From: Desulfocapsa sp.
GTDB taxonomy: Bacteria; Desulfobacterota; Desulfobulbia; Desulfobulbales; Desulfocapsaceae
Assembly (NCBI GenBank): GCA_022712895.1
Contig: JAFLJS010000069.1
Span: 35,034-99,033, forward strand
Length of the DNA: 64,000 nt
Direction of reading: 5' to 3'
Shown here: positions 1 through 64,000 of the stretch, piece after piece
Layout: every line of letters begins with the position of its first letter
Numbering within the stretch: position 1 is the first letter of the stretch
The notes under the pieces: model-generated
Database searches by the model: none
What the model saw: only the letters and a program-made list of their open reading frames with translations
What the model was told of the DNA's origin: nothing
Position numbers and translations under genes: made by a program

Positions 1-2
1 TT

Positions 3-632
3 CCTGAACTCAAACGACTCACCAAATCATCATTTGAGTTGGACAAGATGCTCTCCACCGCAAATGACCTTAAATACACCCGAGAAGTAAAAAATTTCCT
101 CGAAAAAGAAATGGCTGCCCCATCGGTTGATTTTGTCAGATTGATCCTGAATGATGTTTACTCAGGAAAAAAGACCCAAATCGTCATCGAGCAATTCACT
201 CCTCTCATTAAAAAAGCGTTTTCTCATTTCGTGAATGATCAAATCAGCGATAGATTAAAATCTGCCATGACGGATCAAACAGAAGATGAGAACAATCAGA
301 TTGATGAAGATGCTGAAAATGAAACCCAAGCAAATGACAATGGAATAGAAACTACAGAAGAAGAAATGGATGGGTTTTATATTGTCAGAGCTATACTCCA
401 TGAGGTTGTTGACGTGAGCAGAGTCATCCACAGAGACACGAAGAGTTATTTTGGAGTCCTTCTCGACGATAACAACAGGAAGCCAATATGCCGGCTTCGT
501 TTTAATACCAGCCAAAAATATATTGGTGTTTTTGACGACCAAAAAGCAGAAACTAAACACGCTATCCAGGGGCTTAATGACATTTATTCATTTGCCGACG
601 AGATAAAACAGGCAATAACATACTACGAGTAG
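3..632 (+). CDS. C-terminal part of a type I restriction HsdR N-terminal-domain (restriction endonuclease-like) protein; 5' end lies before the window
   Basis: Frame is open from base 3 (PELKRLTKSSFELDKM...). Motifs LKYT, IETTEEE-x-GFYIVRAIL and RDTKSYFGVLLDDNNRKPICRL match the C-terminal half of this family as I know it. Confidence 0.7.
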   Translation, partial: PELKRLTKSSFELDKMLSTANDLKYTREVKNFLEKEMAAPSVDFVRLILNDVYSGKKTQIVIEQFTPLIKKAFSHFVNDQISDRLKSAMTDQTEDENNQIDEDAENETQANDNGIETTEEEMDGFYIVRAILHEVVDVSRVIHRDTKSYFGVLLDDNNRKPICRLRFNTSQKYIGVFDDQKAETKHAIQGLNDIYSFADEIKQAITYYE

Positions 633-645
633 AGAGAAACGCTAC

Positions 646-664
646 TGGGGTCTGGCCCCCCTTT
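646..664. repeat. REP-like palindrome type A, copy 1 (TGGGGTCTGGCCCCCCTTT)
   Basis: GGGG-TCTGG-CCCC hairpin 14 nt after a stop codon; near-identical to 3242-3260. Confidence 0.6.
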
Positions 665-668
665 CCAA

Positions 669-690
669 CTCCAGGGACAGTATACCAAAA
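669..690 (+). repeat. REP-like motif type B, copy 1 (CTCCAGGGACAGTATACCAAAA)
   Basis: 671-684 matches the reverse complement of 5147-5160 at 13/14 positions, including 11 identical bases (GGGACAGTATA). Confidence 0.6.
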
Positions 691-804
691 GATACAAAAT
701 CAAGGACGGTGAGCAATACCTTGTCAGCGACACCAGTAAAACCAAACGGTGACTTTCATATTGTTGGCAAGGTTATAAGTTCTGTTCTTCTCAAGAAGCA
801 CTAA
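687..804 (+). pseudogene. C-terminal fragment of an S24-family (CI/LexA-like) repressor peptidase domain
   Basis: KRYKIKDGEQYLVSDT (687-734), then a frameshift to DFHIVGKVISSV* (751-804); resembles KRL...LVSDN...F.IIGKVI. The fragment starts right at the type B motif. Confidence 0.4.
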
Positions 805-814
805 CGCAAAATAT

Positions 815-1155
815 ATGCCCAAAAAGTACAAAGACATCTGCAGGATAGACCAGGAGAGTAAATGCAGTCACGGCTGGTTCGTCCGTATCCGCTTCCAGGG
901 GGAAACAAAATCAAAATTCTTCTCTGATAAAAAAATAAAGGCTCAGAAAAAGCTCTAGAATTAGCTGTCAACTGGCGAAATGCTACCGAAATTAAGATTG
1001 GTAAAACACGTACAGACAAGCATGTGACATGGATCGGAAAGAGTGGAAAGCCGAAAAGCACCACTGCTTCCGCCAAAAAACATGGAAAGGACGTAACATT
1101 CATGAAAGCAATAACCATACGACATGAGAAGGAACTGGAACGATTTAAAAGCTGA
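815..1155 (+). pseudogene. AP2-like DNA-binding domain protein, frameshifted at an A7 run (929-935)
   Basis: MPKKYKDICRIDQESKCSHGWFVRIRFQGETKSKFFSDKK; one extra A continues as NKGSEKALELAVNWRNATEIKIGKTRTDKH...KHGKDVTFMKAITIRHEKELERFKS*. HGWxVR...SKFFSDKK...A..WR is an AP2-like signature. Confidence 0.55.
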
Positions 1156-1166
1156 ATGAGGAATAA

Positions 1167-1997
1167 ATGAAATTACTGATCACCATCGTCTTACTCCTGT
1201 ATCCTTTTTCACTGCAGGCATATACCAACGATATTTCGCAAAACATTCGAGAACTAGACAAACAAATTTCCGCAACAAATGACAAAACAAAACGTGCGCA
1301 ATTTTACTCCTACAAGGCAAGACAGTACAGGAACAATGGAGAAGACGAACTTTCCATAAAATCATATTTAAATTCCTTACAACAACACGAAACAGGAGAC
1401 ACCTGGTCAGAACTAGGAAACATCTATTTCAAGGTTGGCCAATACGAAAAATCTGCAAAAGTAGCCAATCATATGCTCAAAAATTTCCCTGCATTCAAAG
1501 TAGACGCCACCGATTTACTTAAAAAATCAAAAACCAAGCTACATGCAATATATCTTAAAGAAAATCCTCCTACCATAATCGTTAATAGTGATTATTTCGG
1601 CCCCAAAGTATCACGGCTTGACATTCTCAAAGAACAAAAGGCTTCACGAACGATTGCCTCGAGTAGATCGAGAAACACAATATATTCAAACTGTAAAGAG
1701 AAATGGGGTAGTGATTATTCCATGGTCGAATATTGCATAAAGAAACAGAGCAAAGCAAATTCAAATGTGCAACGATACAGCGGTGGGATCAGATCAAGAT
1801 GTCAGCAAAAGTGGGGCGATGATTATTCAATGGTTGAATACTGTATAAAAAAACAGACCAAATCCAGCTCAAATGTAAAAAGATACCGCGGTGATATAAA
1901 ATCAAGATGTCAGCAAAAGTGGGGTAATGATTATTCGATGGTTGAATATTGTATAAAAAAACAGACCAAAGCTAGAAACAACATTAATCGTCAATGA
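1167..1997 (+). CDS. Secreted TPR protein with three C-terminal 36-aa Cys-pair (CxxKWGxDYSMVEYC) repeats
   Basis: Signal peptide MKLLITIVLLLYPFSLQA, TPR-like helices (GDTWSELGNIYFKVGQYEKS), AGGA SD upstream, three tandem repeats. Confidence 0.8.
   Translation: MKLLITIVLLLYPFSLQAYTNDISQNIRELDKQISATNDKTKRAQFYSYKARQYRNNGEDELSIKSYLNSLQQHETGDTWSELGNIYFKVGQYEKSAKVANHMLKNFPAFKVDATDLLKKSKTKLHAIYLKENPPTIIVNSDYFGPKVSRLDILKEQKASRTIASSRSRNTIYSNCKEKWGSDYSMVEYCIKKQSKANSNVQRYSGGIRSRCQQKWGDDYSMVEYCIKKQTKSSSNVKRYRGDIKSRCQQKWGNDYSMVEYCIKKQTKARNNINRQ
1692..1997 (+). repeat. Intragenic tandem repeat, 108-bp unit, about 2.8 copies
   Basis: Cys codons that open each unit are at 1692, 1800 and 1908; KWG.DYSMVEYCIKKQ is conserved in all three. 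Confidence 0.9.
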
Positions 1998-2028
1998 TAT
2001 GAAAGCCAAACAAACATAAAAGAATAAG

Positions 2029-2446
2029 ATGCGATTGAAAATATTTTTTACTATTTGCTTAATGTGGGCTACCAGTATTGCTGTTGCCGGAACATTCAAA
2101 GAATGTATAGACGGCAAAGGTCACTCCACCTTCACAAACAACGTCTGCCCTCCTGGTTACCATTTAAAGAACCCACCCAAGAATTCAGTTTGAAGTATAT
2201 AACGGTAGAAAAGAGGAGATCAACAGATTTTACGTAGAAATCCTATATGTTGGAGAAGACAATCACATATTTGGAAAAGACACCGAAGCCATCCGAGATC
2301 TACCTGCAGGATACACCTCGCAATCAATTTTTATGCAACCTTCCATGGGATTTATTTTAAATGGATCTAACACAGAGACAATAACCAACAAAAAGTTCAC
2401 GGTTAATATTTATGTAGAATACGATGGTGTCAGAAAAAAACTAACT
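2029..2446 (+). pseudogene. Secreted DUF4124-like protein with FxLYD-like domain, frameshifted near 2165-2172 and lacking its own stop
   Basis: 2029-2193 gives MRLKIFFTICLMWATSIAVAGTFKECIDGKGHSTFTNNVCPPG (signal peptide + DUF4124-like motif). A +1 shift continues THPRIQFEVYNGRKEEINRFYVEILYVGEDNHIFGKDTEAIRDLPAG and reads in frame into the next gene. Confidence 0.45.
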
Positions 2447-3199
2447 ATGAATATCAAGCAACTTCTCGGGATACTTGGCTCAGCGATTCTCTTTATTGGT
2501 GTTTTCTTGCCAATCTTAAGCCTACCAATTGTCGGTAATATTAATTATTTCAGAAATGGCGAAGGAGATGGTGTCTTTGTCTTAGTTCTCGCCGTCCTCT
2601 CCCTTATCCTCACAATAACAAAGAATTACAAATTTTTGTGGGCTACAGGCGGTGGATCTATCGGGATGATGCTTTTCACCTACTACACTTTCTATTCAGA
2701 GATGTCCAAGCAGCGTGCCTCACTGGAAACGGATCTTGCAGGAAACCCGTTTAAAGGTTTAGCCGAAGCAATGATGCAATCAGTACAAGTACAGTGGGGG
2801 GTTGCAGTTATGATAATCGGAGCTGCCTTAATCCTAGCTGCCGCAATAATAAAGAATGACACACAAATTATTCTTCAGTCTTCAGAGAAACTATCACAGG
2901 AAACAGGATCAGAAGTGATCCCAGAACCCATTGCCGTTCAAAAAATAACAAAACCCATTGCAAGCCCAGACTGGAAAAATATCGGAAAACAACATTTAAA
3001 AAAACAGGAATTTAAAGAAGCTGTTGCAGCACTATCTTACGCACTTAATGGTGAACCAAATAACGGTACTATTTATTACGCACGAGCCGTTGCTTACTCC
3101 AAACTTGCTGATAACCACAAATCTATTGAAGATATCAAAACAGCTGCCAGGCTTGGGCATCCAAAAGCTGTTGAGTATCTTCAGAAGAAGAATGGATGA
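2447..3199 (+). CDS. Multi-pass membrane protein with C-terminal TPR domain (hypothetical)
   Basis: ORF track start is 2333, but MNIKQLLGILGS at 2447 looks like the family's natural start. About 4 hydrophobic segments; C-terminal TPR (EAVAALSYAL...IYYARAVAY...AARLGHPKA). Confidence 0.7.
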   Translation: MNIKQLLGILGSAILFIGVFLPILSLPIVGNINYFRNGEGDGVFVLVLAVLSLILTITKNYKFLWATGGGSIGMMLFTYYTFYSEMSKQRASLETDLAGNPFKGLAEAMMQSVQVQWGVAVMIIGAALILAAAIIKNDTQIILQSSEKLSQETGSEVIPEPIAVQKITKPIASPDWKNIGKQHLKKQEFKEAVAALSYALNGEPNNGTIYYARAVAYSKLADNHKSIEDIKTAARLGHPKAVEYLQKKNG

Positions 3200-3241
3200 A
3201 ATAATGAATATCACTTCTTACAGCAGCTTATCAGAATCTTT

Positions 3242-3260
3242 TGGGGTCTGACCCCATTTT
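3242..3260. repeat. REP-like palindrome type A, copy 2 (TGGGGTCTGACCCCATTTT)
   Basis: Perfect GGGGTC-T-GACCCC hairpin at 3243-3255, 23 nt before the deaminase ATG. Confidence 0.7.
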
Positions 3261-3278
3261 CAAACTCTGGATCAAACC

Positions 3279-4865
3279 ATGGAACAACCCAAAAAAAAAG
3301 TAACCCCAGTAACACCCAAACCACTTTCACTCAAAAAAGATACACCAACTCAATTAATCAACTCAAGAAGGACTGACGAGTTAGTCATCGCCCTTTGTGG
3401 AGCCGTTGGTGCTGGTGTTTCAACAGTGGCACGCGAGGTGAAAAAGGTTCTTGAATTACGTGGCTACGAAACCAGAACCATTAAGATCAGTACCCTTATC
3501 GAATCCTTCCCTGGAACAGTAGCCCATGGAGAAAGTACCTTTGAAAGAACGGAATCTCTACAAACCACAGGGAATCAGCTCAGACAACAATATGGAAACG
3601 ATATTCTTGCTCAACTTACCATCAGAGACATTTCAGGACACAGAAGCGAGTCAACCATAGAGAATAATCAAGAATCAGATACTTACGCAGAAGACTCCTT
3701 AAAGAAAAGAAGACACGCCACAATCATAGATAGCTTAAAAAGCCCTGACGAAGTTGAATTATTAAAAAAAGTCTACAGCAACATGTTCTATCTATTTGGG
3801 GTGCTCTGTAACGACACTCTTCGAAAGAAGAGACTCAAACTAAAAGGCAGTATGTCAGAGACAGATGCCTTACAATTGATGGAAAAAGATAAAAAAGACA
3901 AAGAAAATTATGGGCAACAACTACTAAAGACCTTACAACATGCCGATTTTTTCACAAGAAACAACAGACCGAACACTGACAGTCTCATAAAACCAATTAC
4001 CAGATTTATTGATTTGATGTTAGGGCAAAATAATATCACTCCCACAATCAATGAATTCGGGATGTATATTGCAGAGTCAGCAGCTCGTCGATCAGGTTGT
4101 ATTTCTAGACAAGTTGGTGCCGCAATCCTCACTCCTCCAGGAGACATCATTTCAACTGGAAGAAACGATGTTCCCAAACCATTAGGGGGATTATACGGAG
4201 AGGATGATGGAATAGATGATTGCAGATGTTTTAAGGTCCATGACAAAGCTTGCTCTAATGAAAAGAACAAACGCGACATATTTCACAATATCGAGCAGAT
4301 AATAAAAAACACCTTAACGGCGAGCGAAGACTCAGAAAAAATCTCAGCAATCTCAGCAGAAATACAAGACAATAGTGAAATCAAAGATCTGCTCGAATAT
4401 TCCAAAGCTGTCCATGCCGAAATGGATGCAATTACCAGTGCCGCCCGGATTGGACATTTCCCATTAAAAGGAACAATACTATTCTCAACTACATTCCCAT
4501 GCCACCATTGTGCTAGACATATTGTTGCGTCAGGAATAAAAAAGGTTTACTATATCGAACCATACGAAAAAAGTTTGGCAACAAAATTACATGATGATGC
4601 CATTGAGTTGAACTCACAAGATGACGAAAATGACTCGAAAAAAGTTATCTTTTCACATTTTGAGGGCGTTGCTCCTAAGCAATACTTACACTTATTTTCT
4701 TGCAACAATAGAAAAAAAGACGGTAAACTAAACACTATAAAGTTAACTTCAAAATACCCGACTGTAACATCTTACTTAGATACGTTTCTTGACTATGAAT
4801 CAAAAGTTACAGAATTAGTTGACGATTTATTTGGAAAAATGGGGGAAAGCGAGAATGGAAACTAA
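3279..4865 (+). CDS. Anti-phage dCTP deaminase (P-loop NTPase-like N-terminus + Zn-dependent cytidine-type deaminase; AvcD/DcdV-like)
   Basis: N-terminal ELVIALCGAVGAGVS and IIDSLKSPDE; C-terminal RSGCISRQVGAAI, TGRNDVPK..GGLY, HAEMDA, TTFPCHHCARHIVASGI..VYYIEPY.KS. Confidence 0.9.
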   Translation: MEQPKKKVTPVTPKPLSLKKDTPTQLINSRRTDELVIALCGAVGAGVSTVAREVKKVLELRGYETRTIKISTLIESFPGTVAHGESTFERTESLQTTGNQLRQQYGNDILAQLTIRDISGHRSESTIENNQESDTYAEDSLKKRRHATIIDSLKSPDEVELLKKVYSNMFYLFGVLCNDTLRKKRLKLKGSMSETDALQLMEKDKKDKENYGQQLLKTLQHADFFTRNNRPNTDSLIKPITRFIDLMLGQNNITPTINEFGMYIAESAARRSGCISRQVGAAILTPPGDIISTGRNDVPKPLGGLYGEDDGIDDCRCFKVHDKACSNEKNKRDIFHNIEQIIKNTLTASEDSEKISAISAEIQDNSEIKDLLEYSKAVHAEMDAITSAARIGHFPLKGTILFSTTFPCHHCARHIVASGIKKVYYIEPYEKSLATKLHDDAIELNSQDDENDSKKVIFSHFEGVAPKQYLHLFSCNNRKKDGKLNTIKLTSKYPTVTSYLDTFLDYESKVTELVDDLFGKMGESENGN

Positions 4866-5052
4866 ATCTAAAAACAACAACGATTATCAACAGATTTCTG
4901 TAATGGAGTTCATTGAGACTCTAGCGAACCTCAAAAGAAACGACCCAACCAAACAATCAAAAATCATTCAATTTCCCCCTCACAGGACCACAAAAAAAAG
5001 AAAACAAGCACTCAAGCGAGTTATCAGCTACTCAAAAAGCTTAAACTGGTAG
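4855..5052 (+). CDS. Small (65 aa) basic protein overlapping the deaminase stop
   Basis: ATG 4855 overlaps the deaminase 3' end by 11 nt, with GGGGGAAAG upstream; ends KRKQALKRVISYSKSLNW. Confidence 0.6.
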   Translation: METKSKNNNDYQQISVMEFIETLANLKRNDPTKQSKIIQFPPHRTTKKRKQALKRVISYSKSLNW

Positions 5053-5104
5053 CTGATTGATCAAGCAGTTTCACATCCCCAAGTCACAAATATCCACCAT
5101 TAAG

Positions 5105-5162
5105 TTCTAGGCACAGCATATTTAATAACCGGGATTAACAATTGTATATACTGTCCCAGGAA
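5105..5162. repeat. Inverted doublet of type B REP-like motifs (REPIN-like)
   Basis: TTCTAGGCACAGCATATTTAAT (5105-5126, +) faces the reverse complement of 5140-5162 (TTCCTGGGACAGTATATACAATT); about 16/23 identity, 13-nt spacer. Confidence 0.55.
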
Positions 5163-5210
5163 TCCACGAAACACAATTCTTTATTATACCCCCTGCCGCC
5201 TTTATCAGTT

Positions 5211-5306
5211 AATATTCATGGTGAATGTGCAAAATGACTTATTTTTTACAATGAACACTCTCCTATCGTACTAACAGATGATAATTGATGTAACACCATG
5301 AATATT
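5211..5306. promoter_or_regulatory. Perfect 13-bp inverted repeat flanking the likely ietA promoter
   Basis: AATATTCATGGTG (5211-5223) and CACCATGAATATT (5294-5306). Between them is TTTACA (5245-5250) with GTACTA/TACTAA 17-18 bp downstream. Confidence 0.55.
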
Positions 5307-5327
5307 GTTATTTTTTAAGGTGAAGCT

Positions 5328-6296
5328 ATGGCAACAGCAGACCAGATAAAATCATTGATTAGATCGCGTTTTAGTAATGACCCTGAGCGATTTCATTCCA
5401 TTGCGCTTCAAGTAGCAGCCCATGAAGCCCGGCAAGGGCATACTGCTCTGGCTCATGATATTCGTGACATTATCGATGGAGAACGTAAGAAAAAAGGTCC
5501 TCGGATTATTTCGTTCCCCAAAAACCTACAAGGGTTAGTGTTAACCGAAAAGCCATCGACACCATTAACAGCGATGGTTACTCCGACTAGTATTCGAGAT
5601 CGTTTAAATCGGATAGTACATGAATACCGTCAGCAAGAAAAACTAAAATCTCATGGACTGAAACATCGCCGTAAGATACTACTGATTGGCCCTCCCGGAA
5701 CGGGGAAGACCATGAGTGCGATGGTACTAGCCAAAGAACTCCACCTTCAATTACATACGATCCAGGTGGATCGGCTAGTTACCAAATTCATGGGAGAAAC
5801 CAGTGCTAAATTACGTCTGATTTTTGATTTAATACAACAAGAACACGGAGTCTATCTCTTTGATGAGTTCGATGCCATTGGTGGTGATCGTTCCATTGAG
5901 AATGAGGTGGGTGAGATGCGGCGTGTCCTCAATGCTTTCCTCCAATTCATTGAGCAGGATACTTCTGATAGTTTGATTATTGCGGCGACAAACAATCCCA
6001 AACTTTTGGATCGGGCTTTATTCAGACGTTTTGATGATGTACTCTATTACGAAAACCCAGAAACAGAAGAACGAAAATCATTAATTGCCAACGTGTTGGG
6101 AACCTTTATAGCTTCTCGTTTTTCTTGGAAACAAGTTATAAAAGTAAGTGCAGGGCTCAGCCACGCTGAAATAGATCACGCATGCCGTGATGCTATTAAA
6201 AATGCGATCCTTGCCGATCAAAACAAGATCTCTGCCAGTCAACTTCTAGTTACCATCAAAGAACGACAAGGAACACACCAGGGAATTAAAGGGTAA
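5328..6296 (+). CDS. ietA: AAA+ ATPase, IetA-like (IetAS defence/TA system)
   Basis: Walker A GPPGTGKT, Walker B YLFDEFDAIG, SRH ATN...LDRALFRRFD; directly upstream of an S8 peptidase. Confidence 0.85.
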   Translation: MATADQIKSLIRSRFSNDPERFHSIALQVAAHEARQGHTALAHDIRDIIDGERKKKGPRIISFPKNLQGLVLTEKPSTPLTAMVTPTSIRDRLNRIVHEYRQQEKLKSHGLKHRRKILLIGPPGTGKTMSAMVLAKELHLQLHTIQVDRLVTKFMGETSAKLRLIFDLIQQEHGVYLFDEFDAIGGDRSIENEVGEMRRVLNAFLQFIEQDTSDSLIIAATNNPKLLDRALFRRFDDVLYYENPETEERKSLIANVLGTFIASRFSWKQVIKVSAGLSHAEIDHACRDAIKNAILADQNKISASQLLVTIKERQGTHQGIKG

Positions 6297-6302
6297 CCGA
6301 GA

Positions 6303-8810
6303 ATGCCCACAAACGTACCCCATCTTGTTGTAACAGAATTTGATCAAGTAGCTTTTACCGGAACAGGCGGTGGCCAGCCTCCCCACCGCCCTGTTAGGAT
6401 CCGAAATACACATAGCACCTTTTTGAGACAGCAGTTGAAACAGGCTTGGATCGATGCAGAAAATGATAGTGTAGTTTATCATTCCCAACGCAAAGGAGTT
6501 TATCTCGAATTTAAGGGGGAACAAGGCTACGAACTCGTTACCAAAAGTCTTGAAAATTTGCGAGGAGCCAATCAGGATAATTGGACCCGCCTTCTCAATG
6601 TCCGTAAAGAGAGGGTGCCAGTAGAAGGTGAAGTAGAGACAAAAGAGATTGTATTCGCAACCATCTACGTACCAAATTCTAAGAAAGAGCTGCTTTTAAA
6701 GCAAATTGAAAGGTACGCAGATGAGGACAGTCCCTCAGGTCAACCTAAAAATGCCAACTTACTCGAAAGTATTTCCAATATTCGTAAAGCCCTTGAGGTT
6801 GAATCATTCTGGCAGGATGCTGAAGATCTGATTCCGGAAGCTGAACCGGAGTGGTGTGAGGTCTGGCTCAGCTCTGACCGGGCTGAAGTGGTTCAGCGCT
6901 TCAAGGGTATGCTTGACCAACAACAGATAAGTTACAAATCTGGTGAGGTTCGTTTCCCCGAGCGGATAGTCAAAATTATTCATGCCGACCGCAGCCAATT
7001 GGAAACCATCACCAGGCTATCAGATGATATTGCCGAGTATCGGCGGGCCAAAGAGACCGCCGCATTCTGGCTAGACCAGGAAAATAAGGAACAGGCCGAA
7101 TGGGTAGCAGATATCCTTGAACGACTGGAAGCTCCACAGGATTCTGAGGTCGCTATTTGCATTTTGGATACCGGGGTGAATCACGGGCACCCTCTTCTTG
7201 CGCCATGCCTTAAGGGTGAGGATTGTCAAACAGTAGATCCTAACTGGGGCAGCGATGACCATGATAAACATGGCACCTTGATGGCGGGTGTTTCCGCCTA
7301 TGGAAATCTCCAGGAAGTTTTGGATCATAATGAGCTGATCCGTCTTCGACATTGCCTAGAGTCAGTCAAAATTTTACCACCGAATAGATCAACAGAACCT
7401 GAGTTATGGGGATATATAACATCTCAAGCTGTGTCCAAGGCTGTGATACAAGCTGCCGACATGAAACGTATAACCTGTATGGCAATAACTGCAAATGACA
7501 CTAGGGATAAGGGAAGACCTTCGTCTTGGTCTGCGGAACTGGATCAAATATGCTCAGGGGCTGAAGGCGACGAGGAGCAAAAACTCTTTATTGTTAGTGC
7601 GGGCAATTGCAATGAGACAAAAAGTTTGGAAGAGTGCAGTGATTATCCTGAAACACAGTTAGAGGAATCCATTCACGACCCAGCCCAATCCTGGAATGCC
7701 CTAACCGTAGGGGCATTTACCGAGCTTACCCATATCACAGACATTACTCTTGCGGGGTATGACCCAATAGCACCAATAGGTGGCCTCTCTCCTTTTTCTA
7801 CAACGTCTTTAACCTGGGATAATAAATGGCCAATTAAACCAGAAATTGTAATGGAGGGTGGTAATCTTGCAAAAAACACTTCCGGCTTTGTCACTGAGTG
7901 TGATGACCTTTCTTTGCTTTCCACCTTTTTCGATCCCCAGCAGGCCCACTTTTATCCTTTCAATATGACCAGCGCTGCTACAGCTCAAGCTGCATGGTTT
8001 GCAGCACAAATTCAAACAGAGTATCCAGATTATTGGCCAGAGACTATTCGTGGTCTCCTGGTTCATTCAGCTGAATGGACTGATGCATTAAAGAGGCGGT
8101 TTCTGCCTGATGAGACAAAAACTTCCTACAAAAGGTTAATCCGGATTTGCGGATACGGTGTACCCAACCTTGAGAAAGCACGTTTCTCTGCGAGTAATAA
8201 CCTTACTTTAATTGCCCAGTCTGATTTGCAGCCGTTCGACAAGAAAGATAGTGGCAGTGGCTACTGCACAAAAGACATGCATTTATATGAACTTCCATGG
8301 CCTAAAGAAGCCCTTCAGTCTCTTCCAGCCACAACTGAAGTTCAAATGAAAATTACACTCTCATATTTCATTGAGCCTGGGCCTGGTGAAATTGGTTGGC
8401 AGGATCGATACCGCTACCCATCACATGGATTGCGCTTTGACATCAATTCGCCCACGGAATCTAAAGACCAATTTCTCAGGCGAATCAATGTTGGAGCTAG
8501 GGACGAAGAAAACGGTCACCCTGGGACATCCAGCGCTTCAGATCATTGGATGCTTGGGCTAGTGCGTAATAAAGGATCTATTCATTCAGACACTTGGCAA
8601 GGATATGCCTCAGATCTGGCTATGTCGAATTTGATAGCTATTTATCCGACAATTGGCTGGTGGCGTGAACGAGCTCATCTTCAAAAATGGAACAAGAAAA
8701 CTCGTTATGGACTCATTGTCAGTATAACTACAGCTGACCAGAGTATCGATATTTATACACCGGTTGCTGTCCAACTAGGCATTCCGATTCCTGTGGAAAT
8801 AAATGTTTGA
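6303..8810 (+). CDS. ietS: S8 subtilisin-like serine protease, IetS-like
   Basis: Triad motifs ILDTG, HGTLMAG and MTSAA; GRPSSWSAELDQ, DPAQSWNALTVGA, IKPEIVMEGGN; 6-bp gap to the ATPase; no signal peptide. Confidence 0.85.
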   Translation: MPTNVPHLVVTEFDQVAFTGTGGGQPPHRPVRIRNTHSTFLRQQLKQAWIDAENDSVVYHSQRKGVYLEFKGEQGYELVTKSLENLRGANQDNWTRLLNVRKERVPVEGEVETKEIVFATIYVPNSKKELLLKQIERYADEDSPSGQPKNANLLESISNIRKALEVESFWQDAEDLIPEAEPEWCEVWLSSDRAEVVQRFKGMLDQQQISYKSGEVRFPERIVKIIHADRSQLETITRLSDDIAEYRRAKETAAFWLDQENKEQAEWVADILERLEAPQDSEVAICILDTGVNHGHPLLAPCLKGEDCQTVDPNWGSDDHDKHGTLMAGVSAYGNLQEVLDHNELIRLRHCLESVKILPPNRSTEPELWGYITSQAVSKAVIQAADMKRITCMAITANDTRDKGRPSSWSAELDQICSGAEGDEEQKLFIVSAGNCNETKSLEECSDYPETQLEESIHDPAQSWNALTVGAFTELTHITDITLAGYDPIAPIGGLSPFSTTSLTWDNKWPIKPEIVMEGGNLAKNTSGFVTECDDLSLLSTFFDPQQAHFYPFNMTSAATAQAAWFAAQIQTEYPDYWPETIRGLLVHSAEWTDALKRRFLPDETKTSYKRLIRICGYGVPNLEKARFSASNNLTLIAQSDLQPFDKKDSGSGYCTKDMHLYELPWPKEALQSLPATTEVQMKITLSYFIEPGPGEIGWQDRYRYPSHGLRFDINSPTESKDQFLRRINVGARDEENGHPGTSSASDHWMLGLVRNKGSIHSDTWQGYASDLAMSNLIAIYPTIGWWRERAHLQKWNKKTRYGLIVSITTADQSIDIYTPVAVQLGIPIPVEINV

Positions 8811-8854
8811 GTCGCATGACTTATCACAACCAGCTTTATGGTACGGGAAACACT

Positions 8855-9230
8855 ATGAACGCCGCAATTTACATAAAAAAACCCCACGAAGATGATAGTA
8901 AACAAGGACACTGGTTAACTGTCCAACGGGAACGGCTCCCCGAATACGCAAAAGAACAAAGCTGAAATACCACACATCTACGATGATGGCCACGCCTCAG
9001 CGACCAGGGTTAAGGCTGCAATTCCTGAACGCACAAAACTTAAAAATGATACCACGCAGGACTATATCGCATAGCTCACCCTCCGCCGATCACAACATAA
9101 AGGTCACAACTAGGCATTTAACGCCAGAAGATTCCTTGGCGGTACGACTCCCATAACTTACCGATACGACAAAGCGCTGCAAAAACCTGTGGTGAACCAG
9201 TTGCTCCTGGACGAGAAGAAAAGTCCGTGA
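8855..9230 (+). pseudogene. Shattered large serine recombinase (resolvase + recombinase domain) remnant
   Basis: Three collinear pieces: MNAAIYIKKPHEDDSKQGHWLTVQRERLPEYAKEQS* (8855-8965), IYDDGHASAT... (8976-9074) and RFLGGTTPITYRYDKALQKPVVN (9123-9230). They match AIY.R.S...Q..RL..YA, IY.D.G.S and GG..PYGY.YD...LV.N. Confidence 0.6.
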
Positions 9231-9295
9231 GAAAAGGTAGAAACCATCAGCACCAACAACACTCAACCTGTACGGGTAAACGAGTACGACTAAAA

Positions 9296-9865
9296 TTATT
9301 TTTTTGCAGGCGGAAAATCTTTTAAAATCGCTGTAACGGCTTCATTCATTTTTTTGGTGGTCTTCTCAGGACTTGATTCACCACTGATCATCTTACTGCC
9401 ACTTCCACGCCAAATTAACTTGTGCTTTACCGGATCAAGAATATCAATGATCAATGTTCCCACTTCGTATTCCCGCACTGTACTGGTGCGCATGGAGCTT
9501 CCAGCCCAGAATGGATCCCGGTATAAAGCGCCATAACCGTACGGACTGTAAAAATGGTCAATGGTATCAACCTGTAGCTTTTTTTCAATGCCACCATGCC
9601 AACTCACCTGAAAATCAGCTGGTTGCCCACTTGCTTTAACAAATCCACGAGCCGTAAGGGTGGATTCCACCGCACGGCGCACCCTGTCAACAATAAGATC
9701 GTTATTGATTCTGGTATCAGTGGAAGGCAATTTTCCATTATCGACCCAGCTATAGGTCCTGAGCTGAGTAAAATCGTAGATAGGATTAAAATCAGTATCC
9801 ACGCTGATAGTGGAGCAGGCTGTATTGATAAATAACAAAAGAAAAGCGAGTATACACTTTTTCAT
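9296..9865 (-). CDS. DUF4136-family lipoprotein
   Basis: Lipobox NTAC; DFNP.YDF..L.TY.W; YEVGTLIIDILD...LIWRG. Confidence 0.8.
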   Translation of the reverse strand: MKKCILAFLLLFINTACSTISVDTDFNPIYDFTQLRTYSWVDNGKLPSTDTRINNDLIVDRVRRAVESTLTARGFVKASGQPADFQVSWHGGIEKKLQVDTIDHFYSPYGYGALYRDPFWAGSSMRTSTVREYEVGTLIIDILDPVKHKLIWRGSGSKMISGESSPEKTTKKMNEAVTAILKDFPPAKK

Positions 9866-9876
9866 AACCGGAATCC

Positions 9877-10722
9877 CTATTGTTGTTTTTGACCACCAAA
9901 CAGCCCCTGCATCATTTGCATGGCCTGTTCCATCTGTTGCTGTTGCTCAGGAGTTATCTGCTCTTCAGCTTCCATCCGCTCTTGTTTTGCTTCGGATCGG
10001 AGTTTTTCGGCTCCCTCCGGATCCTTCAACATAGCAATAGTTTCTTGTGCCAGGCTACGTGCAATGGCATCGGATTGCGGATCAAGATATGGATCAATAC
10101 CTGCTGGCAACTTGAAATATTTATCAGCAACCTTTCCTTTTTTCACGGAAGTAGCTTCAATCTTCATGTTCATTCCCATCATATTACTTTCCACACGAAG
10201 CGGTATATCGGTACCGTGGATAGAATATGCGACTGTACCCATCATGTCTACCCGGTCACAGTTATAACCCAGGATTTTTTCAGCATTCTGCTGCACCTTA
10301 CCACCAAGCCCTTCAGCAACAGAGGATCCCATCTGCTCAACATTTTTATGAACCTGTTTCTTCTCCGCTTTAGAGAGTTTGTTGTACTCCTCAATCATAT
10401 ATTTTTCAGGATTCACGCTTTTACTGCCACTACGATTGGTAAGATCAAAACTGTATTCCCACTCAGGAGTTGTGATATCCACAGTTTCATTGACAATGGT
10501 CATGCCCATCATACTTGTTTTCGTGGTATGATAGCTAGCCACTTCACGCCCTGAATCACGTATATAAGTAGTCTCAGTTCCGTTTTCAACTCCGCTGATA
10601 GCGTATTCAATTGTTGCATTTTTAAATGGCAGTTTCATTTCCCAAGGGCTTTTACTTCCAGCCATCGCACTTACAGGGAAAACTAATAACAGTATACAAC
10701 TCAATAAAATCTTCTTGTTCAT
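9877..10722 (-). CDS. Exported hypothetical protein
   Basis: Long ORF; signal peptide from MNKKILLSC (10722); Met/Gln-rich tail. Confidence 0.7.
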   Translation of the reverse strand: MNKKILLSCILLLVFPVSAMAGSKSPWEMKLPFKNATIEYAISGVENGTETTYIRDSGREVASYHTTKTSMMGMTIVNETVDITTPEWEYSFDLTNRSGSKSVNPEKYMIEEYNKLSKAEKKQVHKNVEQMGSSVAEGLGGKVQQNAEKILGYNCDRVDMMGTVAYSIHGTDIPLRVESNMMGMNMKIEATSVKKGKVADKYFKLPAGIDPYLDPQSDAIARSLAQETIAMLKDPEGAEKLRSEAKQERMEAEEQITPEQQQQMEQAMQMMQGLFGGQKQQ

Positions 10723-10825
10723 GGACTCTCTCCAACCACTTTTTAGACCCAAGGTCATCTTTTTAAAACCAATATTTATGAATAATTTAGCAACTGTTGT
10801 CTATTTCTTCAATACTTTCCTGTTT

Positions 10826-11581
10826 TTATCCTTTTCGGTGGATGGCAAAAGGCCCCCAGGTCTGGCATACCGGCATTATCTCCAGCCTGTTAATATTGAC
10901 GTGGGCTGGTTGTGTTGCGATCCAATACACTGTCTTGGCAATATCTTCTGGTGTTAAAGGCTCCGTGCCCTCATAAACAGCGTCTGCTTTTTGCTGATCT
11001 CCCTGAAAACGTACCACTGAAAATTCAGATTCTGCGAGCCCCGGTTCAACATTTGAAACCCTTACTCCACTGCCATGAACATCTGCACGCAAGTTATTGG
11101 AAAACTGCTCCACAAAGGCTTTGGTGGCACCATAAGCGTTGGCTCCCGGATATGGCCAGGAGCCTGCGACGGACCCCATATTAATAATATGCCCCTGTCC
11201 ACGTTCCACCATGGATGGCAAAACGGCTCTGGTCATATACATAAGCCCTTTGATATTGGTATCAACCATCGTTTCCCAGTCGACAAGATCCGCTTCATAA
11301 GCAGGGGATAAACCGAGAGCGAGTCCCGCATTATTCAGTAACAGATCTATCTGAGCATGGGAACTGGGTAAACCAGCTATCAGTTGTTTCACCTCGCTTC
11401 CATTCCGAACATCACAAACTGCTGTATATACGGAAACATTTTTCAATTGTGCCTCAAGTTCCTGCAAACGCTCCTGCCGTCTGCCGCACAAGACAAGATT
11501 CCATCCATTTTTAGCCAACAATTCAGCGCAGGCCTTTCCAAAACCGGACGTGGCTCCTGTTATCAACGCAACTTTTGTCAT
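10826..11581 (-). CDS. SDR oxidoreductase, YdfG-like NADP-dependent 3-hydroxy acid dehydrogenase
   Basis: TGATSGFG, NNAGLALG, YGATK, HVNIN.LEIMP; GGAG SD before 11581. Confidence 0.85.
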   Translation of the reverse strand: MTKVALITGATSGFGKACAELLAKNGWNLVLCGRRQERLQELEAQLKNVSVYTAVCDVRNGSEVKQLIAGLPSSHAQIDLLLNNAGLALGLSPAYEADLVDWETMVDTNIKGLMYMTRAVLPSMVERGQGHIINMGSVAGSWPYPGANAYGATKAFVEQFSNNLRADVHGSGVRVSNVEPGLAESEFSVVRFQGDQQKADAVYEGTEPLTPEDIAKTVYWIATQPAHVNINRLEIMPVCQTWGPFAIHRKG

Positions 11582-11743
11582 TTGTTTTTCTCCGGAAAAA
11601 TGATGCTTTCGCAAGAATCTCAATTAGCAGATGGATTCGTATACGAGGCGTATGAATAGTATATCATTCCGATGTGCCAGAGGAGATCACAACTTATAGA
11701 ATATTTGCAGCAACGAAGTAAATAAAGAATTTTTCCGAAGCCA

Positions 11744-12361
11744 TCAAAAATAAGACGCCATAACTAAATCAGCACATTGATTGCCTAAATGGGCGAAATC
11801 ATAAACCAACTCTTTTTTGCGTATCCCATCAGCATCCACAAGGTTTGGGTAGATATTGATAAATGGAACCTGCAACTCCTCGCAATGTGCAGCATAGGCG
11901 GCATTCAGGAGTTCCGTATACGTTTTACGTTCTTCATCACTGGCAGTAAATGGATACTGCAAACCTTTTTTCCACTTCTCTGCATCAACTCCCAGGAAAT
12001 CTCCAGTGGGAACAACATTGAAGACATGTATTCGATAGCCTTGATTTCGCAATTTCGCAACATATGCAATATACTTTCTTGCAGTGACATCAATCAATCG
12101 TTCAATGGGTATTCCCAGCTGCTGATGCTTGTATTTGATATGGAGCCGTACATCCACTTCGCCGAAACAGAAGATCAGCTCTTTATCCTGTAGCGGAAAC
12201 AGGATACGCATGAGTTTTTTTTCGTGCCGCTCAATATTGAAGGCCGTTTTACCATCCAGCTTGTTATGACCTATAAGCACTCTGGAATCAGCAATTTGCG
12301 CATGGTTCTCAAAACATCGCCGTGAGTGGCTATCGCCTACTGCAAAAATTTTTCTGTACAT
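11744..12361 (-). CDS. SGNH/GDSL hydrolase-family protein
   Basis: Block I GDSH, FGEVD, C-terminal D..H (YDFAHL). Confidence 0.6.
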   Translation of the reverse strand: MYRKIFAVGDSHSRRCFENHAQIADSRVLIGHNKLDGKTAFNIERHEKKLMRILFPLQDKELIFCFGEVDVRLHIKYKHQQLGIPIERLIDVTARKYIAYVAKLRNQGYRIHVFNVVPTGDFLGVDAEKWKKGLQYPFTASDEERKTYTELLNAAYAAHCEELQVPFINIYPNLVDADGIRKKELVYDFAHLGNQCADLVMASYF

Positions 12362-12903
12362 GGAATATAGTGTATCCCTTCATATGACTCTTCACAATAA
12401 CAACATGACTCCCTGGCAAAAATGTTGTCGCCTACTCCTTCTGATTCACCTTTTCTCCAGGTGTGATGATTTCCCCATCCAGGATACAGTTGTTACAAGA
12501 GTCGATTGCTGAACAAACAAAAAGCACACAGGGACAAATGATCCAACTCTATATTGATACAAAGAGGATCTTTCGCGTTTTGAGTTTTCCGCTGACTTCA
12601 GGAACCTATTCGGGGGCTATATCAAGCTGCGGTACATGGTCTGCCGACGGGCGTAAGATGCGTCGCTGGACCAAACATTTAGTAAACCAAGGCTTGTTAC
12701 GATGGCAGGAGTTGGTGGCGTGAGTACAGAGGCCGGATTAGCCAATACGACGGCGACCCACAAAAGGGTAAATTACATGTGGATGTTTTTCACTTTGAGA
12801 GGACTGTTTCCATGCATGGTACAAAAGAAATACTTATCAATTAAATCTGACCTGACAGTTACAACCTGAAAACACTGTATCTGCCAGATCGTGAGACTAG
12901 AGG

Positions 12904-13395
12904 TTATTTGTAATTGGAGACATAATCTTTCATTTCAAAACTACCAAACATGTTTGATACCTGATGTCCTTCTTTGATCCAGTTGAGGATTCCGCCTTTC
13001 AGATTATAAACATTGGTATATCCGATATCTTTCAGGGCCTTGGTGGAAAGAGCTCCACGACCTCCTTTGAGGCAATAAATAACCAGAGTTGTGTCCAGCT
13101 CTTCAATTTTACGAGACATTGTTATCTCAAGAACTCCACGTGGAACTGTCATGTACTCATCTGCCTGAATTTTTATGGCTGCGACTTCCTTCGCTTCACG
13201 CACATCAACTAAAATAAAGTCATTATCATCTTTAATCCAAGTGGCAAGCGTTGCATGATCGATAGACTTTATCTCTGGCATGATAGCTTTAATGCTTTTC
13301 TTAAAACGTTGTTCTGGTGTTATTTTGTCCTCAGCAAAAGCTGGAGCTGCAAGAAGAGTGACGGCGACCAAGAAAACAATTACTTTTTGAAACAT
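12904..13395 (-). CDS. Exported rhodanese-like domain protein
   Basis: Signal peptide; LVDVRE, VPRGVLE, active-site loop YCLKGGRG, VYNLKGGI..W. Confidence 0.85.
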   Translation of the reverse strand: MFQKVIVFLVAVTLLAAPAFAEDKITPEQRFKKSIKAIMPEIKSIDHATLATWIKDDNDFILVDVREAKEVAAIKIQADEYMTVPRGVLEITMSRKIEELDTTLVIYCLKGGRGALSTKALKDIGYTNVYNLKGGILNWIKEGHQVSNMFGSFEMKDYVSNYK

Positions 13396-13428
13396 ACTGT
13401 TACCTCCCGAAAAGGTGTTAGGATGAAC

Positions 13429-13474
13429 CGGATCATAAACTCGGCTTGAAATATTTCAAAGCGGTTGTGATCCG
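13429..13474. promoter_or_regulatory. Long hairpin with a central perfect palindrome TTGAAATATTTCAA upstream of the rhodanese gene
   Basis: CGGATCA (13429-13435) pairs with TGATCCG (13468-13474); 14-bp palindrome at 13446-13459 resembles an FNR/CRP-type TTGA-N6-TCAA box. Confidence 0.45.
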
Positions 13475-13676
13475 TTAAATGAAGCCGATACATTTGGCCT
13501 CTGATTACTTGATTATGCTAGATGGCTCTTGTGTTGAATGAACGGGGATATTGAATTTTTCATTACCTCCTGCCTGCCCGAAAATGAGATTGCCATTACA
13601 TTTATGCATCTCTGCCTTCGTGACAGCCTTTAGGAAGAGACAATAAAAGATTAGGTGAAGTCCTAGATGCTCGGAG

Positions 13677-14690
13677 TCATAACTCCTGGATACATACCTC
13701 CTTGTTTATCATGGCACGAATAGTGCGATAGAGGACTATGGCTATAACGAGGCAAGTGAGTGCGAGCAGAAGTGCAGAGAGATATTTAAAAAAGATGATG
13801 CCGGTAAGTTTGTAGTACAGAACTGTGCTGATAGTGGCTGCTCCCAGAGGAAAGGTGTATGCCCACCAGGAAATAAAGAACGGCACTTTCCGAAACTGGT
13901 CTGTCATGGTGAGCAGTTGAAGCAGAGTAAATATCCCGAAATAATAAAGTACCCTGCTGAAGTTATCGAAACCGCCAGTGAGCGCAGTATAGGATACAAA
14001 GCCAATGGCAGGTGGTGCGATCAGTATGAAAAGAGTGGGTAACAGCTTGCTGGGAATAGGATGATTAAAGATCATACGGTTGATGACTATGGTGAAAAGT
14101 ACTATCCAGTAGATTATGCCTATACTGAAGAAAAACCAGGATATCTCTGGTGATGCGTGGACGACGCCTGATATGGGAACCAGGATTGTTCCCACAACAG
14201 GGATGAACCACGCAGGATTGATCATCTTTATATCAAACTCTTTATGAAACCAGACAGATATTATTTTCAGCAGTAAAAACAAATGAATAGGTGTTGCGAC
14301 ATACCAGAGCACGGCGGATATCTCTTTATTTATGTCGAGATAACCTATGGAAAGCAGTAAAAGGCTTATGGTATATGCCGGGAAGAAGTTCATCCGAACA
14401 GGATGCTTGAATTCCATCACGACTTCGTCGGGGTAGCGAATAAATTTTAATACATAAAAAATAGTAAGAGTGATGAATAGGAGAGTGACTGCGTAGAGAA
14501 GGTAAACGCCTGCACCGAACAGATTGACCTCTATAATAGCCTCAAAACGCATAAGAGCGATGGCAAATCCACAAAGCCCCATGACCGATCCAAAAAGGGT
14601 GATGGGCAAAAATTTCAGGCGGGAGAGTTCAGCATTTGTTTCTTTAGTACTCACAGTTATTCCTTTTGCTTTTGGACGGTTCCGAGGCAA
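13677..14690 (-). CDS. SLAC1/TDT (TehA-like) anion channel
   Basis: About 10 TM helices; F..VMGL.G, HPVR.NFFPA..I, PAWFIP.VG, LFIL.APPA, WWAYTFPL. Start may be GTG at 14654. Confidence 0.9.
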   Translation of the reverse strand: MPRNRPKAKGITVSTKETNAELSRLKFLPITLFGSVMGLCGFAIALMRFEAIIEVNLFGAGVYLLYAVTLLFITLTIFYVLKFIRYPDEVVMEFKHPVRMNFFPAYTISLLLLSIGYLDINKEISAVLWYVATPIHLFLLLKIISVWFHKEFDIKMINPAWFIPVVGTILVPISGVVHASPEISWFFFSIGIIYWIVLFTIVINRMIFNHPIPSKLLPTLFILIAPPAIGFVSYTALTGGFDNFSRVLYYFGIFTLLQLLTMTDQFRKVPFFISWWAYTFPLGAATISTVLYYKLTGIIFFKYLSALLLALTCLVIAIVLYRTIRAMINKEVCIQEL

Positions 14691-14789
14691 ATATCCTCAG
14701 AGGTATCTCGTGGGGAAAAAACAATATTATCATCGCCTCAAGGTCGTCGACCTGTAAAGCGATTACATACCACTCCAATAGCCGCCCAA

Positions 14790-15437
14790 TTAGGCAACGC
14801 TTGCAACTTTCTGGGCTAAACGTTTGGTCAACAGTTGTCCCAATTCTTGTGCTTCAATAATTTTTTCCGCTTGTTTTGACAGATCTGGGATAATATCGTC
14901 GGTAATCTTCGTTCCGGGCCCGTACATCATCTGAACTGCGCCAACATCGCACCCTTCTCCATGGCCGCAGGTAAAACATGATGCTGCTCCATGCACTGCA
15001 ATGGTCCCCACATGGTCTATCTGATAGTAACTGAAAATCGTTTCGATCTGCTGCCCTGGAATTTCAGGCTGGACCCCACCAGTGCTGACAACAACCCCTA
15101 ACTTTCCGGCCAAGATCCTGCACGACTGGTGCCTAAACTGACAAAATCGCTCTAGAAAATTATGCGTGATGCCGTTTAACATGGAAAAATAATTCGGTGC
15201 CCCGATAATAAACGCATCAGCGGCAACAATTTTTTCCCGCAAAGTGACCATGTCATCCTTTATCTTACATACGTTATCTGTGACACAGCCCAGACATGCG
15301 TTGCATGGTGAAATTTTTAAGGGCGCCAAGCGAATAAACTCAGTTTCGCAACCCTCTACTCCTTTGAGTACTTCTTCGATAACTCTATCCGTCGTTTTAC
15401 CCTTTCTCGGACTTCCCGAAATAGCAAGAACCTTCAT
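14790..15437 (-). CDS. Flavodoxin-fold NADPH-dependent FMN reductase / iron-sulfur flavoprotein family
   Basis: ISGSPRKG.T, CNACLGC...NVC (Cx2Cx2Cx5C), IGAPNYF. Confidence 0.85.
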   Translation of the reverse strand: MKVLAISGSPRKGKTTDRVIEEVLKGVEGCETEFIRLAPLKISPCNACLGCVTDNVCKIKDDMVTLREKIVAADAFIIGAPNYFSMLNGITHNFLERFCQFRHQSCRILAGKLGVVVSTGGVQPEIPGQQIETIFSYYQIDHVGTIAVHGAASCFTCGHGEGCDVGAVQMMYGPGTKITDDIIPDLSKQAEKIIEAQELGQLLTKRLAQKVASVA

Positions 15438-15449
15438 AACTTATCTCCG

Positions 15450-15469
15450 TGTACCGACCGGACGGTACA
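15450..15469. promoter_or_regulatory. TetR-type operator upstream of the flavoprotein gene
   Basis: TGTACCGACCGGACGGTACA, a 20-bp palindrome with one mismatched pair, 13-32 bp before the start. Confidence 0.65.
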
Positions 15470-15679
15470 TTTTTTTAAATTCTTATAATGTTTTCTATCT
15501 GTTTTTTACATTGAATCAATAATATCTCATTATTGAGCAGCTAAGTAACCGCTGCTGATGCTTCTCACAGGAGAACGTGGCGGAACCATAAACAAGAACA
15601 TTGATATCAGTAGGTCTATTTGATGATTTGTTTCGAACCTCTCCTGTCGAACGCTCGCTCTATTTTATGGTAATTTCAT

Positions 15680-16246
15680 TTACCGAGAAACAGAGCGCCA
15701 TGCGCACTGCCAACATTCATCCAGGCATTCAGCTAACTCTCTTCCCAACACGCCATCCAAATGGAGATGAATGAGCCGGATAGCACCGCCAAAAACACTT
15801 GTTGCTGCAATATCCGGGTCAAGTTGACGAATCTCGCCATTTTCCATGCCCTGAACGACCATATCTTTCATTAATTCAAACGGACGGGAAGAGCAGACCG
15901 GTTTTTGATCCGGCAGGAATTCTTTATGTTTGGCATACAATATGTAGTTCATGGTCTGGGGACTATCTTCTGTTATTTTAAAAATGTAAGATATCACTTC
16001 TCGACAACGATCATGAGCAGTGGAGTAATTCACCATGATATCACTCATAGCTTTAGCCATTGTGTCTGCCAGGTCATCAAAAAGGGCTTTGGCTATGGCT
16101 TCTTTGTTTTTAAAATGATGGTATATAGATCCGATACTGACATTGGCCTGTTTTTGGATATCGTGAACCGAGGTATTAAAATATCCACGCTTGGTAAAAA
16201 GCTCCAATGCCGTATCAAGAATTAACTGATGCTTATTAGATGTCAT
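15680..16246 (-). CDS. TetR/AcrR-family transcriptional regulator
   Basis: ILDTALELF...GYFNTSV.DI...A.VSIGSIYHHFKNKE; GGAG SD before ATG 16246. Confidence 0.92.
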   Translation of the reverse strand: MTSNKHQLILDTALELFTKRGYFNTSVHDIQKQANVSIGSIYHHFKNKEAIAKALFDDLADTMAKAMSDIMVNYSTAHDRCREVISYIFKITEDSPQTMNYILYAKHKEFLPDQKPVCSSRPFELMKDMVVQGMENGEIRQLDPDIAATSVFGGAIRLIHLHLDGVLGRELAECLDECWQCAWRSVSR

Positions 16247-16264
16247 ATTGTCCCTACTCCTCAT

Positions 16265-16290
16265 CACTAGAACGAACGTTCATTCTAGTG
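16265..16290. promoter_or_regulatory. TetR autoregulatory operator
   Basis: CACTAGAACGAACGTTCATTCTAGTG, a 26-bp palindrome with one mismatched pair, immediately upstream of tetR. Confidence 0.7.
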
Positions 16291-16358
16291 TAGGTTATGT
16301 AATGATGAGAGTCAAGATTTTATTTCATGGGTAGTGTTTCTGGAAAAGGGTACGTGAC

Positions 16359-16417
16359 AAAATAGTTTCTATCATTACGGAGTACTAAGGTACGTCGTAA
16401 TGATAGAAAACGTGTAG
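16359..16417. repeat. Dispersed palindromic (REP/MITE-like) element, copy 1
   Basis: 14-bp perfect stem TTTCTATCATTACG / CGTAATGATAGAAA with inner GTAC-TAAG-GTAC; near-identical to 47890-47948. Confidence 0.8.
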
Positions 16418-16592
16418 AGAGATACTGAGGAGAAGAGGTTACTCAAAAAGCGGAATGAAAAAACTACAAAAACAATACAACTTCAATCAGGAAACCATTG
16501 CCCTTGCCTTAGCGGCCACTTCAGTTTTTGTTATTCTGTTGTGGTGGCGCTACCAGAGCCTAAGCTGAGGTTATAATGCGAATGGCTTAAGG

Positions 16593-17225
16593 CTATCCAG
16601 TCGCCAGCCAGACTCCAACACCAATCATCAATGTTCCCGCAATCCTGTTCATTGTTTTAAGCGTACTTTTTTTTTGGAGCAGCCTTCGAAGGCTCCTGCC
16701 GCCGGCCGCATAGCCAACAAGACAGCAAAATTCAATGGTCAAGATGATAACAAGCAAAACCATCATTTGTGGTGCAAGTGAATATTCCGAATTTATGAAT
16801 GGCGGCAAGAGAGAGACCATAAAAGCCCATCCTTTGGGATTGGCAACGGCCGTTACAAAACCCTGAGTAAGTAGTTCCTTTGCACTGAATTCAAGATTTT
16901 CAGCATTTGATTCAGAAAGGGCCATCTTCCCCTTTGAACACCACATTTGAATCCCAAGATAGAAAAGGTACGCACCACCTATATATTTCAATACAAGAAA
17001 AACAGCAGGGTAATTGAACATAACAGTTGCTACTCCGGCAACGGCAGCAATGGAGACAAGACCGACACCAAGCAGTTCACCCCACATCATCCAAAATGTA
17101 CGGCGAAGGCCAATGCTCATCCCCAGGGTCATTGACAGAGTCATGCACATACCGGGAGTTGCAGAAACAAAAAGAAATGTGGGGATAAAGACAGTGAGAA
17201 CAGAAGGGTCAATTGCAATATTCAT
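16593..17225 (-). CDS. LysE/RhtB-family translocator
   Basis: SATPG, LKYIGGAYLFYLG, GFVTAVANPKGW.F...LLPPF, NRIAG. Confidence 0.9.
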   Translation of the reverse strand: MNIAIDPSVLTVFIPTFLFVSATPGMCMTLSMTLGMSIGLRRTFWMMWGELLGVGLVSIAAVAGVATVMFNYPAVFLVLKYIGGAYLFYLGIQMWCSKGKMALSESNAENLEFSAKELLTQGFVTAVANPKGWAFMVSLLPPFINSEYSLAPQMMVLLVIILTIEFCCLVGYAAGGRSLRRLLQKKSTLKTMNRIAGTLMIGVGVWLATG

Positions 17226-17229
17226 TGGT

Positions 17230-18927
17230 CTAATCTTTTTTACTTTTTTTCGACTGGTACATCAAATGATCTGCCGCTTTTATCAACTCCTCTACAGAAA
17301 CAGGGGCATTGCCATCAAACATGGCAATTCCATGACTGATGCACAATTCAAATGGTAAATTAGTGCTATTGTTTAGCTCAGCGAGTTTTTCTTCAAAACG
17401 CTCCACAAGTCGTGGAACAGGATTTTTACCAGTATCGTCATCACAGGCAAACAAAATAGTAAATTCATCACCACCAACCCGTCCAATAATATCAGCTTCT
17501 CTAAAAACTGTCTGAAACAACTTTCCCGTTTCGATAATGGCAGAATCCCCAATGTCATGGCCCAGATTGTCATTAATGGGCTTAAGGTCATCAAGATCAG
17601 CATACATTAAGAACAGATTACACCCTTTGCGTTTTGCAATTTCAAGTTGTTTTTGGGCTAATAACAAAAACCCCCGTCTGTTAAGCAACTCAGTAAGCTC
17701 ATCAGTAATAGAAATACGGGCTAACTTGTCGGCATAGGCTTTTCTGGAAGTTATGTCGATAACAGTTTTGATTACCTGGACAACGTTACCCGCCCCATCA
17801 AAGATGGGGTAGCCATGTACTTCTACATATTGTTCCCTGCCATTACTGTCATAGTGAGTATGTTCCACTCTTACAGGCTTTTTACTTGATTTAACCATCA
17901 CCACAGGACAGCTATGACCAGCATCCGGACAACAGAGATCCCCCCTCCCTTTTGAATGTGCCAAAGCGGAACATTTATTAGCAGAATTTACTAATCCCCC
18001 TCGGATTGCGTGCTGGTTCGCCAGAGAAATGTAGTGATCATCGGTACTGATAACACAAAACGGGAAAGGCAGTGACTCGATAACATCATTGAGGAATATA
18101 TTTTGCCTTTTGATTTTTCGCTCGGCTTTTCGGCGCTCAGCAGCCTCAGTCACAAGCTTATTATTTGTTGTAGTGAGTTGAGTTGTTCGTTGTTGAACAG
18201 TCTGCTCCAGTTGATCATTTTGCTGCTGTAACAATGCCTCGGCTTTTCTTCGACGTTTATCATTAACGATACTCTGCCTGGCAATGTATAACGAAAGGAC
18301 TGCCAGCAACAACAGAGCCAAGAAGGCGAAGGTACTTAATTTGGCAGTAAGAGTAGCAATCTCCTTTTTTGTATCATCAAGGTAAAGTCCGGTACCTATT
18401 ACCCATTGCCATTGAGGAAAAAGTTTAACATATGATAATTTGGGGGCAATAGTCTTCTGGTTGACCTTTTGTTTCCACATGTAATTCACAAACCCAGCGC
18501 CTTCCCTGCTTACAATGTCAGCCATTTTCTGGAAAACAGATTTAATGTTTTTGTCCACAAGCATGGCTGTATTTTCACCTTCAAGCTCAGGTCGGTATGG
18601 ATGCATAATTACCATAGGCTCCAAATCACTGATCCAAAAATAGCCATTGAGCTCTTTTCCATATCTTAATGCACGGATTGCTGAAATTGCCTGGTTTTTT
18701 GCCTCTGTCTGACTGATAACACCACGAGATGCCTGATGCTCAAAATGATCCAGAACCCCAATGGCCATGTCAATTAATTGCATGGTAGTTTCTTTTTTTC
18801 GCTCCATAATACTGGAATTAAAGGAGGGAAGAATAACAGCGAAGACGGTTCCAACGAAAAGGCAGAGAGCCAAAGTTGGAGGGATGATCATTTTAAAAGC
18901 TGAAATGGGAAGTATTTTTCTATTCAT
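17230..18927 (-). CDS. Diguanylate cyclase with single Cache and PAS-like domains
   Basis: TM - Cache (GYFWI.D....IMHPYRPELEG...KLSYVK.F..WQWVIGTG) - TM - PAS-like - TDELTELLNRRG...GRVGGDEF. Confidence 0.9.
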   Translation of the reverse strand: MNRKILPISAFKMIIPPTLALCLFVGTVFAVILPSFNSSIMERKKETTMQLIDMAIGVLDHFEHQASRGVISQTEAKNQAISAIRALRYGKELNGYFWISDLEPMVIMHPYRPELEGENTAMLVDKNIKSVFQKMADIVSREGAGFVNYMWKQKVNQKTIAPKLSYVKLFPQWQWVIGTGLYLDDTKKEIATLTAKLSTFAFLALLLLAVLSLYIARQSIVNDKRRRKAEALLQQQNDQLEQTVQQRTTQLTTTNNKLVTEAAERRKAERKIKRQNIFLNDVIESLPFPFCVISTDDHYISLANQHAIRGGLVNSANKCSALAHSKGRGDLCCPDAGHSCPVVMVKSSKKPVRVEHTHYDSNGREQYVEVHGYPIFDGAGNVVQVIKTVIDITSRKAYADKLARISITDELTELLNRRGFLLLAQKQLEIAKRKGCNLFLMYADLDDLKPINDNLGHDIGDSAIIETGKLFQTVFREADIIGRVGGDEFTILFACDDDTGKNPVPRLVERFEEKLAELNNSTNLPFELCISHGIAMFDGNAPVSVEELIKAADHLMYQSKKSKKD

Positions 18928-19129
18928 ATTTCCATATCTAGCAAAACAATGCTTTGGAGGTATTGAAATGATTGAAAACAAAGAAGAACACCTTAACACA
19001 AAACCTTGTATTCTCCACGTTGTAAATGAGAATGAGCCGTACTAAAATTTATTGGTATGTTGTGTTATATTGTACAAAAAGGTGGCCTAACACATGCAGG
19101 ACAGATAGTCCATTGAGTACCGGTTACTT

Positions 19130-19717
19130 TTATTCTATAATTATATCAAACACATCCAGCAGTGATAATGCCTCAGGTAATGAGAATCTCGTTTTGCATA
19201 ATTTATTGCCATGCGGATGGATGGAATAATTGGTGGCATTGGCGAAATTGGTACGCGTAAGATTTGTATTCATAAACCTGGTACCCGAAAAGTCGGAGTA
19301 AGTACAATTTGCTTTTGACAAATCAGCTTCCGAAAAATCCGCCTCCCTCACCTGGCATTCAACTATTTCAGTATTTCGGAGGTCGACGCCAATAAACCCT
19401 GAATAATTTAGCAAACACTTGTTGAAATTCACATCCAGAGGAATGGAGGCGGCGGCCCATTGAATTCCTGTGAGTTTTGAATCAATAAATTTCACATCAC
19501 TGAAGGACGTATATTGTATGAAGGCTGATGCCAGATCACAGTTTTCAAACACGCAATTTTCGAATGTACAGTCAAAAAAAGAAATTTGAAAAAATTTGCA
19601 ATTCTTAAATGTACAATCCAAAAATTCCGAATCAACTATCTTTAAACCATCATCTTTTTTAAGATCTGAAAATACCTTATCTTCGTAAAGTAAGTTGCTT
19701 TCAATGGCTACTAACAT
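19130..19717 (-). CDS. Pentapeptide repeat protein
   Basis: Regular F/L-x-x-C/A-x pentads (ADFSEADLSKANCTYSDFSGTRF). Confidence 0.9.
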   Translation of the reverse strand: MLVAIESNLLYEDKVFSDLKKDDGLKIVDSEFLDCTFKNCKFFQISFFDCTFENCVFENCDLASAFIQYTSFSDVKFIDSKLTGIQWAAASIPLDVNFNKCLLNYSGFIGVDLRNTEIVECQVREADFSEADLSKANCTYSDFSGTRFMNTNLTRTNFANATNYSIHPHGNKLCKTRFSLPEALSLLDVFDIIIE

Positions 19718-19856
19718 ATTTTTGGAAAGTGAGTTAAGCGATTATTCATTCTATCCTTCAAAAGAATCACGGAAATTCTCAACACCAGTGATGAATGGTA
19801 AGCCAGCACTCTTTTCAGCGCCGCCTTAAGAGACTGATTCTTTTAAAGTAAAACAA

Positions 19857-21020
19857 CTAATTACCCATCATTACGAATTGCCCGTCTTTAACGGTAAACA
19901 TGGCAAAAGCATCAATTCCCAGACCATTGTGATCCGTCTCAGAAAAGTTAAATTCCCCTGCTGTCCCGGTAAACCCTTTTATTCCTTCTATGGCAGCCCG
20001 TGCTTTGGTACTGTCAGGCCCGGCTACATCAATCGCTTTGGCAAGAATAAGCATGGCATCGTAAGAATGGCCGCCAAAGGAGGAAATATCTTCCCCATAT
20101 TTCGATTCATAGGCAGTTTTGTAAGACATCAGGAAATCCCTGACTGGGCCGGGCTCCAATTTTTGTGCTGCAATTACTGTACTGGCAGGAAAAATAATCC
20201 CTTCAGCGGCAGCACCAGCGGCCTGGACATACTTGATGTTAGCAAAACCATGGCTTTGAAAAAGAGGGATATCCCACCCGGCCTGACGGATATTCTTAGC
20301 AATAATTGATTGCGCAGGTACAATCGACCAGTTCAGCACTGCCTGGATTTCAGGATTAGACTTTATTTTGGTTACAAGAGCTGTTAAATCAGTGGCCTTT
20401 TTATCATAGGTTTCCGCTTCTACAATTGTAATGCCGTATTCAGGAGCTAATTTTTTCAGCTGTCCTTTTCCAGCCTTTCCAAAACCGGTATTGCCGGTTA
20501 CCACTGCGATTTTTGATATATTCATATCGTTCATGGTCATGAATATCTTCCGAGCGGCGTACGAGTCACTGGGAGCCGTTTTAAAAACGTAGGATAATAC
20601 AGGATTCACAATTAATTCGGCCGAAGCACAGGAGATAAGAATTGTTTTACTTTTTTCACAAATGGATTTGATCTTTAACGTTTCTCCGCTGGTTGAGGGG
20701 CCGATAATAGCAAAGACTCTGTCCTCTTCAATAAGCTGTCGGGTAAAAGAAATTGCTTTTGCAGGATCAGCTGCTGAATCCTTGACGATCAATTTAATAG
20801 TATGTCCATTGATGCCACCTTTTGCGTTGATTGATTCAACTAACATGCGAAGTGACTTTTCCTCCGGGCCACCAAGAAAAGCTGCCGGTCCTGTTTGTGC
20901 AAGGATTGCCCCAATTTTAATTTCCGCAGCATTTCCGGTACCGGGAAGAATGGAAAGGCATACAAATGCCAGAATAAGAGAAGAAAAACCGTTCACCAGA
21001 GACAAGCACATTTTTTTCAT
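19857..21020 (-). CDS. LivK-type (branched-chain amino acid/amide) ABC substrate-binding protein
   Basis: Signal peptide; IKIGAIL..TGPAAFLG, INAKGGING, IIGP.TSG, YDA..IL..AI..AG. Confidence 0.88.
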   Translation of the reverse strand: MKKMCLSLVNGFSSLILAFVCLSILPGTGNAAEIKIGAILAQTGPAAFLGGPEEKSLRMLVESINAKGGINGHTIKLIVKDSAADPAKAISFTRQLIEEDRVFAIIGPSTSGETLKIKSICEKSKTILISCASAELIVNPVLSYVFKTAPSDSYAARKIFMTMNDMNISKIAVVTGNTGFGKAGKGQLKKLAPEYGITIVEAETYDKKATDLTALVTKIKSNPEIQAVLNWSIVPAQSIIAKNIRQAGWDIPLFQSHGFANIKYVQAAGAAAEGIIFPASTVIAAQKLEPGPVRDFLMSYKTAYESKYGEDISSFGGHSYDAMLILAKAIDVAGPDSTKARAAIEGIKGFTGTAGEFNFSETDHNGLGIDAFAMFTVKDGQFVMMGN

Positions 21021-21688
21021 TATTAACCCCGTAGTTTGAAAAACAATATTGAAGAAAAATCAATAAAAGTTGATTCCCACAAGGAAACCAGCTGGCTTTT
21101 TATTGCAATAAAGGAGTGGGATAACTTACTCCCTTCTAACCATACAGGCAATCATTGAAAATGATGTGGTACTAATTGCTCAGATTTGTTGCTTAAATGA
21201 ATGCCGGGTGATTCAAGGGAGGAATCCTTATAAAAAAGGATTTTAAAGGGAGTTTTAAGTGGAATGATTTTCTTAAGGCAATGAGGAATCCATGTTGAAC
21301 TTTTCAATATTCATTGCTTCCTAATAATGAAGGGTGGCAGTATCTTCATGTTTAAATCGGTCTTGCTCAACTTGCAGTGCATAGGAGTTTATCATTATTG
21401 AGTATAATGATAACTACTTAACGTATCTTAACTTAGACGGATATAATAAGGGGATTGCCTATTTTCATTGTTGTGGCACAAAGCCACCCCACAAGCTCTT
21501 TTTATGAATAGGTACACCAATAACTCCAACAAAATTCGTCATATGTAGATTTGCATAGAAAAAAAGTACCACAATTAGTAAAGCATTGAGTCAATTGCTG
21601 CTACCTTTGCGGCACGTGGTGTCAAACTTGCGACGACTGAGCAGTACGCAGAGCTCTCAGGAAATGGAATACTTTAAAGGACAATAAA

Positions 21689-22321
21689 ATGACCATCGAA
21701 TCATGGGCGATATATCTGGCGTTGGCAATTGCAGCTACCGCAACACCCGGGCCAGCAGTTCTGTTCATTGTAAGCAGTTCAACACGATACGGATGGAAAA
21801 AAGCTACCTATGCAGCACTTGGAAATATTACCGGGCTGTTTTGCATGAGCATTGTCGCTGTTGCAGGGCTAGGAGCAATTTTGAACACTTCCGTAACCTG
21901 TTTCAATATTCTCAAATACTGCGGGGCTGTGTATCTATTTTACCTTGGACTCAAGTTAATTTTTCAAAAAAATGCCAGTTTTTCTTCTTTCAAGGAACAG
22001 GGTTCTTTGGTTGAAATTTCATCTCACAAATTATTTTTCCAAGCCCTGCTTGTTGCAATTAGTAACCCTAAAGCAATAGTCTTTCTCACTGCTCTACTTC
22101 CTCAATTTATCAATATTGAGACTGCGCTATTTCCACAATTTGTCATTCTTATAACTACGTTGATGTTCTTCTCATTTTTCTTTCTAATGATCTATTCCAT
22201 ATTGGTGCAAAGATTTAAAGGATGGCTCAACAAATCCCGCAGAATGAGAAACTTTAACCGGGCAAGTGGTGCAGTATTTATTAGCTTCGGCTTTTTACTG
22301 GCAACATCCTCCAACAGATAA
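21689..22321 (+). CDS. LysE/RhtB-family translocator (second paralogue)
   Basis: ATPGPAV, LKYCGAVYLFYLG, ISNPKAIVF..ALLPQF, NRASG. Confidence 0.9.
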   Translation: MTIESWAIYLALAIAATATPGPAVLFIVSSSTRYGWKKATYAALGNITGLFCMSIVAVAGLGAILNTSVTCFNILKYCGAVYLFYLGLKLIFQKNASFSSFKEQGSLVEISSHKLFFQALLVAISNPKAIVFLTALLPQFINIETALFPQFVILITTLMFFSFFFLMIYSILVQRFKGWLNKSRRMRNFNRASGAVFISFGFLLATSSNR

Positions 22322-22363
22322 TTTTTGCTGACCTTGTTCAGCATTTCTGCTGATATTTGTAGT

Positions 22364-22491
22364 TATCCCAGTTGGGATTTACGAGTACGTCAGAAAAAAG
22401 TAAATGGCAGAAAATGCATAGTACTCATGTAGTCTCGAGATTTTGCTGAATTGATCGTCATCCTTCTGGAATAGGAAATTCAACTGGGAGT
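22364..22491. mobile_element. Possible ~130-bp MITE
   Basis: Inverted ends TCCCAGTTG (22366-22374) and CAACTGGGA (22481-22489) with a central imperfect hairpin (CAGAAAAT...ATTTTGCTG); intergenic. Confidence 0.35.
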
Positions 22492-22570
22492 TGTCCCCAT
22501 GTTTGTACATTGAAAAACCTTTTATCTAATAATCGAAAATGATACCTTATAAATACAGGGCGTTTTCATA

Positions 22571-25180
22571 GTGAAATTAAAAAGAGAGATCTCTCTTATG
22601 CAAGCTGCTTCTCACGATAACAAGACAACAAAACCCTTTCAGCAAAACAGACCGGTTTTTTATCGTCTGATGGTTCCTCTCTGTGTAATTGTTCTTCTTC
22701 TGGTCTTCGCCCTCTCCGCTGCTCTGCTTATTGCCAATCAACAGAAAATGGAACGGTTCAACCGGCATATAGTTGCGGATGCGACCCACAGTCTGGAGAT
22801 TTCTCTAAAAAGAAAAGCCCGTATGCTCAATGCTCTGGAAGATGTTCTTCTTGAAAACCCTAGTCTCTATGAAGCCTTGCAAGCTAAAGACCGCGAACAA
22901 TTGTTTGAACTCTACGAACCGATTTTCCGTAACCTTCAAAAAAACTACTCCATTAGTCATTTTTACTTCCACCTTCCCGAACGGGTAAACTTATTACGCA
23001 TCCACAAGCCAACAGTGTATGGCGATGTTATCGACCGTTTTACTGCCCGGGAAGCGGAACGAAGTGGGAAGATAGCTCACGGAATTGAACTTGGTCCCTT
23101 GGGCACCTTCACGCTGCGGGTAGTTCAACCGGTTTACATTGAGGATACCCTTATTGGATATCTTGAGCTGGGGCAGGAAATTGAAGGTCTGCTGAAATTT
23201 ATCCAGAACCGTCTGGGTGTTGAACTGGCAGTTTCTATTCGTAAAAACCTACTCGAACGGAAAAAATGGCAGGATGGCATGGCTATGCTTGGAAGAGAGG
23301 CCAACTGGGACAGGTATAAAAATGAAGTATTGATATACTATTCCTTGCCAGTTTTTCCTTCTGCCATCGATCCCTTTATCCATGGAAGCGAGGTACATTT
23401 ACACAATAACTTGACAGAAGAATTGTTAATCGACAACAGGTTGAGAAGAATATTTTCCCATTCGCTTCGCGATGTATCCGGTGCTGAGATCGGAGACTTG
23501 CTCGTATTTATTGATATTACAGAGAGTAAGGCAGCATTTTTTCGACTTACTATCATAACTGCAACCTTGGCATTACTCCTGTTAAGTGCCTTATTTATCT
23601 TCTTTTATATCATGCTTCGACAAGTTGATAAGAGTATTCTGACCCAGCACAGTCAACTCATCGAAAGTGAAGGTCGGCAACGCTCTTTGCTTGATGCCAT
23701 TAACCGTTCCGGTATCTTTCTCTTTGTGGTTGATAGTGGGTACCGTATTCGCTATATGAACGAATCCATGGCAAAAAGCCTTGGTAATGAAGTCGGTGGA
23801 CTCTGTTATCGTGATGTGAGCGGTTATGATTCACCCTGTTCCCATTGTCGAATTGCAGAAGTAATAGAGAAACAGCAGATAGTCCATTATCACTCCACAC
23901 TGAAAAATAATCGTTCTTTTAACATGATTGCCGTACCCTATATCGATATTGACGGTGTCCCCTGTAAACTAGAGGTAATGCAAGATATTACCCAACAGCA
24001 AAAAATGGAGCATGATAAAAAAATCCTCGAACAGAAACTGCAGCGTGCCCAAAAGATGGAAGCACTTGGTTTATTGGCTGGCGGGGTAGCCCATGACCTG
24101 AATAATATTCTATCAGGGATCGTCTCCTATCCTGAATTGTTACTGTTACAATTACCAAAAGACAGCAATCTGAGAGAAGCGCTTGAAGCTATCCAAGAGT
24201 CAGGCAGCAGGGCCGCTGCCGTGGTTGAAGATTTGCTCACCGTAGCCAGGGGCGTTGCCAGCACTAAAGAGCCACAGGATCTAAACCTGTTGGTCCAGGA
24301 ATATTTCAATTCTCCTGAATGTAAAAAACTACAATCGCTGTATCCCAATGTCAGCTGCCAGCAGCAACTTGAAGCGACTCACTCCACCATTATCTGCTCA
24401 TCCGTCCATATCAAAAAAAGCCTGATGAATCTGGTTACCAATGCGGCAGAAGCTATTGTTGAAGAGGAAAAAATTCTGGTCTCCACCTCTAATCAGTATA
24501 TAGATGAGCTTGAAGCAGCCAGACATAAAATAAGTCCTGGAGAATATATTATACTCAGTGTACGGGATGACGGGACTGGCATTTGCGATGAAGATTTGAC
24601 TCATATTTTTGAGCCATTTTACACGAAGAAGGTAATGGGCCGGAGTGGAACCGGCCTGGGGCTTGCCGTGGTTTGGAATACCATGGAAGAACATGATGGT
24701 ACAGTTACCGTGGAAAGCAGCTCCAAAGGAACATGTTTTCAGCTCTACTTTCCAGTCAGTGTGGAGGAGAATATTATTCAACCCCCAGACAGGCCACAAG
24801 AAAATTTCCGAGGCAATGGTGAGTATATACTGGTTGTGGATGACGAACCGCAACTTCGGGATATAGCCAGTCAAATACTGCTGAATTTAGGTTACAATGT
24901 TGATTCGGTCTGCTCCGGTGAGTTAGCCGTAAAATTTTTAAAAATGAACTCTGTCGATTTGATTGTGATGGATATGTTAATGGAACCCGGCATGAATGGA
25001 CGGCAGGCATATGCGGAAATACTTGAACTGTATCCCAAGCAGAAGGCAATCATTGCCAGTGGTTTTTCTGAGAGTGATGATGTCAAAGCAGCACTTCAAC
25101 TTGGAGCCAGTGGATTTATCAAAAAACCTTACTCGATAATACAGCTCAGCCGTGCAGTGCGAGAGGCATTGACCACCTGA
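22571..25180 (+). CDS. Hybrid sensor histidine kinase/response regulator (Cache - PAS - HisKA - HATPase - REC)
   Basis: H-box GGVAHDLNNIL, N-box NLVTNA, G boxes DDGTG/GTGLGL, REC VVDDE...DMLME...KP. Confidence 0.92.
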   Translation: MKLKREISLMQAASHDNKTTKPFQQNRPVFYRLMVPLCVIVLLLVFALSAALLIANQQKMERFNRHIVADATHSLEISLKRKARMLNALEDVLLENPSLYEALQAKDREQLFELYEPIFRNLQKNYSISHFYFHLPERVNLLRIHKPTVYGDVIDRFTAREAERSGKIAHGIELGPLGTFTLRVVQPVYIEDTLIGYLELGQEIEGLLKFIQNRLGVELAVSIRKNLLERKKWQDGMAMLGREANWDRYKNEVLIYYSLPVFPSAIDPFIHGSEVHLHNNLTEELLIDNRLRRIFSHSLRDVSGAEIGDLLVFIDITESKAAFFRLTIITATLALLLLSALFIFFYIMLRQVDKSILTQHSQLIESEGRQRSLLDAINRSGIFLFVVDSGYRIRYMNESMAKSLGNEVGGLCYRDVSGYDSPCSHCRIAEVIEKQQIVHYHSTLKNNRSFNMIAVPYIDIDGVPCKLEVMQDITQQQKMEHDKKILEQKLQRAQKMEALGLLAGGVAHDLNNILSGIVSYPELLLLQLPKDSNLREALEAIQESGSRAAAVVEDLLTVARGVASTKEPQDLNLLVQEYFNSPECKKLQSLYPNVSCQQQLEATHSTIICSSVHIKKSLMNLVTNAAEAIVEEEKILVSTSNQYIDELEAARHKISPGEYIILSVRDDGTGICDEDLTHIFEPFYTKKVMGRSGTGLGLAVVWNTMEEHDGTVTVESSSKGTCFQLYFPVSVEENIIQPPDRPQENFRGNGEYILVVDDEPQLRDIASQILLNLGYNVDSVCSGELAVKFLKMNSVDLIVMDMLMEPGMNGRQAYAEILELYPKQKAIIASGFSESDDVKAALQLGASGFIKKPYSIIQLSRAVREALTT

Positions 25181-25272
25181 GAAGAGATGTCGTTTTCAAT
25201 TTTGTATCTGATCCGTGCTTCCGTAAATGGCAATAAATTTCGAGAAAAAGGGGAACAAAACATGGGTACCAA

Positions 25273-26643
25273 TCAGTTTGACTGCTCCCCAAGAAAAGGC
25301 AATAACGACTCACCAGTTGCAGTTTTCAAACTTTGACGATTAGTGTACAAGCCTACCAGGGAAAGTGCCAACCGGGACTGGGTACGAACAAGATCCCGCT
25401 GCACTTCATTAAAGCGGGCAAGGGATTCCTGCCCGGCTTTGTAGCCCTCTTCCACAAGATCTCTTGTCTGTGATACCAGCTTAACAGACGCACGTTGCAG
25501 GACAAGTTGTGCTCTTGCCTGTTCCAGTCTGGTTATTGCTTGCCGCACCTCACTCTGCACCCGGTTTTTTTGTTGTTCGAGAGTTCTCGCAGCCTCACGC
25601 TTGACTGCCTTTGCCTCAGCAATTCTGGCAGCATCTCCCTTACCCCGAAAGAGATTATAACTCAAATTGACAGCAACGGATGTTCCAAAATCATCATTTT
25701 CAAAAGCAAAATCATCCTGACGAGTTCCATCAACCCCACCATTTAAGGCAAGTACAGGATAGTAGGCTGCCTGTTTGGCTCCGATTGTTGACTCTGCCCG
25801 TTGAAAACTGAGTTGTCGCCCAAGGAGATCAGGTCGATTACTGCTAGCCTCCTGTAGCAGTTCTTCCTGTACGATCTCAAAAAATTCATCCTCTTCCACC
25901 ATCTCAACTTTGGCAAGTTTAAGCCCTTCCGGCATTTCACCTGATTTTCTTCCAAGCAACAGAGCCAAACCATAGAGAGCAAGGTCATAATCTCTTTCAG
26001 CCACCAGTTGTTCGGTGGAGGCGTTGTTCATCTGTACCTGGAAGTTGAGGACAGCCGACAATGAGCCCGCACCGGCATCCATACTGATTTTTGCATCATC
26101 CGCCTGTTTGGAATTAAAGGAAAAATCCGCTTCGGCTATGGTCTTATTGTACAACGCCAGCTGGGCACCATAATAGCTTTCGGCCACACTTTGCAAAAGC
26201 AGACGTTGGGCATCACGTCTGGCCTGCTCATTTTCCTCTTTGCCATATTCGGCAATCATATTGGAAAATTTCCTGGAGAATCCGTCGAATAACAACCATG
26301 ATGCGGCAAGAGACAGTTTATAGTTTTCGCTGCTGCGATCAACACTCTGTCCATTGTTGGCAAGAGCCAGAATATCGGCACTATTTTGAGAGATTTTATT
26401 ATAACCTACAGATCCTCCGGCATCAACAGTTGGCCAATAGAGCGCACGTGCCTGTTCTATACGTTGTCTGGCCTGTTCTACACGTTCAGCGGCGGCTGCA
26501 AGGGACGGATTGTCAGCAAGGGCTATCTCCTGCGCTGTTTGCAGATCAAGCTCCTGCACATCATCCAGGGTTTTGGTCTGCCCACTGCTGCCAACAACAA
26601 TGCTTGTTGCCACTACACAGATATAAAAAAGTTGTCGTTTCAT
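25273..26643 (-). CDS. TolC-family outer membrane efflux protein
   Basis: AL..NP.L.AA, YWPTVDA, RPDL, YYPVLAL; in an operon with RND and MFP genes. Confidence 0.88.
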   Translation of the reverse strand: MKRQLFYICVVATSIVVGSSGQTKTLDDVQELDLQTAQEIALADNPSLAAAAERVEQARQRIEQARALYWPTVDAGGSVGYNKISQNSADILALANNGQSVDRSSENYKLSLAASWLLFDGFSRKFSNMIAEYGKEENEQARRDAQRLLLQSVAESYYGAQLALYNKTIAEADFSFNSKQADDAKISMDAGAGSLSAVLNFQVQMNNASTEQLVAERDYDLALYGLALLLGRKSGEMPEGLKLAKVEMVEEDEFFEIVQEELLQEASSNRPDLLGRQLSFQRAESTIGAKQAAYYPVLALNGGVDGTRQDDFAFENDDFGTSVAVNLSYNLFRGKGDAARIAEAKAVKREAARTLEQQKNRVQSEVRQAITRLEQARAQLVLQRASVKLVSQTRDLVEEGYKAGQESLARFNEVQRDLVRTQSRLALSLVGLYTNRQSLKTATGESLLPFLGEQSN

Positions 26644-29600
26644 AGTACCTCTCCCACATTTTTTAACGCTCGTGGTTCCACTTCTTCACGGCTGGGCCAC
26701 TTTCCGCTGATACCCTTTACCGCTAATCGTCTTAAATCGTTTACAATAACCAGCAGACTTGGAATCAGAATCAGGGTCAAACCGGTGGCAAAAGCAACAC
26801 CGCCAGCCACAGACAAAGCCATGGGGATTAAAAATTTGGCCTGCATGTCTGTTTCCATAATAAGTGGAGCTAGGCCTCCAACGGTACTGATGGAGGTCAG
26901 AAAAATCGCCCGAAATCGCCTGGCACCACCCTGCACAATGGCATCAAATAATGTCATGCCTTCTGTCAGATTTTCATTCACTCGCTCAATAAGCACAATG
27001 GCATCGTTGATGACCACTCCCGAGAGAGCAACCATTCCGAAAATCGACATCATGGACAGATTATAACCAAGAAGTAAATGACCGATAATGGCTCCAATAA
27101 TGCCAAATGGAATGGTAAAGAGAATGATAAAAGGCTGAATATACGACCGAAAAACAGTGGCAATAATTACAAAAATACCAACCATGGCAATGGGGAACCC
27201 CACAGCCAGAGAAGAAAAAGATTCTCTGGTGTTTTTCTTGGAGCCCTGCATGGAAAGATACACATCCGGGTACTCGTTATTCAGTTTCTTGAATGTGGTT
27301 TTGGCAAGTTGTGCAAAGATCTCACCTGAATTTGCCTGTTTATTATTCACCTCGGCCGTCACCTTAATGCGGCGTAAACCGTCGGTTCTGGTGATAGTGG
27401 AGAAACCAGGTGCAAAAGTGATATTTGCCACAGAAAGCAGTGGCACTTCACGACCATCAGCGGTGCGAATATGCACCTTCTCAAAATCAGAGATACGACT
27501 ACGTTCATCCGCCGTGTACCTGACTTTTACCCGTATATCATCTTTACCACGTTGGAGCCTGAAAGCCTCTCTACCGTAGAAACCAGCATTGATCTGACTG
27601 GCAAGATCCTGCACAGTGAGTCCAAGCGTTGTGGCTTCAGGTTTCAAACTCAACTGCAGTTCATTTTTCCCCTGGCTGTAATCGGAACGAATCTGATAGA
27701 CGCCCTTATATTCCTTCAAGGCATCCTGCAATTCAGCAGCTGCGCCTTGCAGGTCATCCATATCAAGACCTTGCAGCCACACTTCAATTTCAGCTCCAGA
27801 TGGCCCTGCCTGCATGCCTTCAAAAGTAAGACTTTTCACACCGGGAATCCCACCCACTGCCTTCTCCCAGGCGATCAGTAAATCGTTTGAATGGATTCCA
27901 CGTTCTTCAGAGGGCAGCAGGATAATCTGGATGGATCCCATATGCGGTCCTGTTGCCCCCATATCTCCCGACAAAACCTGTCCTACTAACCTCAGACGTT
28001 GTCGTACAAGGGGAGCACCACTTATAGTTGTTGTTTCGGCAGCAACCTTGTCAAAGGCATTTTCAATCTGTCCTAAGGCCTCACTGGTGATATCGGGTGG
28101 TGTTCCTTCCGGAAACTCAACGGTGGAAGTAATTACAAATCCATCCAACTTAGGGAAAACATGAAATTTTACAAGTCCACCCTTTACCAGTCCCACACTG
28201 AGCATCAGCACAGCAATTGCCACAGCTAAAGAGACATAGCGCCAGTTCAGCACGGCCCCGATAAACGGCACATAACGTTTTTCAATAAAGGTCTCAAGCC
28301 CTGTACTGACAGCACTGCGGCCACGCTCAATAAGTGCAAAAATTCCCCATCGTTTTTTAGGTTTATTCAGATCCGGCAGATGACTTAAATGGGCTGGCAA
28401 CAGGAGCAGCGATTCAACCAGTGAAATCACCAGACAGGAAATAACCACCAGAGGCAGGATGGACACAAACTTCCCCATGGTTCCCCCGACATAAGAGAGT
28501 GGAATAAAAGCCACAATGGTTGTAGTTACAGCGGCCAGTACCGGCATGGCAACTTCTGAAACACCATTTACTGCTGCCTGTAGAGGAGGTTCTCCCCGTT
28601 TTCGATGCACATAGATTGCTTCCCCCACAACAATGGCATCATCCACCACAATTCCAAGAACCATGATCAGGCCAAAAAGTGAAATCATATTAATGGTGGC
28701 ACCGATGGACCAGAGAATAAACATGGCACCGGCAATGGAAATGGGAATTCCCAGACCTGCCCAGAAAGAGAGTCGCAAATCGAGAAAGAGCCAGAGCATA
28801 AAGAAAACGAGACAGAGGCCGATAACACCATTTCGGGTCAGAAGGCCAATACGGGCCCGCAAAGAATCGGTGGTATCGTAAAAGACAGAAATATGGACAC
28901 CGGGAGGCAGTACTTTTTCTTTCTCTGCCACAAAGGCCTGCACCGCATTGGAGATTTTAATGGCATCCTCTTCCTCGGTTTTAGCGATCTGTACAAACAT
29001 GGCAGGCTGATCATCTATGGTTGCAAAAACAGGATCCTGCGTAAAACCATCATCGATTGTGGCCAGGCGACCAAGGGTGATTATTTCCCCGCCAGGGCGT
29101 GCCAAGACGACGATTTCCGCAAGTTCCGCGCCGGTATATTTCCGCCCCACTGTACGAATCCTGATCTCTTCACCGACGGTACGCAGAGTACCACCCGCCA
29201 GGTTAAAACTGGATTTACGAACGCTTGCCGCAACCTGCTCAAAGGTGAGGCCATAGCGGCGGAGTTTCTCTTCAGAAATCTCAATGCCAATCTCATAGGC
29301 ACGGGTGCCATACGCCTCCACCTGGGAAATGAGTGGAATCAGTTTCACCTCATCTTTTATACGCTCTCCCCACTGTTTCAGCTGTTTTTCACTTAAATCT
29401 CCGGACAGTGCAAGCAGCATAACCACCTGCTTTTTCACAATCTCTCTAATAACCGGTTTTTCAGCACCTGCCGGAAAAGTAGAGATGGCATTGACCTGGG
29501 ATTCCACATCGTTCAGCACATCTGCTGTATCATACCCATCTTTGACCTCAACAGTCACGGTGGCACGATTTTCATAGGATTTTGTCGTGTAGCGATCAAT

Positions 29601-29837
29601 GCCCTGCACAGATTCCAGAGCATCCTCAATCTTCTGATTGATCCCCTCTTCCACCTCTGCCGGGTCAGCCCCCGGATAGACAACAGAAATGGAGATCATA
29701 TCGATGGAAAACTCGGGAAAACTCTCACGAACCATTGATGTAGTGGCCAGGAAACCAGCCAGAAAGATCAGCAATAGAAGGATATTTGCAAAAACAGTAT
29801 TCCTGGCAAATGCTGCTAATAAATTATTCATGTCCAT
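26640..29837 (-). CDS. RND efflux permease (AcrB/AcrD/AcrF family)
   Basis: GIVVDDAIVVGE, GVVINDAIV, RFRAIFLTS.ST; 1065 aa. Confidence 0.93.
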   Translation of the reverse strand: MDMNNLLAAFARNTVFANILLLLIFLAGFLATTSMVRESFPEFSIDMISISVVYPGADPAEVEEGINQKIEDALESVQGIDRYTTKSYENRATVTVEVKDGYDTADVLNDVESQVNAISTFPAGAEKPVIREIVKKQVVMLLALSGDLSEKQLKQWGERIKDEVKLIPLISQVEAYGTRAYEIGIEISEEKLRRYGLTFEQVAASVRKSSFNLAGGTLRTVGEEIRIRTVGRKYTGAELAEIVVLARPGGEIITLGRLATIDDGFTQDPVFATIDDQPAMFVQIAKTEEEDAIKISNAVQAFVAEKEKVLPPGVHISVFYDTTDSLRARIGLLTRNGVIGLCLVFFMLWLFLDLRLSFWAGLGIPISIAGAMFILWSIGATINMISLFGLIMVLGIVVDDAIVVGEAIYVHRKRGEPPLQAAVNGVSEVAMPVLAAVTTTIVAFIPLSYVGGTMGKFVSILPLVVISCLVISLVESLLLLPAHLSHLPDLNKPKKRWGIFALIERGRSAVSTGLETFIEKRYVPFIGAVLNWRYVSLAVAIAVLMLSVGLVKGGLVKFHVFPKLDGFVITSTVEFPEGTPPDITSEALGQIENAFDKVAAETTTISGAPLVRQRLRLVGQVLSGDMGATGPHMGSIQIILLPSEERGIHSNDLLIAWEKAVGGIPGVKSLTFEGMQAGPSGAEIEVWLQGLDMDDLQGAAAELQDALKEYKGVYQIRSDYSQGKNELQLSLKPEATTLGLTVQDLASQINAGFYGREAFRLQRGKDDIRVKVRYTADERSRISDFEKVHIRTADGREVPLLSVANITFAPGFSTITRTDGLRRIKVTAEVNNKQANSGEIFAQLAKTTFKKLNNEYPDVYLSMQGSKKNTRESFSSLAVGFPIAMVGIFVIIATVFRSYIQPFIILFTIPFGIIGAIIGHLLLGYNLSMMSIFGMVALSGVVINDAIVLIERVNENLTEGMTLFDAIVQGGARRFRAIFLTSISTVGGLAPLIMETDMQAKFLIPMALSVAGGVAFATGLTLILIPSLLVIVNDLRRLAVKGISGKWPSREEVEPRALKNVGEVL

Positions 29838-31041
29838 CTCCTGTCACAACCTGTACCAGGCTACGCTCAAGGGGATCTACCAGGCGTGTTGTAACAACCA
29901 GATCACCCTCTGTGAGCCCTTTACTGATATAGGATTTATTATCCTGTACCCGGGCCACAGCAACGGGTACGGTAGCCAGTCGTCCTTGCCGTATGACATA
30001 AACTGTGTTTTTAAAACTGACTGCCCAGCGTGGAAGCTCTACGACCTGTGTCATACTGCCACCGGGAATCAGTGCCTTACAAAACATCCCGGAGACCAAA
30101 GGCATGGTTCTATTTTTCCCGGAAAACTGTTTGGCGTCAATGCGTAACACAACCTTTACCGTTCTGGTCTTGTCATCAAAAATACTGACCCGATCAAGGG
30201 TAGCAATGGCACTGTTGGTTGCATCTTCTGTCCAACTCACTGTGCATTGCACCTGTTTCAGCCCGGCAAACCATGCTTCTATCGCAGAACCATTCTCTGT
30301 AAATTGTAACCACTGGAATGCATCACCACTGTCCAGCGGGACTTCAAGCTCAAGCACCGAATCATCGGCAAGACCCAGCACAATTTTACCGGGTGCCACA
30401 TACTGGCCCTTTTCAATCTTTTTGCTGGTAATACGAGCGGTAAAAGGAGCAAAAACCCGACAACGTTCCAGGTTTATTTGGGCACGGGTCATAGCCTGCT
30501 TCACCTGGGCCAGTCTGTCGGCACTACTATTGGCAGCTTGTTCTGCCTTTTCTACACCTGCGCGTGTTCCGACATTACTCTTTTCAAAAAGAGTGCGCAC
30601 TCGTGCCAGTTCTTTCACGGTGAGTGTTTTGTCACGCTGTAAAATTTCAAGACGCGTTGTATTACTCTCATACTCACTGCGATAATCACGATCATCAATG
30701 GCAAAGAGGAGCTCACCGACAGCAATCACTTCACCTGTTTGCAGACGGGGATGGACTTCAACAACGCTGCCGGCCACTTCTGCAGCAATCTCCACCATAC
30801 GAATGGAGCGTAACTGACCATGTGCCTCAAGTAACACCGGAACATCAACAAAATGTACGGATTGCGCTTCAACTTTCAGCGCTCTTTCTGTCTGGACGGC
30901 CAGGGAAGGCGGCTTTTTTCTGCCTTTCAGCACTTTAAATCCAACAAGTCCCAATGCCAGAATCACTGTACAGGCTATCATCCGAATAAGTACTGTCGCT
31001 TTATCTACCTTAGGCTCTTGATTATTCATCATCCTTCTCAC
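29824..31041 (-). CDS. RND periplasmic adaptor (membrane fusion protein)
   Basis: N-terminal TM; AEVAGSV, APFTARI, GQYVAPG, GDLVV. Confidence 0.9.
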   Translation of the reverse strand: MRRMMNNQEPKVDKATVLIRMIACTVILALGLVGFKVLKGRKKPPSLAVQTERALKVEAQSVHFVDVPVLLEAHGQLRSIRMVEIAAEVAGSVVEVHPRLQTGEVIAVGELLFAIDDRDYRSEYESNTTRLEILQRDKTLTVKELARVRTLFEKSNVGTRAGVEKAEQAANSSADRLAQVKQAMTRAQINLERCRVFAPFTARITSKKIEKGQYVAPGKIVLGLADDSVLELEVPLDSGDAFQWLQFTENGSAIEAWFAGLKQVQCTVSWTEDATNSAIATLDRVSIFDDKTRTVKVVLRIDAKQFSGKNRTMPLVSGMFCKALIPGGSMTQVVELPRWAVSFKNTVYVIRQGRLATVPVAVARVQDNKSYISKGLTEGDLVVTTRLVDPLERSLVQVVTGDGHE

Positions 31042-31498
31042 TCTTTGCTAACACCTGCTCCACACGTTCGAGCACTTCGCACCATTTCTCTGCCGTTTCA
31101 GGCCCTACCTTTTCCACAAGATCAAGAAAAACAGCCAGCACCGCTCTTTCCATCTGTTCTGCATGGACAGCAGCTTCTCCCGATAAACAAACCACCACTT
31201 TCCTTCGATCCTGCTCACTCCGCTCACGCAGGAGCACTCCTTTTTCAACCAGCCTGTCCACCATGTTCGAAGCAGAGGGCGGTGAAACTCTCAGCTTACC
31301 GGCCAGACGACTGATGGTCATTTCAGCACTATCCCGTACCGCCATCACCATCTGCACCTGTGCCATGGAGAGTTCCTCTCCTTTACATGCCCTGTTTCCA
31401 CCACGCATACCAGATTGCACGGAGAAGACATGATCCTTCAGCTTCCTTCCAGCTTGCGCTATGAAACGTGCCTGATCTTGTATTTTTGTACTGCTCAT
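31022..31498 (-). CDS. MarR-family transcriptional regulator
   Basis: LA..L.VS.PSAS.MVDRLVEKG.L.R..S..DRR.V.V.L. Confidence 0.9.
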   Translation of the reverse strand: MSSTKIQDQARFIAQAGRKLKDHVFSVQSGMRGGNRACKGEELSMAQVQMVMAVRDSAEMTISRLAGKLRVSPPSASNMVDRLVEKGVLLRERSEQDRRKVVVCLSGEAAVHAEQMERAVLAVFLDLVEKVGPETAEKWCEVLERVEQVLAKSEKDDE

Positions 31499-31521
31499 AA
31501 AATGCTCTTTTAAATTTGTAT

Positions 31522-31560
31522 ATTACTTAGCCTCGCTAATCAATAACTACGCTAATCAAT
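31522..31560. promoter_or_regulatory. Likely MarR operator region
   Basis: TTAGC-CTC-GCTAA inverted repeat plus direct repeat CGCTAATCAAT (31534-31544, 31550-31560) just upstream of marR. Confidence 0.4.
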
Positions 31561-31649
31561 TTTTGTCAAGAATTATAATGATAAGAAATGTAAAGATTCG
31601 CAGAAGTTGTAAGCTTTAGGCGATCACTGCTCGAGAAGATAACTAAGGA

Positions 31650-31900
31650 AAGAGACGAACGCATTCACCGTTGTTCAAATCTAAAGTGGGCTTGACAACG
31701 ATGGCTGGTGATAAGACGCTTGCAGAGTTAGCGTAACAAACCCGCCTGTTGATTTGAAAATATTACATGCCAAAATTGGTCAACTGACGCTTGAGAATGA
31801 TTTTTTAGAAGGGGCGCTCACCAAGGTGGATTGCTGAGCGCAAGCATGTCAGGACATTGATGAAACGTATGGGTGTTGAGGCACTTTACAAAAAACAGAC
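31650..31900 (+). mobile_element. Internally deleted IS3-family remnant
   Basis: KRRTHSPLFKSKVGL....GDKTLAELA and PPVDLKILHAKIGQLTLENDFLEGALTK (orfA), TTGCTGAGCGCAA junction, KHVRTLMKRMGVEALYKK (orfB fragment); no DDE domain. Confidence 0.8.
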
Positions 31901-32215
31901 ACAGGCAGAAAAATCACTCCACAGTAATCAGCTGAAAAGCTCCAACCTGCGGTATGCCGCTCACCGTTGTCTGACACGCCCCTTCCACAACAGCAAAGAT
32001 ATCCCCTTCATGGGCATATCCCCACTCCCGTGCAATTTCATCTTCAATAATGATGGGGATCACATTTGTATACAAACTTGAATGTCTAGCCACATGGAGG
32101 GATCTTGTGACCATAATATTGGGAACTTTACGGCTATACTTTGAGAGCTGCGGATATAACACTCCACGAGCATCAAGGAGCATGGTCAGGGGGAAAAGTG
32201 CTACAGGATAGTAGT

Positions 32216-33346
32216 TTACACCAGTTCAGCCATGACCAGATTGGCAAAGGTTCTTCCCTTTGCTGTCAGGTAAACACTTTTTTTCCCACGCTCCAAAAGA
32301 TTACGACTACACAGATCTTGTACAATCCCTCCGTAGACCTGTTCGAAATCCAGTCCATATCGTGCTTGTAAGTCGTCTGTGCATACGCCTTTGTTCATGC
32401 GAAGCCCCATAATAACGGTTTCCCGAAAAGATGCCTCATGTTGCAGACACTCTTCTTCAGCATGAACAGGTTGGCCCGCTTCCAGTAATGCGCAATAGTG
32501 AGATGGGTCTGCAATATTTTTGACTCTTTTTCCATGAAGATAAGAAACGGCACCTGCACCTAAAGCGTGGTAGTCACGGTTATTCCAATAATTTACATTG
32601 TGTCGGCACTGGTAGTTTTTTTCTGCGTAATTTGAAATTTCATATTGCATAAACTGCCTCTTTTCAAGCAAAGAGGCAGTGATTGCATCCATATCTGCAA
32701 CAGCATCTTCATCGGGAAGATGCACCCTACCATCCTGGATCATACCCTCCAGTGGAGTCGCTTCTTCAATCGTTAACTGATAGAGAGAAAGATGCTGTAC
32801 AGAGAGGGAAAGGGCGGCAGTCAGGTTCTGCTGCCAACTTTTTGCTGTCTGCCCAGGCAAACCATACATAAGATCGACACTCAGATTGTTGAATCCCACA
32901 GCCTGTGCATTCGCTACTGCTGTTCTTGCCTCTTCTGCCGAATGGATGCGGCCAATTATGCGAAGTTCCTTATCGTTAAAGGATTGTACACCGATGGAGA
33001 GCCGATTAACTCCGCACTGTCGCAACGTATCAAGCTTCTCCGTATCAATGGTTCCGGGATTTGCTTCAATTGATATTTCTGCGTCTTTTGCAATTTCAAA
33101 CTCAGCGGAAATACCCCCAAACAAACGTTTCAACTGTTCATTGGAGAGCAAACTTGGGGTGCCCCCACCCAAAAAAACCGTCTCTAAGGGTGTTTCTTGG
33201 CCCCCTGAAGCCACTTGAGTGCATTCCACAGCAAGAGCATCCACATATCTCTCCTGCAAACGCTCAAGGCCGGCATAGGAGTTAAATGAACAGTAATTGC
33301 ATTTTGCCACGCAGAATGGAATATGAATATAGAGGGAGGAACTCAT
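32216..33346 (-). CDS. hemW: Radical SAM heme chaperone HemW (HemN-like)
   Basis: LYIHIPFC..KC.YCSFNS (HemW-type), GGGTPS, EANPG, RLSIGVQSF, YEISNY. Confidence 0.9.
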   Translation of the reverse strand: MSSSLYIHIPFCVAKCNYCSFNSYAGLERLQERYVDALAVECTQVASGGQETPLETVFLGGGTPSLLSNEQLKRLFGGISAEFEIAKDAEISIEANPGTIDTEKLDTLRQCGVNRLSIGVQSFNDKELRIIGRIHSAEEARTAVANAQAVGFNNLSVDLMYGLPGQTAKSWQQNLTAALSLSVQHLSLYQLTIEEATPLEGMIQDGRVHLPDEDAVADMDAITASLLEKRQFMQYEISNYAEKNYQCRHNVNYWNNRDYHALGAGAVSYLHGKRVKNIADPSHYCALLEAGQPVHAEEECLQHEASFRETVIMGLRMNKGVCTDDLQARYGLDFEQVYGGIVQDLCSRNLLERGKKSVYLTAKGRTFANLVMAELV

Positions 33347-34083
33347 CAGGATGTGTGCAGCGATTCCATGGTTTCACGACACTGTTCCCTGATCTCTGCC
33401 ATTAAGCCGTAATCGGCAAAGGAGTATGTGCCATTGCCAATAATTATATGATCAAGGAGCTGAATCTGCATCATACTTCCCAACAGGGAGATGGTCCGCG
33501 TCAGTTGCATATCCTGTGCAGAAGGCTCAAGGGAACCGGAAGGGTGATTGTGGGCAATAATCATGGCTGCAGCATTCTTATCCAGGGCCTGTTTGACAAG
33601 TTCCCGTGGATAGACAGTATTGACGTTGATTGTGCCTTCGGCCACAGTTTCAGAGCCCAAGATGGCATGGGAGGAGTCAAGATAGATAACGGTGAAGACT
33701 TCTTTCTTCAAACCGCGCATGGTGTGGCTTAAATAATCACGAACTTCGGAAGAGCCGTGCAGGTAACGCTTTCCCTGGAGACGATCTTTCAGGTAACGCC
33801 TGGCCACCGCCTGGATAAAATGGACAGCAAAACCATTTTTGGGACCAATGCCTTTTATCTGCTGCAAGCCGGGCATTGGCTCTTCAAGTACCGCAGCTAA
33901 TGTCCCGAACTGTTTTAAGGCTGCTCTGGCAGGTTCTTTACAATCACTCCTTGGGGTACCAAAAGAGAGCAGTAATTCGAGGGTTTCTGCGTCGGTAAAG
34001 CCATCAAGTCCACGAGCCAGAAACTTATCTCTCAACCTCTGCCTATGACCACTGCCTTTTTTTTGCCACTCTTCCTTGTTCAT
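33346..34083 (-). CDS. radC: RadC / JAB-domain protein
   Basis: GHRQRLR, ELLELLL, VYPREL, AHNHPSG..EPS..D, LLDHIIIG. Confidence 0.92.
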   Translation of the reverse strand: MNKEEWQKKGSGHRQRLRDKFLARGLDGFTDAETLELLLSFGTPRSDCKEPARAALKQFGTLAAVLEEPMPGLQQIKGIGPKNGFAVHFIQAVARRYLKDRLQGKRYLHGSSEVRDYLSHTMRGLKKEVFTVIYLDSSHAILGSETVAEGTINVNTVYPRELVKQALDKNAAAMIIAHNHPSGSLEPSAQDMQLTRTISLLGSMMQIQLLDHIIIGNGTYSFADYGLMAEIREQCRETMESLHTS

Positions 34084-34197
34084 GTAAAATTGTTATCTGT
34101 TCAAATGAAGATCAGCTCAAATGCTGTTCCACTGGTAAAGGACTCACGTATTCCATCCAAGATATTTGCTTTTTTATATTTTCCAATATATGCAGAA

Positions 34198-35628
34198 TCA
34201 GCCATTCAATTCTTTAGCAAAGAGTTCATTAGCAATCTTGGGATTAGCCTTCCCCTTGGTTTTCTGCATTAACTGGCCGACAAAATAGCCCATGAGTTTT
34301 GTCTTACCACCTCTGAAATCTTCAGCCTGTTTCGGATTCGCGTCAATAATTTCCTGTACCATGACAAGTAGTTCGCCCTGATCAGAAACCTGAACAAGGT
34401 TTTTCTCTTTGACCACCACCTCAGGATCTTTGCCAGACCCCATCATTTCCAGAAACACTATTTTAGCTATTTTGCCCGAGATCGTTCCATCATCAACCAT
34501 TTTCAAAAGGGCACCAAGTTGCGCTGCCTGTACTTTGCAACTGCTGATCTCCTCTCCCTTCAGTTCCCGCAGGAACTCGGTCATTAACCAGTTGGAAACC
34601 TTTTTCGCCCCGGCACCACACTTCACTGCCTCTTCAAAATAATCAGCTAATTCTCTTGAGCTTGTGAGAATAACGGCATCATACGCTGGTAATTCATACT
34701 CGTTGATAAATCGATCTTTTCTTGCATCAGGAAGTTCCGGCAGCGTTTTTCTTATTTCCTCAATCCACTCATCGTCAATAACCACCGGGATCAGATCCGG
34801 GCATGGAAAATAACGATAGTCGTGGGCGTCTTCTTTGCTACGCATGGATACCGTACGATTCCGATCAGGATCCCAGAGCAGAGTTGCCTGTACAACGTCC
34901 TCTCCATCCAGCAACAGATCACGCTGACGTCGAACTTCATATTCCAGAGCAGCCTGAACGTTCTTGAAAGAGTTCATGTTTTTGAGCTCGGTACGTGTTC
35001 CCAACTCTTCCTGCCCCACTGGACGCAGTGAAATATTAGCATCGCAGCGGAAACTGCCTTCCTGCATATTGCCATCACAAATATCAAGATAGCGCAGTAT
35101 TGCATGCAACTTCCGTAGATAGGCATATGCTTCCTCGGGAGAGCGCATATCCGGTTCAGAAACAATCTCCAGAAGTGGAGTTCCGGTACGATTGAGGTCA
35201 ACATACGAGACAGGCTCACTGTCATCATGGATAAGCTTTCCCGCATCCTCTTCCATGTGCATACGGGTGATTCCTATGACCTTTGTCTTGCCATTAACTT
35301 CAATCTCAACTTTTCCAAACTCAACAATTGGAAGGTCAAACTGTGAGGTCTGGTATCCTTTTGGTGAATCGGGATAAAAATAATTTTTACGGGCAAACTG
35401 ATTGTACTTATTGATTGTGGAATCTGTTGCCAGTCCCATCTTGATAGAATATTCAACTACCTTTTTGTTAAGAACAGGCAAAACTCCTGGCATACCAAGA
35501 CAGACCGGACATGTGTGACTGTTTGCAGGTGCGCCAAATGCAGTAGAACATCCGCAGAATATCTTTGATTTTGTTTTCAGCTGGGCATGGATTTCCAGTC
35601 CGATTACTGTTTCAAACTCCATAATCAT
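34198..35628 (-). CDS. gatB: Asp/Glu-tRNA amidotransferase subunit B
   Basis: [57 protein letters not shown]. Confidence 0.97.
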
Positions 35629-35657
35629 TTCTACTCATTATATTTTTCAAAATTGGC

Positions 35658-36197
35658 TTATGCCTTTGCTGCTAACGCAACCCACTCTCGCATCTTCAAC
35701 AGTTCTTCACGCCACTGCTCACTTACTCGCTGTTTCAAAAAGACTCTGTATAATGCCAGAACAATACGGATCAGTTCCTCAAAAAGATGGATACGCTCTA
35801 GAACCATACCCTCCTTTTCTTCTGGGTCATTCGCATTATCAGGACCGGCAGTCTTAGGAAGTTTAACGTTACGAAACTCCATAAGCGCTGCTGCCAATGT
35901 GAAGTTCCATTCATAATCATTATACACAAGCTGAATACGTGCCTGTTCAAGCTTTTTCCCCATGACGAGACCGGTACGGGCTTCCTGTAATTCAGTCTGC
36001 AGGCCCCGACAGATCAGCTTTTCATTGCTATCCCCTTCGCCGAACTCAAGCAACATGTGTTTCTCAAAGACAACAACAATATCCCCTTCTTCTGGCAATG
36101 CCACAACTCCACCACGCTCTTCACTCTTCCACCAGAGCCAGGTGAGAAACTCCTGCCCTAAAAATCGCTTTTCCGCTATAAGATCTACTAAATCCAT
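35658..36197 (-). CDS. RdgC-like protein, C-terminal-half homologue
   Basis: FLGQEFLTWLWW, EAR.GL..GKKL; tandem with 36220-36825. Confidence 0.6.
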   Translation of the reverse strand: MDLVDLIAEKRFLGQEFLTWLWWKSEERGGVVALPEEGDIVVVFEKHMLLEFGEGDSNEKLICRGLQTELQEARTGLVMGKKLEQARIQLVYNDYEWNFTLAAALMEFRNVKLPKTAGPDNANDPEEKEGMVLERIHLFEELIRIVLALYRVFLKQRVSEQWREELLKMREWVALAAKA

Positions 36198-36219
36198 TCC
36201 ATATACTCCTTTCTAACCA

Positions 36220-36825
36220 CTACACAAAAAAATCTGGGGTGATTGCTGCAAGTTTATCCATTTCTTCCTCATCCAGCAAATGCTCGCCACACACATAAGG
36301 AATCTGCTGCATAATAGTAAGATCAAAAGTCTCTCTGAACAGATCTTCAAGCAGCCCTTGTGCCTTTTGATTTGTCGAGAAAAAAAGAAGTGTTGAATCT
36401 TCTAAATTCCAGCACAAATCAAATATCGATGGGACGGGTAAAGCTTTACGCATTAATTCATTTTCTATACGTTCCTTGATTTCCACCCGCATTGATCGTG
36501 GAATTTTGGGGATCTCTTTTTCCTTTTTGATTCGCTCTTCTTCTTTTGCTACAAACTTTTTAATTATGGCCCCGGATACTTTTCGCTCATCCTGGCGCAT
36601 GGACAGTGTTACATAATTTCCGGCTGCATAAGACGCATACTCAAAATCAGTATCGAACATATTCGTCACCGAAACCCACCCTATAGAGTTTTCTTCATAG
36701 GTGTCATCGATGTCTCTGAATGCGTTGGACGTTATCCGCTCTGCGATAAAATCCCATATATTTTCAGGTAGATCCCCTTCAACACTGAAGCGAACAAAAC
36801 CTGCCGTTCCTTTTATAAATCCCAT
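36220..36825 (-). CDS. Recombination-associated RdgC-like protein, N-terminal-half homologue
   Basis: F.DID...EE.S.GWV, R.DERKV, EIKE.I..EL..KALP, F.ETF.L. Confidence 0.65.
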   Translation of the reverse strand: MGFIKGTAGFVRFSVEGDLPENIWDFIAERITSNAFRDIDDTYEENSIGWVSVTNMFDTDFEYASYAAGNYVTLSMRQDERKVSGAIIKKFVAKEEERIKKEKEIPKIPRSMRVEIKERIENELMRKALPVPSIFDLCWNLEDSTLLFFSTNQKAQGLLEDLFRETFDLTIMQQIPYVCGEHLLDEEEMDKLAAITPDFFV

Positions 36826-36987
36826 TTACTAACTCCTGAAAGTTGACGATAATTTACAGAGAGTCATCATACCTTATTCCTAATATATGGGCACTTCAAT
36901 TCTACTTTCGCAAGCTGCCCTGATCTCTTTATAATGATACTTAACCGTATTATTTTGCCTGGAATAAACAAATCTTAGACTTTTTAG

Positions 36988-37016
36988 TTGACACATGTAT
37001 AATGAAATTGTATAAA
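36988..37016 (+). promoter_or_regulatory. Sigma70 promoter for the tRNA-Lys/Glu operon
   Basis: TTGACA (36988-36993), 17-bp spacer, TATAAA (37011-37016). Confidence 0.75.
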
Positions 37017-37028
37017 AGCTTGCTCCAT

Positions 37029-37104
37029 GGGGCGTTAACTCAGCTGGTAGAGTATCTGACTTTTAATCAGAGAGTCGCGCGTTCGAGCCGCGCACGCCCC
37101 ACCA
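37029..37104 (+). tRNA. tRNA-Lys(TTT)
   Basis: GGGGCGT/ACGCCCC acceptor stem, TCTGA-CT-TTT-AA-TCAGA anticodon arm, GTTCGA, encoded CCA. Confidence 0.97.
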
Positions 37105-37124
37105 CAAGATATATTTATGTGTTT

Positions 37125-37202
37125 GTCCCCATCGTCTAGTCAGGTCCAGGACACTGGGTTTTCATCCCAGCAACGCCGGTTCGAATCCGACTGGGGACGC
37201 CA
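37125..37202 (+). tRNA. tRNA-Glu(TTC)
   Basis: GTCCCCA/TGGGGAC acceptor stem, CTGGG-TT-TTC-AT-CCCAG, GGTTCGAATCC, CCA. Confidence 0.97.
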
Positions 37203-37208
37203 TACAAT

Positions 37209-37249
37209 AAAAACGGATAGTTAGAGACATTCTAGCTATCCGTTTTTTT
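37209..37249 (+). terminator. Rho-independent terminator after the tRNAs
   Basis: AAAAACGGATAG / CTATCCGTTTTTTT stem with U-tract. Confidence 0.85.
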
Positions 37250-37392
37250 GTGTCTAAAAAACTGTATCCTAACCATTCATCCAACCTATGCGATGTTTTC
37301 GTAATTCCCCAACAAAAAAAACACATCATTCCTTCTCTTCTTTTCCCACAAACTGCTCTTTTACAAAGATAAGGATAAATTTAACTACATTC

Positions 37393-37566
37393 TCACAACG
37401 TTGACAGTTTATTTAAAAGGTCTACAATCCCTGCGGAGTTCCTTTTCCGATACTGGCCAGTGCCGTGTTCAATAACATCCTTATCCAAATCACCCGCTGT
37501 ATGATTGTGGCAATAACAGATAATTGCATTACTGTTTCAGGCGGGTATGCCGGTAGCCAGAATCAT
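37393..37566 (-). pseudogene. Possible remnant of a BFD-like/CopZ-type Cys-rich metallochaperone
   Basis: MILATGIPA*NSNAIICYCHNHTAGDLDKDVIEHG...; the ICYC...T..D...DV..HG motif is recognisable; in-frame TGA at codon 10. Confidence 0.3.
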
Positions 37567-37598
37567 TTCCTGGTGGTTCTTCCGGTAACCCTGTTTCC

Positions 37599-38558
37599 TC
37601 ACTTTTTGTATTGTGGAGAAAACTTGACGATACGGTAATTTCCAAAATCTACGACATACACATTCCCTGCCTCATCAAGCGCGATATCTGTAGGCAGCTT
37701 AAGTTGACCTGGCCCGCTACCTTCTTCACCAATAACAGAAAGAAATTCTCCATCACGGCTAAACTTCTGGACACGGTTGTTGTAAAAATCTGCCGTAAAT
37801 ATAGTCTGATCTGGGCCTACAGCAACAGCAGTTGCCGTTTTAAACCAACCGGGACGACTGCCGGAGATATTCAGGGCCAAAAAACCGCCCCACTTTCTCA
37901 AAAACTTTCCATCCGCAGCAAAGAGCTGAATCCGATCATTGTAGGCATCTGCCACCACCAGACTGTTGTCAGGCAACAGGGCAATATCTGTGGGGTAGTT
38001 AAAATAGCCGGCTCTGATACCAATTTTACCGGTATGGCCGTACTGTCTGATAAAAGCCCCCTCTTTTGTCAATACCTGCACTCTATGGTTATAAAAATCA
38101 GCGACATACAGCTGTCCCTTGTCATCCACAGCGACACCAGCCGATGCATCAAACTGGCCCGCACCAGAACCGGATGAGCCGATGAGCTGCAAGGATTCTC
38201 CAGCCAGTGTAAAAACTTGAATCCGATCATTTAGATATTCGGCAACATAGAGTTTGGTGTCTGAGACATCCATGTGCATTGGCCGACCCAACTGCCCGGC
38301 ACCACTTCCCTGGCTACCGAACATTCGGAGAAATTTTCCATCCTGGGAGAACACCTGGATACGATTGTTACCAGCATCACTGACAAATATTTCATCTCTT
38401 TTTATTGCTATGCCGATGGGATTGCTAAACTGGCCGGGTGCAGAACCCTCGCTCCCCCAGCTCTTGACAAAGAGATAGGAATTCATTTCGGCAGCCTGGA
38501 CGGAAAGAGTGTGGCATGCCCAGAATATGAAAAAAGTAAGAAGAAAGTAGCCACGCAT
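37599..38558 (-). CDS. Exported NHL-repeat six-bladed beta-propeller protein
   Basis: Repeated G..G.GPGQF..P.GIA...G.lYVAD..N.RIQ; signal peptide from MRGYFLL (38558) with GGAG SD. Confidence 0.9.
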   Translation of the reverse strand: MRGYFLLTFFIFWACHTLSVQAAEMNSYLFVKSWGSEGSAPGQFSNPIGIAIKRDEIFVSDAGNNRIQVFSQDGKFLRMFGSQGSGAGQLGRPMHMDVSDTKLYVAEYLNDRIQVFTLAGESLQLIGSSGSGAGQFDASAGVAVDDKGQLYVADFYNHRVQVLTKEGAFIRQYGHTGKIGIRAGYFNYPTDIALLPDNSLVVADAYNDRIQLFAADGKFLRKWGGFLALNISGSRPGWFKTATAVAVGPDQTIFTADFYNNRVQKFSRDGEFLSVIGEEGSGPGQLKLPTDIALDEAGNVYVVDFGNYRIVKFSPQYKK

Positions 38559-38695
38559 GATTTTTACTCCTTTGCTGCTATCAGGTGAACCAGTAAACGG
38601 CGGCACCGAACAGAAATATGACTGTTATACTTGGTGTAATTCCCGCCGCTCCTTTTAAAAAAGAGTTTCATTGTAACTGCCATTTTGTCTATTTT

Positions 38696-39604
38696 CTAAA
38701 AATTCATCCGAAAGCTGACAGTGCTGATAAAATCATTTTTCAGTGATACACCGTTCAGATCCTGAACAACCGGGACTTGTACTACAAGTTCAAGAACTGT
38801 CCTTTTTGTTACATACTGTATTCCAGGTGCGAAAAACCAGGTAATCCCGCCACTGTTGTTATCTACAATGCCTCGGCTTCTATTGTTATCCTGCCATATC
38901 AAATTACTTTCCAGCACAGCATACACAAAACCCGGTACCCCTGAACTAAGTTCACAGGGCCATACCCTATGCTGATATGATGTATCTATCCTGACTTCAT
39001 CACCAAACTCAAATTCATTGGCCTTGGTTCTCAAGGTATAGGAAATGGAGAGATCAATCTCGCGGGCAAGTGTCTGACGGGTCACAACCATTCCCAGAGA
39101 GTAATCCCAGGCCCCTGAACCAAGTTGCAAGGGTTGGGGCAGGATGCCCAAAGAATCTTCGGCCCTATCCTCTCCTGTCGGCATTTTCAGCGCCACAAAA
39201 GGGGCCAGACGTATGGTCTTACCAGGAGCATCTATTTTCCAGGCTGTGTATCTGGCCATGGCTGTAAAATCACCGATGCCGCTCTCTCCGCGGGTCAGCC
39301 TACCCGTAGCCGAAGTGATCATTATTTCTTTGTCAAGAACCGGCAATATACCAAAAAGGGCCAATTTTTCCGTTACTCCGTAAGCAATCACTAACGGAAT
39401 TGTCCAGACGGTCAAATCACGGTCTGCACCGGACAGATCGTCTGTGGAGAGCATCAGCTTTGTCTGGATTCGGACAACTTTCTCATCTCTGGCCACTGGT
39501 AAAGCTGTATTAAAGGTAATTGGAGCAGCAGCAAGCTCCCGTAGAGTAAGAATAAGAAAAATAAATAGGCAGCTGGAAAGGATCAAAAGTGTTGAATTCT
39601 TCAC
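38696..39604 (-). CDS. Outer-membrane beta-barrel 'transporter' (MetA-pathway/SphA-like)
   Basis: Signal peptide; G..GIGD, LK.PTG, QLGSG.WD, PGIQY, terminal aromatic F. Confidence 0.7.
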   Translation of the reverse strand: MKNSTLLILSSCLFIFLILTLRELAAAPITFNTALPVARDEKVVRIQTKLMLSTDDLSGADRDLTVWTIPLVIAYGVTEKLALFGILPVLDKEIMITSATGRLTRGESGIGDFTAMARYTAWKIDAPGKTIRLAPFVALKMPTGEDRAEDSLGILPQPLQLGSGAWDYSLGMVVTRQTLAREIDLSISYTLRTKANEFEFGDEVRIDTSYQHRVWPCELSSGVPGFVYAVLESNLIWQDNNRSRGIVDNNSGGITWFFAPGIQYVTKRTVLELVVQVPVVQDLNGVSLKNDFISTVSFRMNF

Positions 39605-40104
39605 GGTTTCACCTCCTTCACAACTTCAGGTCTGAGTATCCATTCCTTGTTACTATTCAGAAAAATCTGCCCCTTCAAAACAACAGAACGACTTGACTCT
39701 GCAGCACCATTAAGATGTACATTGAGCTCATTGCTGTCTGTTTGCAGAACTAATGAAGAGCCGTTAAAATGAAGTACCAGGGTATCAAGTGTATCCTTGG
39801 CGATGCGGCCATCAACAGTAACGACCATATCTCCTGCTGTAAAGCCAGCATCCTTAACTGCCTCTGATATCTTCTGGTAATCAATTGAGTGCGCTGGCTT
39901 TGCATTAACCAGGGCCATGCCCGTTTTCATATCAACAGTAACAGATGATACACCGGTCACCGTTTTCAGGCGTTTTTCAACACCGAAGGCACAAAAGGGG
40001 CAGGCCATGCCATCTACCGCCACGGATAGGGAGGATATGCGTGCTTGTGCAGGACTTGAAAACAAAAGGAGGATTACTGTCAGTAGCACATAGAGTATTT
40101 TCAT
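39601..40104 (-). CDS. Exported heavy-metal-associated (HMA, MerP/CopZ-like) domain protein
   Basis: V.VDGMACPFCAFGVEKRL..V.GV...V; signal peptide; C-terminal extension. Confidence 0.85.
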   Translation of the reverse strand: MKILYVLLTVILLLFSSPAQARISSLSVAVDGMACPFCAFGVEKRLKTVTGVSSVTVDMKTGMALVNAKPAHSIDYQKISEAVKDAGFTAGDMVVTVDGRIAKDTLDTLVLHFNGSSLVLQTDSNELNVHLNGAAESSRSVVLKGQIFLNSNKEWILRPEVVKEVKP

Positions 40105-40259
40105 TTTCCACCTGAGCCAAAAGTTACTTCTTTGAGAGTGGATACACTTCAATCTCTCACCGAGTTGCTGATCTTTTTTCCTGTTTTCTCATTATAAATG
40201 TTTTCTACATACACTATAATCTCTGTCTCATCCTACAGGGTCAATAGTGATCTAGGTGG

Positions 40260-40895
40260 TTATGCATTGTTTTTGTCGTCATGCTCCCCTCCTGAAATAT
40301 CAATAATTTTTGCATCTCCCGCATACTCTTTTAGAGCAAATCTGTCGAGGAACGAAATTTTTTTCACAATCTCCTTGATCGCTTTTGTGTTATTAATGAT
40401 TGTCTCGAGTTCTTTGTAAGGTTCCGATTCCAGTTCAAAATCATCCTGGAGTAACTGGGCGTTACCAAGCACGACCTGAATTGGTGAATTTAATTCATGG
40501 GCTATGGTACCTGCCATTGCCAGGATAGTTTCCTGTTTTTCCTGTTCCCTCTTTTTCTCACGATCACTCAAAACACCCATGACCACTGCGATCACGTTAA
40601 AAAGCACAATTTCAAGTGACTTATCTAGATCTTCAGGCGAAAATTGTTGCCAATGCATCGCAACAATTGGGATATAGAGAATGCTGATTCCAAGCGAAGC
40701 TACAAGACCACCCCGTAATCCATACCAGAAGGCTGCCAGGAGAACTGGAAGGAAATAGAGTTCCCTGAGAAAAATGTGTGAATATGGCTGGCCTTGCCCA
40801 GTTAGATAATGAAGGGCTGTCGTTACTGTAAGTAACGAAATGATCAATAATATTTTTGGGTATTCAAGTGGAAACACCTTTTTCTGCCAATTCAT
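40260..40895 (-). CDS. Membrane sensor + HisKA protein without a HATPase domain
   Basis: TM region (ELYFLPVLLAAFWYGLRGGL), H-box AGTIAHELNSP, ends YAGDAKIIDI with no N/G boxes. Confidence 0.75.
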   Translation of the reverse strand: MNWQKKVFPLEYPKILLIISLLTVTTALHYLTGQGQPYSHIFLRELYFLPVLLAAFWYGLRGGLVASLGISILYIPIVAMHWQQFSPEDLDKSLEIVLFNVIAVVMGVLSDREKKREQEKQETILAMAGTIAHELNSPIQVVLGNAQLLQDDFELESEPYKELETIINNTKAIKEIVKKISFLDRFALKEYAGDAKIIDISGGEHDDKNNA

Positions 40896-41578
40896 AAACA
40901 CCCCCCACAACTCTATTATTGTTATCCATGAGAACACTTCTGTGTCCAGAGAAACACCGTCTGCTACACATTGCATTACTTTATATAGCTTTTATCTTGC
41001 AGAAGGTATGCCAGAGTAGTTCGTCTTGAAGCTGACGCAGGTAACAGCCTGAATTATCTAATATATAAATTAGGGATAAAGACTTGTTTCATCCACTACT
41101 TGGAAAGGAGTGCCAAATAAACAGACAGTTAGAGAGAAAAACATGGGTTAATGTCTAAAAACAAGACACCTCTTCTACCGGAATTATGGGCTCTGAGGAT
41201 TTTTCTGTTCATTCGGCATACTACTTAAGATACCAATAACGAGTCACCACATTGTTGTTCGGGAAAGGTAAAATAACATTTTAATTTTTGTATGTTCTCA
41301 CCTCTAAATCACTTGTGAGTACCTGCTGCTTCCAGGAATTTAATTCTACTATAAAAACAATATGATTTTCAGATACACGGCCTTCTTCTCCATTTCACAC
41401 CATTTAACCAAAGGTTGATAAAATGATGGTAAGTCAAAATAAACACGTACACTAGCAATCTTACTGTACATCTAATTGTTATTTAACTGAGGATACACAG
41501 AAGAAAACCGTCAGAACGAAAGTACTTGGTTTTCATCACAGCAACGCCTGTTTGAATCTGGCTAGGGAACTAATATGG

Positions 41579-41612
41579 AAAAGCCCTCATGTAGCTCTTT
41601 TTGAGGGCTTTT
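41579..41612 (-). terminator. Rho-independent terminator downstream of the DUF711 gene
   Basis: AAAAGCCCTCA / TGAGGGCTTTT stem. Confidence 0.7.
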
Positions 41613-41659
41613 AATTTGCCTGTGAATTGCTCAACCAAGCAATAATAGGCATAATTGCT

Positions 41660-43039
41660 TTAATTCTTAAAACTATGGATAGGCGCCGGTATCCGTCCGC
41701 CCCATGCAATAAACCTGTTTGATTTTCCATTATTTATAACTTCCATAATTGGACTCTCGCCAAACAACCCACCAAAACTCACATGCTCTCCCGCTTTTTT
41801 CCCAGGCACTGGAATAAGTCTCGCCGCAGTGGTTTTGTTATTTATCATACCAATAGCCATTTCATCAGCAATTATAGCTGAAATAGTATCAGCATCCACA
41901 TCACCAGGAATAGGGACCATATCAAGGCCTACTGAACAAACACAGGTCATAGCTTCCAATTTTTCTATGGTCAACGCTCCCTTGCCAACAGCATCAGCCA
42001 AGACTGCATCTTCCATGACTGGAATAAATGCCCCACTAAGTCCACCAACTGCTTTAGAAGCAAAAATCCCACCTTTTTTTACAGCATCGTTCAACAACGC
42101 GACTATTGCAGTGGAACCTGGAGCACCCACATCATCGACTCCAAGAATCTGTAGTATCTCTCCCACGGAATCGCCGACCTTTGGTGTTGGAGCAAGTGAC
42201 AAATCAACCACTCCAAATTCAATACCCAACTCTTTCGAGACCTGACGACCAATCAGTTCTCCACATCTGGTCACTCGAAAGGTAATTTGTTTGATTTCTT
42301 CGGCAATATCATCGATTTTAAGATTTTCACGGCCCTTGTTTTTAATCGTTTTTTCAAGGGATCTAGCTATCACTCCAGGCCCGGAAACACCAACATTGAG
42401 AACAACATCTGCCTCTTCCACGCCATGAATCGCTCCTGCCATAAAAGGATTATCACCTGGTTGATTGCAGAACACCACAAACTTGGCTGCTCCAAACCCA
42501 CCAGACTCTTTCGTCTGTTCAGCAAGCTCCTTAACTGTCCTTCCCATCATCGCCACAGCATCCATATTGATTCCCTTTTGGCTGGAGCCGACATTTATAG
42601 ATGCGCATAAACGTTTTGTGACAGCTAAAGCCTCCGGAATGGATTCAATAAAAGCCATATCTGTCTTCGTAATACCTTTCTCTACATGTGCTGTAAATCC
42701 GCCAAGAATATCTACTCCTGCATTAGCCGCAGCATTATCCAAAGATTTTGCCAGGTCGATAAAATCATCCTTTGAAAAACCCGCGCCCACTAAGGCAGCT
42801 GGAGTCACTGAAATCCGTTTATTGACAACTGGTATTCCGTATTTTTGTGCAACTTCTTCACATTTTTCCACAAAATTAGTCGCATATTCTGCGATTTTTG
42901 CCTCCACTGCTGCACAGGTTTCTTTAACTGTCCCAGTCCTGCAATCAAGTAAATTTATTCCCATGGTCACCGTTCGTACATCAAGGTTTTCCTTATGTAC
43001 CATCTCAACCGTTGCCATTATCTGATCTGAACGTAGCAT
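41660..43039 (-). CDS. PFL-family / DUF711 (UPF0210) protein
   Basis: LDVRTVTMGI, GIPVVNKRISVTP, DNPFMAGA.HG, DLSLAPTP..GDSV, MT.VCSVGLDM, GRIPAPIHS.KN. Confidence 0.93.
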   Translation of the reverse strand: MLRSDQIMATVEMVHKENLDVRTVTMGINLLDCRTGTVKETCAAVEAKIAEYATNFVEKCEEVAQKYGIPVVNKRISVTPAALVGAGFSKDDFIDLAKSLDNAAANAGVDILGGFTAHVEKGITKTDMAFIESIPEALAVTKRLCASINVGSSQKGINMDAVAMMGRTVKELAEQTKESGGFGAAKFVVFCNQPGDNPFMAGAIHGVEEADVVLNVGVSGPGVIARSLEKTIKNKGRENLKIDDIAEEIKQITFRVTRCGELIGRQVSKELGIEFGVVDLSLAPTPKVGDSVGEILQILGVDDVGAPGSTAIVALLNDAVKKGGIFASKAVGGLSGAFIPVMEDAVLADAVGKGALTIEKLEAMTCVCSVGLDMVPIPGDVDADTISAIIADEMAIGMINNKTTAARLIPVPGKKAGEHVSFGGLFGESPIMEVINNGKSNRFIAWGGRIPAPIHSFKN

Positions 43040-43062
43040 TTTGTTCTCCTGAAGAAATCTCT

Positions 43063-43638
43063 CTATCTACTTACTGTTTCTACAAAACCACTAACTTCGT
43101 GGGTTGCCTGGAAAATATCATTATGTTGTAAGACTAAATCCAGTTGTTCCTTTTCTCCCAGGCTTTTCAATTCCTCACGAATTTTTTGTAAAGAATCAAT
43201 TTGACTCAAATCAACCTGGAAAATCATAGTGTATTGTTCATTGTCTCGGGTAGTCCCAAGATCTAACACATTGATATTACGACTATAGAAAAAGTCTCCC
43301 ATAACCTTTACCAAACCTTTTCTATTTATTGCCTGGGCAGTGACAATAAATGTTTCTGATGGTAAATTTTTCTTTTCCGTTTCGAGAGCCACATCCATTT
43401 CTTGAATTGCGCATTCAATTTTATTTTCAGATTCTATATGCGAAATTCCTGCAATAACATCCTCAGCTGTAATTTTTCTGTCAAATTCTGCAATAAGAAT
43501 CATGCTAAAATAGCCGCCTAAAACGGATTGATTCAAATCCGCAAGATCGCCACCCAAGTCAAGGATTACACCTGTAATATCAGCTATAATACCCGGTCGA
43601 TCCTTTGACATTACAGATATTACCAATTGTTTTTTCAT
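43063..43638 (-). CDS. Tandem ACT-domain protein (GcvR-like)
   Basis: VISVM.KDRPGIIA, F.MIL, QH.DIF...H; ATGA overlap with the nadB stop. Confidence 0.85.
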   Translation of the reverse strand: MKKQLVISVMSKDRPGIIADITGVILDLGGDLADLNQSVLGGYFSMILIAEFDRKITAEDVIAGISHIESENKIECAIQEMDVALETEKKNLPSETFIVTAQAINRKGLVKVMGDFFYSRNINVLDLGTTRDNEQYTMIFQVDLSQIDSLQKIREELKSLGEKEQLDLVLQHNDIFQATHEVSGFVETVSR

Positions 43639-45284
43639 TCCTGCTCTCTCTTTATCGTCTTGATTTCCCACTTCTTACCATCCTTTTTCCGTTTAAATAT
43701 TGTTTGCTCTATATTTTCATTAGTTTGTGTATAGTCAGCCAGATAGTGAAGGCCTCTAGATTCTTTGCGAAGCTGTGCCGACTGAATGATCACTAGCGAA
43801 ATCAACGCAATATTGCGAAGCTCCACCATATTTGGAGTTATATGATAATCATGATAATGTTGATCTATTTCTTTAAAAATCCCTTCCATCCGAACCTTTG
43901 CAAGTTCAAGACGTTTCAACGATCGTACAATACCAACATAGTTCCACATCACTCTTCTGATCGCATCCCAATTATGATTTATTAGAATCTCTTCCTCTAA
44001 ATCCATGGCATTTCCACTTTTCCATTCATCGACTTCAGGAATATCAGTAGTTTTTATATTCGACCAGTGTTTTTTACAAAAATTTGCAGCCCTATCAGCA
44101 AACACCACTGCCTCTAGGAGACTGTTCGATGCAAGTCGGTTTCCGCCATGAAGTCCAGTGCTTGCTGTTTCGCCCAGGGCAATGAGCCCCGGTATTGTCG
44201 TACAACCATTGCTATCCGTTCTCACGCCACCACACATATAATGTGCTGCAGGTACCACCGGAATAGGTTCCTTACTAATATCAATTCCACGTGATAGACA
44301 CCTTTGAAAAATTGTCGGAAATCGTTCTTCTAAAAAAGATTTGTCACGGTGACTAATGTCGAGAAACACATAATCCGCCCCACTTTCTTTTAATTCCTTA
44401 TCTATTGCCCTCGCAACCGTGTCTCTTGTGGCTAAGTCTTTTCGCTTATCATACTTTTCCATAAACGCAACGCCTTCCCCGTCAATTAGAATTCCACCTT
44501 CTCCTCGTACTGCTTCTGAAATAAGGAAATTTTTCTCCAGAGAATGATGGAGACAAGTCGGATGGAACTGTACGAACTCCATATTAGACAATTCTGCGCC
44601 TGCACGAAATGCCATTGCCACGCCGTCCCCTGTCGCAATATCAGGATTTGTCGTATACAAATAGACCTTTCCAACACCTCCAGAACAAAGGACTGTCACT
44701 TTCGCACGACATGCTTCTACTTCCTCACCTACCATCACATATGCCCCTGCACATCGCTGGCTACCCGCAGCACGCCAACCAGGAACCGCCCCCTCAACCA
44801 TCAACAGATCCACAGCAATCCGCTCCTCAAACATCTCTATCTTACTGTTATTTCGAACTTTATTAAGCAATGCCCGTTCAACTTCTCTACCCGTTAAGTC
44901 ATAGGCATGTATCACTCGACGATGGGAGTGCCCCCCTTCTCTGCCCAATGAATATCCTGAAGAATTACCTGCATCTTGAACAAAACCGACGCCGATATCT
45001 ACCAATTCCTTGATCCTAGCAGGCCCGTTCTCAACTACCATCCGCACAATTGATTCATCACACAATCCAGCACCTGAAGATAAAGTGTCTTGCACATGAG
45101 ACTCGATGCTGTCATTCTCCTCTAGTACTGCGGCTATTCCTCCTTGTGCCAAATTAGTGGCAGTGTCCACATCCCTTTTTTTTGTTACAACGATGACACT
45201 GCCCAGCTCTGCACACTTCAACGCACAGGACAAACCTGCAATCCCACTTCCGATAATCAAGAAATCACTTTCCACCAGAATCAC
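43635..45284 (-). CDS. nadB: L-aspartate oxidase
   Basis: IIGSGIAGL, AQGGIAA, EGGHS.RR, EFVQFHPT, LISEAVRGEGG, PAAHY.CGG, GLHG.NRLASNSLLE. Confidence 0.96.
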   Translation of the reverse strand: MILVESDFLIIGSGIAGLSCALKCAELGSVIVVTKKRDVDTATNLAQGGIAAVLEENDSIESHVQDTLSSGAGLCDESIVRMVVENGPARIKELVDIGVGFVQDAGNSSGYSLGREGGHSHRRVIHAYDLTGREVERALLNKVRNNSKIEMFEERIAVDLLMVEGAVPGWRAAGSQRCAGAYVMVGEEVEACRAKVTVLCSGGVGKVYLYTTNPDIATGDGVAMAFRAGAELSNMEFVQFHPTCLHHSLEKNFLISEAVRGEGGILIDGEGVAFMEKYDKRKDLATRDTVARAIDKELKESGADYVFLDISHRDKSFLEERFPTIFQRCLSRGIDISKEPIPVVPAAHYMCGGVRTDSNGCTTIPGLIALGETASTGLHGGNRLASNSLLEAVVFADRAANFCKKHWSNIKTTDIPEVDEWKSGNAMDLEEEILINHNWDAIRRVMWNYVGIVRSLKRLELAKVRMEGIFKEIDQHYHDYHITPNMVELRNIALISLVIIQSAQLRKESRGLHYLADYTQTNENIEQTIFKRKKDGKKWEIKTIKREQE

Positions 45285-45291
45285 CCCTTAA

Positions 45292-45307
45292 TGTTTCACG
45301 TGAAACA
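45292..45307. promoter_or_regulatory. parS centromere site
   Basis: TGTTTCACGTGAAACA, the perfect chromosomal parS consensus, 194 bp upstream of parA. Confidence 0.95.
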
Positions 45308-45500
45308 TTGATAAAAACGCTAAAGGAATAGAATAGCCCATCCTTCCATAAAGGAACACACTTTAGCTCTCAACACACGTAAAGGCAAGGAAAGTTCAAT
45401 TTATTGGATGAATTTCGCCAAAAGTGTTGTGCGACGAAAGAATATGGACTAGTAAAAGGTGTAATGCATTAATTAACACTTTTCCTAGGAGCATTTAACC

Positions 45501-46274
45501 ATGAGTAAGTCCAAAGTTATCGCAATCGCAAATCAAAAAGGCGGAGTTGGTAAAACCACTTCTGCAGTAAACCTTGCTGCAGCATTGGCACGAAGGAGAA
45601 AAAAAGTCCTTCTTGTGGATTCTGATCCTCAAGGAAATGCAACTTCAGGTGTTGGTATTCATAGCGGAGATTATGACAAACATTTATACCATTGTTACAC
45701 AAGCGGTACTCCGGCAAAAGAAACACTCATTGTTCCTCGGGAAAAAAGATCTCTTACGCTTATTCCTTCTTCTATAGACCTGGCCGCTGCCGAAATGGAA
45801 CTTTTCCCTGTAAAAGAACGTGAATATGTACTCAAAAAATTACTTGCTACGGTAAGAGAAGACTTTGACTATATAATTATTGATTGCCCACCATCCCTTG
45901 GGCTACTGACGGTTAACAGCCTAACCGCTGCTGACTCAGTTTTAATCCCCATGCAATGTGAGTATTTTGCAATGGAAGGACTTGCTCAGTTAATTAAAAC
46001 CATTCGTTCGGTCAAGAAATCACTAAACACGTCCCTCTATATAGAGGGTCTACTATTAACCATGTTTGACAAGCGAAACCGGCTGACATTCCAAGTAGAG
46101 GAAGAAATCAAAAAACATTTTGGCGATCAGGTCTTCAAAACTGTAATTCCACGAAATGTACGACTTAGTGAAAGTCCGAGCCATGGTCAGACAGTTATCG
46201 ATTACGATATTAAATCTACCGGTGCAAAAGCCTATATCCAATTGGGCAATGAGTTTTTGCGAAACCAAAATTGA
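45501..46274 (+). CDS. parA: Chromosome partitioning ATPase ParA/Soj
   Basis: NQKGGVGKTT, DSDPQGNAT, IDCPPSLG, PMQCEYFA.EGL, IPRNVRLSE.PSHG. Confidence 0.97.
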   Translation: MSKSKVIAIANQKGGVGKTTSAVNLAAALARRRKKVLLVDSDPQGNATSGVGIHSGDYDKHLYHCYTSGTPAKETLIVPREKRSLTLIPSSIDLAAAEMELFPVKEREYVLKKLLATVREDFDYIIIDCPPSLGLLTVNSLTAADSVLIPMQCEYFAMEGLAQLIKTIRSVKKSLNTSLYIEGLLLTMFDKRNRLTFQVEEEIKKHFGDQVFKTVIPRNVRLSESPSHGQTVIDYDIKSTGAKAYIQLGNEFLRNQN

Positions 46275-46285
46275 GAGAATATAAC

Positions 46286-47158
46286 ATGGGAAATCCAAAA
46301 GGACTCGGAAGAGGTGTCGATCTCTTGTTTAACGCCGAGGAAGAAGACGAAAAGTATTTTGAATGTGACGTAAACAATATTATCCCAAATCAATTCCAAC
46401 CTCGTACTCATTTTGACGAAGACAGTTTAAAAGAACTGGCTAATTCAATTAAGGAAAAAGGGGTGATCCAACCATTGGTAGTCACGCCGAATATTGATGG
46501 AAGTTACGGACTTATCGCAGGTGAACGGCGACTCCGAGCCTCAAAAATGGTTGGGTTAAGCTGTGTCCCGGTGGTTATAAGGGAAATTAGTGGCGATGAT
46601 GAATTACTGGAAATTGCACTGATCGAAAATGTACAAAGAAAAGATTTAAACCCAATTGAAGAAGCTGAAGCTTATGAGAAGCTCATTAAGATTTTCTCGT
46701 ATACCCAGGAACAGGCCGCAGAAAAAGTAGGAAAAAAAAGGAGTACTGTCACTAACCGCTTAAGGCTACTACAACTTCCCGATTTTATAAAAGAAGACAT
46801 TGGCCATGGACGACTGACGGAAGGACATTCTAGAGCCATTTTACGCCTTTCCGGGAACGAGACGGCGATGAAGAATGCCAGGGATCAGATCATCTCTAAA
46901 GGTCTTTCCGTTCGCCAGGCTGAGAAATTGACTTCTCGTTTGAAGCAGGAGGGAAGAAAAGATACTACAAGAACAGAGAGTAGACAGAATCATTCGATCC
47001 CACCTTCTTTAACGAATAGTTTGGTAAATAAGGTAACCAATAAACTCGACTCTAAGATACACCTTATTCAAAATGGAACCCGTGGTAAACTTGAAATAGA
47101 GTATTATTCACTCGATCATTTAGAACGACTTGTTGATATGATTGCTGGAGAATCATAA
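46286..47158 (+). CDS. parB: Chromosome partitioning protein ParB/Spo0J
   Basis: GLGRG, PN.FQPR..F, GVIQP, IAGERR.RA, ALIEN.QR.DL.PIEEA. Confidence 0.97.
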   Translation: MGNPKGLGRGVDLLFNAEEEDEKYFECDVNNIIPNQFQPRTHFDEDSLKELANSIKEKGVIQPLVVTPNIDGSYGLIAGERRLRASKMVGLSCVPVVIREISGDDELLEIALIENVQRKDLNPIEEAEAYEKLIKIFSYTQEQAAEKVGKKRSTVTNRLRLLQLPDFIKEDIGHGRLTEGHSRAILRLSGNETAMKNARDQIISKGLSVRQAEKLTSRLKQEGRKDTTRTESRQNHSIPPSLTNSLVNKVTNKLDSKIHLIQNGTRGKLEIEYYSLDHLERLVDMIAGES

Positions 47159-47337
47159 CAACTGTTTTTATTTATGCTACCTGTATAATAAATGCCAATA
47201 GCAAACTATTTTTAAGATACGTCTAACCGGATTACGCTGAACTCAAGTGATAAGTACATAATCATTATTTTTTGGCAGAATATCATATATTTTATATTAC
47301 CTACAGGGCCTTAAACAATTAATAAAATGGAGTTAAT

Positions 47338-47643
47338 ATGGCATTGATGCAACTTACTATAGTACCCGTTGGTGAGGGTGTCAGTGTTGGCAATTATGTC
47401 GCTGACATCCAGAAACGTTTACAGGAAGAGGGGGCATCTTATAAACTTACTGATATGGCCACATTAATTGAAGGTGACGCTCAATACCTACTACGCCTTC
47501 TAGCTAAAATTTATGAGACGCCTTTTACTAAAGGTGCCATTCGGGTTGTCACCAATATTACAATTGATGATAGAAGGGATAAAACGGTTTCAATCGGAGA
47601 TAAAATTGAAGCCGTTACAAAGAGAATCAAAAAAGAGAACTAA
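47338..47643 (+). CDS. MTH1187/DUF77 thiamine-binding family protein
   Basis: IVP.G...SV..YVA, L..M.T.IEG, RV.T.I.IDDR.DK. Confidence 0.88.
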   Translation: MALMQLTIVPVGEGVSVGNYVADIQKRLQEEGASYKLTDMATLIEGDAQYLLRLLAKIYETPFTKGAIRVVTNITIDDRRDKTVSIGDKIEAVTKRIKKEN

Positions 47644-47865
47644 AACAAGGAAGACTAGCAGGGGGAATGGACGCTTAACCATTATTCAATGACTCCTTTG
47701 GCCCTCACCATATGCAACTGAAATCATGACGCTTTAGTATCATAGAGTCCTTGAATAAGCCTGATTTATTTATCCTAATTGTATTGGCATTGGTGTTGGA
47801 TAGTCAATTTTTTCTAAATCGTTAAAAATGATAACCTCGTAAAAACCCTGAAGTTAGATGGTTAA

Positions 47866-47975
47866 GTAAAAAGCTAAATATCCGAGGCGAAAATATTTTC
47901 TATCATTTCGGCGTACTAAGGTACGTCGTAATGATAGAAAATGTGTAGCAACGAAGGAGATGGAGAGTTTTCACC
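47866..47975. repeat. Dispersed palindromic (REP/MITE-like) element, copy 2 (more complete)
   Basis: Same core as 16359-16417 (stem 47896-47941), with loose terminal inverted similarity GTAAAAAGCT ... AGAGTTTTCAC. Confidence 0.8.
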
Positions 47976-48467
47976 CTAACTACGGGCATAAATACGACGC
48001 TATCATATTTAATCTGGAGCAGATTAACTTTCGAATCAGTTTTTTTAAACAACCTGTCCATTGGGTGTTTTTATAGCGCTTTCAATGGCGATACAGTTTA
48101 ATAAATCAGTGAGCAGCAAGTAATGTATCAACTGTATGCATTGCATGAGTGTGTTATGTAAATTTGGTGCCATCCAGCTGACTGTTGCAAATCGATCACT
48201 CTCTTCAAATAATATGTTGTGACAAAAGCAAACACAAATATCTTATTTCAAATGCACTGCTTTAAAAGAACATCAATTGATTCAGGGGAATTATATAGAT
48301 TAGCCTGAAAAATTGTACTAGCCTATATACTGATTGCATCAGATACTCCCTTCTTAGACTAAACACCTTTTGGGGGTAAGGGGCTACACATTCAATTTGA
48401 TGCACTGAGGCAATAACACTCTTTACAAAAACTACTTACCAAACTTTTCCTAACAAGAAGATTCATT

Positions 48468-48938
48468 ATGGATACATTTTCAAAAAAAATACTCTCCGTT
48501 TTCCTTATATTCCTTTTAAACATCCTATTAGTATCAACCGCTTCAGCAAAAATGGGGAGTGTAGTTGGTGAAAAGGTCCAACTCAGATCAGGACCAGGAA
48601 CAAAATATACAGCAAAATGGCAATACGGTGACGGGTATCCTTTGAAAATCATCACCAAAAAAGGCAATTGGGTGAAGGTTACTGATTTTGAAAATGATAG
48701 CGGATGGATTTTTAAAAAATATATATCAACGAAACCTCATATGATCGTTAAAGTCAACAGAGGGAAGACACGTAAAATTAATATCCGTAGTGGTCCAGGA
48801 ACTAAGTTTAAAATAGTAGGGCAAGCCTATTATGGTGTTGTATTCAAGACAGTAATGCAAAAAAGTGGTTGGGCAAAAGTAAAGCATGAATCGGGTTTGA
48901 CTGGCTGGATCAAGAGAAGCCTGCTCTGGGGATTTTAA
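48468..48938 (+). CDS. Exported protein with two bacterial SH3 domains
   Basis: Signal peptide; twice (L/I)RSGPGTK(Y/F)...W.KV....GW(I). Confidence 0.9.
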   Translation: MDTFSKKILSVFLIFLLNILLVSTASAKMGSVVGEKVQLRSGPGTKYTAKWQYGDGYPLKIITKKGNWVKVTDFENDSGWIFKKYISTKPHMIVKVNRGKTRKINIRSGPGTKFKIVGQAYYGVVFKTVMQKSGWAKVKHESGLTGWIKRSLLWGF

Positions 48939-48968
48939 TGTGACTCCTGAATAATTCCTGCTAAAATT

Positions 48969-49011
48969 AAAAAATCCCATATTACACATTGTGCAATATG
49001 GGATTTTTTTT
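48969..49011. terminator. Bidirectional terminator between the SH3 gene and the tRNA-Ser pair
   Basis: AAAAAATCCCATATT / AATATGGGATTTTTTTT. Confidence 0.85.
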
Positions 49012-49014
49012 ACT

Positions 49015-49106
49015 TGGCGGAGAGGGAGAGATTCGAACTCTCGGTGGAGTATAACCCCCACATTCGCTTAGCAGGCGAACACCATCGGCCTCTCGGTCAC
49101 CTCTCC
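49015..49106 (-). tRNA. tRNA-Ser(GCT)
   Basis: Reverse complement GGAGAGG...TTCGC-CT-GCT-AA-GCGAA, long variable arm, GTTCGAATC, GCCA. Confidence 0.96.
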
Positions 49107-49111
49107 AAGTG

Positions 49112-49197
49112 TGGCGGAGGAAGTAGGATTCGAACCCACGGTACTTTCGTACAACGGTTTTCAAGACCGCCGCCTTAAACCACTCGGCCATTCCTCC
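49112..49197 (-). tRNA. tRNA-Ser(TGA)
   Basis: Reverse complement GGAGGAA...GCGGT-CT-TGA-AA-ACCGT, long variable arm, GGTTCGAATCC, GCCA. Confidence 0.96.
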
Positions 49198-49453
49198 ACG
49201 CGAATTTCTTTTACCACTTGAGAAAGAAACTGTCAATATTAGGAAGAGAATGTTGACATTTGATTTCATTTAATTCAATTCTAGGCAAGAAATGAACATT
49301 TTCGTCATTGTCAAAAGATTTACCATGAAATTATTATGACATTTTCGTAATATACCTGTAACGATGCTACTTGACGATGAGTTTTGCGATACAGACCAAA
49401 ACCTGAAAATAAATGTATGCCTACAAATATTAGCTGCACGAGTGATTTAATAA

Positions 49454-51019
49454 ATGAAAAGTAACAATATCACACCTGAACAACTGGAAGACCTGAGTTG
49501 TTTGTATGAAATAACCAAAAATCTGGCCTCATCAATTGATCTGAAGAAGTGTTTGAGCGAAACAATGGAAACTATTGGCTCCATGAAAAACATGGCCAAT
49601 GGGACTGTAACTATCATAAATCCATTAACCGGTAGACTGGAAATAGAAGTAGCGCCCGATATCAATGCGGAAGGAAGAAAAAGAGGGAAATATCAAATAG
49701 GAGAGGGTATTACAGGAAGAGTGGTTGCCTCAGGTGAACCGATTATCGTCCCCCATATTGCAGAAGAACCGATGTTCTTGAACAAAACAAGATCACGAGG
49801 AGATCTGAACAATCAATCAAGATCTTTTCTTTGTGTTCCTATTCGTGATGGAAAGCAGGTGATCGGAGCCTTATCAGTTGATAGAAATTATAAGAATGGA
49901 ATAACTGATCAGGCGGACATGGATTTACGTTTTTTGACGGTGCTAAGCAGTCTAATCGCACAGACGACACATAGAATTCAAACAGTAAATCAGGAGCAGG
50001 AAGAATTACGATACGAAAACCTTAAACTAAAGCGTGAACTTTCCGAAAAAAACAAAATCAACGATATACAGGGTAAATCATCTAAAATGCAGGAAGTGTA
50101 TGAGATGATATACCGAGTGGTAGATTCTAACGCAACGGTATTACTAAGAGGAGAATCAGGCACAGGAAAAACACTTGTTGCTAAAGCATTACATTACAAT
50201 TCCAAACGAAAGCATAAACCGTTCATTGTCGTAAATTGTTCAGCACTCCCAGAAACACTGCTCGAAAGCGAGCTGTTTGGCCACGAAAAAGGTGCATTTA
50301 CTGGGGCTACCGAGCGCAAAGCAGGACGATTTGAGTTAGCAGAGGGCGGTACCTTATTTCTTGACGAGATAGGTGAAATAACACACGCTGTACAGGTAAA
50401 ACTGTTAAATGTAGTACAAGAACGAAGCTTTCAACGATTGGGCTCTGCAAAATCTATTACTTGTGATGTGAGACTTGTGGCGGCAACTAATCGAGACCTC
50501 GAGAAAGCAGTGCAGGATAAATGTTTCAGGGAAGATCTTTATTATCGCCTCAATGTATTCCCGGTATATATGCCACCTTTACGAGAAAGACGAACAGATA
50601 TTCTACTGCTTGCCGAATATTTTCTAGAGAAGTATGCAAAAGAGAATGCAAAAGATATTCAAAGAATTTCAACACCTGCGATCGATATGCTGATACAGTA
50701 TCATTGGCCTGGAAATGTCCGTGAATTGCAAAACTGTATGGAACGCGCAACCCTTATCTGCGATAATGACACAATCAAAAGCAATCATTTGCCGCCAACC
50801 CTCCAGACATCAGATTCCATAACATCGGACAAAAACCCACTTTCCCTATCCGCAGCTGTGGAAAATTTTGAAAAAGATATTATTATAGATGGACTCAAGA
50901 AGAATCGCGGCAACCAGACGCAGACAGCAAAATTTCTGGACACAAGCCTTCGAATAATAAATTACAAGATTCATCAATATAATATCGACCCCAAAACGTT
51001 TAAAATTGAAAAACTATGA
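49454..51019 (+). CDS. NifA-like sigma54-dependent activator (GAF - AAA - Fis HTH)
   Basis: GEGITGRV (GAF), [36 protein letters not shown]-terminal NQTQTA..L. Not called nifA because no nif genes are in the window. Confidence 0.9.
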
Positions 51020-51600
51020 AGCTTCTCCTCCATGTGTGTTGTGCTCCATGTTCCACATACACCTTAACAAAGCTACGTAAACAGGATATCGATGTTGCAG
51101 CCTATTTTTACAACCCAAATATCCACCCTTATCGTGAATTTAAAAAACGCCTGGATACACTAAAGGAGTTTGCAAAACAAGCAGACCTTGAGCTCCTGAC
51201 CGAAGATGACTACGGTTTGACAGAATATTTACGTAAAGTCGTATTTAATGAAAAACTACGCTGTTCTATCTGTTACGACATGCGCCTGGAAAAAACAGCC
51301 AAGCAGGCTGTGAAATCCGGCGCTGACGCCTTTACCTCAACCCTCCTCTACTCCCGTTATCAAAATCATGAGAATATCGTCACAATCGGCAAACAAATTG
51401 CAGAAACGTATGGAATAGATTTTTATTATGAGGATTTTCGAAAAGGATGGCAAGAAGGTATAGACCAGGCAATAGATATGGAACTCTACCGCCAACCTTA
51501 TTGTGGATGTATTTACAGCGAGCAGGAACGATACGACAATAAATTGAAGAAGAAGTTACGAAAAGAACGTAAAAAAGCGGCAAATAGCGTCAATTCGTAA
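51016..51600 (+). CDS. queH: Epoxyqueuosine reductase QueH
   Basis: [33 protein letters not shown]. Confidence 0.92.
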
Positions 51601-51693
51601 TTTTTTCATTTTTTATAATTTAAGCAAAATAAAATTAGCGATGGTTACGTAAAATAAACAAATTTTTTACAATGCTATCAGGAGTGCAAGATC

Positions 51694-52365
51694 ATGGTAG
51701 ATATACTGGTACTAGCCACAACAAACAAAAATAAAGTAAAAGAATTTCAGGAGATGGTGGGGGATTTCCCAATTGAAATCAGATCTGTAGCAGATTTCGG
51801 CCCTATTCCAGAATGCATTGAAGATGGTGAAACCTTTGATGATAATGCTTACAAAAAAGCCCTTCATACTGCAAAAATCCTGGGTTTACCAGCAATTGCT
51901 GATGATTCCGGTTTAGTAGTTGAAGCATTGGATGGCGCTCCCGGTGTCTATTCTGCTCGATATGCTGGAGAAAATGCAACTGATGCGGAAAATTGCGAGA
52001 AGCTCCTCAAAGAGATGAAAGGGGTTCAAAACAGAAAGGCAGCCTTCAAATGTGTGCTCTCAATTGCGGTGCCATCGGGTCCGGCACTCACCTACGAGGG
52101 AAGTTGTGAAGGTACTATTCTTGAAGAAAAACGCGGAGAATCCGGATTTGGCTATGACCCACTTTTCTATTTCGAGGAATTTGGCAAGAGCTTTGCCGAA
52201 TGTAATTCAGAAGAAAAAAACCGGGTGAGCCATCGCGGCAAAGCACTTGCTGAAGTACGTAAAGAATTTGATAAGGTGATGGTCTGGTTGAACCAACGCC
52301 TTAGTGAAGAAAAGCCATCCAAACCCGACCATGAAGAATATGAAAGCAATGACTGGTCGAAATAA
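51694..52365 (+). CDS. rdgB: XTP/dITP diphosphatase (Ham1 family)
   Basis: LAT.N..K..E, EDG.TF..NA.KKA, ADDSGL.V.AL.GAPGVYSAR, GFGYDP.F, SHRGKA. Confidence 0.95.
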   Translation: MVDILVLATTNKNKVKEFQEMVGDFPIEIRSVADFGPIPECIEDGETFDDNAYKKALHTAKILGLPAIADDSGLVVEALDGAPGVYSARYAGENATDAENCEKLLKEMKGVQNRKAAFKCVLSIAVPSGPALTYEGSCEGTILEEKRGESGFGYDPLFYFEEFGKSFAECNSEEKNRVSHRGKALAEVRKEFDKVMVWLNQRLSEEKPSKPDHEEYESNDWSK

Positions 52366-52396
52366 TCCTCTTCGTCATGTCTGTATAAACTTTCGG

Positions 52397-52431
52397 CCTA
52401 ACTGACAAATAATTCCCTTTTGTCAGTTAGG
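52397..52431. terminator. Strong intergenic hairpin after rdgB (probable terminator)
   Basis: CCTAACTGACAAA / TTTGTCAGTTAGG, 13-bp stem. Confidence 0.55.
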
Positions 52432-52665
52432 GCTACCCCATACCGTTAAAAAAATTCACAATGACAACAAGAACCTTGTCATTTATACGGCCCCACATTT
52501 TTTCCTTGTCTTATCACCTAAAGGGAACTAGAAATATTCCATTTTAAACGTTATTTCCATGAGTAATACCTCAATATTTCTTTTTGTAATTTAAAAAGAA
52601 ATTCATGAAGAGAGGTATTCTGGAGTGGTATGCAAAAACAAGACTAGAGTAGAATAACAGCTTTA

Positions 52666-53814
52666 ATGAAGATAAAACTCGTACAAAACCAAGATATTAG
52701 CTTTTATCGAAAAATAAAAATCAGCCTGGCATTGATGGGAGTTCTTCCCTTCCTGCTCACTGTGTATCTTTTCAGTAAAGAAATTGTAACCGCTCCTAGC
52801 ACACTAATGACCCTGGGCTTAGCACTTGTACTCTTTAGTATACTCATGGGTTTTACATTGCTGCGAAAATCCTCCGACCAAGTGGCAACTCTTGCCGCAA
52901 AAACAGCAATTTCAGACAATGGCGAACTTCCAGACCTTATGGATCTCGATGTTGATGGCGAATTAAATGATATCGCCAGCAATTTCAACTCGGTTGTAGT
53001 GCAACTGCAAAATGCAAAACGTGATATTCAGAGCAGAAGTTATCAGCTACAGGCTTTTGCCAGAGATCTTTCAGAATCCTACGAACACCTCGAAAAAGAA
53101 AACCGACTCCGTGAAAAATTATGCCGTTACGTTGGGAAGAATCTGGTCGAAAAGCTTATGGCCTCTGGTGATGGACAACTGCTCAAAAATGAACGGAAAA
53201 GCGTCACTGTGATGTTTGCGGATATTCGCTCCTTCACCACTCTTTCAGAGTATATGGAGCCCGAAGACGTGGTAGCCATGCTCAATGAATATTTTGGCAA
53301 GATGACTGAGATACTTTTCAAATACAATGGCATGCTCGACAAATTTGTAGGCGATCAAATAATGTCAGTTTTTGGTCACATTTCCAATGAACGTGATGGT
53401 GCACGATCAGCGGTACGCGCAGCCATGGAAATGCAAAAAGTCACCGTTGCCCTAATGAAAACTCGTAAAAGAGAAGGAAATCCCGTCTTTCAAGTAGGTA
53501 TCGGTATCAATACAGGCAGTGCAATTCTTGCAAGTGTCGGCTCAAGCAACAGACAGGATTACACAGTTATCGGTGACATGGTGAATACCACAGCCAGGCT
53601 GGAACAACATGCCCGTGGTGGCGAAGTGGTTATTGGAGAGCGCACCCGCAGGCATCTTCCCAAACAGATGGACCTGGGCGAGCGCAAAGAATTACGTATG
53701 AGGAACCGCTCCACCCCCATTGGCTGTTACATTCATCGCCCTCTGATGATAAAAGCTAAAAAAGCAACCGTAGTTACAACTTCCACACTTATTCCAGCTA
53801 CCGTTACCGATTAG
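52666..53814 (+). CDS. Class III adenylate/guanylate cyclase with 2 TM + HAMP-like region
   Basis: VMFADIRSFT, LDKFVGD, GIGINTG, DYTVIGD.VNT.ARLE. Confidence 0.92.
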   Translation: MKIKLVQNQDISFYRKIKISLALMGVLPFLLTVYLFSKEIVTAPSTLMTLGLALVLFSILMGFTLLRKSSDQVATLAAKTAISDNGELPDLMDLDVDGELNDIASNFNSVVVQLQNAKRDIQSRSYQLQAFARDLSESYEHLEKENRLREKLCRYVGKNLVEKLMASGDGQLLKNERKSVTVMFADIRSFTTLSEYMEPEDVVAMLNEYFGKMTEILFKYNGMLDKFVGDQIMSVFGHISNERDGARSAVRAAMEMQKVTVALMKTRKREGNPVFQVGIGINTGSAILASVGSSNRQDYTVIGDMVNTTARLEQHARGGEVVIGERTRRHLPKQMDLGERKELRMRNRSTPIGCYIHRPLMIKAKKATVVTTSTLIPATVTD

Positions 53815-53837
53815 GCTTCACAACAACAGTCATAGCT

Positions 53838-54620
53838 TCAGCTTTCTCTTTTGTTGTGTTTTTCAATGGCCACAAAGTTAAGGGTACAATGTACTGTCAT
53901 CAGCGGGAAGATTAAAGCGATGATAAAAATATTAAGAACCGGAATCATACTGAGAAATGCGGGAAATATTCCAAGTCGGAAGGCCTGTTTTTTATGATTT
54001 CCTAACCAGCTAATTTTTCGTTTCAAACTCCAGCGTCGGCGTGAAGAGGGATAATCGACAAACATCAATGCCGAATAGAAACTGTAGAGCAGAAAAACAA
54101 CGACCTGTCCTACACCCGGAATAAAATTGGCCATCAGTGCCGCAATCGTAACTACGACCCCAAACATTCCTATCTTAAGCCCCTCCCATAAATCGATCAA
54201 TAGCCCTTTAACATTCAAGGCAGCATCTGCTTCAAACTCCTGGCCTTCATGTTTCTTTTCAGCAGCAGTACTGAGGAAAACGTAACCCGGAGCTGATAAA
54301 CTATAAGCAAGAAGAAATGCGAGATAAAAGGCAACTATGCGGCTAATGATCAAAAAACACCAGTGAACAACTTCCCATCCCAGATATTTAGTCCACCCCC
54401 AGATACCTTTGGCTTCAGGTTCAGCCAAGAAAAAACTGCCCGTCAGCCCATCCACAAAATCTAGGGTGATTGCATATCCGGCCCAGGTAAAAACAAAGGT
54501 GATAAGAATCAAAATCAAGCTCCATGCCATTAACCGCTTGGAACGAAGGAGAAAAGCAAGGGAATAGGAAAGTGGCAGCCAGGCAGGTGGTGCTAATATT
54601 TGTTTGGTATTATTTTGCAT
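53838..54620 (-). CDS. EI24/CysZ-like membrane protein
   Basis: Multi-TM; L.AP....LS...E, FIP..GQ, ..DYP..RR, IP.LN. Confidence 0.7.
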   Translation of the reverse strand: MQNNTKQILAPPAWLPLSYSLAFLLRSKRLMAWSLILILITFVFTWAGYAITLDFVDGLTGSFFLAEPEAKGIWGWTKYLGWEVVHWCFLIISRIVAFYLAFLLAYSLSAPGYVFLSTAAEKKHEGQEFEADAALNVKGLLIDLWEGLKIGMFGVVVTIAALMANFIPGVGQVVVFLLYSFYSALMFVDYPSSRRRWSLKRKISWLGNHKKQAFRLGIFPAFLSMIPVLNIFIIALIFPLMTVHCTLNFVAIEKHNKRES

Positions 54621-54690
54621 GATGCCTATAATAGGATCAATTCAGAGCTGAGTAAAGGCTTCACTTTAAAAAAGTTGGTAGATTTTTATC

Positions 54691-56052
54691 ATGGCAAAAA
54701 AACAGGAAACGGCATTTGTATGCACCGATTGCGGTGCCGATTTTTCCAAATGGCTGGGGCAGTGCAGTGTCTGTAAAGAGTGGAATACTGTAAAAGAAGT
54801 TCGCCTTGGCAGAAGTTCCCCAAGGCACGTTAGTGGTTATTCCGGTAAACAGAGCCGAGTACAATTGCTTTCGGAAGTAGATCGCAGCCGTGCAGTACGG
54901 CTATCAACTGGTATTGTTGAATTTAACCGGGTTTTAGGGCAGGGGATTGTTCGCGGTTCCGTGGTGCTGATTGGCGGTGCACCAGGGGCCGGAAAATCCA
55001 CATTATTACTCCAGGCCCTTGCCAACAGTGCAGCAAACGGAGTGCCAGTTTTATATGTCTCTGGGGAAGAGTCGCCACAACAGATAGCGGAACGGGCTGA
55101 TCGACTCGGGCTCCCTGCTGCAAATATCAAAATGCTTGCTGAAACCTCTGTCGAGGAAATCTGCAAAATAATGGATCAGGAGAAACCAGAAATTGTGGTT
55201 ATTGATTCTATTCAGGTGGTTCACACAAAGGCATCAGAATCAGCTCCCGGATCAATCTCTCAGGTACGTGAGTCAGCAGCTACTCTTACCCACTATGCGA
55301 AAGCCACAGGAACTTCAATCTTTATGGTTGGTCATGTCACCAAGGATCAATCCCTGGCTGGCCCCATGACCTTAAGTCATATTGTGGATGCGCAGGTAGT
55401 ACTTTCTTCCACCGACGATGCGAGATATCGAATCCTGCGAGCCGATAAAAATCGTTTTGGCAGTGTGGGTGAGCTGGGCTTTTTCGCCATGACTGACCGT
55501 GGCCTGAAAGAGATCAAAAACCCCTCAGCCATGTTTCTCTCACGATCCGGCACTCCAGCATCAGGAAGCGCAGTAACAGTAATCTGGGAAGGCACCAGGC
55601 CTCTGCTCGTTGAGATTCAAGCCCTGGTCACAGAAAGTCAATCAGGAAACCCCAGACGTCTGGCTGTGGGAATGGATCAGAACCGAATTGCCATGTTGCT
55701 GGCGGTACTTGCCAAACATGGCGGGCTTGCCACCACAAGTGATGAGGTGTATGTAAATGTGGTGGGAGGAATAAGAGTGGATGAAACCAGCTCTGATCTT
55801 GCTGCCATGGTGGGCATTGTCTCATCGCTACAAAACAGGGTCATTCCCCAGGATACACTGTTTTTTGGCGAAATCGGACTCAACGGTGAAATCCGACCAG
55901 TGGCCAACGGTGAAGCCAGGCTGAAAGAAGCAGCAAAACATGGTTTCAAACGGGCTGTGATTCCGAAAGCCAACACTCCCCAACAACCCGTAAAAGGGTT
56001 GAAGATCGTGGCTGTGGAAAGCCTGGTACAGGTCCTGGATGTGCTCTACTGA
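54691..56052 (+). CDS. radA: DNA repair protein RadA/Sms
   Basis: Zn finger CTDC...CSVC, GAPGAGKSTLLLQ, YVSGEES, IDSIQ, KNRFG, Lon-like C-terminus. Confidence 0.95.
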   Translation: MAKKQETAFVCTDCGADFSKWLGQCSVCKEWNTVKEVRLGRSSPRHVSGYSGKQSRVQLLSEVDRSRAVRLSTGIVEFNRVLGQGIVRGSVVLIGGAPGAGKSTLLLQALANSAANGVPVLYVSGEESPQQIAERADRLGLPAANIKMLAETSVEEICKIMDQEKPEIVVIDSIQVVHTKASESAPGSISQVRESAATLTHYAKATGTSIFMVGHVTKDQSLAGPMTLSHIVDAQVVLSSTDDARYRILRADKNRFGSVGELGFFAMTDRGLKEIKNPSAMFLSRSGTPASGSAVTVIWEGTRPLLVEIQALVTESQSGNPRRLAVGMDQNRIAMLLAVLAKHGGLATTSDEVYVNVVGGIRVDETSSDLAAMVGIVSSLQNRVIPQDTLFFGEIGLNGEIRPVANGEARLKEAAKHGFKRAVIPKANTPQQPVKGLKIVAVESLVQVLDVLY

Positions 56053-56066
56053 AAGAGAACTATACT

Positions 56067-56228
56067 ATGAAAAAAATATGCCTCTTGATAAGCATAACAT
56101 TTTTTAGCTGGATTGGCTGGTGGCTGGGTGCTCATATCGGCATTATGACCGCATATGTCAGCAGTGTCATTGCCGGTGTAGTTGGCGTCTATTGTGGAGT
56201 TCGCTTTAACCAACATTACCTAAACTGA
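56067..56228 (+). CDS. Small (53 aa) two-TM membrane protein, below the ORF-track cutoff
   Basis: MKKICLLISITFFSWIGWWLGAHIGIMTAYVSSVIAGVVGVYCGVRFNQHYLN; fills the radA-56264 gap. Confidence 0.65.
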   Translation: MKKICLLISITFFSWIGWWLGAHIGIMTAYVSSVIAGVVGVYCGVRFNQHYLN

Positions 56229-56263
56229 TTTCCCCTCAACACCAACCGGAGGATTTTTCGATC

Positions 56264-56863
56264 ATGGATTTTAAAAGACATCTTGAAAACGCATGGAATA
56301 ATACCTTACAATTTATTGTACCCGTTATTCTTCTCACCCTAACGCAACTGATTGTTATCACATTAAGTTTCGGAATTCTGGCGCCAGTAACAACTGCCGG
56401 ATATATGCAGTCTCTGCTCCTGGCACAGCGTGAAGGACGCGAACCCAAAATAGGTGATCTCTTTTCTGAGATGCGATTATTTCTGCCCCTTTTTGTGTTC
56501 GGACTCCTTGCCATCATGGTGACCATCCTTGGTTTTTCCATGCTGATCCTTCCCGGCTTTGCCGTTGCCGGATTTCTCATTTTTGCCACAATCTACATGA
56601 TGCCCCTTATGACCGATAAGGACATGGGACTGATGGATGCTCTCAAAGAGTCCTGGCGCATGTCAACCAGAGCCCCAATAAGTAATCAGATAATTTTAAT
56701 GGTGCTCTACATGGTGATTATTGCCCTGGGAGGATCAATTGCTGTGGCTGTCCTCTTCACTCAGCCCCTTGCCACCTTTCTTGCTTTATCTGTGTATGAG
56801 GAACGGCTCAAGGGTGAACAACACGCGACACCACCACCAATTGAAGACACCAGCAAAGACTGA
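56264..56863 (+). CDS. Conserved-type hypothetical membrane protein
   Basis: About 4-5 hydrophobic segments; GGA SD-like context; co-oriented with neighbours. Confidence 0.7.
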   Translation: MDFKRHLENAWNNTLQFIVPVILLTLTQLIVITLSFGILAPVTTAGYMQSLLLAQREGREPKIGDLFSEMRLFLPLFVFGLLAIMVTILGFSMLILPGFAVAGFLIFATIYMMPLMTDKDMGLMDALKESWRMSTRAPISNQIILMVLYMVIIALGGSIAVAVLFTQPLATFLALSVYEERLKGEQHATPPPIEDTSKD

Positions 56864-56984
56864 AATACAAAGAACAGACAGGCTGTAGAAACTAACGTTT
56901 TCGGGGAAATCGACTACCACCCTGAATGCCTGCTGCGAAAACATTTCACACAACAAACATACCAGGTTAACAGCCTGCACTTTC

Positions 56985-59900
56985 ATGCTTTATCGACCAG
57001 AATGTAAACACATACCACAAGCAGGCAAGAAACATTTCGTGGAACAAAAGGGCTGGCAGAGCATAGTCTTACAAGATGCTGTACTACTGATTCAACCTGA
57101 AATTCCGGACTGGATTGTTGTTTCCAAAGAAGCGTCCGCTCTTCTTGATGGAGAGCAGCATGGTACCAAAGATTGGTACATGCGCAAACTCCTGGAAAAT
57201 GCACTGTCAATAGAATCACCCGCAACCTATCAGGGAAGACACTCTGCTCTAAAAATGGGACAGTTAAAAGAATGCTGGTTCCATCTCACCGATAACTGCA
57301 ACCTCAGCTGCCGCCACTGTCTTTTTTCAGCATCTCCAGCAAAAAGCAGAAGCATTACTCCGGAACTACTGTACAAAACCGTCGATGAGGCTCTAACCCT
57401 TGGCTGCAAACTCTTCTCTTTTACTGGTGGCGAACCTTTTCTGTATCCAGATTTTTTGCCATTCTTACAGCGGCTTTTACATCAAAACCCGGACTGCCAT
57501 GCTGCAATCCTCACCAATGGCATGCTGCTTTCACAGTCTGTGGATATTTTAAGAGACATGGACAGACTCCATTTGCAAGTGAGTCTGGATGGCCTTGAGG
57601 TAAGCCACGATCATCTGCGCGGCACAGGCAGTTATGCAAAACTGATGAGTCATCTGCAATCATTACAAAAAGCGAATATCCCATTCACTCTCTCCGTTGC
57701 AATCAGTACAGAAAACATTGCCGATCTCCCCAAACTTATGGAACTTGCATCAACACTGGGAGCTGCAAGCATCCATCTGCTCTATCATTTTATCCGCGGC
57801 AAAGGCAGCAAAGAACAGTTTGTCAACCCATCAGCAATCTACCCCAAATTACGGGAAGCATGGCTGCTGGCAGATACATTAGGCCTACAGATCGATAACA
57901 TCGAGGCCCTGCGCAGCCAGGTTTTCTCAACTCCCGGAACCCGTTATGACCTTTCCAATACAGGCTGGGAATCAGTTGCCATAGGCCCGGACGGCATTGT
58001 CTATCCTTCCCCAGCCCTGGTTGGTCTGGAACAATGCAATTGCGGTAACCTTGATGCAGGTCTTGCCGAAGTCTGGAACAACAGCAGTGTTTTACAGGAA
58101 ATCCGTAAGAGCAGTCTCCTTGATTCACCCGAATATATGGCAAGCCCTCTGAGATTCCTGGTCGGTGGTGGTGATATTGACCACAGTCTGATGCATGGTG
58201 GTAAATGGGTGGGACACGACCCTTACGTGGAAATCTACAATCAAATTGCACTCCAACTCATTGAGGATCAGGCAAGCCTCTATTGCGCAAAGGGACAATC
58301 CATCCACCTGCGCATGGGAGATGTTCGACACGATTGCCTTGAGGAGGGCGAAGAGGGGACAGAGGTCTCACTTACCCACTGCAACTGTTTAATATCGCTG
58401 GCCTCTGATACTGGGCATAGTTCTGTGCGTGAATTTTATGGCCAGGCAGCACTCATTGCCAACAAAGATATCATCAACCCCCTGGCTCCCGCCCAGCAAG
58501 AGGCAGTATTTGTCCCTGATTCAGCCAAAGAACATTCCTATGGCTGCGGTAGTCCGGTCACTGACGGAGCGCCCCAAAAAGGTGAGATCCTAGTGGATCT
58601 TGGTTCAGGCGGTGGAGTGGAATGTTTTATGGCCTCAAAAGCCGTGGGAAAAACAGGAAAAGTTTTCGGCATCGATATGACCGACGAAATGCTACAGCTT
58701 GCCAATAGTGCAAAGACTGAAGTTGCCCTTCGTCTTGGGTATCAAAACGTAGAGTTTAAAAAAGGATTTTTAGAGCAGATCCCACTTGCAGATAATCTTG
58801 CCGATGTTGTTATTTCCAACTGTGTTATCAATCTCAGTCCGGATAAACGTATGACCTATCAGGAGATCCACCGTATCCTGAAACCGGGCGGTAGACTGAT
58901 TGTCTCCGATATCGTCACAGATATTGCCATCCCTACCCAGATCAAAAACAACGTTCGCTACCGAGGTGAATGCCTTGGGGGGGCCATGCAGCAAGAGGAG
59001 CTGGTGGCAATGATGGAAGCCGCAGGATTTGTCTCCATCCACTTTATCAAACGCTTTCCCTACCGCCAGGTAGAGAACATGGATTTCTTTTCCCTCACCT
59101 ATGAAGCAATCAAACCAGCAACCGTGCTTGGAGAGCAGGTGCAGGCAGTATACAGAGGCCCCCACGGAGCTATTTACACCGAATCTGGAACATTATTACC
59201 GAAAGGGCGGGTCGCCACAATCACTGCTCAGGAGGCATCCCTTCTTGATGATTCCGTTTTTCTGTTAGATAAACAAGGAGCTGTCACCAATATTCAGATG
59301 GAAAACTCCTGCTGCGCGCCACAGACAGATATCACGGCCATGGAAACAAGCTGCTGCGAGCCTGCAAACACTTGTTGCGATACACAGGAGAAAAAAACGG
59401 AAGGCTGCATGGTCTGCGGAGCAGAACTCCACTATTTTACAGATATTCGTGAGCTCTCCTGCAGTTATTGTAAGCGGAATTTTCCAGCCAATGGTTGTTG
59501 CACAGCAGGCCATTTTGTCTGCGACAGTTGCCACCAGGAAGATGGACTGGAAGTGACCAAAGCCATCTGCAAATGGATAAGGGAAAAGGATCTTATCACC
59601 CTCCTCAAACTCATCCGTAGCCATCCAGCCATCCCCATGCATGGCCCTGAGCATCATGCCATGATCCCCGGAATCATATTGGCAGCATTTCGAAATTCCG
59701 GAGGAAACATAACAGAAGAAACCATCAACATCGGTATAGATCGGGGAGCACAGATCCCGGGTGGTGCCTGTGGTTTCTGGGGTGCATGCGGTGCCGCAAT
59801 TGGGGCGGGAATTGCCGTTTCCACCATCCTTGCAGCAACTCCCTTAACGCCTTCTGCCAGGCAGACAGCTCAGTCTTTTAGTGCAAAAATATTATCAAAA

Positions 59901-60125
59901 ATTGCAAAGTACAAAGGCGGGCGCTGCTGTCAGCGTGAAACCTGGTTGGCACTCACTGAGACAGCAAGACTATCAGAAGAAGTATTGACCATTCCACTCA
60001 CTGCCAACGATACGCTGGAATGTGCGCAATACTTGAAAAACAAAGAATGCATTCGTAAAGCATGCCCTCTCTGGGACATGCGGGTCAAAAATCTTGAGCC
60101 TGCACTCCAGGCTGTAAGTTTATGA
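56985..60125 (+). CDS. Fusion protein: radical SAM + degenerate SPASM + ArsM-like SAM methyltransferase + Cys-rich DUF5714-like domain
   Basis: CNLSCRHC, FTGGEP, VSLDG; SYGCG.P, DLGSGGG, VISNCVINLSPDK, LKPGGR, GECLGGA; CMVC, CSYC, C..GHFVCDSCH, MHGPEHH, GG.CGFWG.CGAAIG, CCQR, C...CP. Confidence 0.85.
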   Translation: MLYRPECKHIPQAGKKHFVEQKGWQSIVLQDAVLLIQPEIPDWIVVSKEASALLDGEQHGTKDWYMRKLLENALSIESPATYQGRHSALKMGQLKECWFHLTDNCNLSCRHCLFSASPAKSRSITPELLYKTVDEALTLGCKLFSFTGGEPFLYPDFLPFLQRLLHQNPDCHAAILTNGMLLSQSVDILRDMDRLHLQVSLDGLEVSHDHLRGTGSYAKLMSHLQSLQKANIPFTLSVAISTENIADLPKLMELASTLGAASIHLLYHFIRGKGSKEQFVNPSAIYPKLREAWLLADTLGLQIDNIEALRSQVFSTPGTRYDLSNTGWESVAIGPDGIVYPSPALVGLEQCNCGNLDAGLAEVWNNSSVLQEIRKSSLLDSPEYMASPLRFLVGGGDIDHSLMHGGKWVGHDPYVEIYNQIALQLIEDQASLYCAKGQSIHLRMGDVRHDCLEEGEEGTEVSLTHCNCLISLASDTGHSSVREFYGQAALIANKDIINPLAPAQQEAVFVPDSAKEHSYGCGSPVTDGAPQKGEILVDLGSGGGVECFMASKAVGKTGKVFGIDMTDEMLQLANSAKTEVALRLGYQNVEFKKGFLEQIPLADNLADVVISNCVINLSPDKRMTYQEIHRILKPGGRLIVSDIVTDIAIPTQIKNNVRYRGECLGGAMQQEELVAMMEAAGFVSIHFIKRFPYRQVENMDFFSLTYEAIKPATVLGEQVQAVYRGPHGAIYTESGTLLPKGRVATITAQEASLLDDSVFLLDKQGAVTNIQMENSCCAPQTDITAMETSCCEPANTCCDTQEKKTEGCMVCGAELHYFTDIRELSCSYCKRNFPANGCCTAGHFVCDSCHQEDGLEVTKAICKWIREKDLITLLKLIRSHPAIPMHGPEHHAMIPGIILAAFRNSGGNITEETINIGIDRGAQIPGGACGFWGACGAAIGAGIAVSTILAATPLTPSARQTAQSFSAKILSKIAKYKGGRCCQRETWLALTETARLSEEVLTIPLTANDTLECAQYLKNKECIRKACPLWDMRVKNLEPALQAVSL

Positions 60126-61067
60126 TCAATGAATCTTCCATAATCGAAGATTCATATTAGAAAGTGCCTCCTTCCGTTCTTCGGCACTCAATTGATTCGA
60201 TATCATTGGCACGGTAATCTTCATACTGTTGTCCAACATCAGCTTTTTAGTGATGGTTTCATAGCCTGGACGAGTAACAGTAAGTATATGATCACCCGGC
60301 AAAACGTCCACTCCCTCAATGGGACTTGAACCCAGCAGAATCCCATCAAACTCAATCATTGCAGGATCGGCACTGGTGGCGATCCATATTTTAATTTTTC
60401 CAGCATCATTCAGTTTCCCTTTCAACTGTTTTTCAATACCTGGAACTGCCGCAGCAATGGCTTCCTGATAAAGATCAAGCAGCGCATCCTCTCCGATTTC
60501 TATCTGCACACTGGCAGTCTGTCTAAATTTTCGTGACGCCTTCCCTTCCTCAACAGCCATCACCCCACCATTTACAGTGTCCAATGCCTGAAGCATAACC
60601 CGTAAATTTAAGGTGATGAACTCTGCCGTATAGCCTGCCTGGTTGATTTTCTCTTTACTGGTGGATAGTGCCAGCAGACTTCCACGAATCAGGGCATCAC
60701 CCTGTAATGATCGCGCGGCATTGAAAAAAGTGGGGCTGAGTGGCGTGCGCCTCTCACGGGTAGCAAAAAAGGTGTCTGCCACCGGATCAGAACCATCACG
60801 CGGCTGTAAGGATTCGATCTGACGGACGAAATCTCTGCGATCAATCAATATAAATTCTGGAGAACTGAGTAGAGACTGTTGTAAAAAATAAGGCCCCTTT
60901 TCGGTAAATGCTTTTGAGTTCAGCTTTCCTGTGAGGGCCGAATCTACAGTTCCGCCAGTTTCATCAGTAAAATCGAGCATAATAACCCGCACTGGTCGTG
61001 CATTGGCGCTAATGGTCATACAGAGACAAACAAGAGAAGTAAGAAGAAGGTAATTTCGTAATTTCAT
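60126..61067 (-). CDS. Exported CsgG/TolB-N-like protein with C-terminal PEGA domain
   Basis: Signal peptide; F.LIDR.D, D..IRGS; PEGA-like S.DPA.IE.DG...G..P...V..G.H...V...GY. Confidence 0.65.
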   Translation of the reverse strand: MKLRNYLLLTSLVCLCMTISANARPVRVIMLDFTDETGGTVDSALTGKLNSKAFTEKGPYFLQQSLLSSPEFILIDRRDFVRQIESLQPRDGSDPVADTFFATRERRTPLSPTFFNAARSLQGDALIRGSLLALSTSKEKINQAGYTAEFITLNLRVMLQALDTVNGGVMAVEEGKASRKFRQTASVQIEIGEDALLDLYQEAIAAAVPGIEKQLKGKLNDAGKIKIWIATSADPAMIEFDGILLGSSPIEGVDVLPGDHILTVTRPGYETITKKLMLDNSMKITVPMISNQLSAEERKEALSNMNLRLWKIH

Positions 61068-61250
61068 AGAGATCTGCTCCTTTCTGAGAGGATTTATTCT
61101 TCAAAGAGTACTGGCAACAGGGGGGAAAGGCAAATAAAATTCATATCCTGTGGATGCAATTGCCATTCGGAGGGAAAAACGATATGTTAACATATGAAGC
61201 ATACACATCCCCAGATACTCTAACAAGCCGCTACAATAGGAGGTTATCTT

Positions 61251-61868
61251 TTGAAATCAACACTCTACATATCACTTACCGGAGCAGCTATCCTTTCCCT
61301 GTTACTCCCCGGATGTTCCGCATTCCGAACCTCGACAACGGATGTCAGCCCGGAAAACCTCGAACACTACAGGGCCGAATATGACGCCTCTGATATGCGC
61401 AAAATCACCAACTCCGTCGTGAATAAAATCCTGTTCAGCCCCTTTCTCAACCAGCAACCCTCCCCACCGGTAATGACCATTGCAGGAGTGGAAAACAGGA
61501 CCCGTGAGTATGTGGACACAAAAAATCTCACCGATAGGATGCGTACCCAGCTCCTGCAAAGCGGTAAGGTTCAGTTTGTGAATAGTGCAAGGAGGAATGA
61601 CCTCCTCAAGGAACAGGGTTACCAAGCGGCACATGCTGATCCCAATACCATGGCAACACTCGGCCAGCAGATGGGAGCAAAATATATGCTCACCGGATCG
61701 CTCACCCAGATGACTCAAAAAACAGGAAAACAGGTTCGATTGTCCAAGCAAAAACTCAACTATTATAAATTAACCATCGAAATTACAGATCTTACTTCCA
61801 GCCTCATTGTGTGGACAACCGAGGAAGAGTTTGCCCGTCAGGAATCCACTCCTCTTATTGGCTGGTAA
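61251..61868 (+). CDS. lpoB: LpoB-family lipoprotein (PBP activator-like)
   Basis: AGGAGG SD + TTG; lipobox LLPGC; N.T.E.vDT..lt..mr..L..SG.v.Fv; GA.Y.L.G; lvW. Confidence 0.75.
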   Translation: MKSTLYISLTGAAILSLLLPGCSAFRTSTTDVSPENLEHYRAEYDASDMRKITNSVVNKILFSPFLNQQPSPPVMTIAGVENRTREYVDTKNLTDRMRTQLLQSGKVQFVNSARRNDLLKEQGYQAAHADPNTMATLGQQMGAKYMLTGSLTQMTQKTGKQVRLSKQKLNYYKLTIEITDLTSSLIVWTTEEEFARQESTPLIGW

Positions 61869-61876
61869 GACTTTTG

Positions 61877-63082
61877 GTGCTGGCTTACCCATTCCATATT
61901 TTTGTACGCTCAGTTTTTGCTGTTTCTTGCCTGTGCTTACTGGCATCCTGCTCTTCTCGTAATCTACCTGCGGCCCGCCATGCTTTTTACCAAGGCCAAT
62001 ATGAACAATCAAAAGAAGCAATCGGCACAGAGGCCGTTGATGGCAAAGATTCCGTTCTGATCCTGATGGAACGTGGAGCTATTTATCAGGCCGAAGGCAA
62101 GTATGAACAGAGTTCCGTGGATTTTATTCTGGCCGGCGATATCCTGGATCTGTTGCAGACTTATTCCTTATCAGAAGGTGCCGCTTCGTGGGTCACCAAC
62201 GACACAGTATACTCCTTTGAAGGAGCACCTTTTGAGCGGACACTGCTCAACTCTATGACTGCCTTGAATCATCTGGCAATGAACAACTGGGAGGATGGTG
62301 GGGTAGAAGCCAGACGCATTATTCATTCTCTTGCAGATGACCAGCGGGGGGAAGATTACCCGAAAGATGCTTTTTCACGCTATCTTGCAGCTTTTATCCT
62401 GCAACAGACCGGTGATTTCACCAATGCTAAAATGCAGTATCAACTGGCTGATGAATTACGGCCAGATCTGCAAATTGATGAAAAAGGCCTAATACATGAG
62501 GAAGGTGAAAACCTCCCAGAAACACTTCCGAATAGCCGGGAATTGATCTGTTTTTTTCTCATTGGCCGTTCCCCAACCATACGGGAACTACAGGGAGAGT
62601 TCCGAGATTCAATATTCCCGCCACGTATCCAGCTCCATGCTAATGGAGAACTGCTTGGCCATGCGACAATACTCAGCAGCGTACGCAATCTGGCACTGCT
62701 CACCTGGAATATTGAAGCACCAGCGAGAATTGCAAAGATGGCGGCCAGAATTGCAGCTAAAGAGGCCATGGCCAGATCTCTGGAAGAACAGGATGCAGCC
62801 CTTGGAGCACTGGCCCGAATCATTCTCCTCGGCATACTGGAACGACCTGATTTCAGACGCTGGGAAACCCTTCCACGCTGGCTAGGGGTGGCAAGGGTCT
62901 CTTGCCCTGTAGAGCTTTCCTCGTTTGATGTAACCATTCAAAGAGGAGGAAATATTGTTGGCGAAACCATTACCGTGCAGCAGCCTATTGTGCAGCGTGG
63001 GAATATATATTTCTCATTTGTTCGAGATCTTCCGCAATTTAATTCACACAAGAGAGAAAAAGAGATCGACAAACAGTTATAA
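61877..63082 (+). CDS. COG3014-type lipoprotein (usual partner of LpoB-family genes)
   Basis: Lipobox LLASC; YSFEGAPFER...N...ALN.L....E...VEARR; D.R.WETLP. ORF track start is 61811; GTG 61877 is more plausible. Confidence 0.7.
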   Translation: MLAYPFHIFVRSVFAVSCLCLLASCSSRNLPAARHAFYQGQYEQSKEAIGTEAVDGKDSVLILMERGAIYQAEGKYEQSSVDFILAGDILDLLQTYSLSEGAASWVTNDTVYSFEGAPFERTLLNSMTALNHLAMNNWEDGGVEARRIIHSLADDQRGEDYPKDAFSRYLAAFILQQTGDFTNAKMQYQLADELRPDLQIDEKGLIHEEGENLPETLPNSRELICFFLIGRSPTIRELQGEFRDSIFPPRIQLHANGELLGHATILSSVRNLALLTWNIEAPARIAKMAARIAAKEAMARSLEEQDAALGALARIILLGILERPDFRRWETLPRWLGVARVSCPVELSSFDVTIQRGGNIVGETITVQQPIVQRGNIYFSFVRDLPQFNSHKREKEIDKQL

Positions 63083-63137
63083 AATTGTTCATATACTCGC
63101 ATTGATCTGTATGAATTATTTTCAGGAGGAAGATATC

Positions 63138-63251
63138 ATGAGTGAGCACGCACACAAAGCACCCGAAGAAGATCACACTGTCTATATCAAAGTTGGAATC
63201 TTTTTTATCGCTGTTATCGTTGGTCTTTTTGTTATTGGGTTGATCAACTAA
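63138..63251 (+). CDS. 37-aa single-TM small protein
   Basis: AGGAGG SD at 63124-63129; MSEHAHKAPEEDHTVYIKVGIFFIAVIVGLFVIGLIN. Confidence 0.6.
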   Translation: MSEHAHKAPEEDHTVYIKVGIFFIAVIVGLFVIGLIN

Positions 63252-63362
63252 CACCTGTGATGAACAGCAAGCCGATATAGGTACCTTATCAGATTTTTTT
63301 CTTCGAACAAAACGGAAAAATATTCTGTAAGATACTGAAACATCTGGTCAAGACACTTTTTG

Positions 63363-63396
63363 AAAACCGTCGAAGCAAATGCTTCCGACGGTTTTT
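63363..63396 (+). terminator. Rho-independent terminator-like hairpin
   Basis: AAAACCGTCG / CGACGGTTTTT. Confidence 0.6.
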
Positions 63397-63417
63397 GCGT
63401 TTGGGGATACAAAAATA

Positions 63418-64000
63418 ATGGCAAAAAAGAAATTCTACGCAATCGCCAAGGGCAGAAAACCGGGAATATACTGTGACTGGCCCACAGCAGAAGCTCAGGT
63501 AAAAGGATTCGGAGGAGCCAGATTTAAAGGATTTCTCAGCCGTGCTCAGGCAGAAGCATGGATGGATAATCCCGGTACACCAGCCACAAGAACGAAAACA
63601 TCCGTGATAAACACGGCTAAAGAATACAAGAAACCAACACTTAGCGATAATTGCATCGAAATTTATACTGATGGTGGAGCAATTGGCAATCCAGGTCCCG
63701 GCGGCTATGGCGTGGTGATTGTGAAAGATGGTGATGAAAAAGAACTGCATGGCGGCTACACCCACACCACCAATAATCGCATGGAGCTGATGGCCTGCAT
63801 CAAAGGAATTGCAGCCATTGCACAAACAGACAGACCGGTTGCCTTATTCTCAGATTCCAGCTATGTGGTTAATGGAATCAGTAAAGGCTGGGCAAAGGGA
63901 TGGCGCAAACGGGGCTGGAAAAAATCTGATGGAAACCTTGCCATAAACCCTGACCTCTGGGAACAACTCCTTGATCTGACGAATGGTATGGAAATTAGTT
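63418..64000 (+). CDS. rnhA: Ribonuclease HI with N-terminal hybrid-binding (Cauli_VI) domain; runs off the window
   Basis: KKKFYAIAKGRKPGIY..W..A..QV.GF.GA.FKGF; IYTDGG..GNPGPGG, TTNNRMEL, SDS.YV.NG, W...GW, N.DLW. Confidence 0.95.
   Translation, partial: MAKKKFYAIAKGRKPGIYCDWPTAEAQVKGFGGARFKGFLSRAQAEAWMDNPGTPATRTKTSVINTAKEYKKPTLSDNCIEIYTDGGAIGNPGPGGYGVVIVKDGDEKELHGGYTHTTNNRMELMACIKGIAAIAQTDRPVALFSDSSYVVNGISKGWAKGWRKRGWKKSDGNLAINPDLWEQLLDLTNGMEIS

What the first reader, a model, noticed from the sequence alone, without database searches (positions are those of the whole stretch)
646..5162. Defence and accessory genes separated by two families of short REP-like junction motifs: a candidate integron-like cassette array without an integron integrase
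Seen in sequence: type A palindrome GGGGTCTG(G/A)CCCC at 647-659 and 3243-3255. Type B motif TTCC(A/T)GGGACAGTATA-like at 669-690 (+), 5105-5126 (+, degenerate) and 5140-5162 (-); 671-684 and 5147-5160 match 13/14 in inverted orientation. All five copies are intergenic and sit at module boundaries: after the HsdR-N gene, 23 nt before the dCTP deaminase ATG, and after the deaminase + small ORF but before ietAS. A and B lie back to back at 646-690, and an S24 gene fragment begins exactly at that B motif, as if cut there. I found no copies in the other ~58 kb. Established knowledge: HUH Y1 transposases (RAYT/TnpA-REP) recognise short ssDNA hairpins, and REPINs are inverted REP doublets like 5105-5162. 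Inference: these are cleavage/joining sites of a Y1/RAYT-type system that captures and reshuffles defence cassettes. My association of these exact motifs with Y1 transposase loci is from memory and unverified.
Basis: partly seen in the sequence, partly recalled or inferred. Interest (0 to 1): 0.8.

Follow-up and report, generated by a model that had tools for sequence, protein, structure and literature searches.

The report
Decayed REP/REPIN relics between defence genes
The short motifs between these anti-phage genes are real, worn-out copies of two families of bacterial repeat elements (REP/REPIN) that a special transposase (RAYT) multiplies in other genomes; nothing shows that they work as an integron-like system for capturing genes.

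Summary
GGGGTCTGRCCCC occurs twice (647-659, 3243-3255). The TTCCWGGGACAGTATA motif occurs three times (666-692 +, 5102-5128 +, 5139-5165 -). All copies are extragenic, and none lies in the other 58 kb.

Both motifs belong to REP/REPIN families that are multi-copy elsewhere.
- Motif A has the same core as REPs in many phyla. That core flanks Y1_Tnp (RAYT) genes in Desulfobotulus, Sutcliffiella/Bacillus and Clostridium.
- Motif B is the arm of a hairpin element with more than 120 copies in metagenomes. Its arms flank a RAYT gene in L394.

The cassette-capture idea is not supported.
- There is no RAYT gene in the window.
- 1.2 Mb from relatives holds neither a convincing RAYT nor motif A, and only one chance-level B core.
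- The window copies are decayed; the doublet no longer folds.
- Elsewhere both families sit beside ordinary genes.
- Deaminase homologues lack the motifs.
- Some rearrangement joints in sister strains lie inside ORFs.
- A and B never co-occur elsewhere.

Most likely the copies are passive relics carried in on horizontally acquired modules, marking the seams of a mosaic defence island in a Desulfocapsa-like genome. Interest is modest.

The parts
3..632 (+).
   Evidence: phrog_4225 'endonuclease' 1.8e-57. No Pfam or NCBIfam family. Sister-strain homology stops at 635/636.
637..669 (+). A1: solitary, degraded REP hairpin (core GGGGTCTGGCCCC at 647-659)
   Evidence: PWM score 16.9 against a shuffle maximum of 7.7. 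Weak hairpin, -3.5 kcal/mol, z -0.5.
666..692 (+). B1: solo arm of the GGGGACAGTATAC REPIN family; abuts A1
   Evidence: PWM score 22.8. It matches the consensus arm GAATTCCGGGGACAGTATACC taken from more than 120 metagenome copies. No partner arm is present.
681..804 (+). Possible C-terminal scrap of a phage-repressor/S24-like gene, with a frameshift
   Evidence: Translations. Weak phrog_4 hit, E 0.013. No Pfam or PDB hit. Sister-strain contigs match 731-788.
815..1155 (+). AP2-like DNA-binding pseudogene, frameshifted in an A-run near 935
   Evidence: Sequence. The read-through translation hits Pfam AP2 at E 2e-4, below the cut-off.
1167..1997 (+). TPR protein gene with three 108-nt tandem coding repeats (1686-2009)
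2029..2193 (+). Small ORF of 54 aa, probably secreted
   Evidence: sequence. A sister-strain joint lies at 2117, inside this ORF.
2333..3199 (+). Membrane/TPR protein gene (288 aa)
   Evidence: Several sister-strain contigs diverge right after its stop, at 3188-3207.
3233..3265 (+). A2: solitary REP hairpin (core GGGGTCTGACCCC at 3243-3255), 23 nt before the deaminase ATG
   Evidence: PWM score 30.4. Hairpin -5.3 kcal/mol, z -3.0. Retained in sister strain X6 with a G3250A change. Not called as an intrinsic terminator.
3279..4865 (+). Anti-phage dCTP deaminase
   Evidence: PADLOC dCTPase 2.9e-166. NCBIfam NF041025, 481 bits, above the cut-off of 400.
4855..5052 (+). Conserved 65-aa partner ORF overlapping the end of the deaminase gene
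   Evidence: The same small ORF, ending ...AL.RVI...KSLNW*, follows the 70%-identical deaminases in L121 and L122.
5102..5165 (.). Decayed REPIN: left arm 5102-5128 (+), right arm 5139-5165 (-)
   Evidence: PWM scores 15.8 and 28.3. The loop and arms resemble L350-type copies. It no longer folds: -3 kcal/mol, z +0.4. A sister strain has the intact left arm TTCCGGGGACAGCATAC at the same place.
5328..8810 (+). ietA (5328-6296) and ietS (6303-8810) defence pair
   Evidence: PADLOC IetA 5.4e-74 and IetS 3.7e-38. Pfam AAA and Peptidase_S8. Both are below the NCBIfam equivalog cut-offs.

Best explanation
The five motif copies are degraded, non-autonomous REP/REPIN sequences from two different RAYT-associated repeat families. 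A1 and A2 are solitary REP hairpins of the GGGGTC(T/A)GACCCC family. B1 is a solo arm, and 5102-5165 is a decayed two-arm REPIN, of the TTCCGGGGACAGTATAC family.

In their home genomes a single-copy Y1 (HUH) transposase, RAYT, recognises these hairpins on single-stranded DNA and multiplies them into extragenic space. That mechanism is established knowledge: PMC3116915, PMC2817692, PMC3479197.

Inference: this Desulfocapsa-like chromosome shows neither the enzyme nor other copies. The relics therefore most likely arrived as passengers in the intergenic ends of horizontally acquired gene modules (accessory TPR genes, dCTP deaminase plus partner, ietAS) that came from different REP-bearing donors. 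They have been decaying since. They mark the seams of a mosaic defence island built by ordinary recombination, replacement and deletion. Because a REP can survive only between genes, it automatically sits at module boundaries. At most the copies now act as weak hairpins; A2 could attenuate read-through into the deaminase gene.
For: Identity
- The A core is multi-copy in many phyla.
- The A core lies next to Y1_Tnp genes in L014, L068, L069, L083 and L111.
- The B doublet pattern has more than 120 metagenome hits, against fewer than about 1 expected by chance.
- Canonical B copies are strong ssDNA hairpins.
- Two B arms on each side, inverted, flank a RAYT gene in L394.
- The RAYT clade shares a flank core.

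Decay
- The window doublet does not fold, and A1 is weak.
- The left arm carries 3-4 substitutions, while sister strain X6 keeps an intact arm at the same site.

Foreign origin
- There are no copies in the other 58 kb.
- 1.2 Mb of Desulfobulbales DNA has no A copy and one chance-level B core.
- GC content is 39% at 1-6 kb, against 42-49% in most 2-kb windows beyond 6 kb (range 38-49%).
- A and B never co-occur in 884 kb of A loci or 574 kb of B loci.

Not cassette-specific
- Genes next to B copies fall into 146 Pfam families among 150 proteins, all ordinary.
- Genes next to A copies fall into 180 families among 142 proteins, ordinary apart from Y1_Tnp.
- Deaminase homologues lack both motifs.
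- None of the island proteins is encoded in the B loci.

Messy recombination
- Sister-strain joints 2117->5176 and 5008->2493 have ends inside ORFs.
Against: - The rest of the source genome could not be read; its 99-kb contig could not be retrieved. A resident RAYT and more copies elsewhere are therefore not excluded.
- Five relics of two families in 4.5 kb is dense.
- A1 and B1 abut directly.
- Every sister-strain block end that I could place near a gene end lies in a motif-bearing spacer: 635/636 next to A1, 3188-3207 about 40 nt before A2, and 5091-5180 around the REPIN.
- Homology of the deaminase 5' leader to L122 appears to begin immediately after the A2 core.
- REPIN-RAYT systems are described as mostly vertically inherited (bioRxiv 10.1101/2022.05.22.493013). 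Passive horizontal transfer of copies is therefore an inference.
Confidence: 0.6

Rival explanations
1. Resident REPIN populations. The host genome encodes one or two RAYTs outside the window and carries A- and B-type REP/REPINs at low density. These copies were inserted in place, into the only non-coding DNA available, and play no part in moving the neighbouring genes.
For: - Several Desulfobulbales genomes do encode RAYTs of this clade, though with other REP variants (L286, L287, L290, L303).
- Sister strains carry the REPIN at the same place upstream of ietA.
- One GGGGACAGTATAT occurs in a Desulfocapsa-like MAG (L154).
- REPIN-RAYT systems are reported to be vertically inherited (bioRxiv 10.1101/2022.05.22.493013).
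Against: - There is no copy in the other 58 kb.
- 1.2 Mb of relatives holds none beyond that single B-like core.
- No RAYT is encoded in the window.
- The copies are decayed.
- The two families never share a locus elsewhere.
Confidence: 0.2
2. A and B are cleavage and joining sites at which a Y1/RAYT-type enzyme, acting in trans, captures, excises and reshuffles defence modules. The result would be a functional analogue of an integron cassette array.
For: - The motifs really are RAYT substrates in other genomes.
- The deaminase module (about 3256-5091) is bracketed by A2 and the REPIN.
- Sister-strain block ends fall in the motif-bearing spacers, and different left-hand contexts join at the REPIN.
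- L014 shows nine REPs separating small accessory genes (TA, Fic, PD-(D/E)XK-like) around a RAYT.
Against: - No RAYT is nearby.
- The sites are decayed, and the doublet cannot form its hairpin.
- Block ends lie 11-44 nt from the A cores rather than at a fixed position.
- Two joints lie inside ORFs.
- Deaminase modules in the 26 other genomes fetched lack the motifs.
- Neither family shows a defence bias elsewhere.
- A and B belong to different genomes elsewhere.
- No paper in the library links RAYT to gene capture or to defence islands.
Confidence: 0.06
3. The motifs are ordinary local signals: intrinsic terminators (A) and an ietAS operator or regulatory hairpin (B). Their resemblance to each other would be convergence or chance.
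For: - A2 is a 6-bp G+C-rich stem followed by ATTTT, just downstream of a gene.
- The doublet lies 165 nt upstream of ietA.
- A 14/16 match between two 16-mers somewhere within 5 kb is expected by chance about 3 times (my own calculation).
Against: - The terminator scan calls neither A copy.
- PWMs built from external copies pick exactly these five sites and nothing else.
- The B element occurs more than 120 times in unrelated gene contexts, with no ietA nearby.
- The doublet has no stable fold.
Confidence: 0.08

Closest known systems
REP sequences and REPINs mobilised by RAYT (TnpA-REP) Y1 HUH transposases (Nunvar 2010, PMC2817692; Bertels & Rainey 2011, PMC3116915; Messing 2012, PMC3479197)
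   Same: - Short extragenic palindromes (A) and inverted REP doublets with a short spacer (B).
- The same sequences flank single Y1_Tnp genes in inverted orientation in other genomes.
- High copy number in those genomes.
   Different: - Only five decayed copies here, with no RAYT in 64 kb.
- Two families occur side by side that are never found together elsewhere.
- The cores GGGGTCWGACCCC and GGGGACAGTATAC do not appear in any paper of the searchable library. They also lack the GTAG/CGTC tags of the classical super-families (PMC3733652; the tag comparison is by eye only).
- The RAYTs score below the NCBIfam REP_Tyr_transpos cut-off (66-68 bits against 80).
Integron cassette arrays (IntI tyrosine recombinase, attI, attC)
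   Same: Genes in one orientation, separated by short imperfect inverted repeats that can fold on single-stranded DNA.
   Different: - No IntI was identified among the window ORFs scanned with Pfam.
- The motifs show no RYYYAAC/GTTRRRY attC cores.
- Two unrelated motif types are present, and not every gene junction has one.
- Pseudogene scraps lie between the motifs.
IS200/IS605-family elements and their hairpin-bounded ssDNA transposition
   Same: Y1 HUH chemistry on subterminal hairpins is the inferred mechanism for the parent repeat families.
   Different: There is no tnpA or tnpB inside any motif-bounded segment. The segments are not bounded by a matched left-end/right-end pair.
Defence islands as mosaics of independently exchanged modules
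   Same: dCTP deaminase and IetAS lie next to restriction-type and accessory genes. GC content is low. Sister strains differ module by module.
   Different: The seams here happen to retain recognisable repeat relics from the presumed donor genomes.

Membership tests
REP (RAYT-associated), motif A | Short imperfect palindrome able to form a hairpin | tested here: met
   A2: -5.3 kcal/mol, z -3.0. A1 is weaker: -3.5 kcal/mol, z -0.5.
REP (RAYT-associated), motif A | Extragenic location | tested here: met
   Both copies lie between ORFs. In other genomes 131 of 152 cores lie outside long ORFs.
REP (RAYT-associated), motif A | The same sequence flanks a RAYT gene | tested here: met
   Met in other genomes only: L014, L083, L068, L069, L111. 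Y1_Tnp is the top family beside A cores. There is no RAYT in this window.
REP (RAYT-associated), motif A | High copy number within the host genome | tested here: inconclusive
   Two copies in 64 kb and none in 1.2 Mb of relatives. The rest of the source genome could not be read.
REPIN, motif B doublet 5102-5165 | Two REP arms in inverted orientation with a short spacer | tested here: met
   Arms at 5102-5128 (+) and 5139-5165 (-). The layout is the same as in more than 120 metagenome copies.
REPIN, motif B doublet 5102-5165 | Forms a long stable hairpin on single-stranded DNA | tested here: not met
   Window copy: -3 kcal/mol, z +0.4. Canonical copies: -22.6 and -28 kcal/mol, z -8.9 and -11.7. 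It is a decayed member.
REPIN, motif B doublet 5102-5165 | Cognate RAYT flanked by the same arms | tested here: met
   In L394 two direct arms lie upstream and two inverted arms downstream of a Y1-type gene. This was not found in the window.
Integron cassette array | IntI integrase with attI next to the array | tested here: not met
   No integrase family was found among the window ORFs scanned with Pfam. The left end of the island lies outside the window.
Integron cassette array | attC sites with R''/L''...L'/R' cores (RYYYAAC ... GTTRRRY) at every cassette end | tested here: not met
   By inspection, the motif sequences contain no such cores. The junctions 1998-2028 and 2194-2332 carry no motif.
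Intrinsic terminator (A1, A2) | G+C-rich stem-loop followed by a T-run | tested here: not met
   The consensus scan does not list either site. A2 comes close, with a 6-bp stem followed by ATTTT.
Anti-phage dCTP deaminase | Score above the curated equivalog cut-off | tested here: met
   NF041025: 481 bits against a cut-off of 400. PADLOC 2.9e-166.
IetAS | Adjacent AAA ATPase and S8 protease matching the IetA and IetS profiles | tested here: met
   PADLOC IetA 5.4e-74 and IetS 3.7e-38. Both are below the NCBIfam equivalog cut-offs, so this is a divergent pair.

The most novel reading that the evidence does not exclude
REP/REPIN hairpins, intact or recently intact, serve as preferred seams at which defence and accessory modules are inserted or swapped. 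The enzyme could be a RAYT acting in trans or another hairpin- or ssDNA-directed recombination route. If so, REP relics would systematically mark module junctions in variable islands. The evidence leaves this open because block ends in sister strains fall in exactly the motif-bearing spacers, and because two foreign REP families abut at 647-692.
Probability: 0.1. Interest if true: 0.7.

Novelty: new member of a known kind. Interest (0 to 1): 0.3.

Why it matters
For this locus the result mostly removes a tempting over-interpretation: short hairpin motifs between defence genes need not be recombination sites.

Two by-products may be useful.
- Two REP/REPIN families with RAYT partners turn out to be widespread, yet I could not find either sequence in the literature library. 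GGGGTCWGACCCC occurs in at least eight phyla. TTCCGGGGACAGTATAC hairpins are abundant in metagenome contigs.
- Foreign REP relics can serve as provenance marks. They show that neighbouring modules of a defence island came from different donor lineages.

If REP hairpins proved to be real exchange points, that would add a mechanism to defence-island assembly. The present data do not show this.

Tried and rejected
- Rfam at gathering thresholds found only four tRNAs.
- The source genome is not in the GTDB representative set. The best deaminase match is 70% identical and the best GatB match 92%, to Desulfocapsa MAGs. Its 99-kb NCBI contig is on record but could not be retrieved.
- Same-strain metagenome contigs have the identical arrangement, so they give no polymorphism information.
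- Sister-strain proteins are not in the protein collection. I could therefore see their contigs only as 30-letter loose ends from read laying.
- An attempt to read the 101 letters that replace 5092-5161 in run X6 failed, because a stretch ending at the breakpoint shows no loose end.
- The S24 assignment had no Pfam, PDB or local phmmer support. Only a weak PHROG hit exists.
- Literature searches for both motif strings returned only primer coincidences. Two REP survey papers do not contain these cores.
- I first thought the TTTYCAA flank shared by A1 and A2 showed a longer repeat. However, my search pattern forced that flank in the external copies, and part of A2's flank is shared with the REP-less deaminase leader of L122. 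I give it no weight.
- A transposon bounded by the B1 and B3 inverted repeats (669-5162) was rejected. The B arms belong to a hairpin element whose natural partner for B3 is B2, 11 nt away, and no transposase lies inside the segment.

Full report
**What is in the sequence**

The stretch 1-9 kb of the window reads as follows.
- 3-632: the 3' part of an endonuclease-like gene (phrog_4225, 1.8e-57; no Pfam or NCBIfam family).
- 633-1166: a 530-nt non-coding patch. It holds motif A1, motif B1, a possible repressor/S24-like C-terminal scrap with a frameshift (weak phrog_4 hit, E 0.013) and a frameshifted AP2-like pseudogene.
- 1167-1997: a TPR gene with three 108-nt coding repeats.
- 2029-2193: a 54-aa ORF.
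- 2333-3199: a membrane/TPR gene.
- Motif A2.
- 3279-4865: an anti-phage dCTP deaminase (PADLOC 2.9e-166; NCBIfam equivalog passed).
- 4855-5052: a conserved 65-aa partner ORF, also present after the deaminases of L121 and L122.
- The B doublet.
- 5328-8810: ietA and ietS.
- From 9296 on: ordinary chromosomal genes (DUF4136, an SDR, transporters, gatB, tRNAs, parAB).

GatB is 92% identical to Desulfocapsa MAGs, so the host is a Desulfocapsa-like member of the Desulfobulbales. The first 6 kb has 39% G+C, against 42-49% in most 2-kb windows beyond 6 kb (range 38-49%).

**Checking the observation**

To avoid circularity I built weight matrices from copies of the motifs in other organisms and scanned the window. 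Matrix B scores 28.3, 22.8 and 15.8 at 5139-5165 (-), 666-692 (+) and 5102-5128 (+); the next best site scores 1.8. Matrix A scores 30.4 and 16.9 at 3233-3265 and 637-669; the next independent site scores -3.0. Shuffle maxima average 2.9 for B and -2.3 for A.

So there are five copies in 4.5 kb and none in the other 58 kb.

Taken alone, a 14/16 inverted match within 5 kb is expected a few times by chance (my calculation). It is the external evidence below that makes the B copies real.

**What motif A is**

Many of the loci carry several copies. They come from Planctomycetota, Acidobacteriota, Bacillota, Spirochaetota, Desulfobacterota, Alpha-, Beta- and Gammaproteobacteria, and Actinomycetota. 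Typical copies read aaaaGGGGTCTGACCCCtttt, often as inverted pairs.

In a Desulfobotulus contig (L014) nine copies separate eight small genes. One of those genes is a Y1_Tnp protein with the HVHLL motif, and copies of the motif lie on both sides of it.

Y1_Tnp genes also sit next to the core in Sutcliffiella/Bacillus (L068, L069, L111) and in Clostridium moutaii (L083), where the gene is flanked on both sides. Among 142 genes lying beside A cores in other genomes, Y1_Tnp is the most frequent family, with 4 members. The rest are ordinary genes such as EPSP synthase, SpoIID and ribosomal protein L6.

Motif A is therefore a REP of a RAYT system.

**What motif B is**

I estimate fewer than one hit by chance.

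The copies are long inverted repeats with the consensus arm GAATTCCGGGGACAGTATACCTAATTC and a variable loop. As single-stranded DNA they fold at -22 to -28 kcal/mol, with z -9 to -12.

Five of the 120 contigs encode RAYT homologues. In L394 the gene is preceded by two direct arms and followed by two inverted arms. Its best NCBIfam match is 'REP-associated tyrosine transposase', below the cut-off.

The genes next to these elements fall into 146 Pfam families among 150 proteins. They are ordinary genes such as AcrB, OmpA and GGDEF. None of the island's proteins occurs in these contigs.

The window's doublet most resembles the L350 sub-type in its loop and arms.

**The enzyme clade links A and B**

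I fetched 80 loci of the RAYT clade defined by alignment A1. In about 70 of them the gene is flanked by inverted repeats, most built on a GGGG[AT]C[AG]G core. Examples are AAAGGGGTCAGACCCCT, AAAAGGGGACAGATTTATTT, GGGGACAGACCACG and TAGGGACAGTCCCT. Both A (reverse complement GGGGTCAGACCCC) and B (GGGACAGTATA) fit this core.

**Why the cassette-capture reading does not follow**

1. No RAYT is encoded in the window. In 80 gatB loci of Desulfobulbales (1.2 Mb) there is only one marginal RAYT-like hit (E 8e-4), no A core, and one B-like core at chance level.
2. The window copies are worn. The doublet's left arm has 3-4 substitutions and the element no longer folds (-3 kcal/mol, z +0.4). A1 is a 4-bp stem. 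A sister strain retains an intact left arm, TTCCGGGGACAGCATAC, at the same place, so the decay is recent and local.
3. The dCTP deaminase loci fetched from 26 other genomes have neither motif.
4. In other genomes both families lie at ordinary gene ends.
5. A and B never share a locus: 884 kb of A loci hold 269 A cores and no B arm, and 574 kb of B loci hold 278 B arms and no A core. One enzyme system using both is therefore unlikely. Different donors are the simpler reading.
6. The library holds no paper connecting RAYT to gene capture or to defence islands.

**Sister strains**

Contigs from four metagenome runs (X5-X8) carry relatives 85-95% identical to the window.
- Homology to the gene at 3-632 stops at 635/636. 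It continues with unrelated sequence that lacks A1.
- Several contigs diverge within a few bases of the stop codon of the 288-aa gene (3188-3207). One X6 contig runs on through A2 into the deaminase gene, with G3250A in the hairpin loop.
- The segment 5092-5161, essentially the REPIN, is replaced by 101 letters in X6 and by 79 letters in X7.
- Other contigs join different left-hand DNA at 5137 or 5173-5176.
- Two joints have ends inside ORFs: 2117->5176 and 5008->2493.

The island is therefore mosaic, and its seams lie in the motif-bearing spacers. The breakpoints, however, are not at a fixed position relative to the hairpins, and some are plainly illegitimate. Because these are low-depth short contigs seen only through 30-letter glimpses, this comparison is suggestive rather than decisive.

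**Conclusion**

The most likely account (about 0.6) is that the motifs are passive, decaying REP/REPIN relics. They were brought in at the intergenic ends of modules acquired from different REP-bearing donors, and they mark the seams of a mosaic defence island.

The rivals are:
- a resident low-density REPIN population with a RAYT elsewhere in the genome (about 0.2);
- plain terminators or regulatory hairpins (about 0.08; the terminator scan lists neither A copy);

The kind of element is known. The two families appear to be undescribed by sequence, so I file this as a new member of a known kind, of modest interest.

Noticed in passing
window 37125-37202 and 41524-41568: The last 45 nt of tRNA-Glu (37153-37197) recur 84% identical at 41524-41568. 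The repeats bracket about 4.3 kb holding an NHL-repeat protein, a MetA-like outer-membrane protein, an HMA-domain protein and a truncated histidine kinase. This looks like an att-type duplication of an old tRNA-inserted islet with no integrase left.
   Followed up: partly
window 16359-16417 and 47890-47948: A 59-nt sequence occurs twice, 93% identical and 31.5 kb apart. It is itself a near-perfect palindrome (arms of 22 nt, 91% complementary) and both copies are intergenic. It is a third repeat type, unrelated to A and B.
   Followed up: no
window 1686-2009: Three tandem 108-nt repeats (74% and 67% identity) inside the 276-aa TPR gene encode a 36-aa Cys-containing unit (...KWG.DYSMVEYCIKKQ...). 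Assemblies of the same strain break here.
   Followed up: no
window 4855-5052; L121 2797-2988; L122 3741-3929: The anti-phage dCTP deaminase is followed, with an 11-nt overlap, by a small ORF (about 63-65 aa) with a conserved end (IIQFP ... RK.AL.RVI...KSLNW*). It is present in three genomes whose deaminases are 70% identical. It may be an unrecognised partner gene.
   Followed up: partly
L001-L120 (genome contigs): The identical 13-nt REP core GGGGTCTGACCCC is multi-copy in genomes of at least eight phyla. One Planctomycetota MAG has dozens of inverted pairs about 55-65 nt apart. REP families are usually lineage-specific, and no paper in the library contains this string.
   Followed up: partly
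L233-L312: RAYT genes of one clade (40-52% identical) are flanked by inverted repeats. These differ between genomes but mostly keep a GGGG[AT]C[AG]G core. This suggests a conserved recognition element with a variable remainder.
   Followed up: partly
L313-L432, e.g. L313 2310-2335, L325 11833-11857, L331 11448-11472: Canonical B-type REPINs are often followed by short tandem CCGGAAYT-like repeats, or preceded by tandem partial copies of the arm. This points to replication slippage or repeated insertion at the same site.
   Followed up: no
L014 1-6906 (Desulfobotulus MAG): Nine REP copies in 6.9 kb separate a RAYT gene, a PD-(D/E)XK/YhgA-like gene, a HigA-like antitoxin with its neighbour, a Zn-finger protein and a RhuM/Fic-type gene.
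   Followed up: partly
window 2117/5176 and 5008/2493 (runs X5): Sister-strain contigs join 2117 to 5176 with the 11 extra letters CTCGGAATACT, and join 5008 back to 2493 with AGTAACAAAA. This implies a deletion and a different module order in related strains, with ends inside ORFs. Each joint rests on a single low-depth contig.
   Followed up: partly
window 45501-47158: A parA/parB pair next to tRNA clusters suggests that the window lies near the chromosomal origin region.
   Followed up: no

Follow-up and report, generated by a model that had tools for sequence, protein, structure and literature searches.

What might a bacterium do with a single protein that carries a radical SAM enzyme, an ArsM-like methyltransferase and a DUF5714 domain on one chain? 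Such a protein is encoded by Desulfocapsa sp. in the 64,000-nucleotide stretch of DNA analysed here (GCA_022712895.1, JAFLJS010000069.1:35034-99033; the window). The first-pass annotation had proposed a fusion of three modules, and this is borne out by one unbroken ORF of 1046 residues, free of in-frame TGA codons, with Pfam matches to Radical_SAM (residues 101-255, 8e-23), Methyltransf_31 (532-681, 5e-30) and a full-length DUF5714 (860-1030, 2.9e-60, 203 bits against a cutoff of 26) in a scan that lists 14 families at E up to 0.1. The modules follow each other as RRE-like N-terminus, radical SAM core, degenerate SPASM-like domain, ArsM-like methyltransferase, CC-repeat linker, double zinc ribbon and DUF5714 (Table 1), and a codon-by-codon check located every motif where the annotation had placed it. 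Translation may start at either of two codons about 18 residues apart, an ATG at 56985 that has no clear ribosome-binding site or a GTG at 57039.

Table 1. Features of the fusion gene and its upstream neighbour (positions in the window; aa, residues of the fusion protein)
Feature	Position	Strand	Basis or remark
Gene for a 199-aa membrane protein, upstream on the same strand, 121-bp gap	56264..56863	+	weak UPF0259 match
Complete ORF, fusion protein, 1046 aa	56985..60125	+	start may be GTG 57039
N-terminal beta-strand/helix subdomain, aa 19-74, RRE-like by structure only	57039..57206	+	AF2 model; included in Foldseek alignment to CteB; no Pfam match
Radical SAM core, aa 96-300, CxxxCxxC and GGEP SAM-binding motif	57270..57884	+	Pfam, conservation, AF2 model
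Degenerate SPASM-like auxiliary domain, aa 304-443	57894..58313	+	only C353 kept; seven SPASM Cys positions of two-domain relatives are non-Cys
Junction of low model confidence, aa 451-468; invariant C451, H465, C466, C468 (HCNC)	58335..58388	+	conservation, AF2 model
ArsM-like SAM methyltransferase including ArsM C-terminal domain, aa 476-775	58410..59309	+	Pfam, NCBIfam, PDB comparison
Site of the lost canonical first ArsM Cys pair, Ile497-Asn498	58473..58478	+	LCCP in two-domain relatives and stand-alone ArsM-like proteins
Low-complexity linker, aa 776-807; CC776/777, CC790/791, CC797/798	59310..59405	+	conservation, codon check
Double zinc-ribbon-like module, aa 808-850; C808, C811, C826, C829 and C839, H843, C846, C849, H850	59406..59534	+	conservation; weak HypA zinc-ribbon match
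DUF5714 all-helical domain, aa 860-1030	59562..60074	+	Pfam, conservation, predicted fold

The architecture is not a chance arrangement, as it recurs in more than 120 protein clusters and at 84 complete loci, with all named carriers in the Desulfobulbales, including the cultured Desulfurivibrio dismutans and Hydrosulfovibrio ferrireducens. Among 124 full-length homologs, which range over 53-89% identity to the query, all motif cysteines and histidines are 97-100% conserved, so that the motifs are not accidental either; this includes the CC linker, the zinc-finger stretch and DUF5714, which the annotation had rightly singled out. Together with 27 two-domain relatives, discussed below, these proteins form the conservation set of 151. 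The fusion is a real and uncharacterised protein: a literature search found no paper that describes it or assigns it a function, and a search for expression evidence found the sequence only in DNA metagenomes. Selenocysteine replaces none of the conserved cysteines at approximately 170 loci, where in-frame stops are located at the ends or mark real splits. Two proteins that seemed to combine a methyltransferase and DUF5714 only (L174, L113) were discarded as a separate architecture, their radical SAM part being encoded directly upstream in split genes.

The N-terminal half belongs to the radical SAM superfamily (PF04055, 81.8 bits against a cutoff of 29.5). C105, C109 and C112 of the CxxxCxxC motif (57297-57320) are invariant in all 151 homologs, as are GGEP and many other core residues across the family, and such invariance in 124 homologs at 53-89% identity indicates a functional radical SAM enzyme. 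Over the whole 475 residues, the best structural matches in Foldseek are CteB (5wgg_A, E 1e-15, 456 columns, TM 0.66-0.70), SkfB, SuiB, anSME (TM 0.72 normalised to target length), TigE, PqqE and ChlB, and the best NCBIfam matches of this part are MftC, ScmF and StsB. Residues 1-450 thus share with CteB and anSME-type enzymes an RRE-like subdomain, a TIM-barrel core and a C-terminal domain of the SPASM fold. Unlike those enzymes, however, the fusion has neither a peptide substrate gene nor the seven-cysteine SPASM motif (CxxCx5Cx3C and others) that holds two auxiliary [4Fe-4S] clusters; PF13186 gave no match in the Pfam scan, and cysteine at the aligned positions 327, 332, 384, 387, 393, 397 and 415 occurs in 0% of the 124 three-domain proteins, against 76-100% of the two-domain relatives. 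The domain is therefore a CteB/anSME-type RRE and SPASM-like enzyme stripped of its auxiliary-cluster cysteines, and not an ArsS/ArsL-like one. In agreement with this, the ArsS family (TIGR04167) is absent among the best 25 of 72 NCBIfam matches of the radical SAM part, and DUF3641 among the 14 Pfam families. The ArsL family (NF040542) is likewise absent among the best 25 NCBIfam matches of the whole fusion and of the radical SAM part; the C-terminus (...NLEPALQAVSL) does not end in the ArsL tail RCCLKC, which only an internal RCC at residues 980-982 resembles.

For the methyltransferase, the earlier assignment to the ArsM type holds at the level of the family and needs correction in one detail. 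Family-level matches are of the ArsM type only; ArsMs in the PDB match at 1e-34, the core is 37-38% identical to CmArsM (4kw7) and CrArsM (5evj), and the C-terminal ArsM domain of ArsM/AS3MT proteins is present. C521 (58545, YGCG), C613 (58821, SNCV) and C663 (58971, ECLGGA), the equivalents of CmArsM Cys72, Cys174 and Cys224, align with the arsenic-binding cysteines of both crystallised enzymes and are invariant in the 124 three-domain and 27 two-domain proteins. Unlike an ordinary ArsM, the domain is flanked by two others, carries an invariant Cys547 of its own near the SAM loop, and scores below the cutoff of the NCBI ArsM family NF008823 (225-229 bits against 263), as do its nearest stand-alone relatives (237-255 bits). 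It keeps three of the four ArsM cysteines: where the first (CmArsM Cys44) would lie in an LCCP motif, an alignment of the query with six three-domain proteins shows DI(I/V)NP throughout, and the LCCP columns hold 0% cysteine across the 124 proteins. In ArsM, all four cysteines are required to convert As(III) to MAs(III), Cys44 and Cys72 are dispensable for the step from MAs(III) to DMAs(III), Cys174 and Cys224 bind the organoarsenical, and the disulfides formed need an external reductant (PMC6138428). By this mechanism, the missing first cysteine makes inorganic As(III) a less likely substrate for methylation and favours a site that would act on an already substituted arsenical. The HCNC motif at the upstream junction (58377-58388), which the annotation had counted with the ArsM-type cysteines, is not the canonical first one; it might stand in for it functionally, which would weaken the argument on the order of steps.

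What was lost in the fusion is still present in a two-domain form, radical SAM plus methyltransferase, found in anammox bacteria (Scalindua), Thermodesulfovibrionia, Vicinamibacterales and others. These likewise uncharacterised proteins are homologous over residues ~34-790 (31-35% identity overall, 45-50% in the methyltransferase core) and share the layout of RRE-like subdomain, core, SPASM fold and ArsM, as well as the invariant H465/C468 junction. They differ in having the SPASM cysteine set, the LCCP pair and a Cys-Cys-COOH end, in lacking the zinc ribbon and DUF5714, and in often lying in operons (PiT, GT2, DUF3179, B12-radical SAM, CobW); distant members adjoin genes for PHO4/PhoU_div, a phosphonate-type binding protein and CobW. 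Relative to this form, the three-domain lineage has lost all SPASM auxiliary-cluster cysteines together with the first ArsM cysteine pair, and gained the zinc ribbon and DUF5714.

The gained part begins behind a linker whose CC pairs start at 59310, 59352 and 59373; across the family the linker holds one to four such pairs in a length of 15-171 residues (median ~35). DUF5714 matches its profile (PF18978) over positions 3-173 of 173, and its conserved residues (97-100%) are C862, H886, H890, H891, C929, C935, C981, C982, C1013, C1022 and C1027, with the motifs MHGPEHH (59640-59657), GGACGFWGACG (59769-59789) and RCCQR, of which R980-C981-C982 spans 59922-59930; all invariant cysteines and histidines are common to 49 stand-alone members. 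The family counts more than 4,000 proteins and has no solved structure. The zinc ribbon and DUF5714 module has a confidently predicted fold; Foldseek found no solved relatives of DUF5714 (best E 0.64), and a PDB profile search yielded just a weak HypA zinc-ribbon match. A literature search for 'DUF5714' found no paper containing the term. In other settings, radical SAM enzymes of four subfamilies, TrsS among them, are either fused to the domain or encoded next to it; for stand-alone members this holds in 5 of ~10 independent contexts, and a methyltransferase is also close by in L081 and L163. DUF5714 thus seems to accompany radical SAM enzymes in general (TrsS, BioB-like, NrdG-like), and readings other than arsenic therefore stay open. 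The JGI name '7,8-dihydro-6-hydroxymethylpterin dimethyltransferase' on some DUF5714 proteins, which we do not adopt as the domain's own function, probably stems from fusions to HMPTM/TrsS-type radical SAM enzymes.

The annotation had remarked that the window holds no ars operon, and this extends to the homologs: around 84 loci neither ars genes nor conserved partners were found, the neighbours falling into 191 clusters (the largest at 18 loci) and 143 Pfam families, none of which occurs in more than four clusters. The three-domain gene is solitary and lies among housekeeping genes, unlike typical arsenic islands. No riboswitch or regulatory RNA was detected in 54000-61500 at E up to 1, and neither a precursor-peptide gene nor a conserved small ORF adjoins the three-domain gene, the 3' end of which abuts a convergent gene. 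The arsenic link is therefore confined to the fusion's own residues, the analogy to the ArsL RCCLKC tail, and the PiT/PhoU, phosphonate-binding and CobW genes that lie next to distant two-domain relatives.

Most likely, the fusion builds or processes an organo-metalloid compound, presumably of an arsenic-like element. More specifically, and only tentatively, we favour a self-contained two-step SAM-using enzyme in which a thiol-tethered As(III)-like metalloid would receive a radical-derived carbon substituent and then a methyl group. As we infer substrate, step order, product and the role of DUF5714, vicinal cysteines, those of the CC-repeat arm or of the DUF5714 Arg-Cys-Cys, would catch the metalloid in a thiolate complex, comparable to the RCCLKC tail with which ArsL binds As(III) before ArsM methylates the ArsL product (bioRxiv 10.1101/2024.02.01.577332). 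The radical SAM domain would cleave SAM reductively, and the SAM-derived carbon radical would join the metalloid lone pair to form a carbon-metalloid bond; the mono-substituted R-As(III) would then be bound between Cys613 and Cys663 and methylated with a second SAM by the ArsM-like domain. That the first ArsM cysteine, published as necessary only for methylation of inorganic As(III), has been lost points to a radical-first order, which would be that of arsinothricin biosynthesis. The zinc ribbon and DUF5714 may take over the redox or electron-relay role that went with the loss of both SPASM clusters and of the cysteine pair at the ArsM N-terminus, and may hand over the substrate.

Radical SAM enzymes are known to form carbon-arsenic bonds by two routes only, ArsS and ArsL. 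The proposed chemistry resembles the arsinothricin pair, ArsL and ArsM, in both reactions, in their order and in the Cys-Cys tether, with a C-As bond formed by a radical SAM enzyme on As(III) held by a vicinal-cysteine tail and followed by ArsM-type methylation; the fusion differs in being one chain with a third domain, in its SPASM-like radical SAM part and in its location outside an ars operon. With the arsenosugar pair, ArsM and ArsS, it shares the pairing of an ArsM with a radical SAM enzyme that places a SAM-derived radical on arsenic. There, however, the radical SAM enzyme is of another subfamily (with a Cys-rich DUF3641 domain) and methylation comes first, which needs a four-cysteine ArsM. 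In favour of a metalloid substrate we count the exclusive match to ArsM with its PDB relatives, the invariant C521/C613/C663 and the lost LCCP, the linker CC pairs and two-domain Cys-Cys-COOH ends, the invariant CxxxCxxC and GGEP, the absence of SPASM cysteines in the three-domain form, the DUF5714-radical SAM association, and the PHO4/PhoU_div, phosphonate-type and CobW neighbours. On the other side we count the housekeeping setting with neither ars genes nor conserved partners, the NF008823 score below the cutoff, a radical SAM domain that is not ArsS/ArsL-like and has peptide-modifying enzymes as its closest structures, HCNC as a possible cysteine substitute, and the lack of supporting selenocysteine variants, riboswitches or expression data.

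The most serious competitor, rather unlikely in our judgement, is a metallocofactor or chalcogen maturase, a fused, cysteine-only counterpart of the TrsS/MduS/MbdU-type selenoprotein set, in which DUF5714 would hold a metal ion or a sulfur or selenium atom that the methyltransferase and the radical SAM domain modify or transfer, as for example in methylthio- or methylseleno-type insertion or in the maturation of Mo/W or Fe-S enzymes. MbdU, TrsS, MduS and DVU_1556-family proteins belong to families that include selenoproteins, reportedly described by Haft and Tolstoy in 2025. As in the fusion, a radical SAM enzyme is combined there with a class-I methyltransferase and a metal-binding protein of the DUF5714 type; the three are neighbours at L081, and L163 encodes a DUF5714-TrsS fusion followed by a DVU_1556-type methyltransferase; the partners at both loci score above the TrsS (NF045646) and DVU_1556 (NF045667) cutoffs. 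Moreover, DUF5714 corresponds to the N-terminal half of MbdU, the 'metal-binding double selenoprotein' with the motif CU, and is weakly similar to the C-GCAxxG-C-C family. Some stand-alone members adjoin Mo hydroxylase operons of the xanthine-dehydrogenase type that have DsrC and a cysteine desulfurase (L081, L087), and others, in two unrelated organisms, adjoin BioB-like radical SAM, NifU/Mrp and Nitro_FeMo-Co genes (L085/86, L151); a 459-residue ORF at L151 is an ORF-calling artefact and not an MbdU-like protein. The solitary, housekeeping-like location, with no ars genes nearby, would also suit a maturase. The fusion itself, however, is all-cysteine and does not belong to these families: it reaches 134-140 bits against a cutoff of 600 for MbdU (NF045648), covers only model positions 2-271 of 468 and has no selenocysteine; TrsS lies outside the top matches listed for its radical SAM domain, which is SPASM-like rather than Tes/HMPTM-like; and its methyltransferase, with the invariant metalloid-binding cysteine pair, is ArsM-type and not DVU_1556-type (74 bits against a cutoff of 155). 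No conserved candidate client enzyme lies near the gene, and TrsS, MbdU and MduS are themselves without assigned function; 'MbdU' and 'TrsS' were found in the literature only in a review table.

The structural and NCBIfam matches of the radical SAM half, its RRE-like subdomain and the flexible Cys-rich segment in cis would fit a maturase of the sactipeptide or anSME type, which modifies a cysteine-containing peptide, or its own CC linker, and then methylates the modified residue. We consider this improbable, as the gene has no adjoining precursor-peptide gene or conserved small ORF and ends at a convergent gene, the protein no longer has the auxiliary-cluster cysteines on which such enzymes rely, the ArsM-type cysteine triad would be left without a role, and a self-modifying single-turnover enzyme would be unusual. 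The chances are slimmer still for an ordinary detoxifying arsenite methyltransferase in which a non-catalytic radical SAM domain and DUF5714 are accessories for metal sensing, chaperoning or stability. ArsM-type families are indeed the sole matches of its methyltransferase, the C-terminal ArsM domain is in place and Cys-rich tails commonly bind As(III); yet the radical SAM motifs and core are invariant, the first ArsM cysteine, required for As(III) methylation, is absent, and so is an ars operon context.

The organo-metalloid reading would, if true, provide a third organo-arsenical (or antimony or selenium) pathway, perhaps an overlooked origin of organo-metalloids in sulfidic sediments, and the first function for DUF5714. 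The role of ArsM-like genes in strict anaerobes is debated, and here a widespread, strongly conserved single-chain enzyme of a major group of sediment sulfur-cycling bacteria joins radical chemistry to an ArsM-type site apparently adapted to a metalloid that is already alkylated. It is conceivable, if doubtful, that the fusion represents an enzyme type not recognised before, which provides Desulfobulbales constitutively with an organo-metalloid or organo-chalcogen product or cofactor. DUF5714 would then be a Cys/His-rich redox or substrate-carrier domain of a new class, devoted to radical SAM enzymes and able to replace SPASM auxiliary clusters; this would make it a new accessory module common to TrsS, BioB-like and NrdG-like systems. 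The clean swap, in which SPASM clusters and the first ArsM cysteine were lost and DUF5714 was gained, is directly testable by mutation and domain exchange. In the 121-bp gap upstream of the fusion gene no promoter- or terminator-like site was found, and the preceding membrane protein gene, which is possibly co-transcribed with it, is kept only in the Desulfocapsa subclade.

A single open reading frame of 1046 residues (56985-60125, + strand) encodes all three modules in one chain, as the first-pass annotation had proposed, and each motif which that annotation listed was found at the position it had assigned (see table). The start codon is somewhat uncertain: the ATG at 56985 has no obvious ribosome-binding site, an in-frame GTG is located at 57039, and conservation among homologs starts near residue 24. 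The architecture is not a product of chance, as the same layout recurs in at least 120 clusters at 90% identity (full-length search, 53-89% identity to the fusion), and the listed cysteines and histidines are 97-100% conserved among 124 three-domain homologs.

Features of the fusion protein and of the adjoining gene (window positions, or residues of the fusion protein)
Feature	Position	Strand	Remark
Radical_SAM	residues 101-255	+	Pfam
Class-I methyltransferase	residues 532-681	+	Pfam
DUF5714, full length	residues 860-1030	+	Pfam
CxxxCxxC	57297-57320	+	
HCNC	58377-58388	+	
YGCG	58545	+	Cys521
SNCV	58821	+	Cys613
ECLGGA	58971	+	Cys663
Linker	residues 776-807		low-complexity, S/P/A/E/G/T-rich, vicinal cysteine pairs
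Three CC pairs	from 59310	+	
Zinc ribbons	residues 808-850		two zinc-ribbon-type sites, ligands invariant
Zinc-ribbon stretch	59406-59534	+	
MHGPEHH, GGACGFWGACG, RCCQR	within DUF5714	+	
Convergent gene	60126-61067	-	ends at the base after the fusion stop codon, no intergenic space

The proposed ArsM-like character of the methyltransferase is supported by residues 476-775, for which the family-level matches, among the best 25 NCBIfam families listed, are all of the ArsM type. The top match, NF008823, scores 229 bits against a cutoff of 263 and is followed by arsinothricin and arsenosugar ArsMs and by ArsM-fusion selenoproteins. Crystallised ArsMs are matched at 1e-34 and 7e-33, with Cys72, Cys174 and Cys224 of CmArsM aligning with Cys521, Cys613 and Cys663, respectively, and the C-terminal ArsM domain is present as well. 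In a neighbour-joining tree of the methyltransferase core that includes two characterised ArsMs, the three-domain proteins form one clade with their split forms, in which the radical SAM part is separate from the methyltransferase and DUF5714; two-domain fusions, which comprise only the radical SAM and ArsM-like parts, are intermixed with stand-alone ArsM-like proteins of ~320 residues, and the two crystallised algal ArsMs fall outside, at 37-38% identity. An extra cysteine, Cys547 (58623-58625), lies beside the SAM-binding glycine loop (GGGVEC); it is kept in 100% of three-domain and 26 of 27 two-domain proteins and is absent there in the crystallised ArsMs.

In an AF2 model of the radical SAM part (residues 1-475, pLDDT 81), a beta/helix subdomain at the N-terminus precedes the radical SAM barrel, and an auxiliary domain follows at the C-terminus. 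In Foldseek, nearly the whole of this part aligns with the sactipeptide synthase CteB (E 1e-15, TM 0.66-0.70), followed by SkfB, SuiB, anSME, TigE, PqqE and ChlB; the best NCBIfam matches are MftC, ScmF, StsB and AhbD, each far under its cutoff, and ArsS and ArsL are absent from the best 25 families. The modelled fold and these matches together predict an RRE + core + SPASM-like architecture.

The two-domain relatives (~800-860 residues, 31-35% identity) are found in Scalindua and other anammox bacteria, Thermodesulfovibrionia/Nitrospirota, Vicinamibacterales, Gemmatimonadota, Thermoanaerobaculia and one archaeon. They carry SPASM-type cysteines, 76-100% conserved, at query-aligned positions 327, 332, 353, 384-x2-387-x5-393(-x3-397) and 415, and share the canonical N-terminal LCCP with the stand-alone ArsM-like relatives. 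Not one of the 124 three-domain proteins has a cysteine at 327, 332, 384, 387, 393, 397 or 415, and LCCP is replaced by DI(I/V)NP in the fusion and in all six three-domain proteins aligned there, with no cysteine at these columns in any of the 124. Among the two-domain proteins listed, the majority terminate in a free Cys-Cys-COOH, and those of the Thermodesulfovibrionia type mostly in CxC-rich tails; in the three-domain proteins the CC element is internal, in a linker of 15-171 residues with one to four CC pairs, and precedes the zinc ribbon and DUF5714 module. Thus, proteins of the Desulfobulbales lineage no longer have the ligands for two auxiliary clusters, nor one redox cysteine pair, but have acquired a module in which ~20 cysteines and histidines are conserved. 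The HCNC motif (C466/C468) might take the place of the absent ArsM cysteine.

In the model of the zinc ribbon and DUF5714 module, predicted with high confidence (pLDDT 92.5, pTM 0.90), a beta-hairpin accompanies a bundle made up of helices only; Foldseek matched it significantly to none of the solved structures (best E 0.64), and a PDB profile search retrieved only the HypA zinc ribbon, weakly. Its kin in NCBIfam are the N-terminal half of the 'metal-binding double selenoprotein MbdU' and, weakly, the C-GCAxxG-C-C family. Most of the 4,304 proteins found with the module are stand-alone versions of 230-290 residues with the same invariant residues, from diverse anaerobes, and in five of ~10 independent stand-alone contexts a radical SAM gene is fused to or directly beside DUF5714. 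In a Desulfatiglans locus (L081), a 400-residue enzyme passing the TrsS cutoff is encoded 4 bp upstream; in locus L163 (5983-8720), DUF5714, Zn_ribbon_HMPTM and a TrsS radical SAM part (536 bits, cutoff 490) form one chain of 665 residues, preceded by a Fer4_20/FAD/CCG oxidoreductase and followed by a DVU_1556-family methyltransferase. Fusions of this type probably explain the JGI name '7,8-dihydro-6-hydroxymethylpterin dimethyltransferase' on some DUF5714 proteins. In two unrelated organisms, a BioB-like CxxxCxxC/BATS radical SAM gene overlaps DUF5714 (loci L085, 5417-10009; L086, 3673-8616; L151, 308-4771), followed by a NifU_N-Mrp/ParA fusion, TrmO and a metallo-beta-lactamase; L085 and L086 have a DUF192 gene between DUF5714 and NifU_N-Mrp/ParA, and Nitro_FeMo-Co and CbiA/Fer4 ATPase genes upstream. 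This cluster appears to serve maturation of a metallocluster or cofactor. An NrdG-like activase (L172) completes these radical SAM partners, and in two contexts (L081, L087) the neighbours are xanthine-dehydrogenase-type Mo hydroxylase operons together with Fer4_20/FAD/CCG oxidoreductases. According to a review table, one 2025 study named TrsS (radical SAM), MduS (methyltransferase) and the DUF5714-containing MbdU, all as selenoproteins (PMC13188914). Together with the contexts of DUF5714, this naming means that radical SAM, methyltransferase and DUF5714 have been joined at least twice, from non-orthologous parts.

What might such a chain catalyse? Beyond the observed architecture, conservation, losses and gains, structural classes and gene associations, we infer a substrate, a step order, a product and a role for DUF5714, in a scheme built partly on analogy, which is the most likely of those considered, yet somewhat short of probable. 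The substrate would be a soft trivalent metalloid, As(III) being the most plausible, held as a thiolate on the flexible CC arm and/or by the invariant Arg980-Cys981-Cys982 of DUF5714. ArsL offers an experimental precedent: its RCCLKC tail binds As(III) and is required for product, not for SAM cleavage (bioRxiv 10.1101/2024.02.01.577332). The radical SAM domain would add a SAM-derived carbon radical, and the resulting R-As(III) would then be methylated at Cys613/Cys663 of the ArsM-like site. This radical-first order is suggested because the equivalent of Cys44 is lost, and it mirrors the succession of ArsL and ArsM in arsinothricin synthesis. In ArsM, methylation of As(III) requires all four cysteines, that of MAs(III) is possible without Cys44 and Cys72, and organoarsenicals are bound by Cys174 and Cys224 (PMC6138428); its disulfides need reduction by a thioredoxin-like partner (PMC6138428, PMC8552651). 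DUF5714 may have taken over the electron relay or disulfide reduction that disappeared along with the SPASM clusters and N-terminal cysteine pair, and may also hand over the substrate.

The Mo-hydroxylase, NifU and BioB-like contexts of DUF5714, as well as the housekeeping-like location of the fusion gene, would instead suit a maturase that handles a cofactor or S/Se, resembling the TrsS/MbdU/MduS set; against this stand the ArsM-type site and the lack of a candidate client enzyme, and we deem it rather unlikely. More improbable is a maturase modifying cysteines of a peptide or of itself, which the CteB/anSME-like fold and RRE-like subdomain would accommodate, but which is at odds with the missing precursor gene and the lost auxiliary clusters. 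A plain ArsM with accessory domains would account for neither the invariant radical SAM machinery nor the loss of the first cysteine, and is the least probable. In the proposed organo-metalloid working, the fusion most resembles the ArsL/ArsM pair, yet, on the best 25 NCBIfam families listed, it does not belong to ArsL, ArsS, MbdU or TrsS; it falls below the cutoff for canonical ArsM and lacks one defining cysteine, and it is without the cysteine motif of SPASM proper. We rate it as a variant among radical SAM + ArsM organo-metalloid systems; that it is categorically new, with DUF5714 as a dedicated radical SAM accessory domain, seems doubtful.

The 357 genes flanking 84 complete three-domain genes fall into 191 clusters, the commonest at 18 loci. 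Representatives of these clusters match 143 Pfam families, each in at most four clusters; recurring ars families were not seen among them. Local synteny involves radA, RNase H and DUF2058 genes, varying by subclade, and, identified by eye, Fpg/MutM-like and HemY-like genes. In the window, the same-strand gene for a 199-residue membrane protein ends 121 bp before the fusion; the gap shows neither a promoter-like nor a terminator-like site, and the fusion region has no Rfam match. Lacking recurring neighbours and Rfam matches, the fusion gene is a solitary, self-sufficient unit. Past the convergent gene lie + strand genes at 61251-61868 (lipoprotein-like) and 61811-63082; the trio (60126-63082) is kept downstream in three other Desulfocapsa loci (neighbour clusters 29-31).

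The two-domain relatives, in contrast, often lie within apparent operons, and one such fusion gene, in a Thermoanaerobaculia MAG, overlaps the gene for a CobW GTPase. In Scalindua (L054, L057, L060, L062, L064, L071; ~2500-10500) the two-domain gene comes last, after a PHO4/PiT transporter, a GT2 glycosyltransferase, DUF3179 and a ~500-residue polytopic membrane protein without Pfam match, with AhpD/CMD-like, DUF547 and TlpA-like genes nearby, which suggests an oxyanion-linked glycoconjugate or lipid pathway. Some DUF3179 members are selenoproteins. In Thermodesulfovibrionia (L073, L075, L077-L080; ~7800-13700) a B12-binding radical SAM gene (~494 residues) directly follows the fusion, and just past it lie PhoU_div and PHO4, or a CysG/HemD-like gene and a phosphonate-type binding protein.

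A scan of species-representative genomes yielded 576 related stretches, with the complete three-domain form seen in Desulfobulbales only, and a metagenome scan at least 45 further complete copies; cultured carriers include Desulfurivibrio dismutans and Hydrosulfovibrio ferrireducens. The named clusters of the full-length search are nearly all Desulfocapsa, Desulfocapsaceae, Desulfurivibrionaceae or other Thermodesulfobacteriota, one being labelled Methanococcoides. Our impression of a core Desulfobulbales gene derives from match lists rather than a count. The nearest relatives of the window copy are from Desulfocapsa (83-89% identity), and the sequence of this copy is present in marine and sediment metagenomes. 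Split versions separate DUF5714 (L169) or the radical SAM part (L113, L174) from the other two. Candidatus Electrothrix records (P0241, P0243, P0247, P0260) hold only methyltransferase-domain pieces of 57-60% identity, one a 325-residue protein on a 4.6-Mb contig; in cable bacteria the gene may be split or decayed. Public names are generic only ('DUF5714 domain-containing protein', 'methyltransferase domain-containing protein', 'MoaA/NifB/PqqE/SkfB family radical SAM enzyme/SAM-dependent methyltransferase'), and no paper describing the fusion was found in the literature library searched. Apart from the fusion, the window holds a 194-residue ORF (51016-51600) whose start presumably resembles the cysteine motif of the epoxyqueuosine reductase QueH (DUF208).
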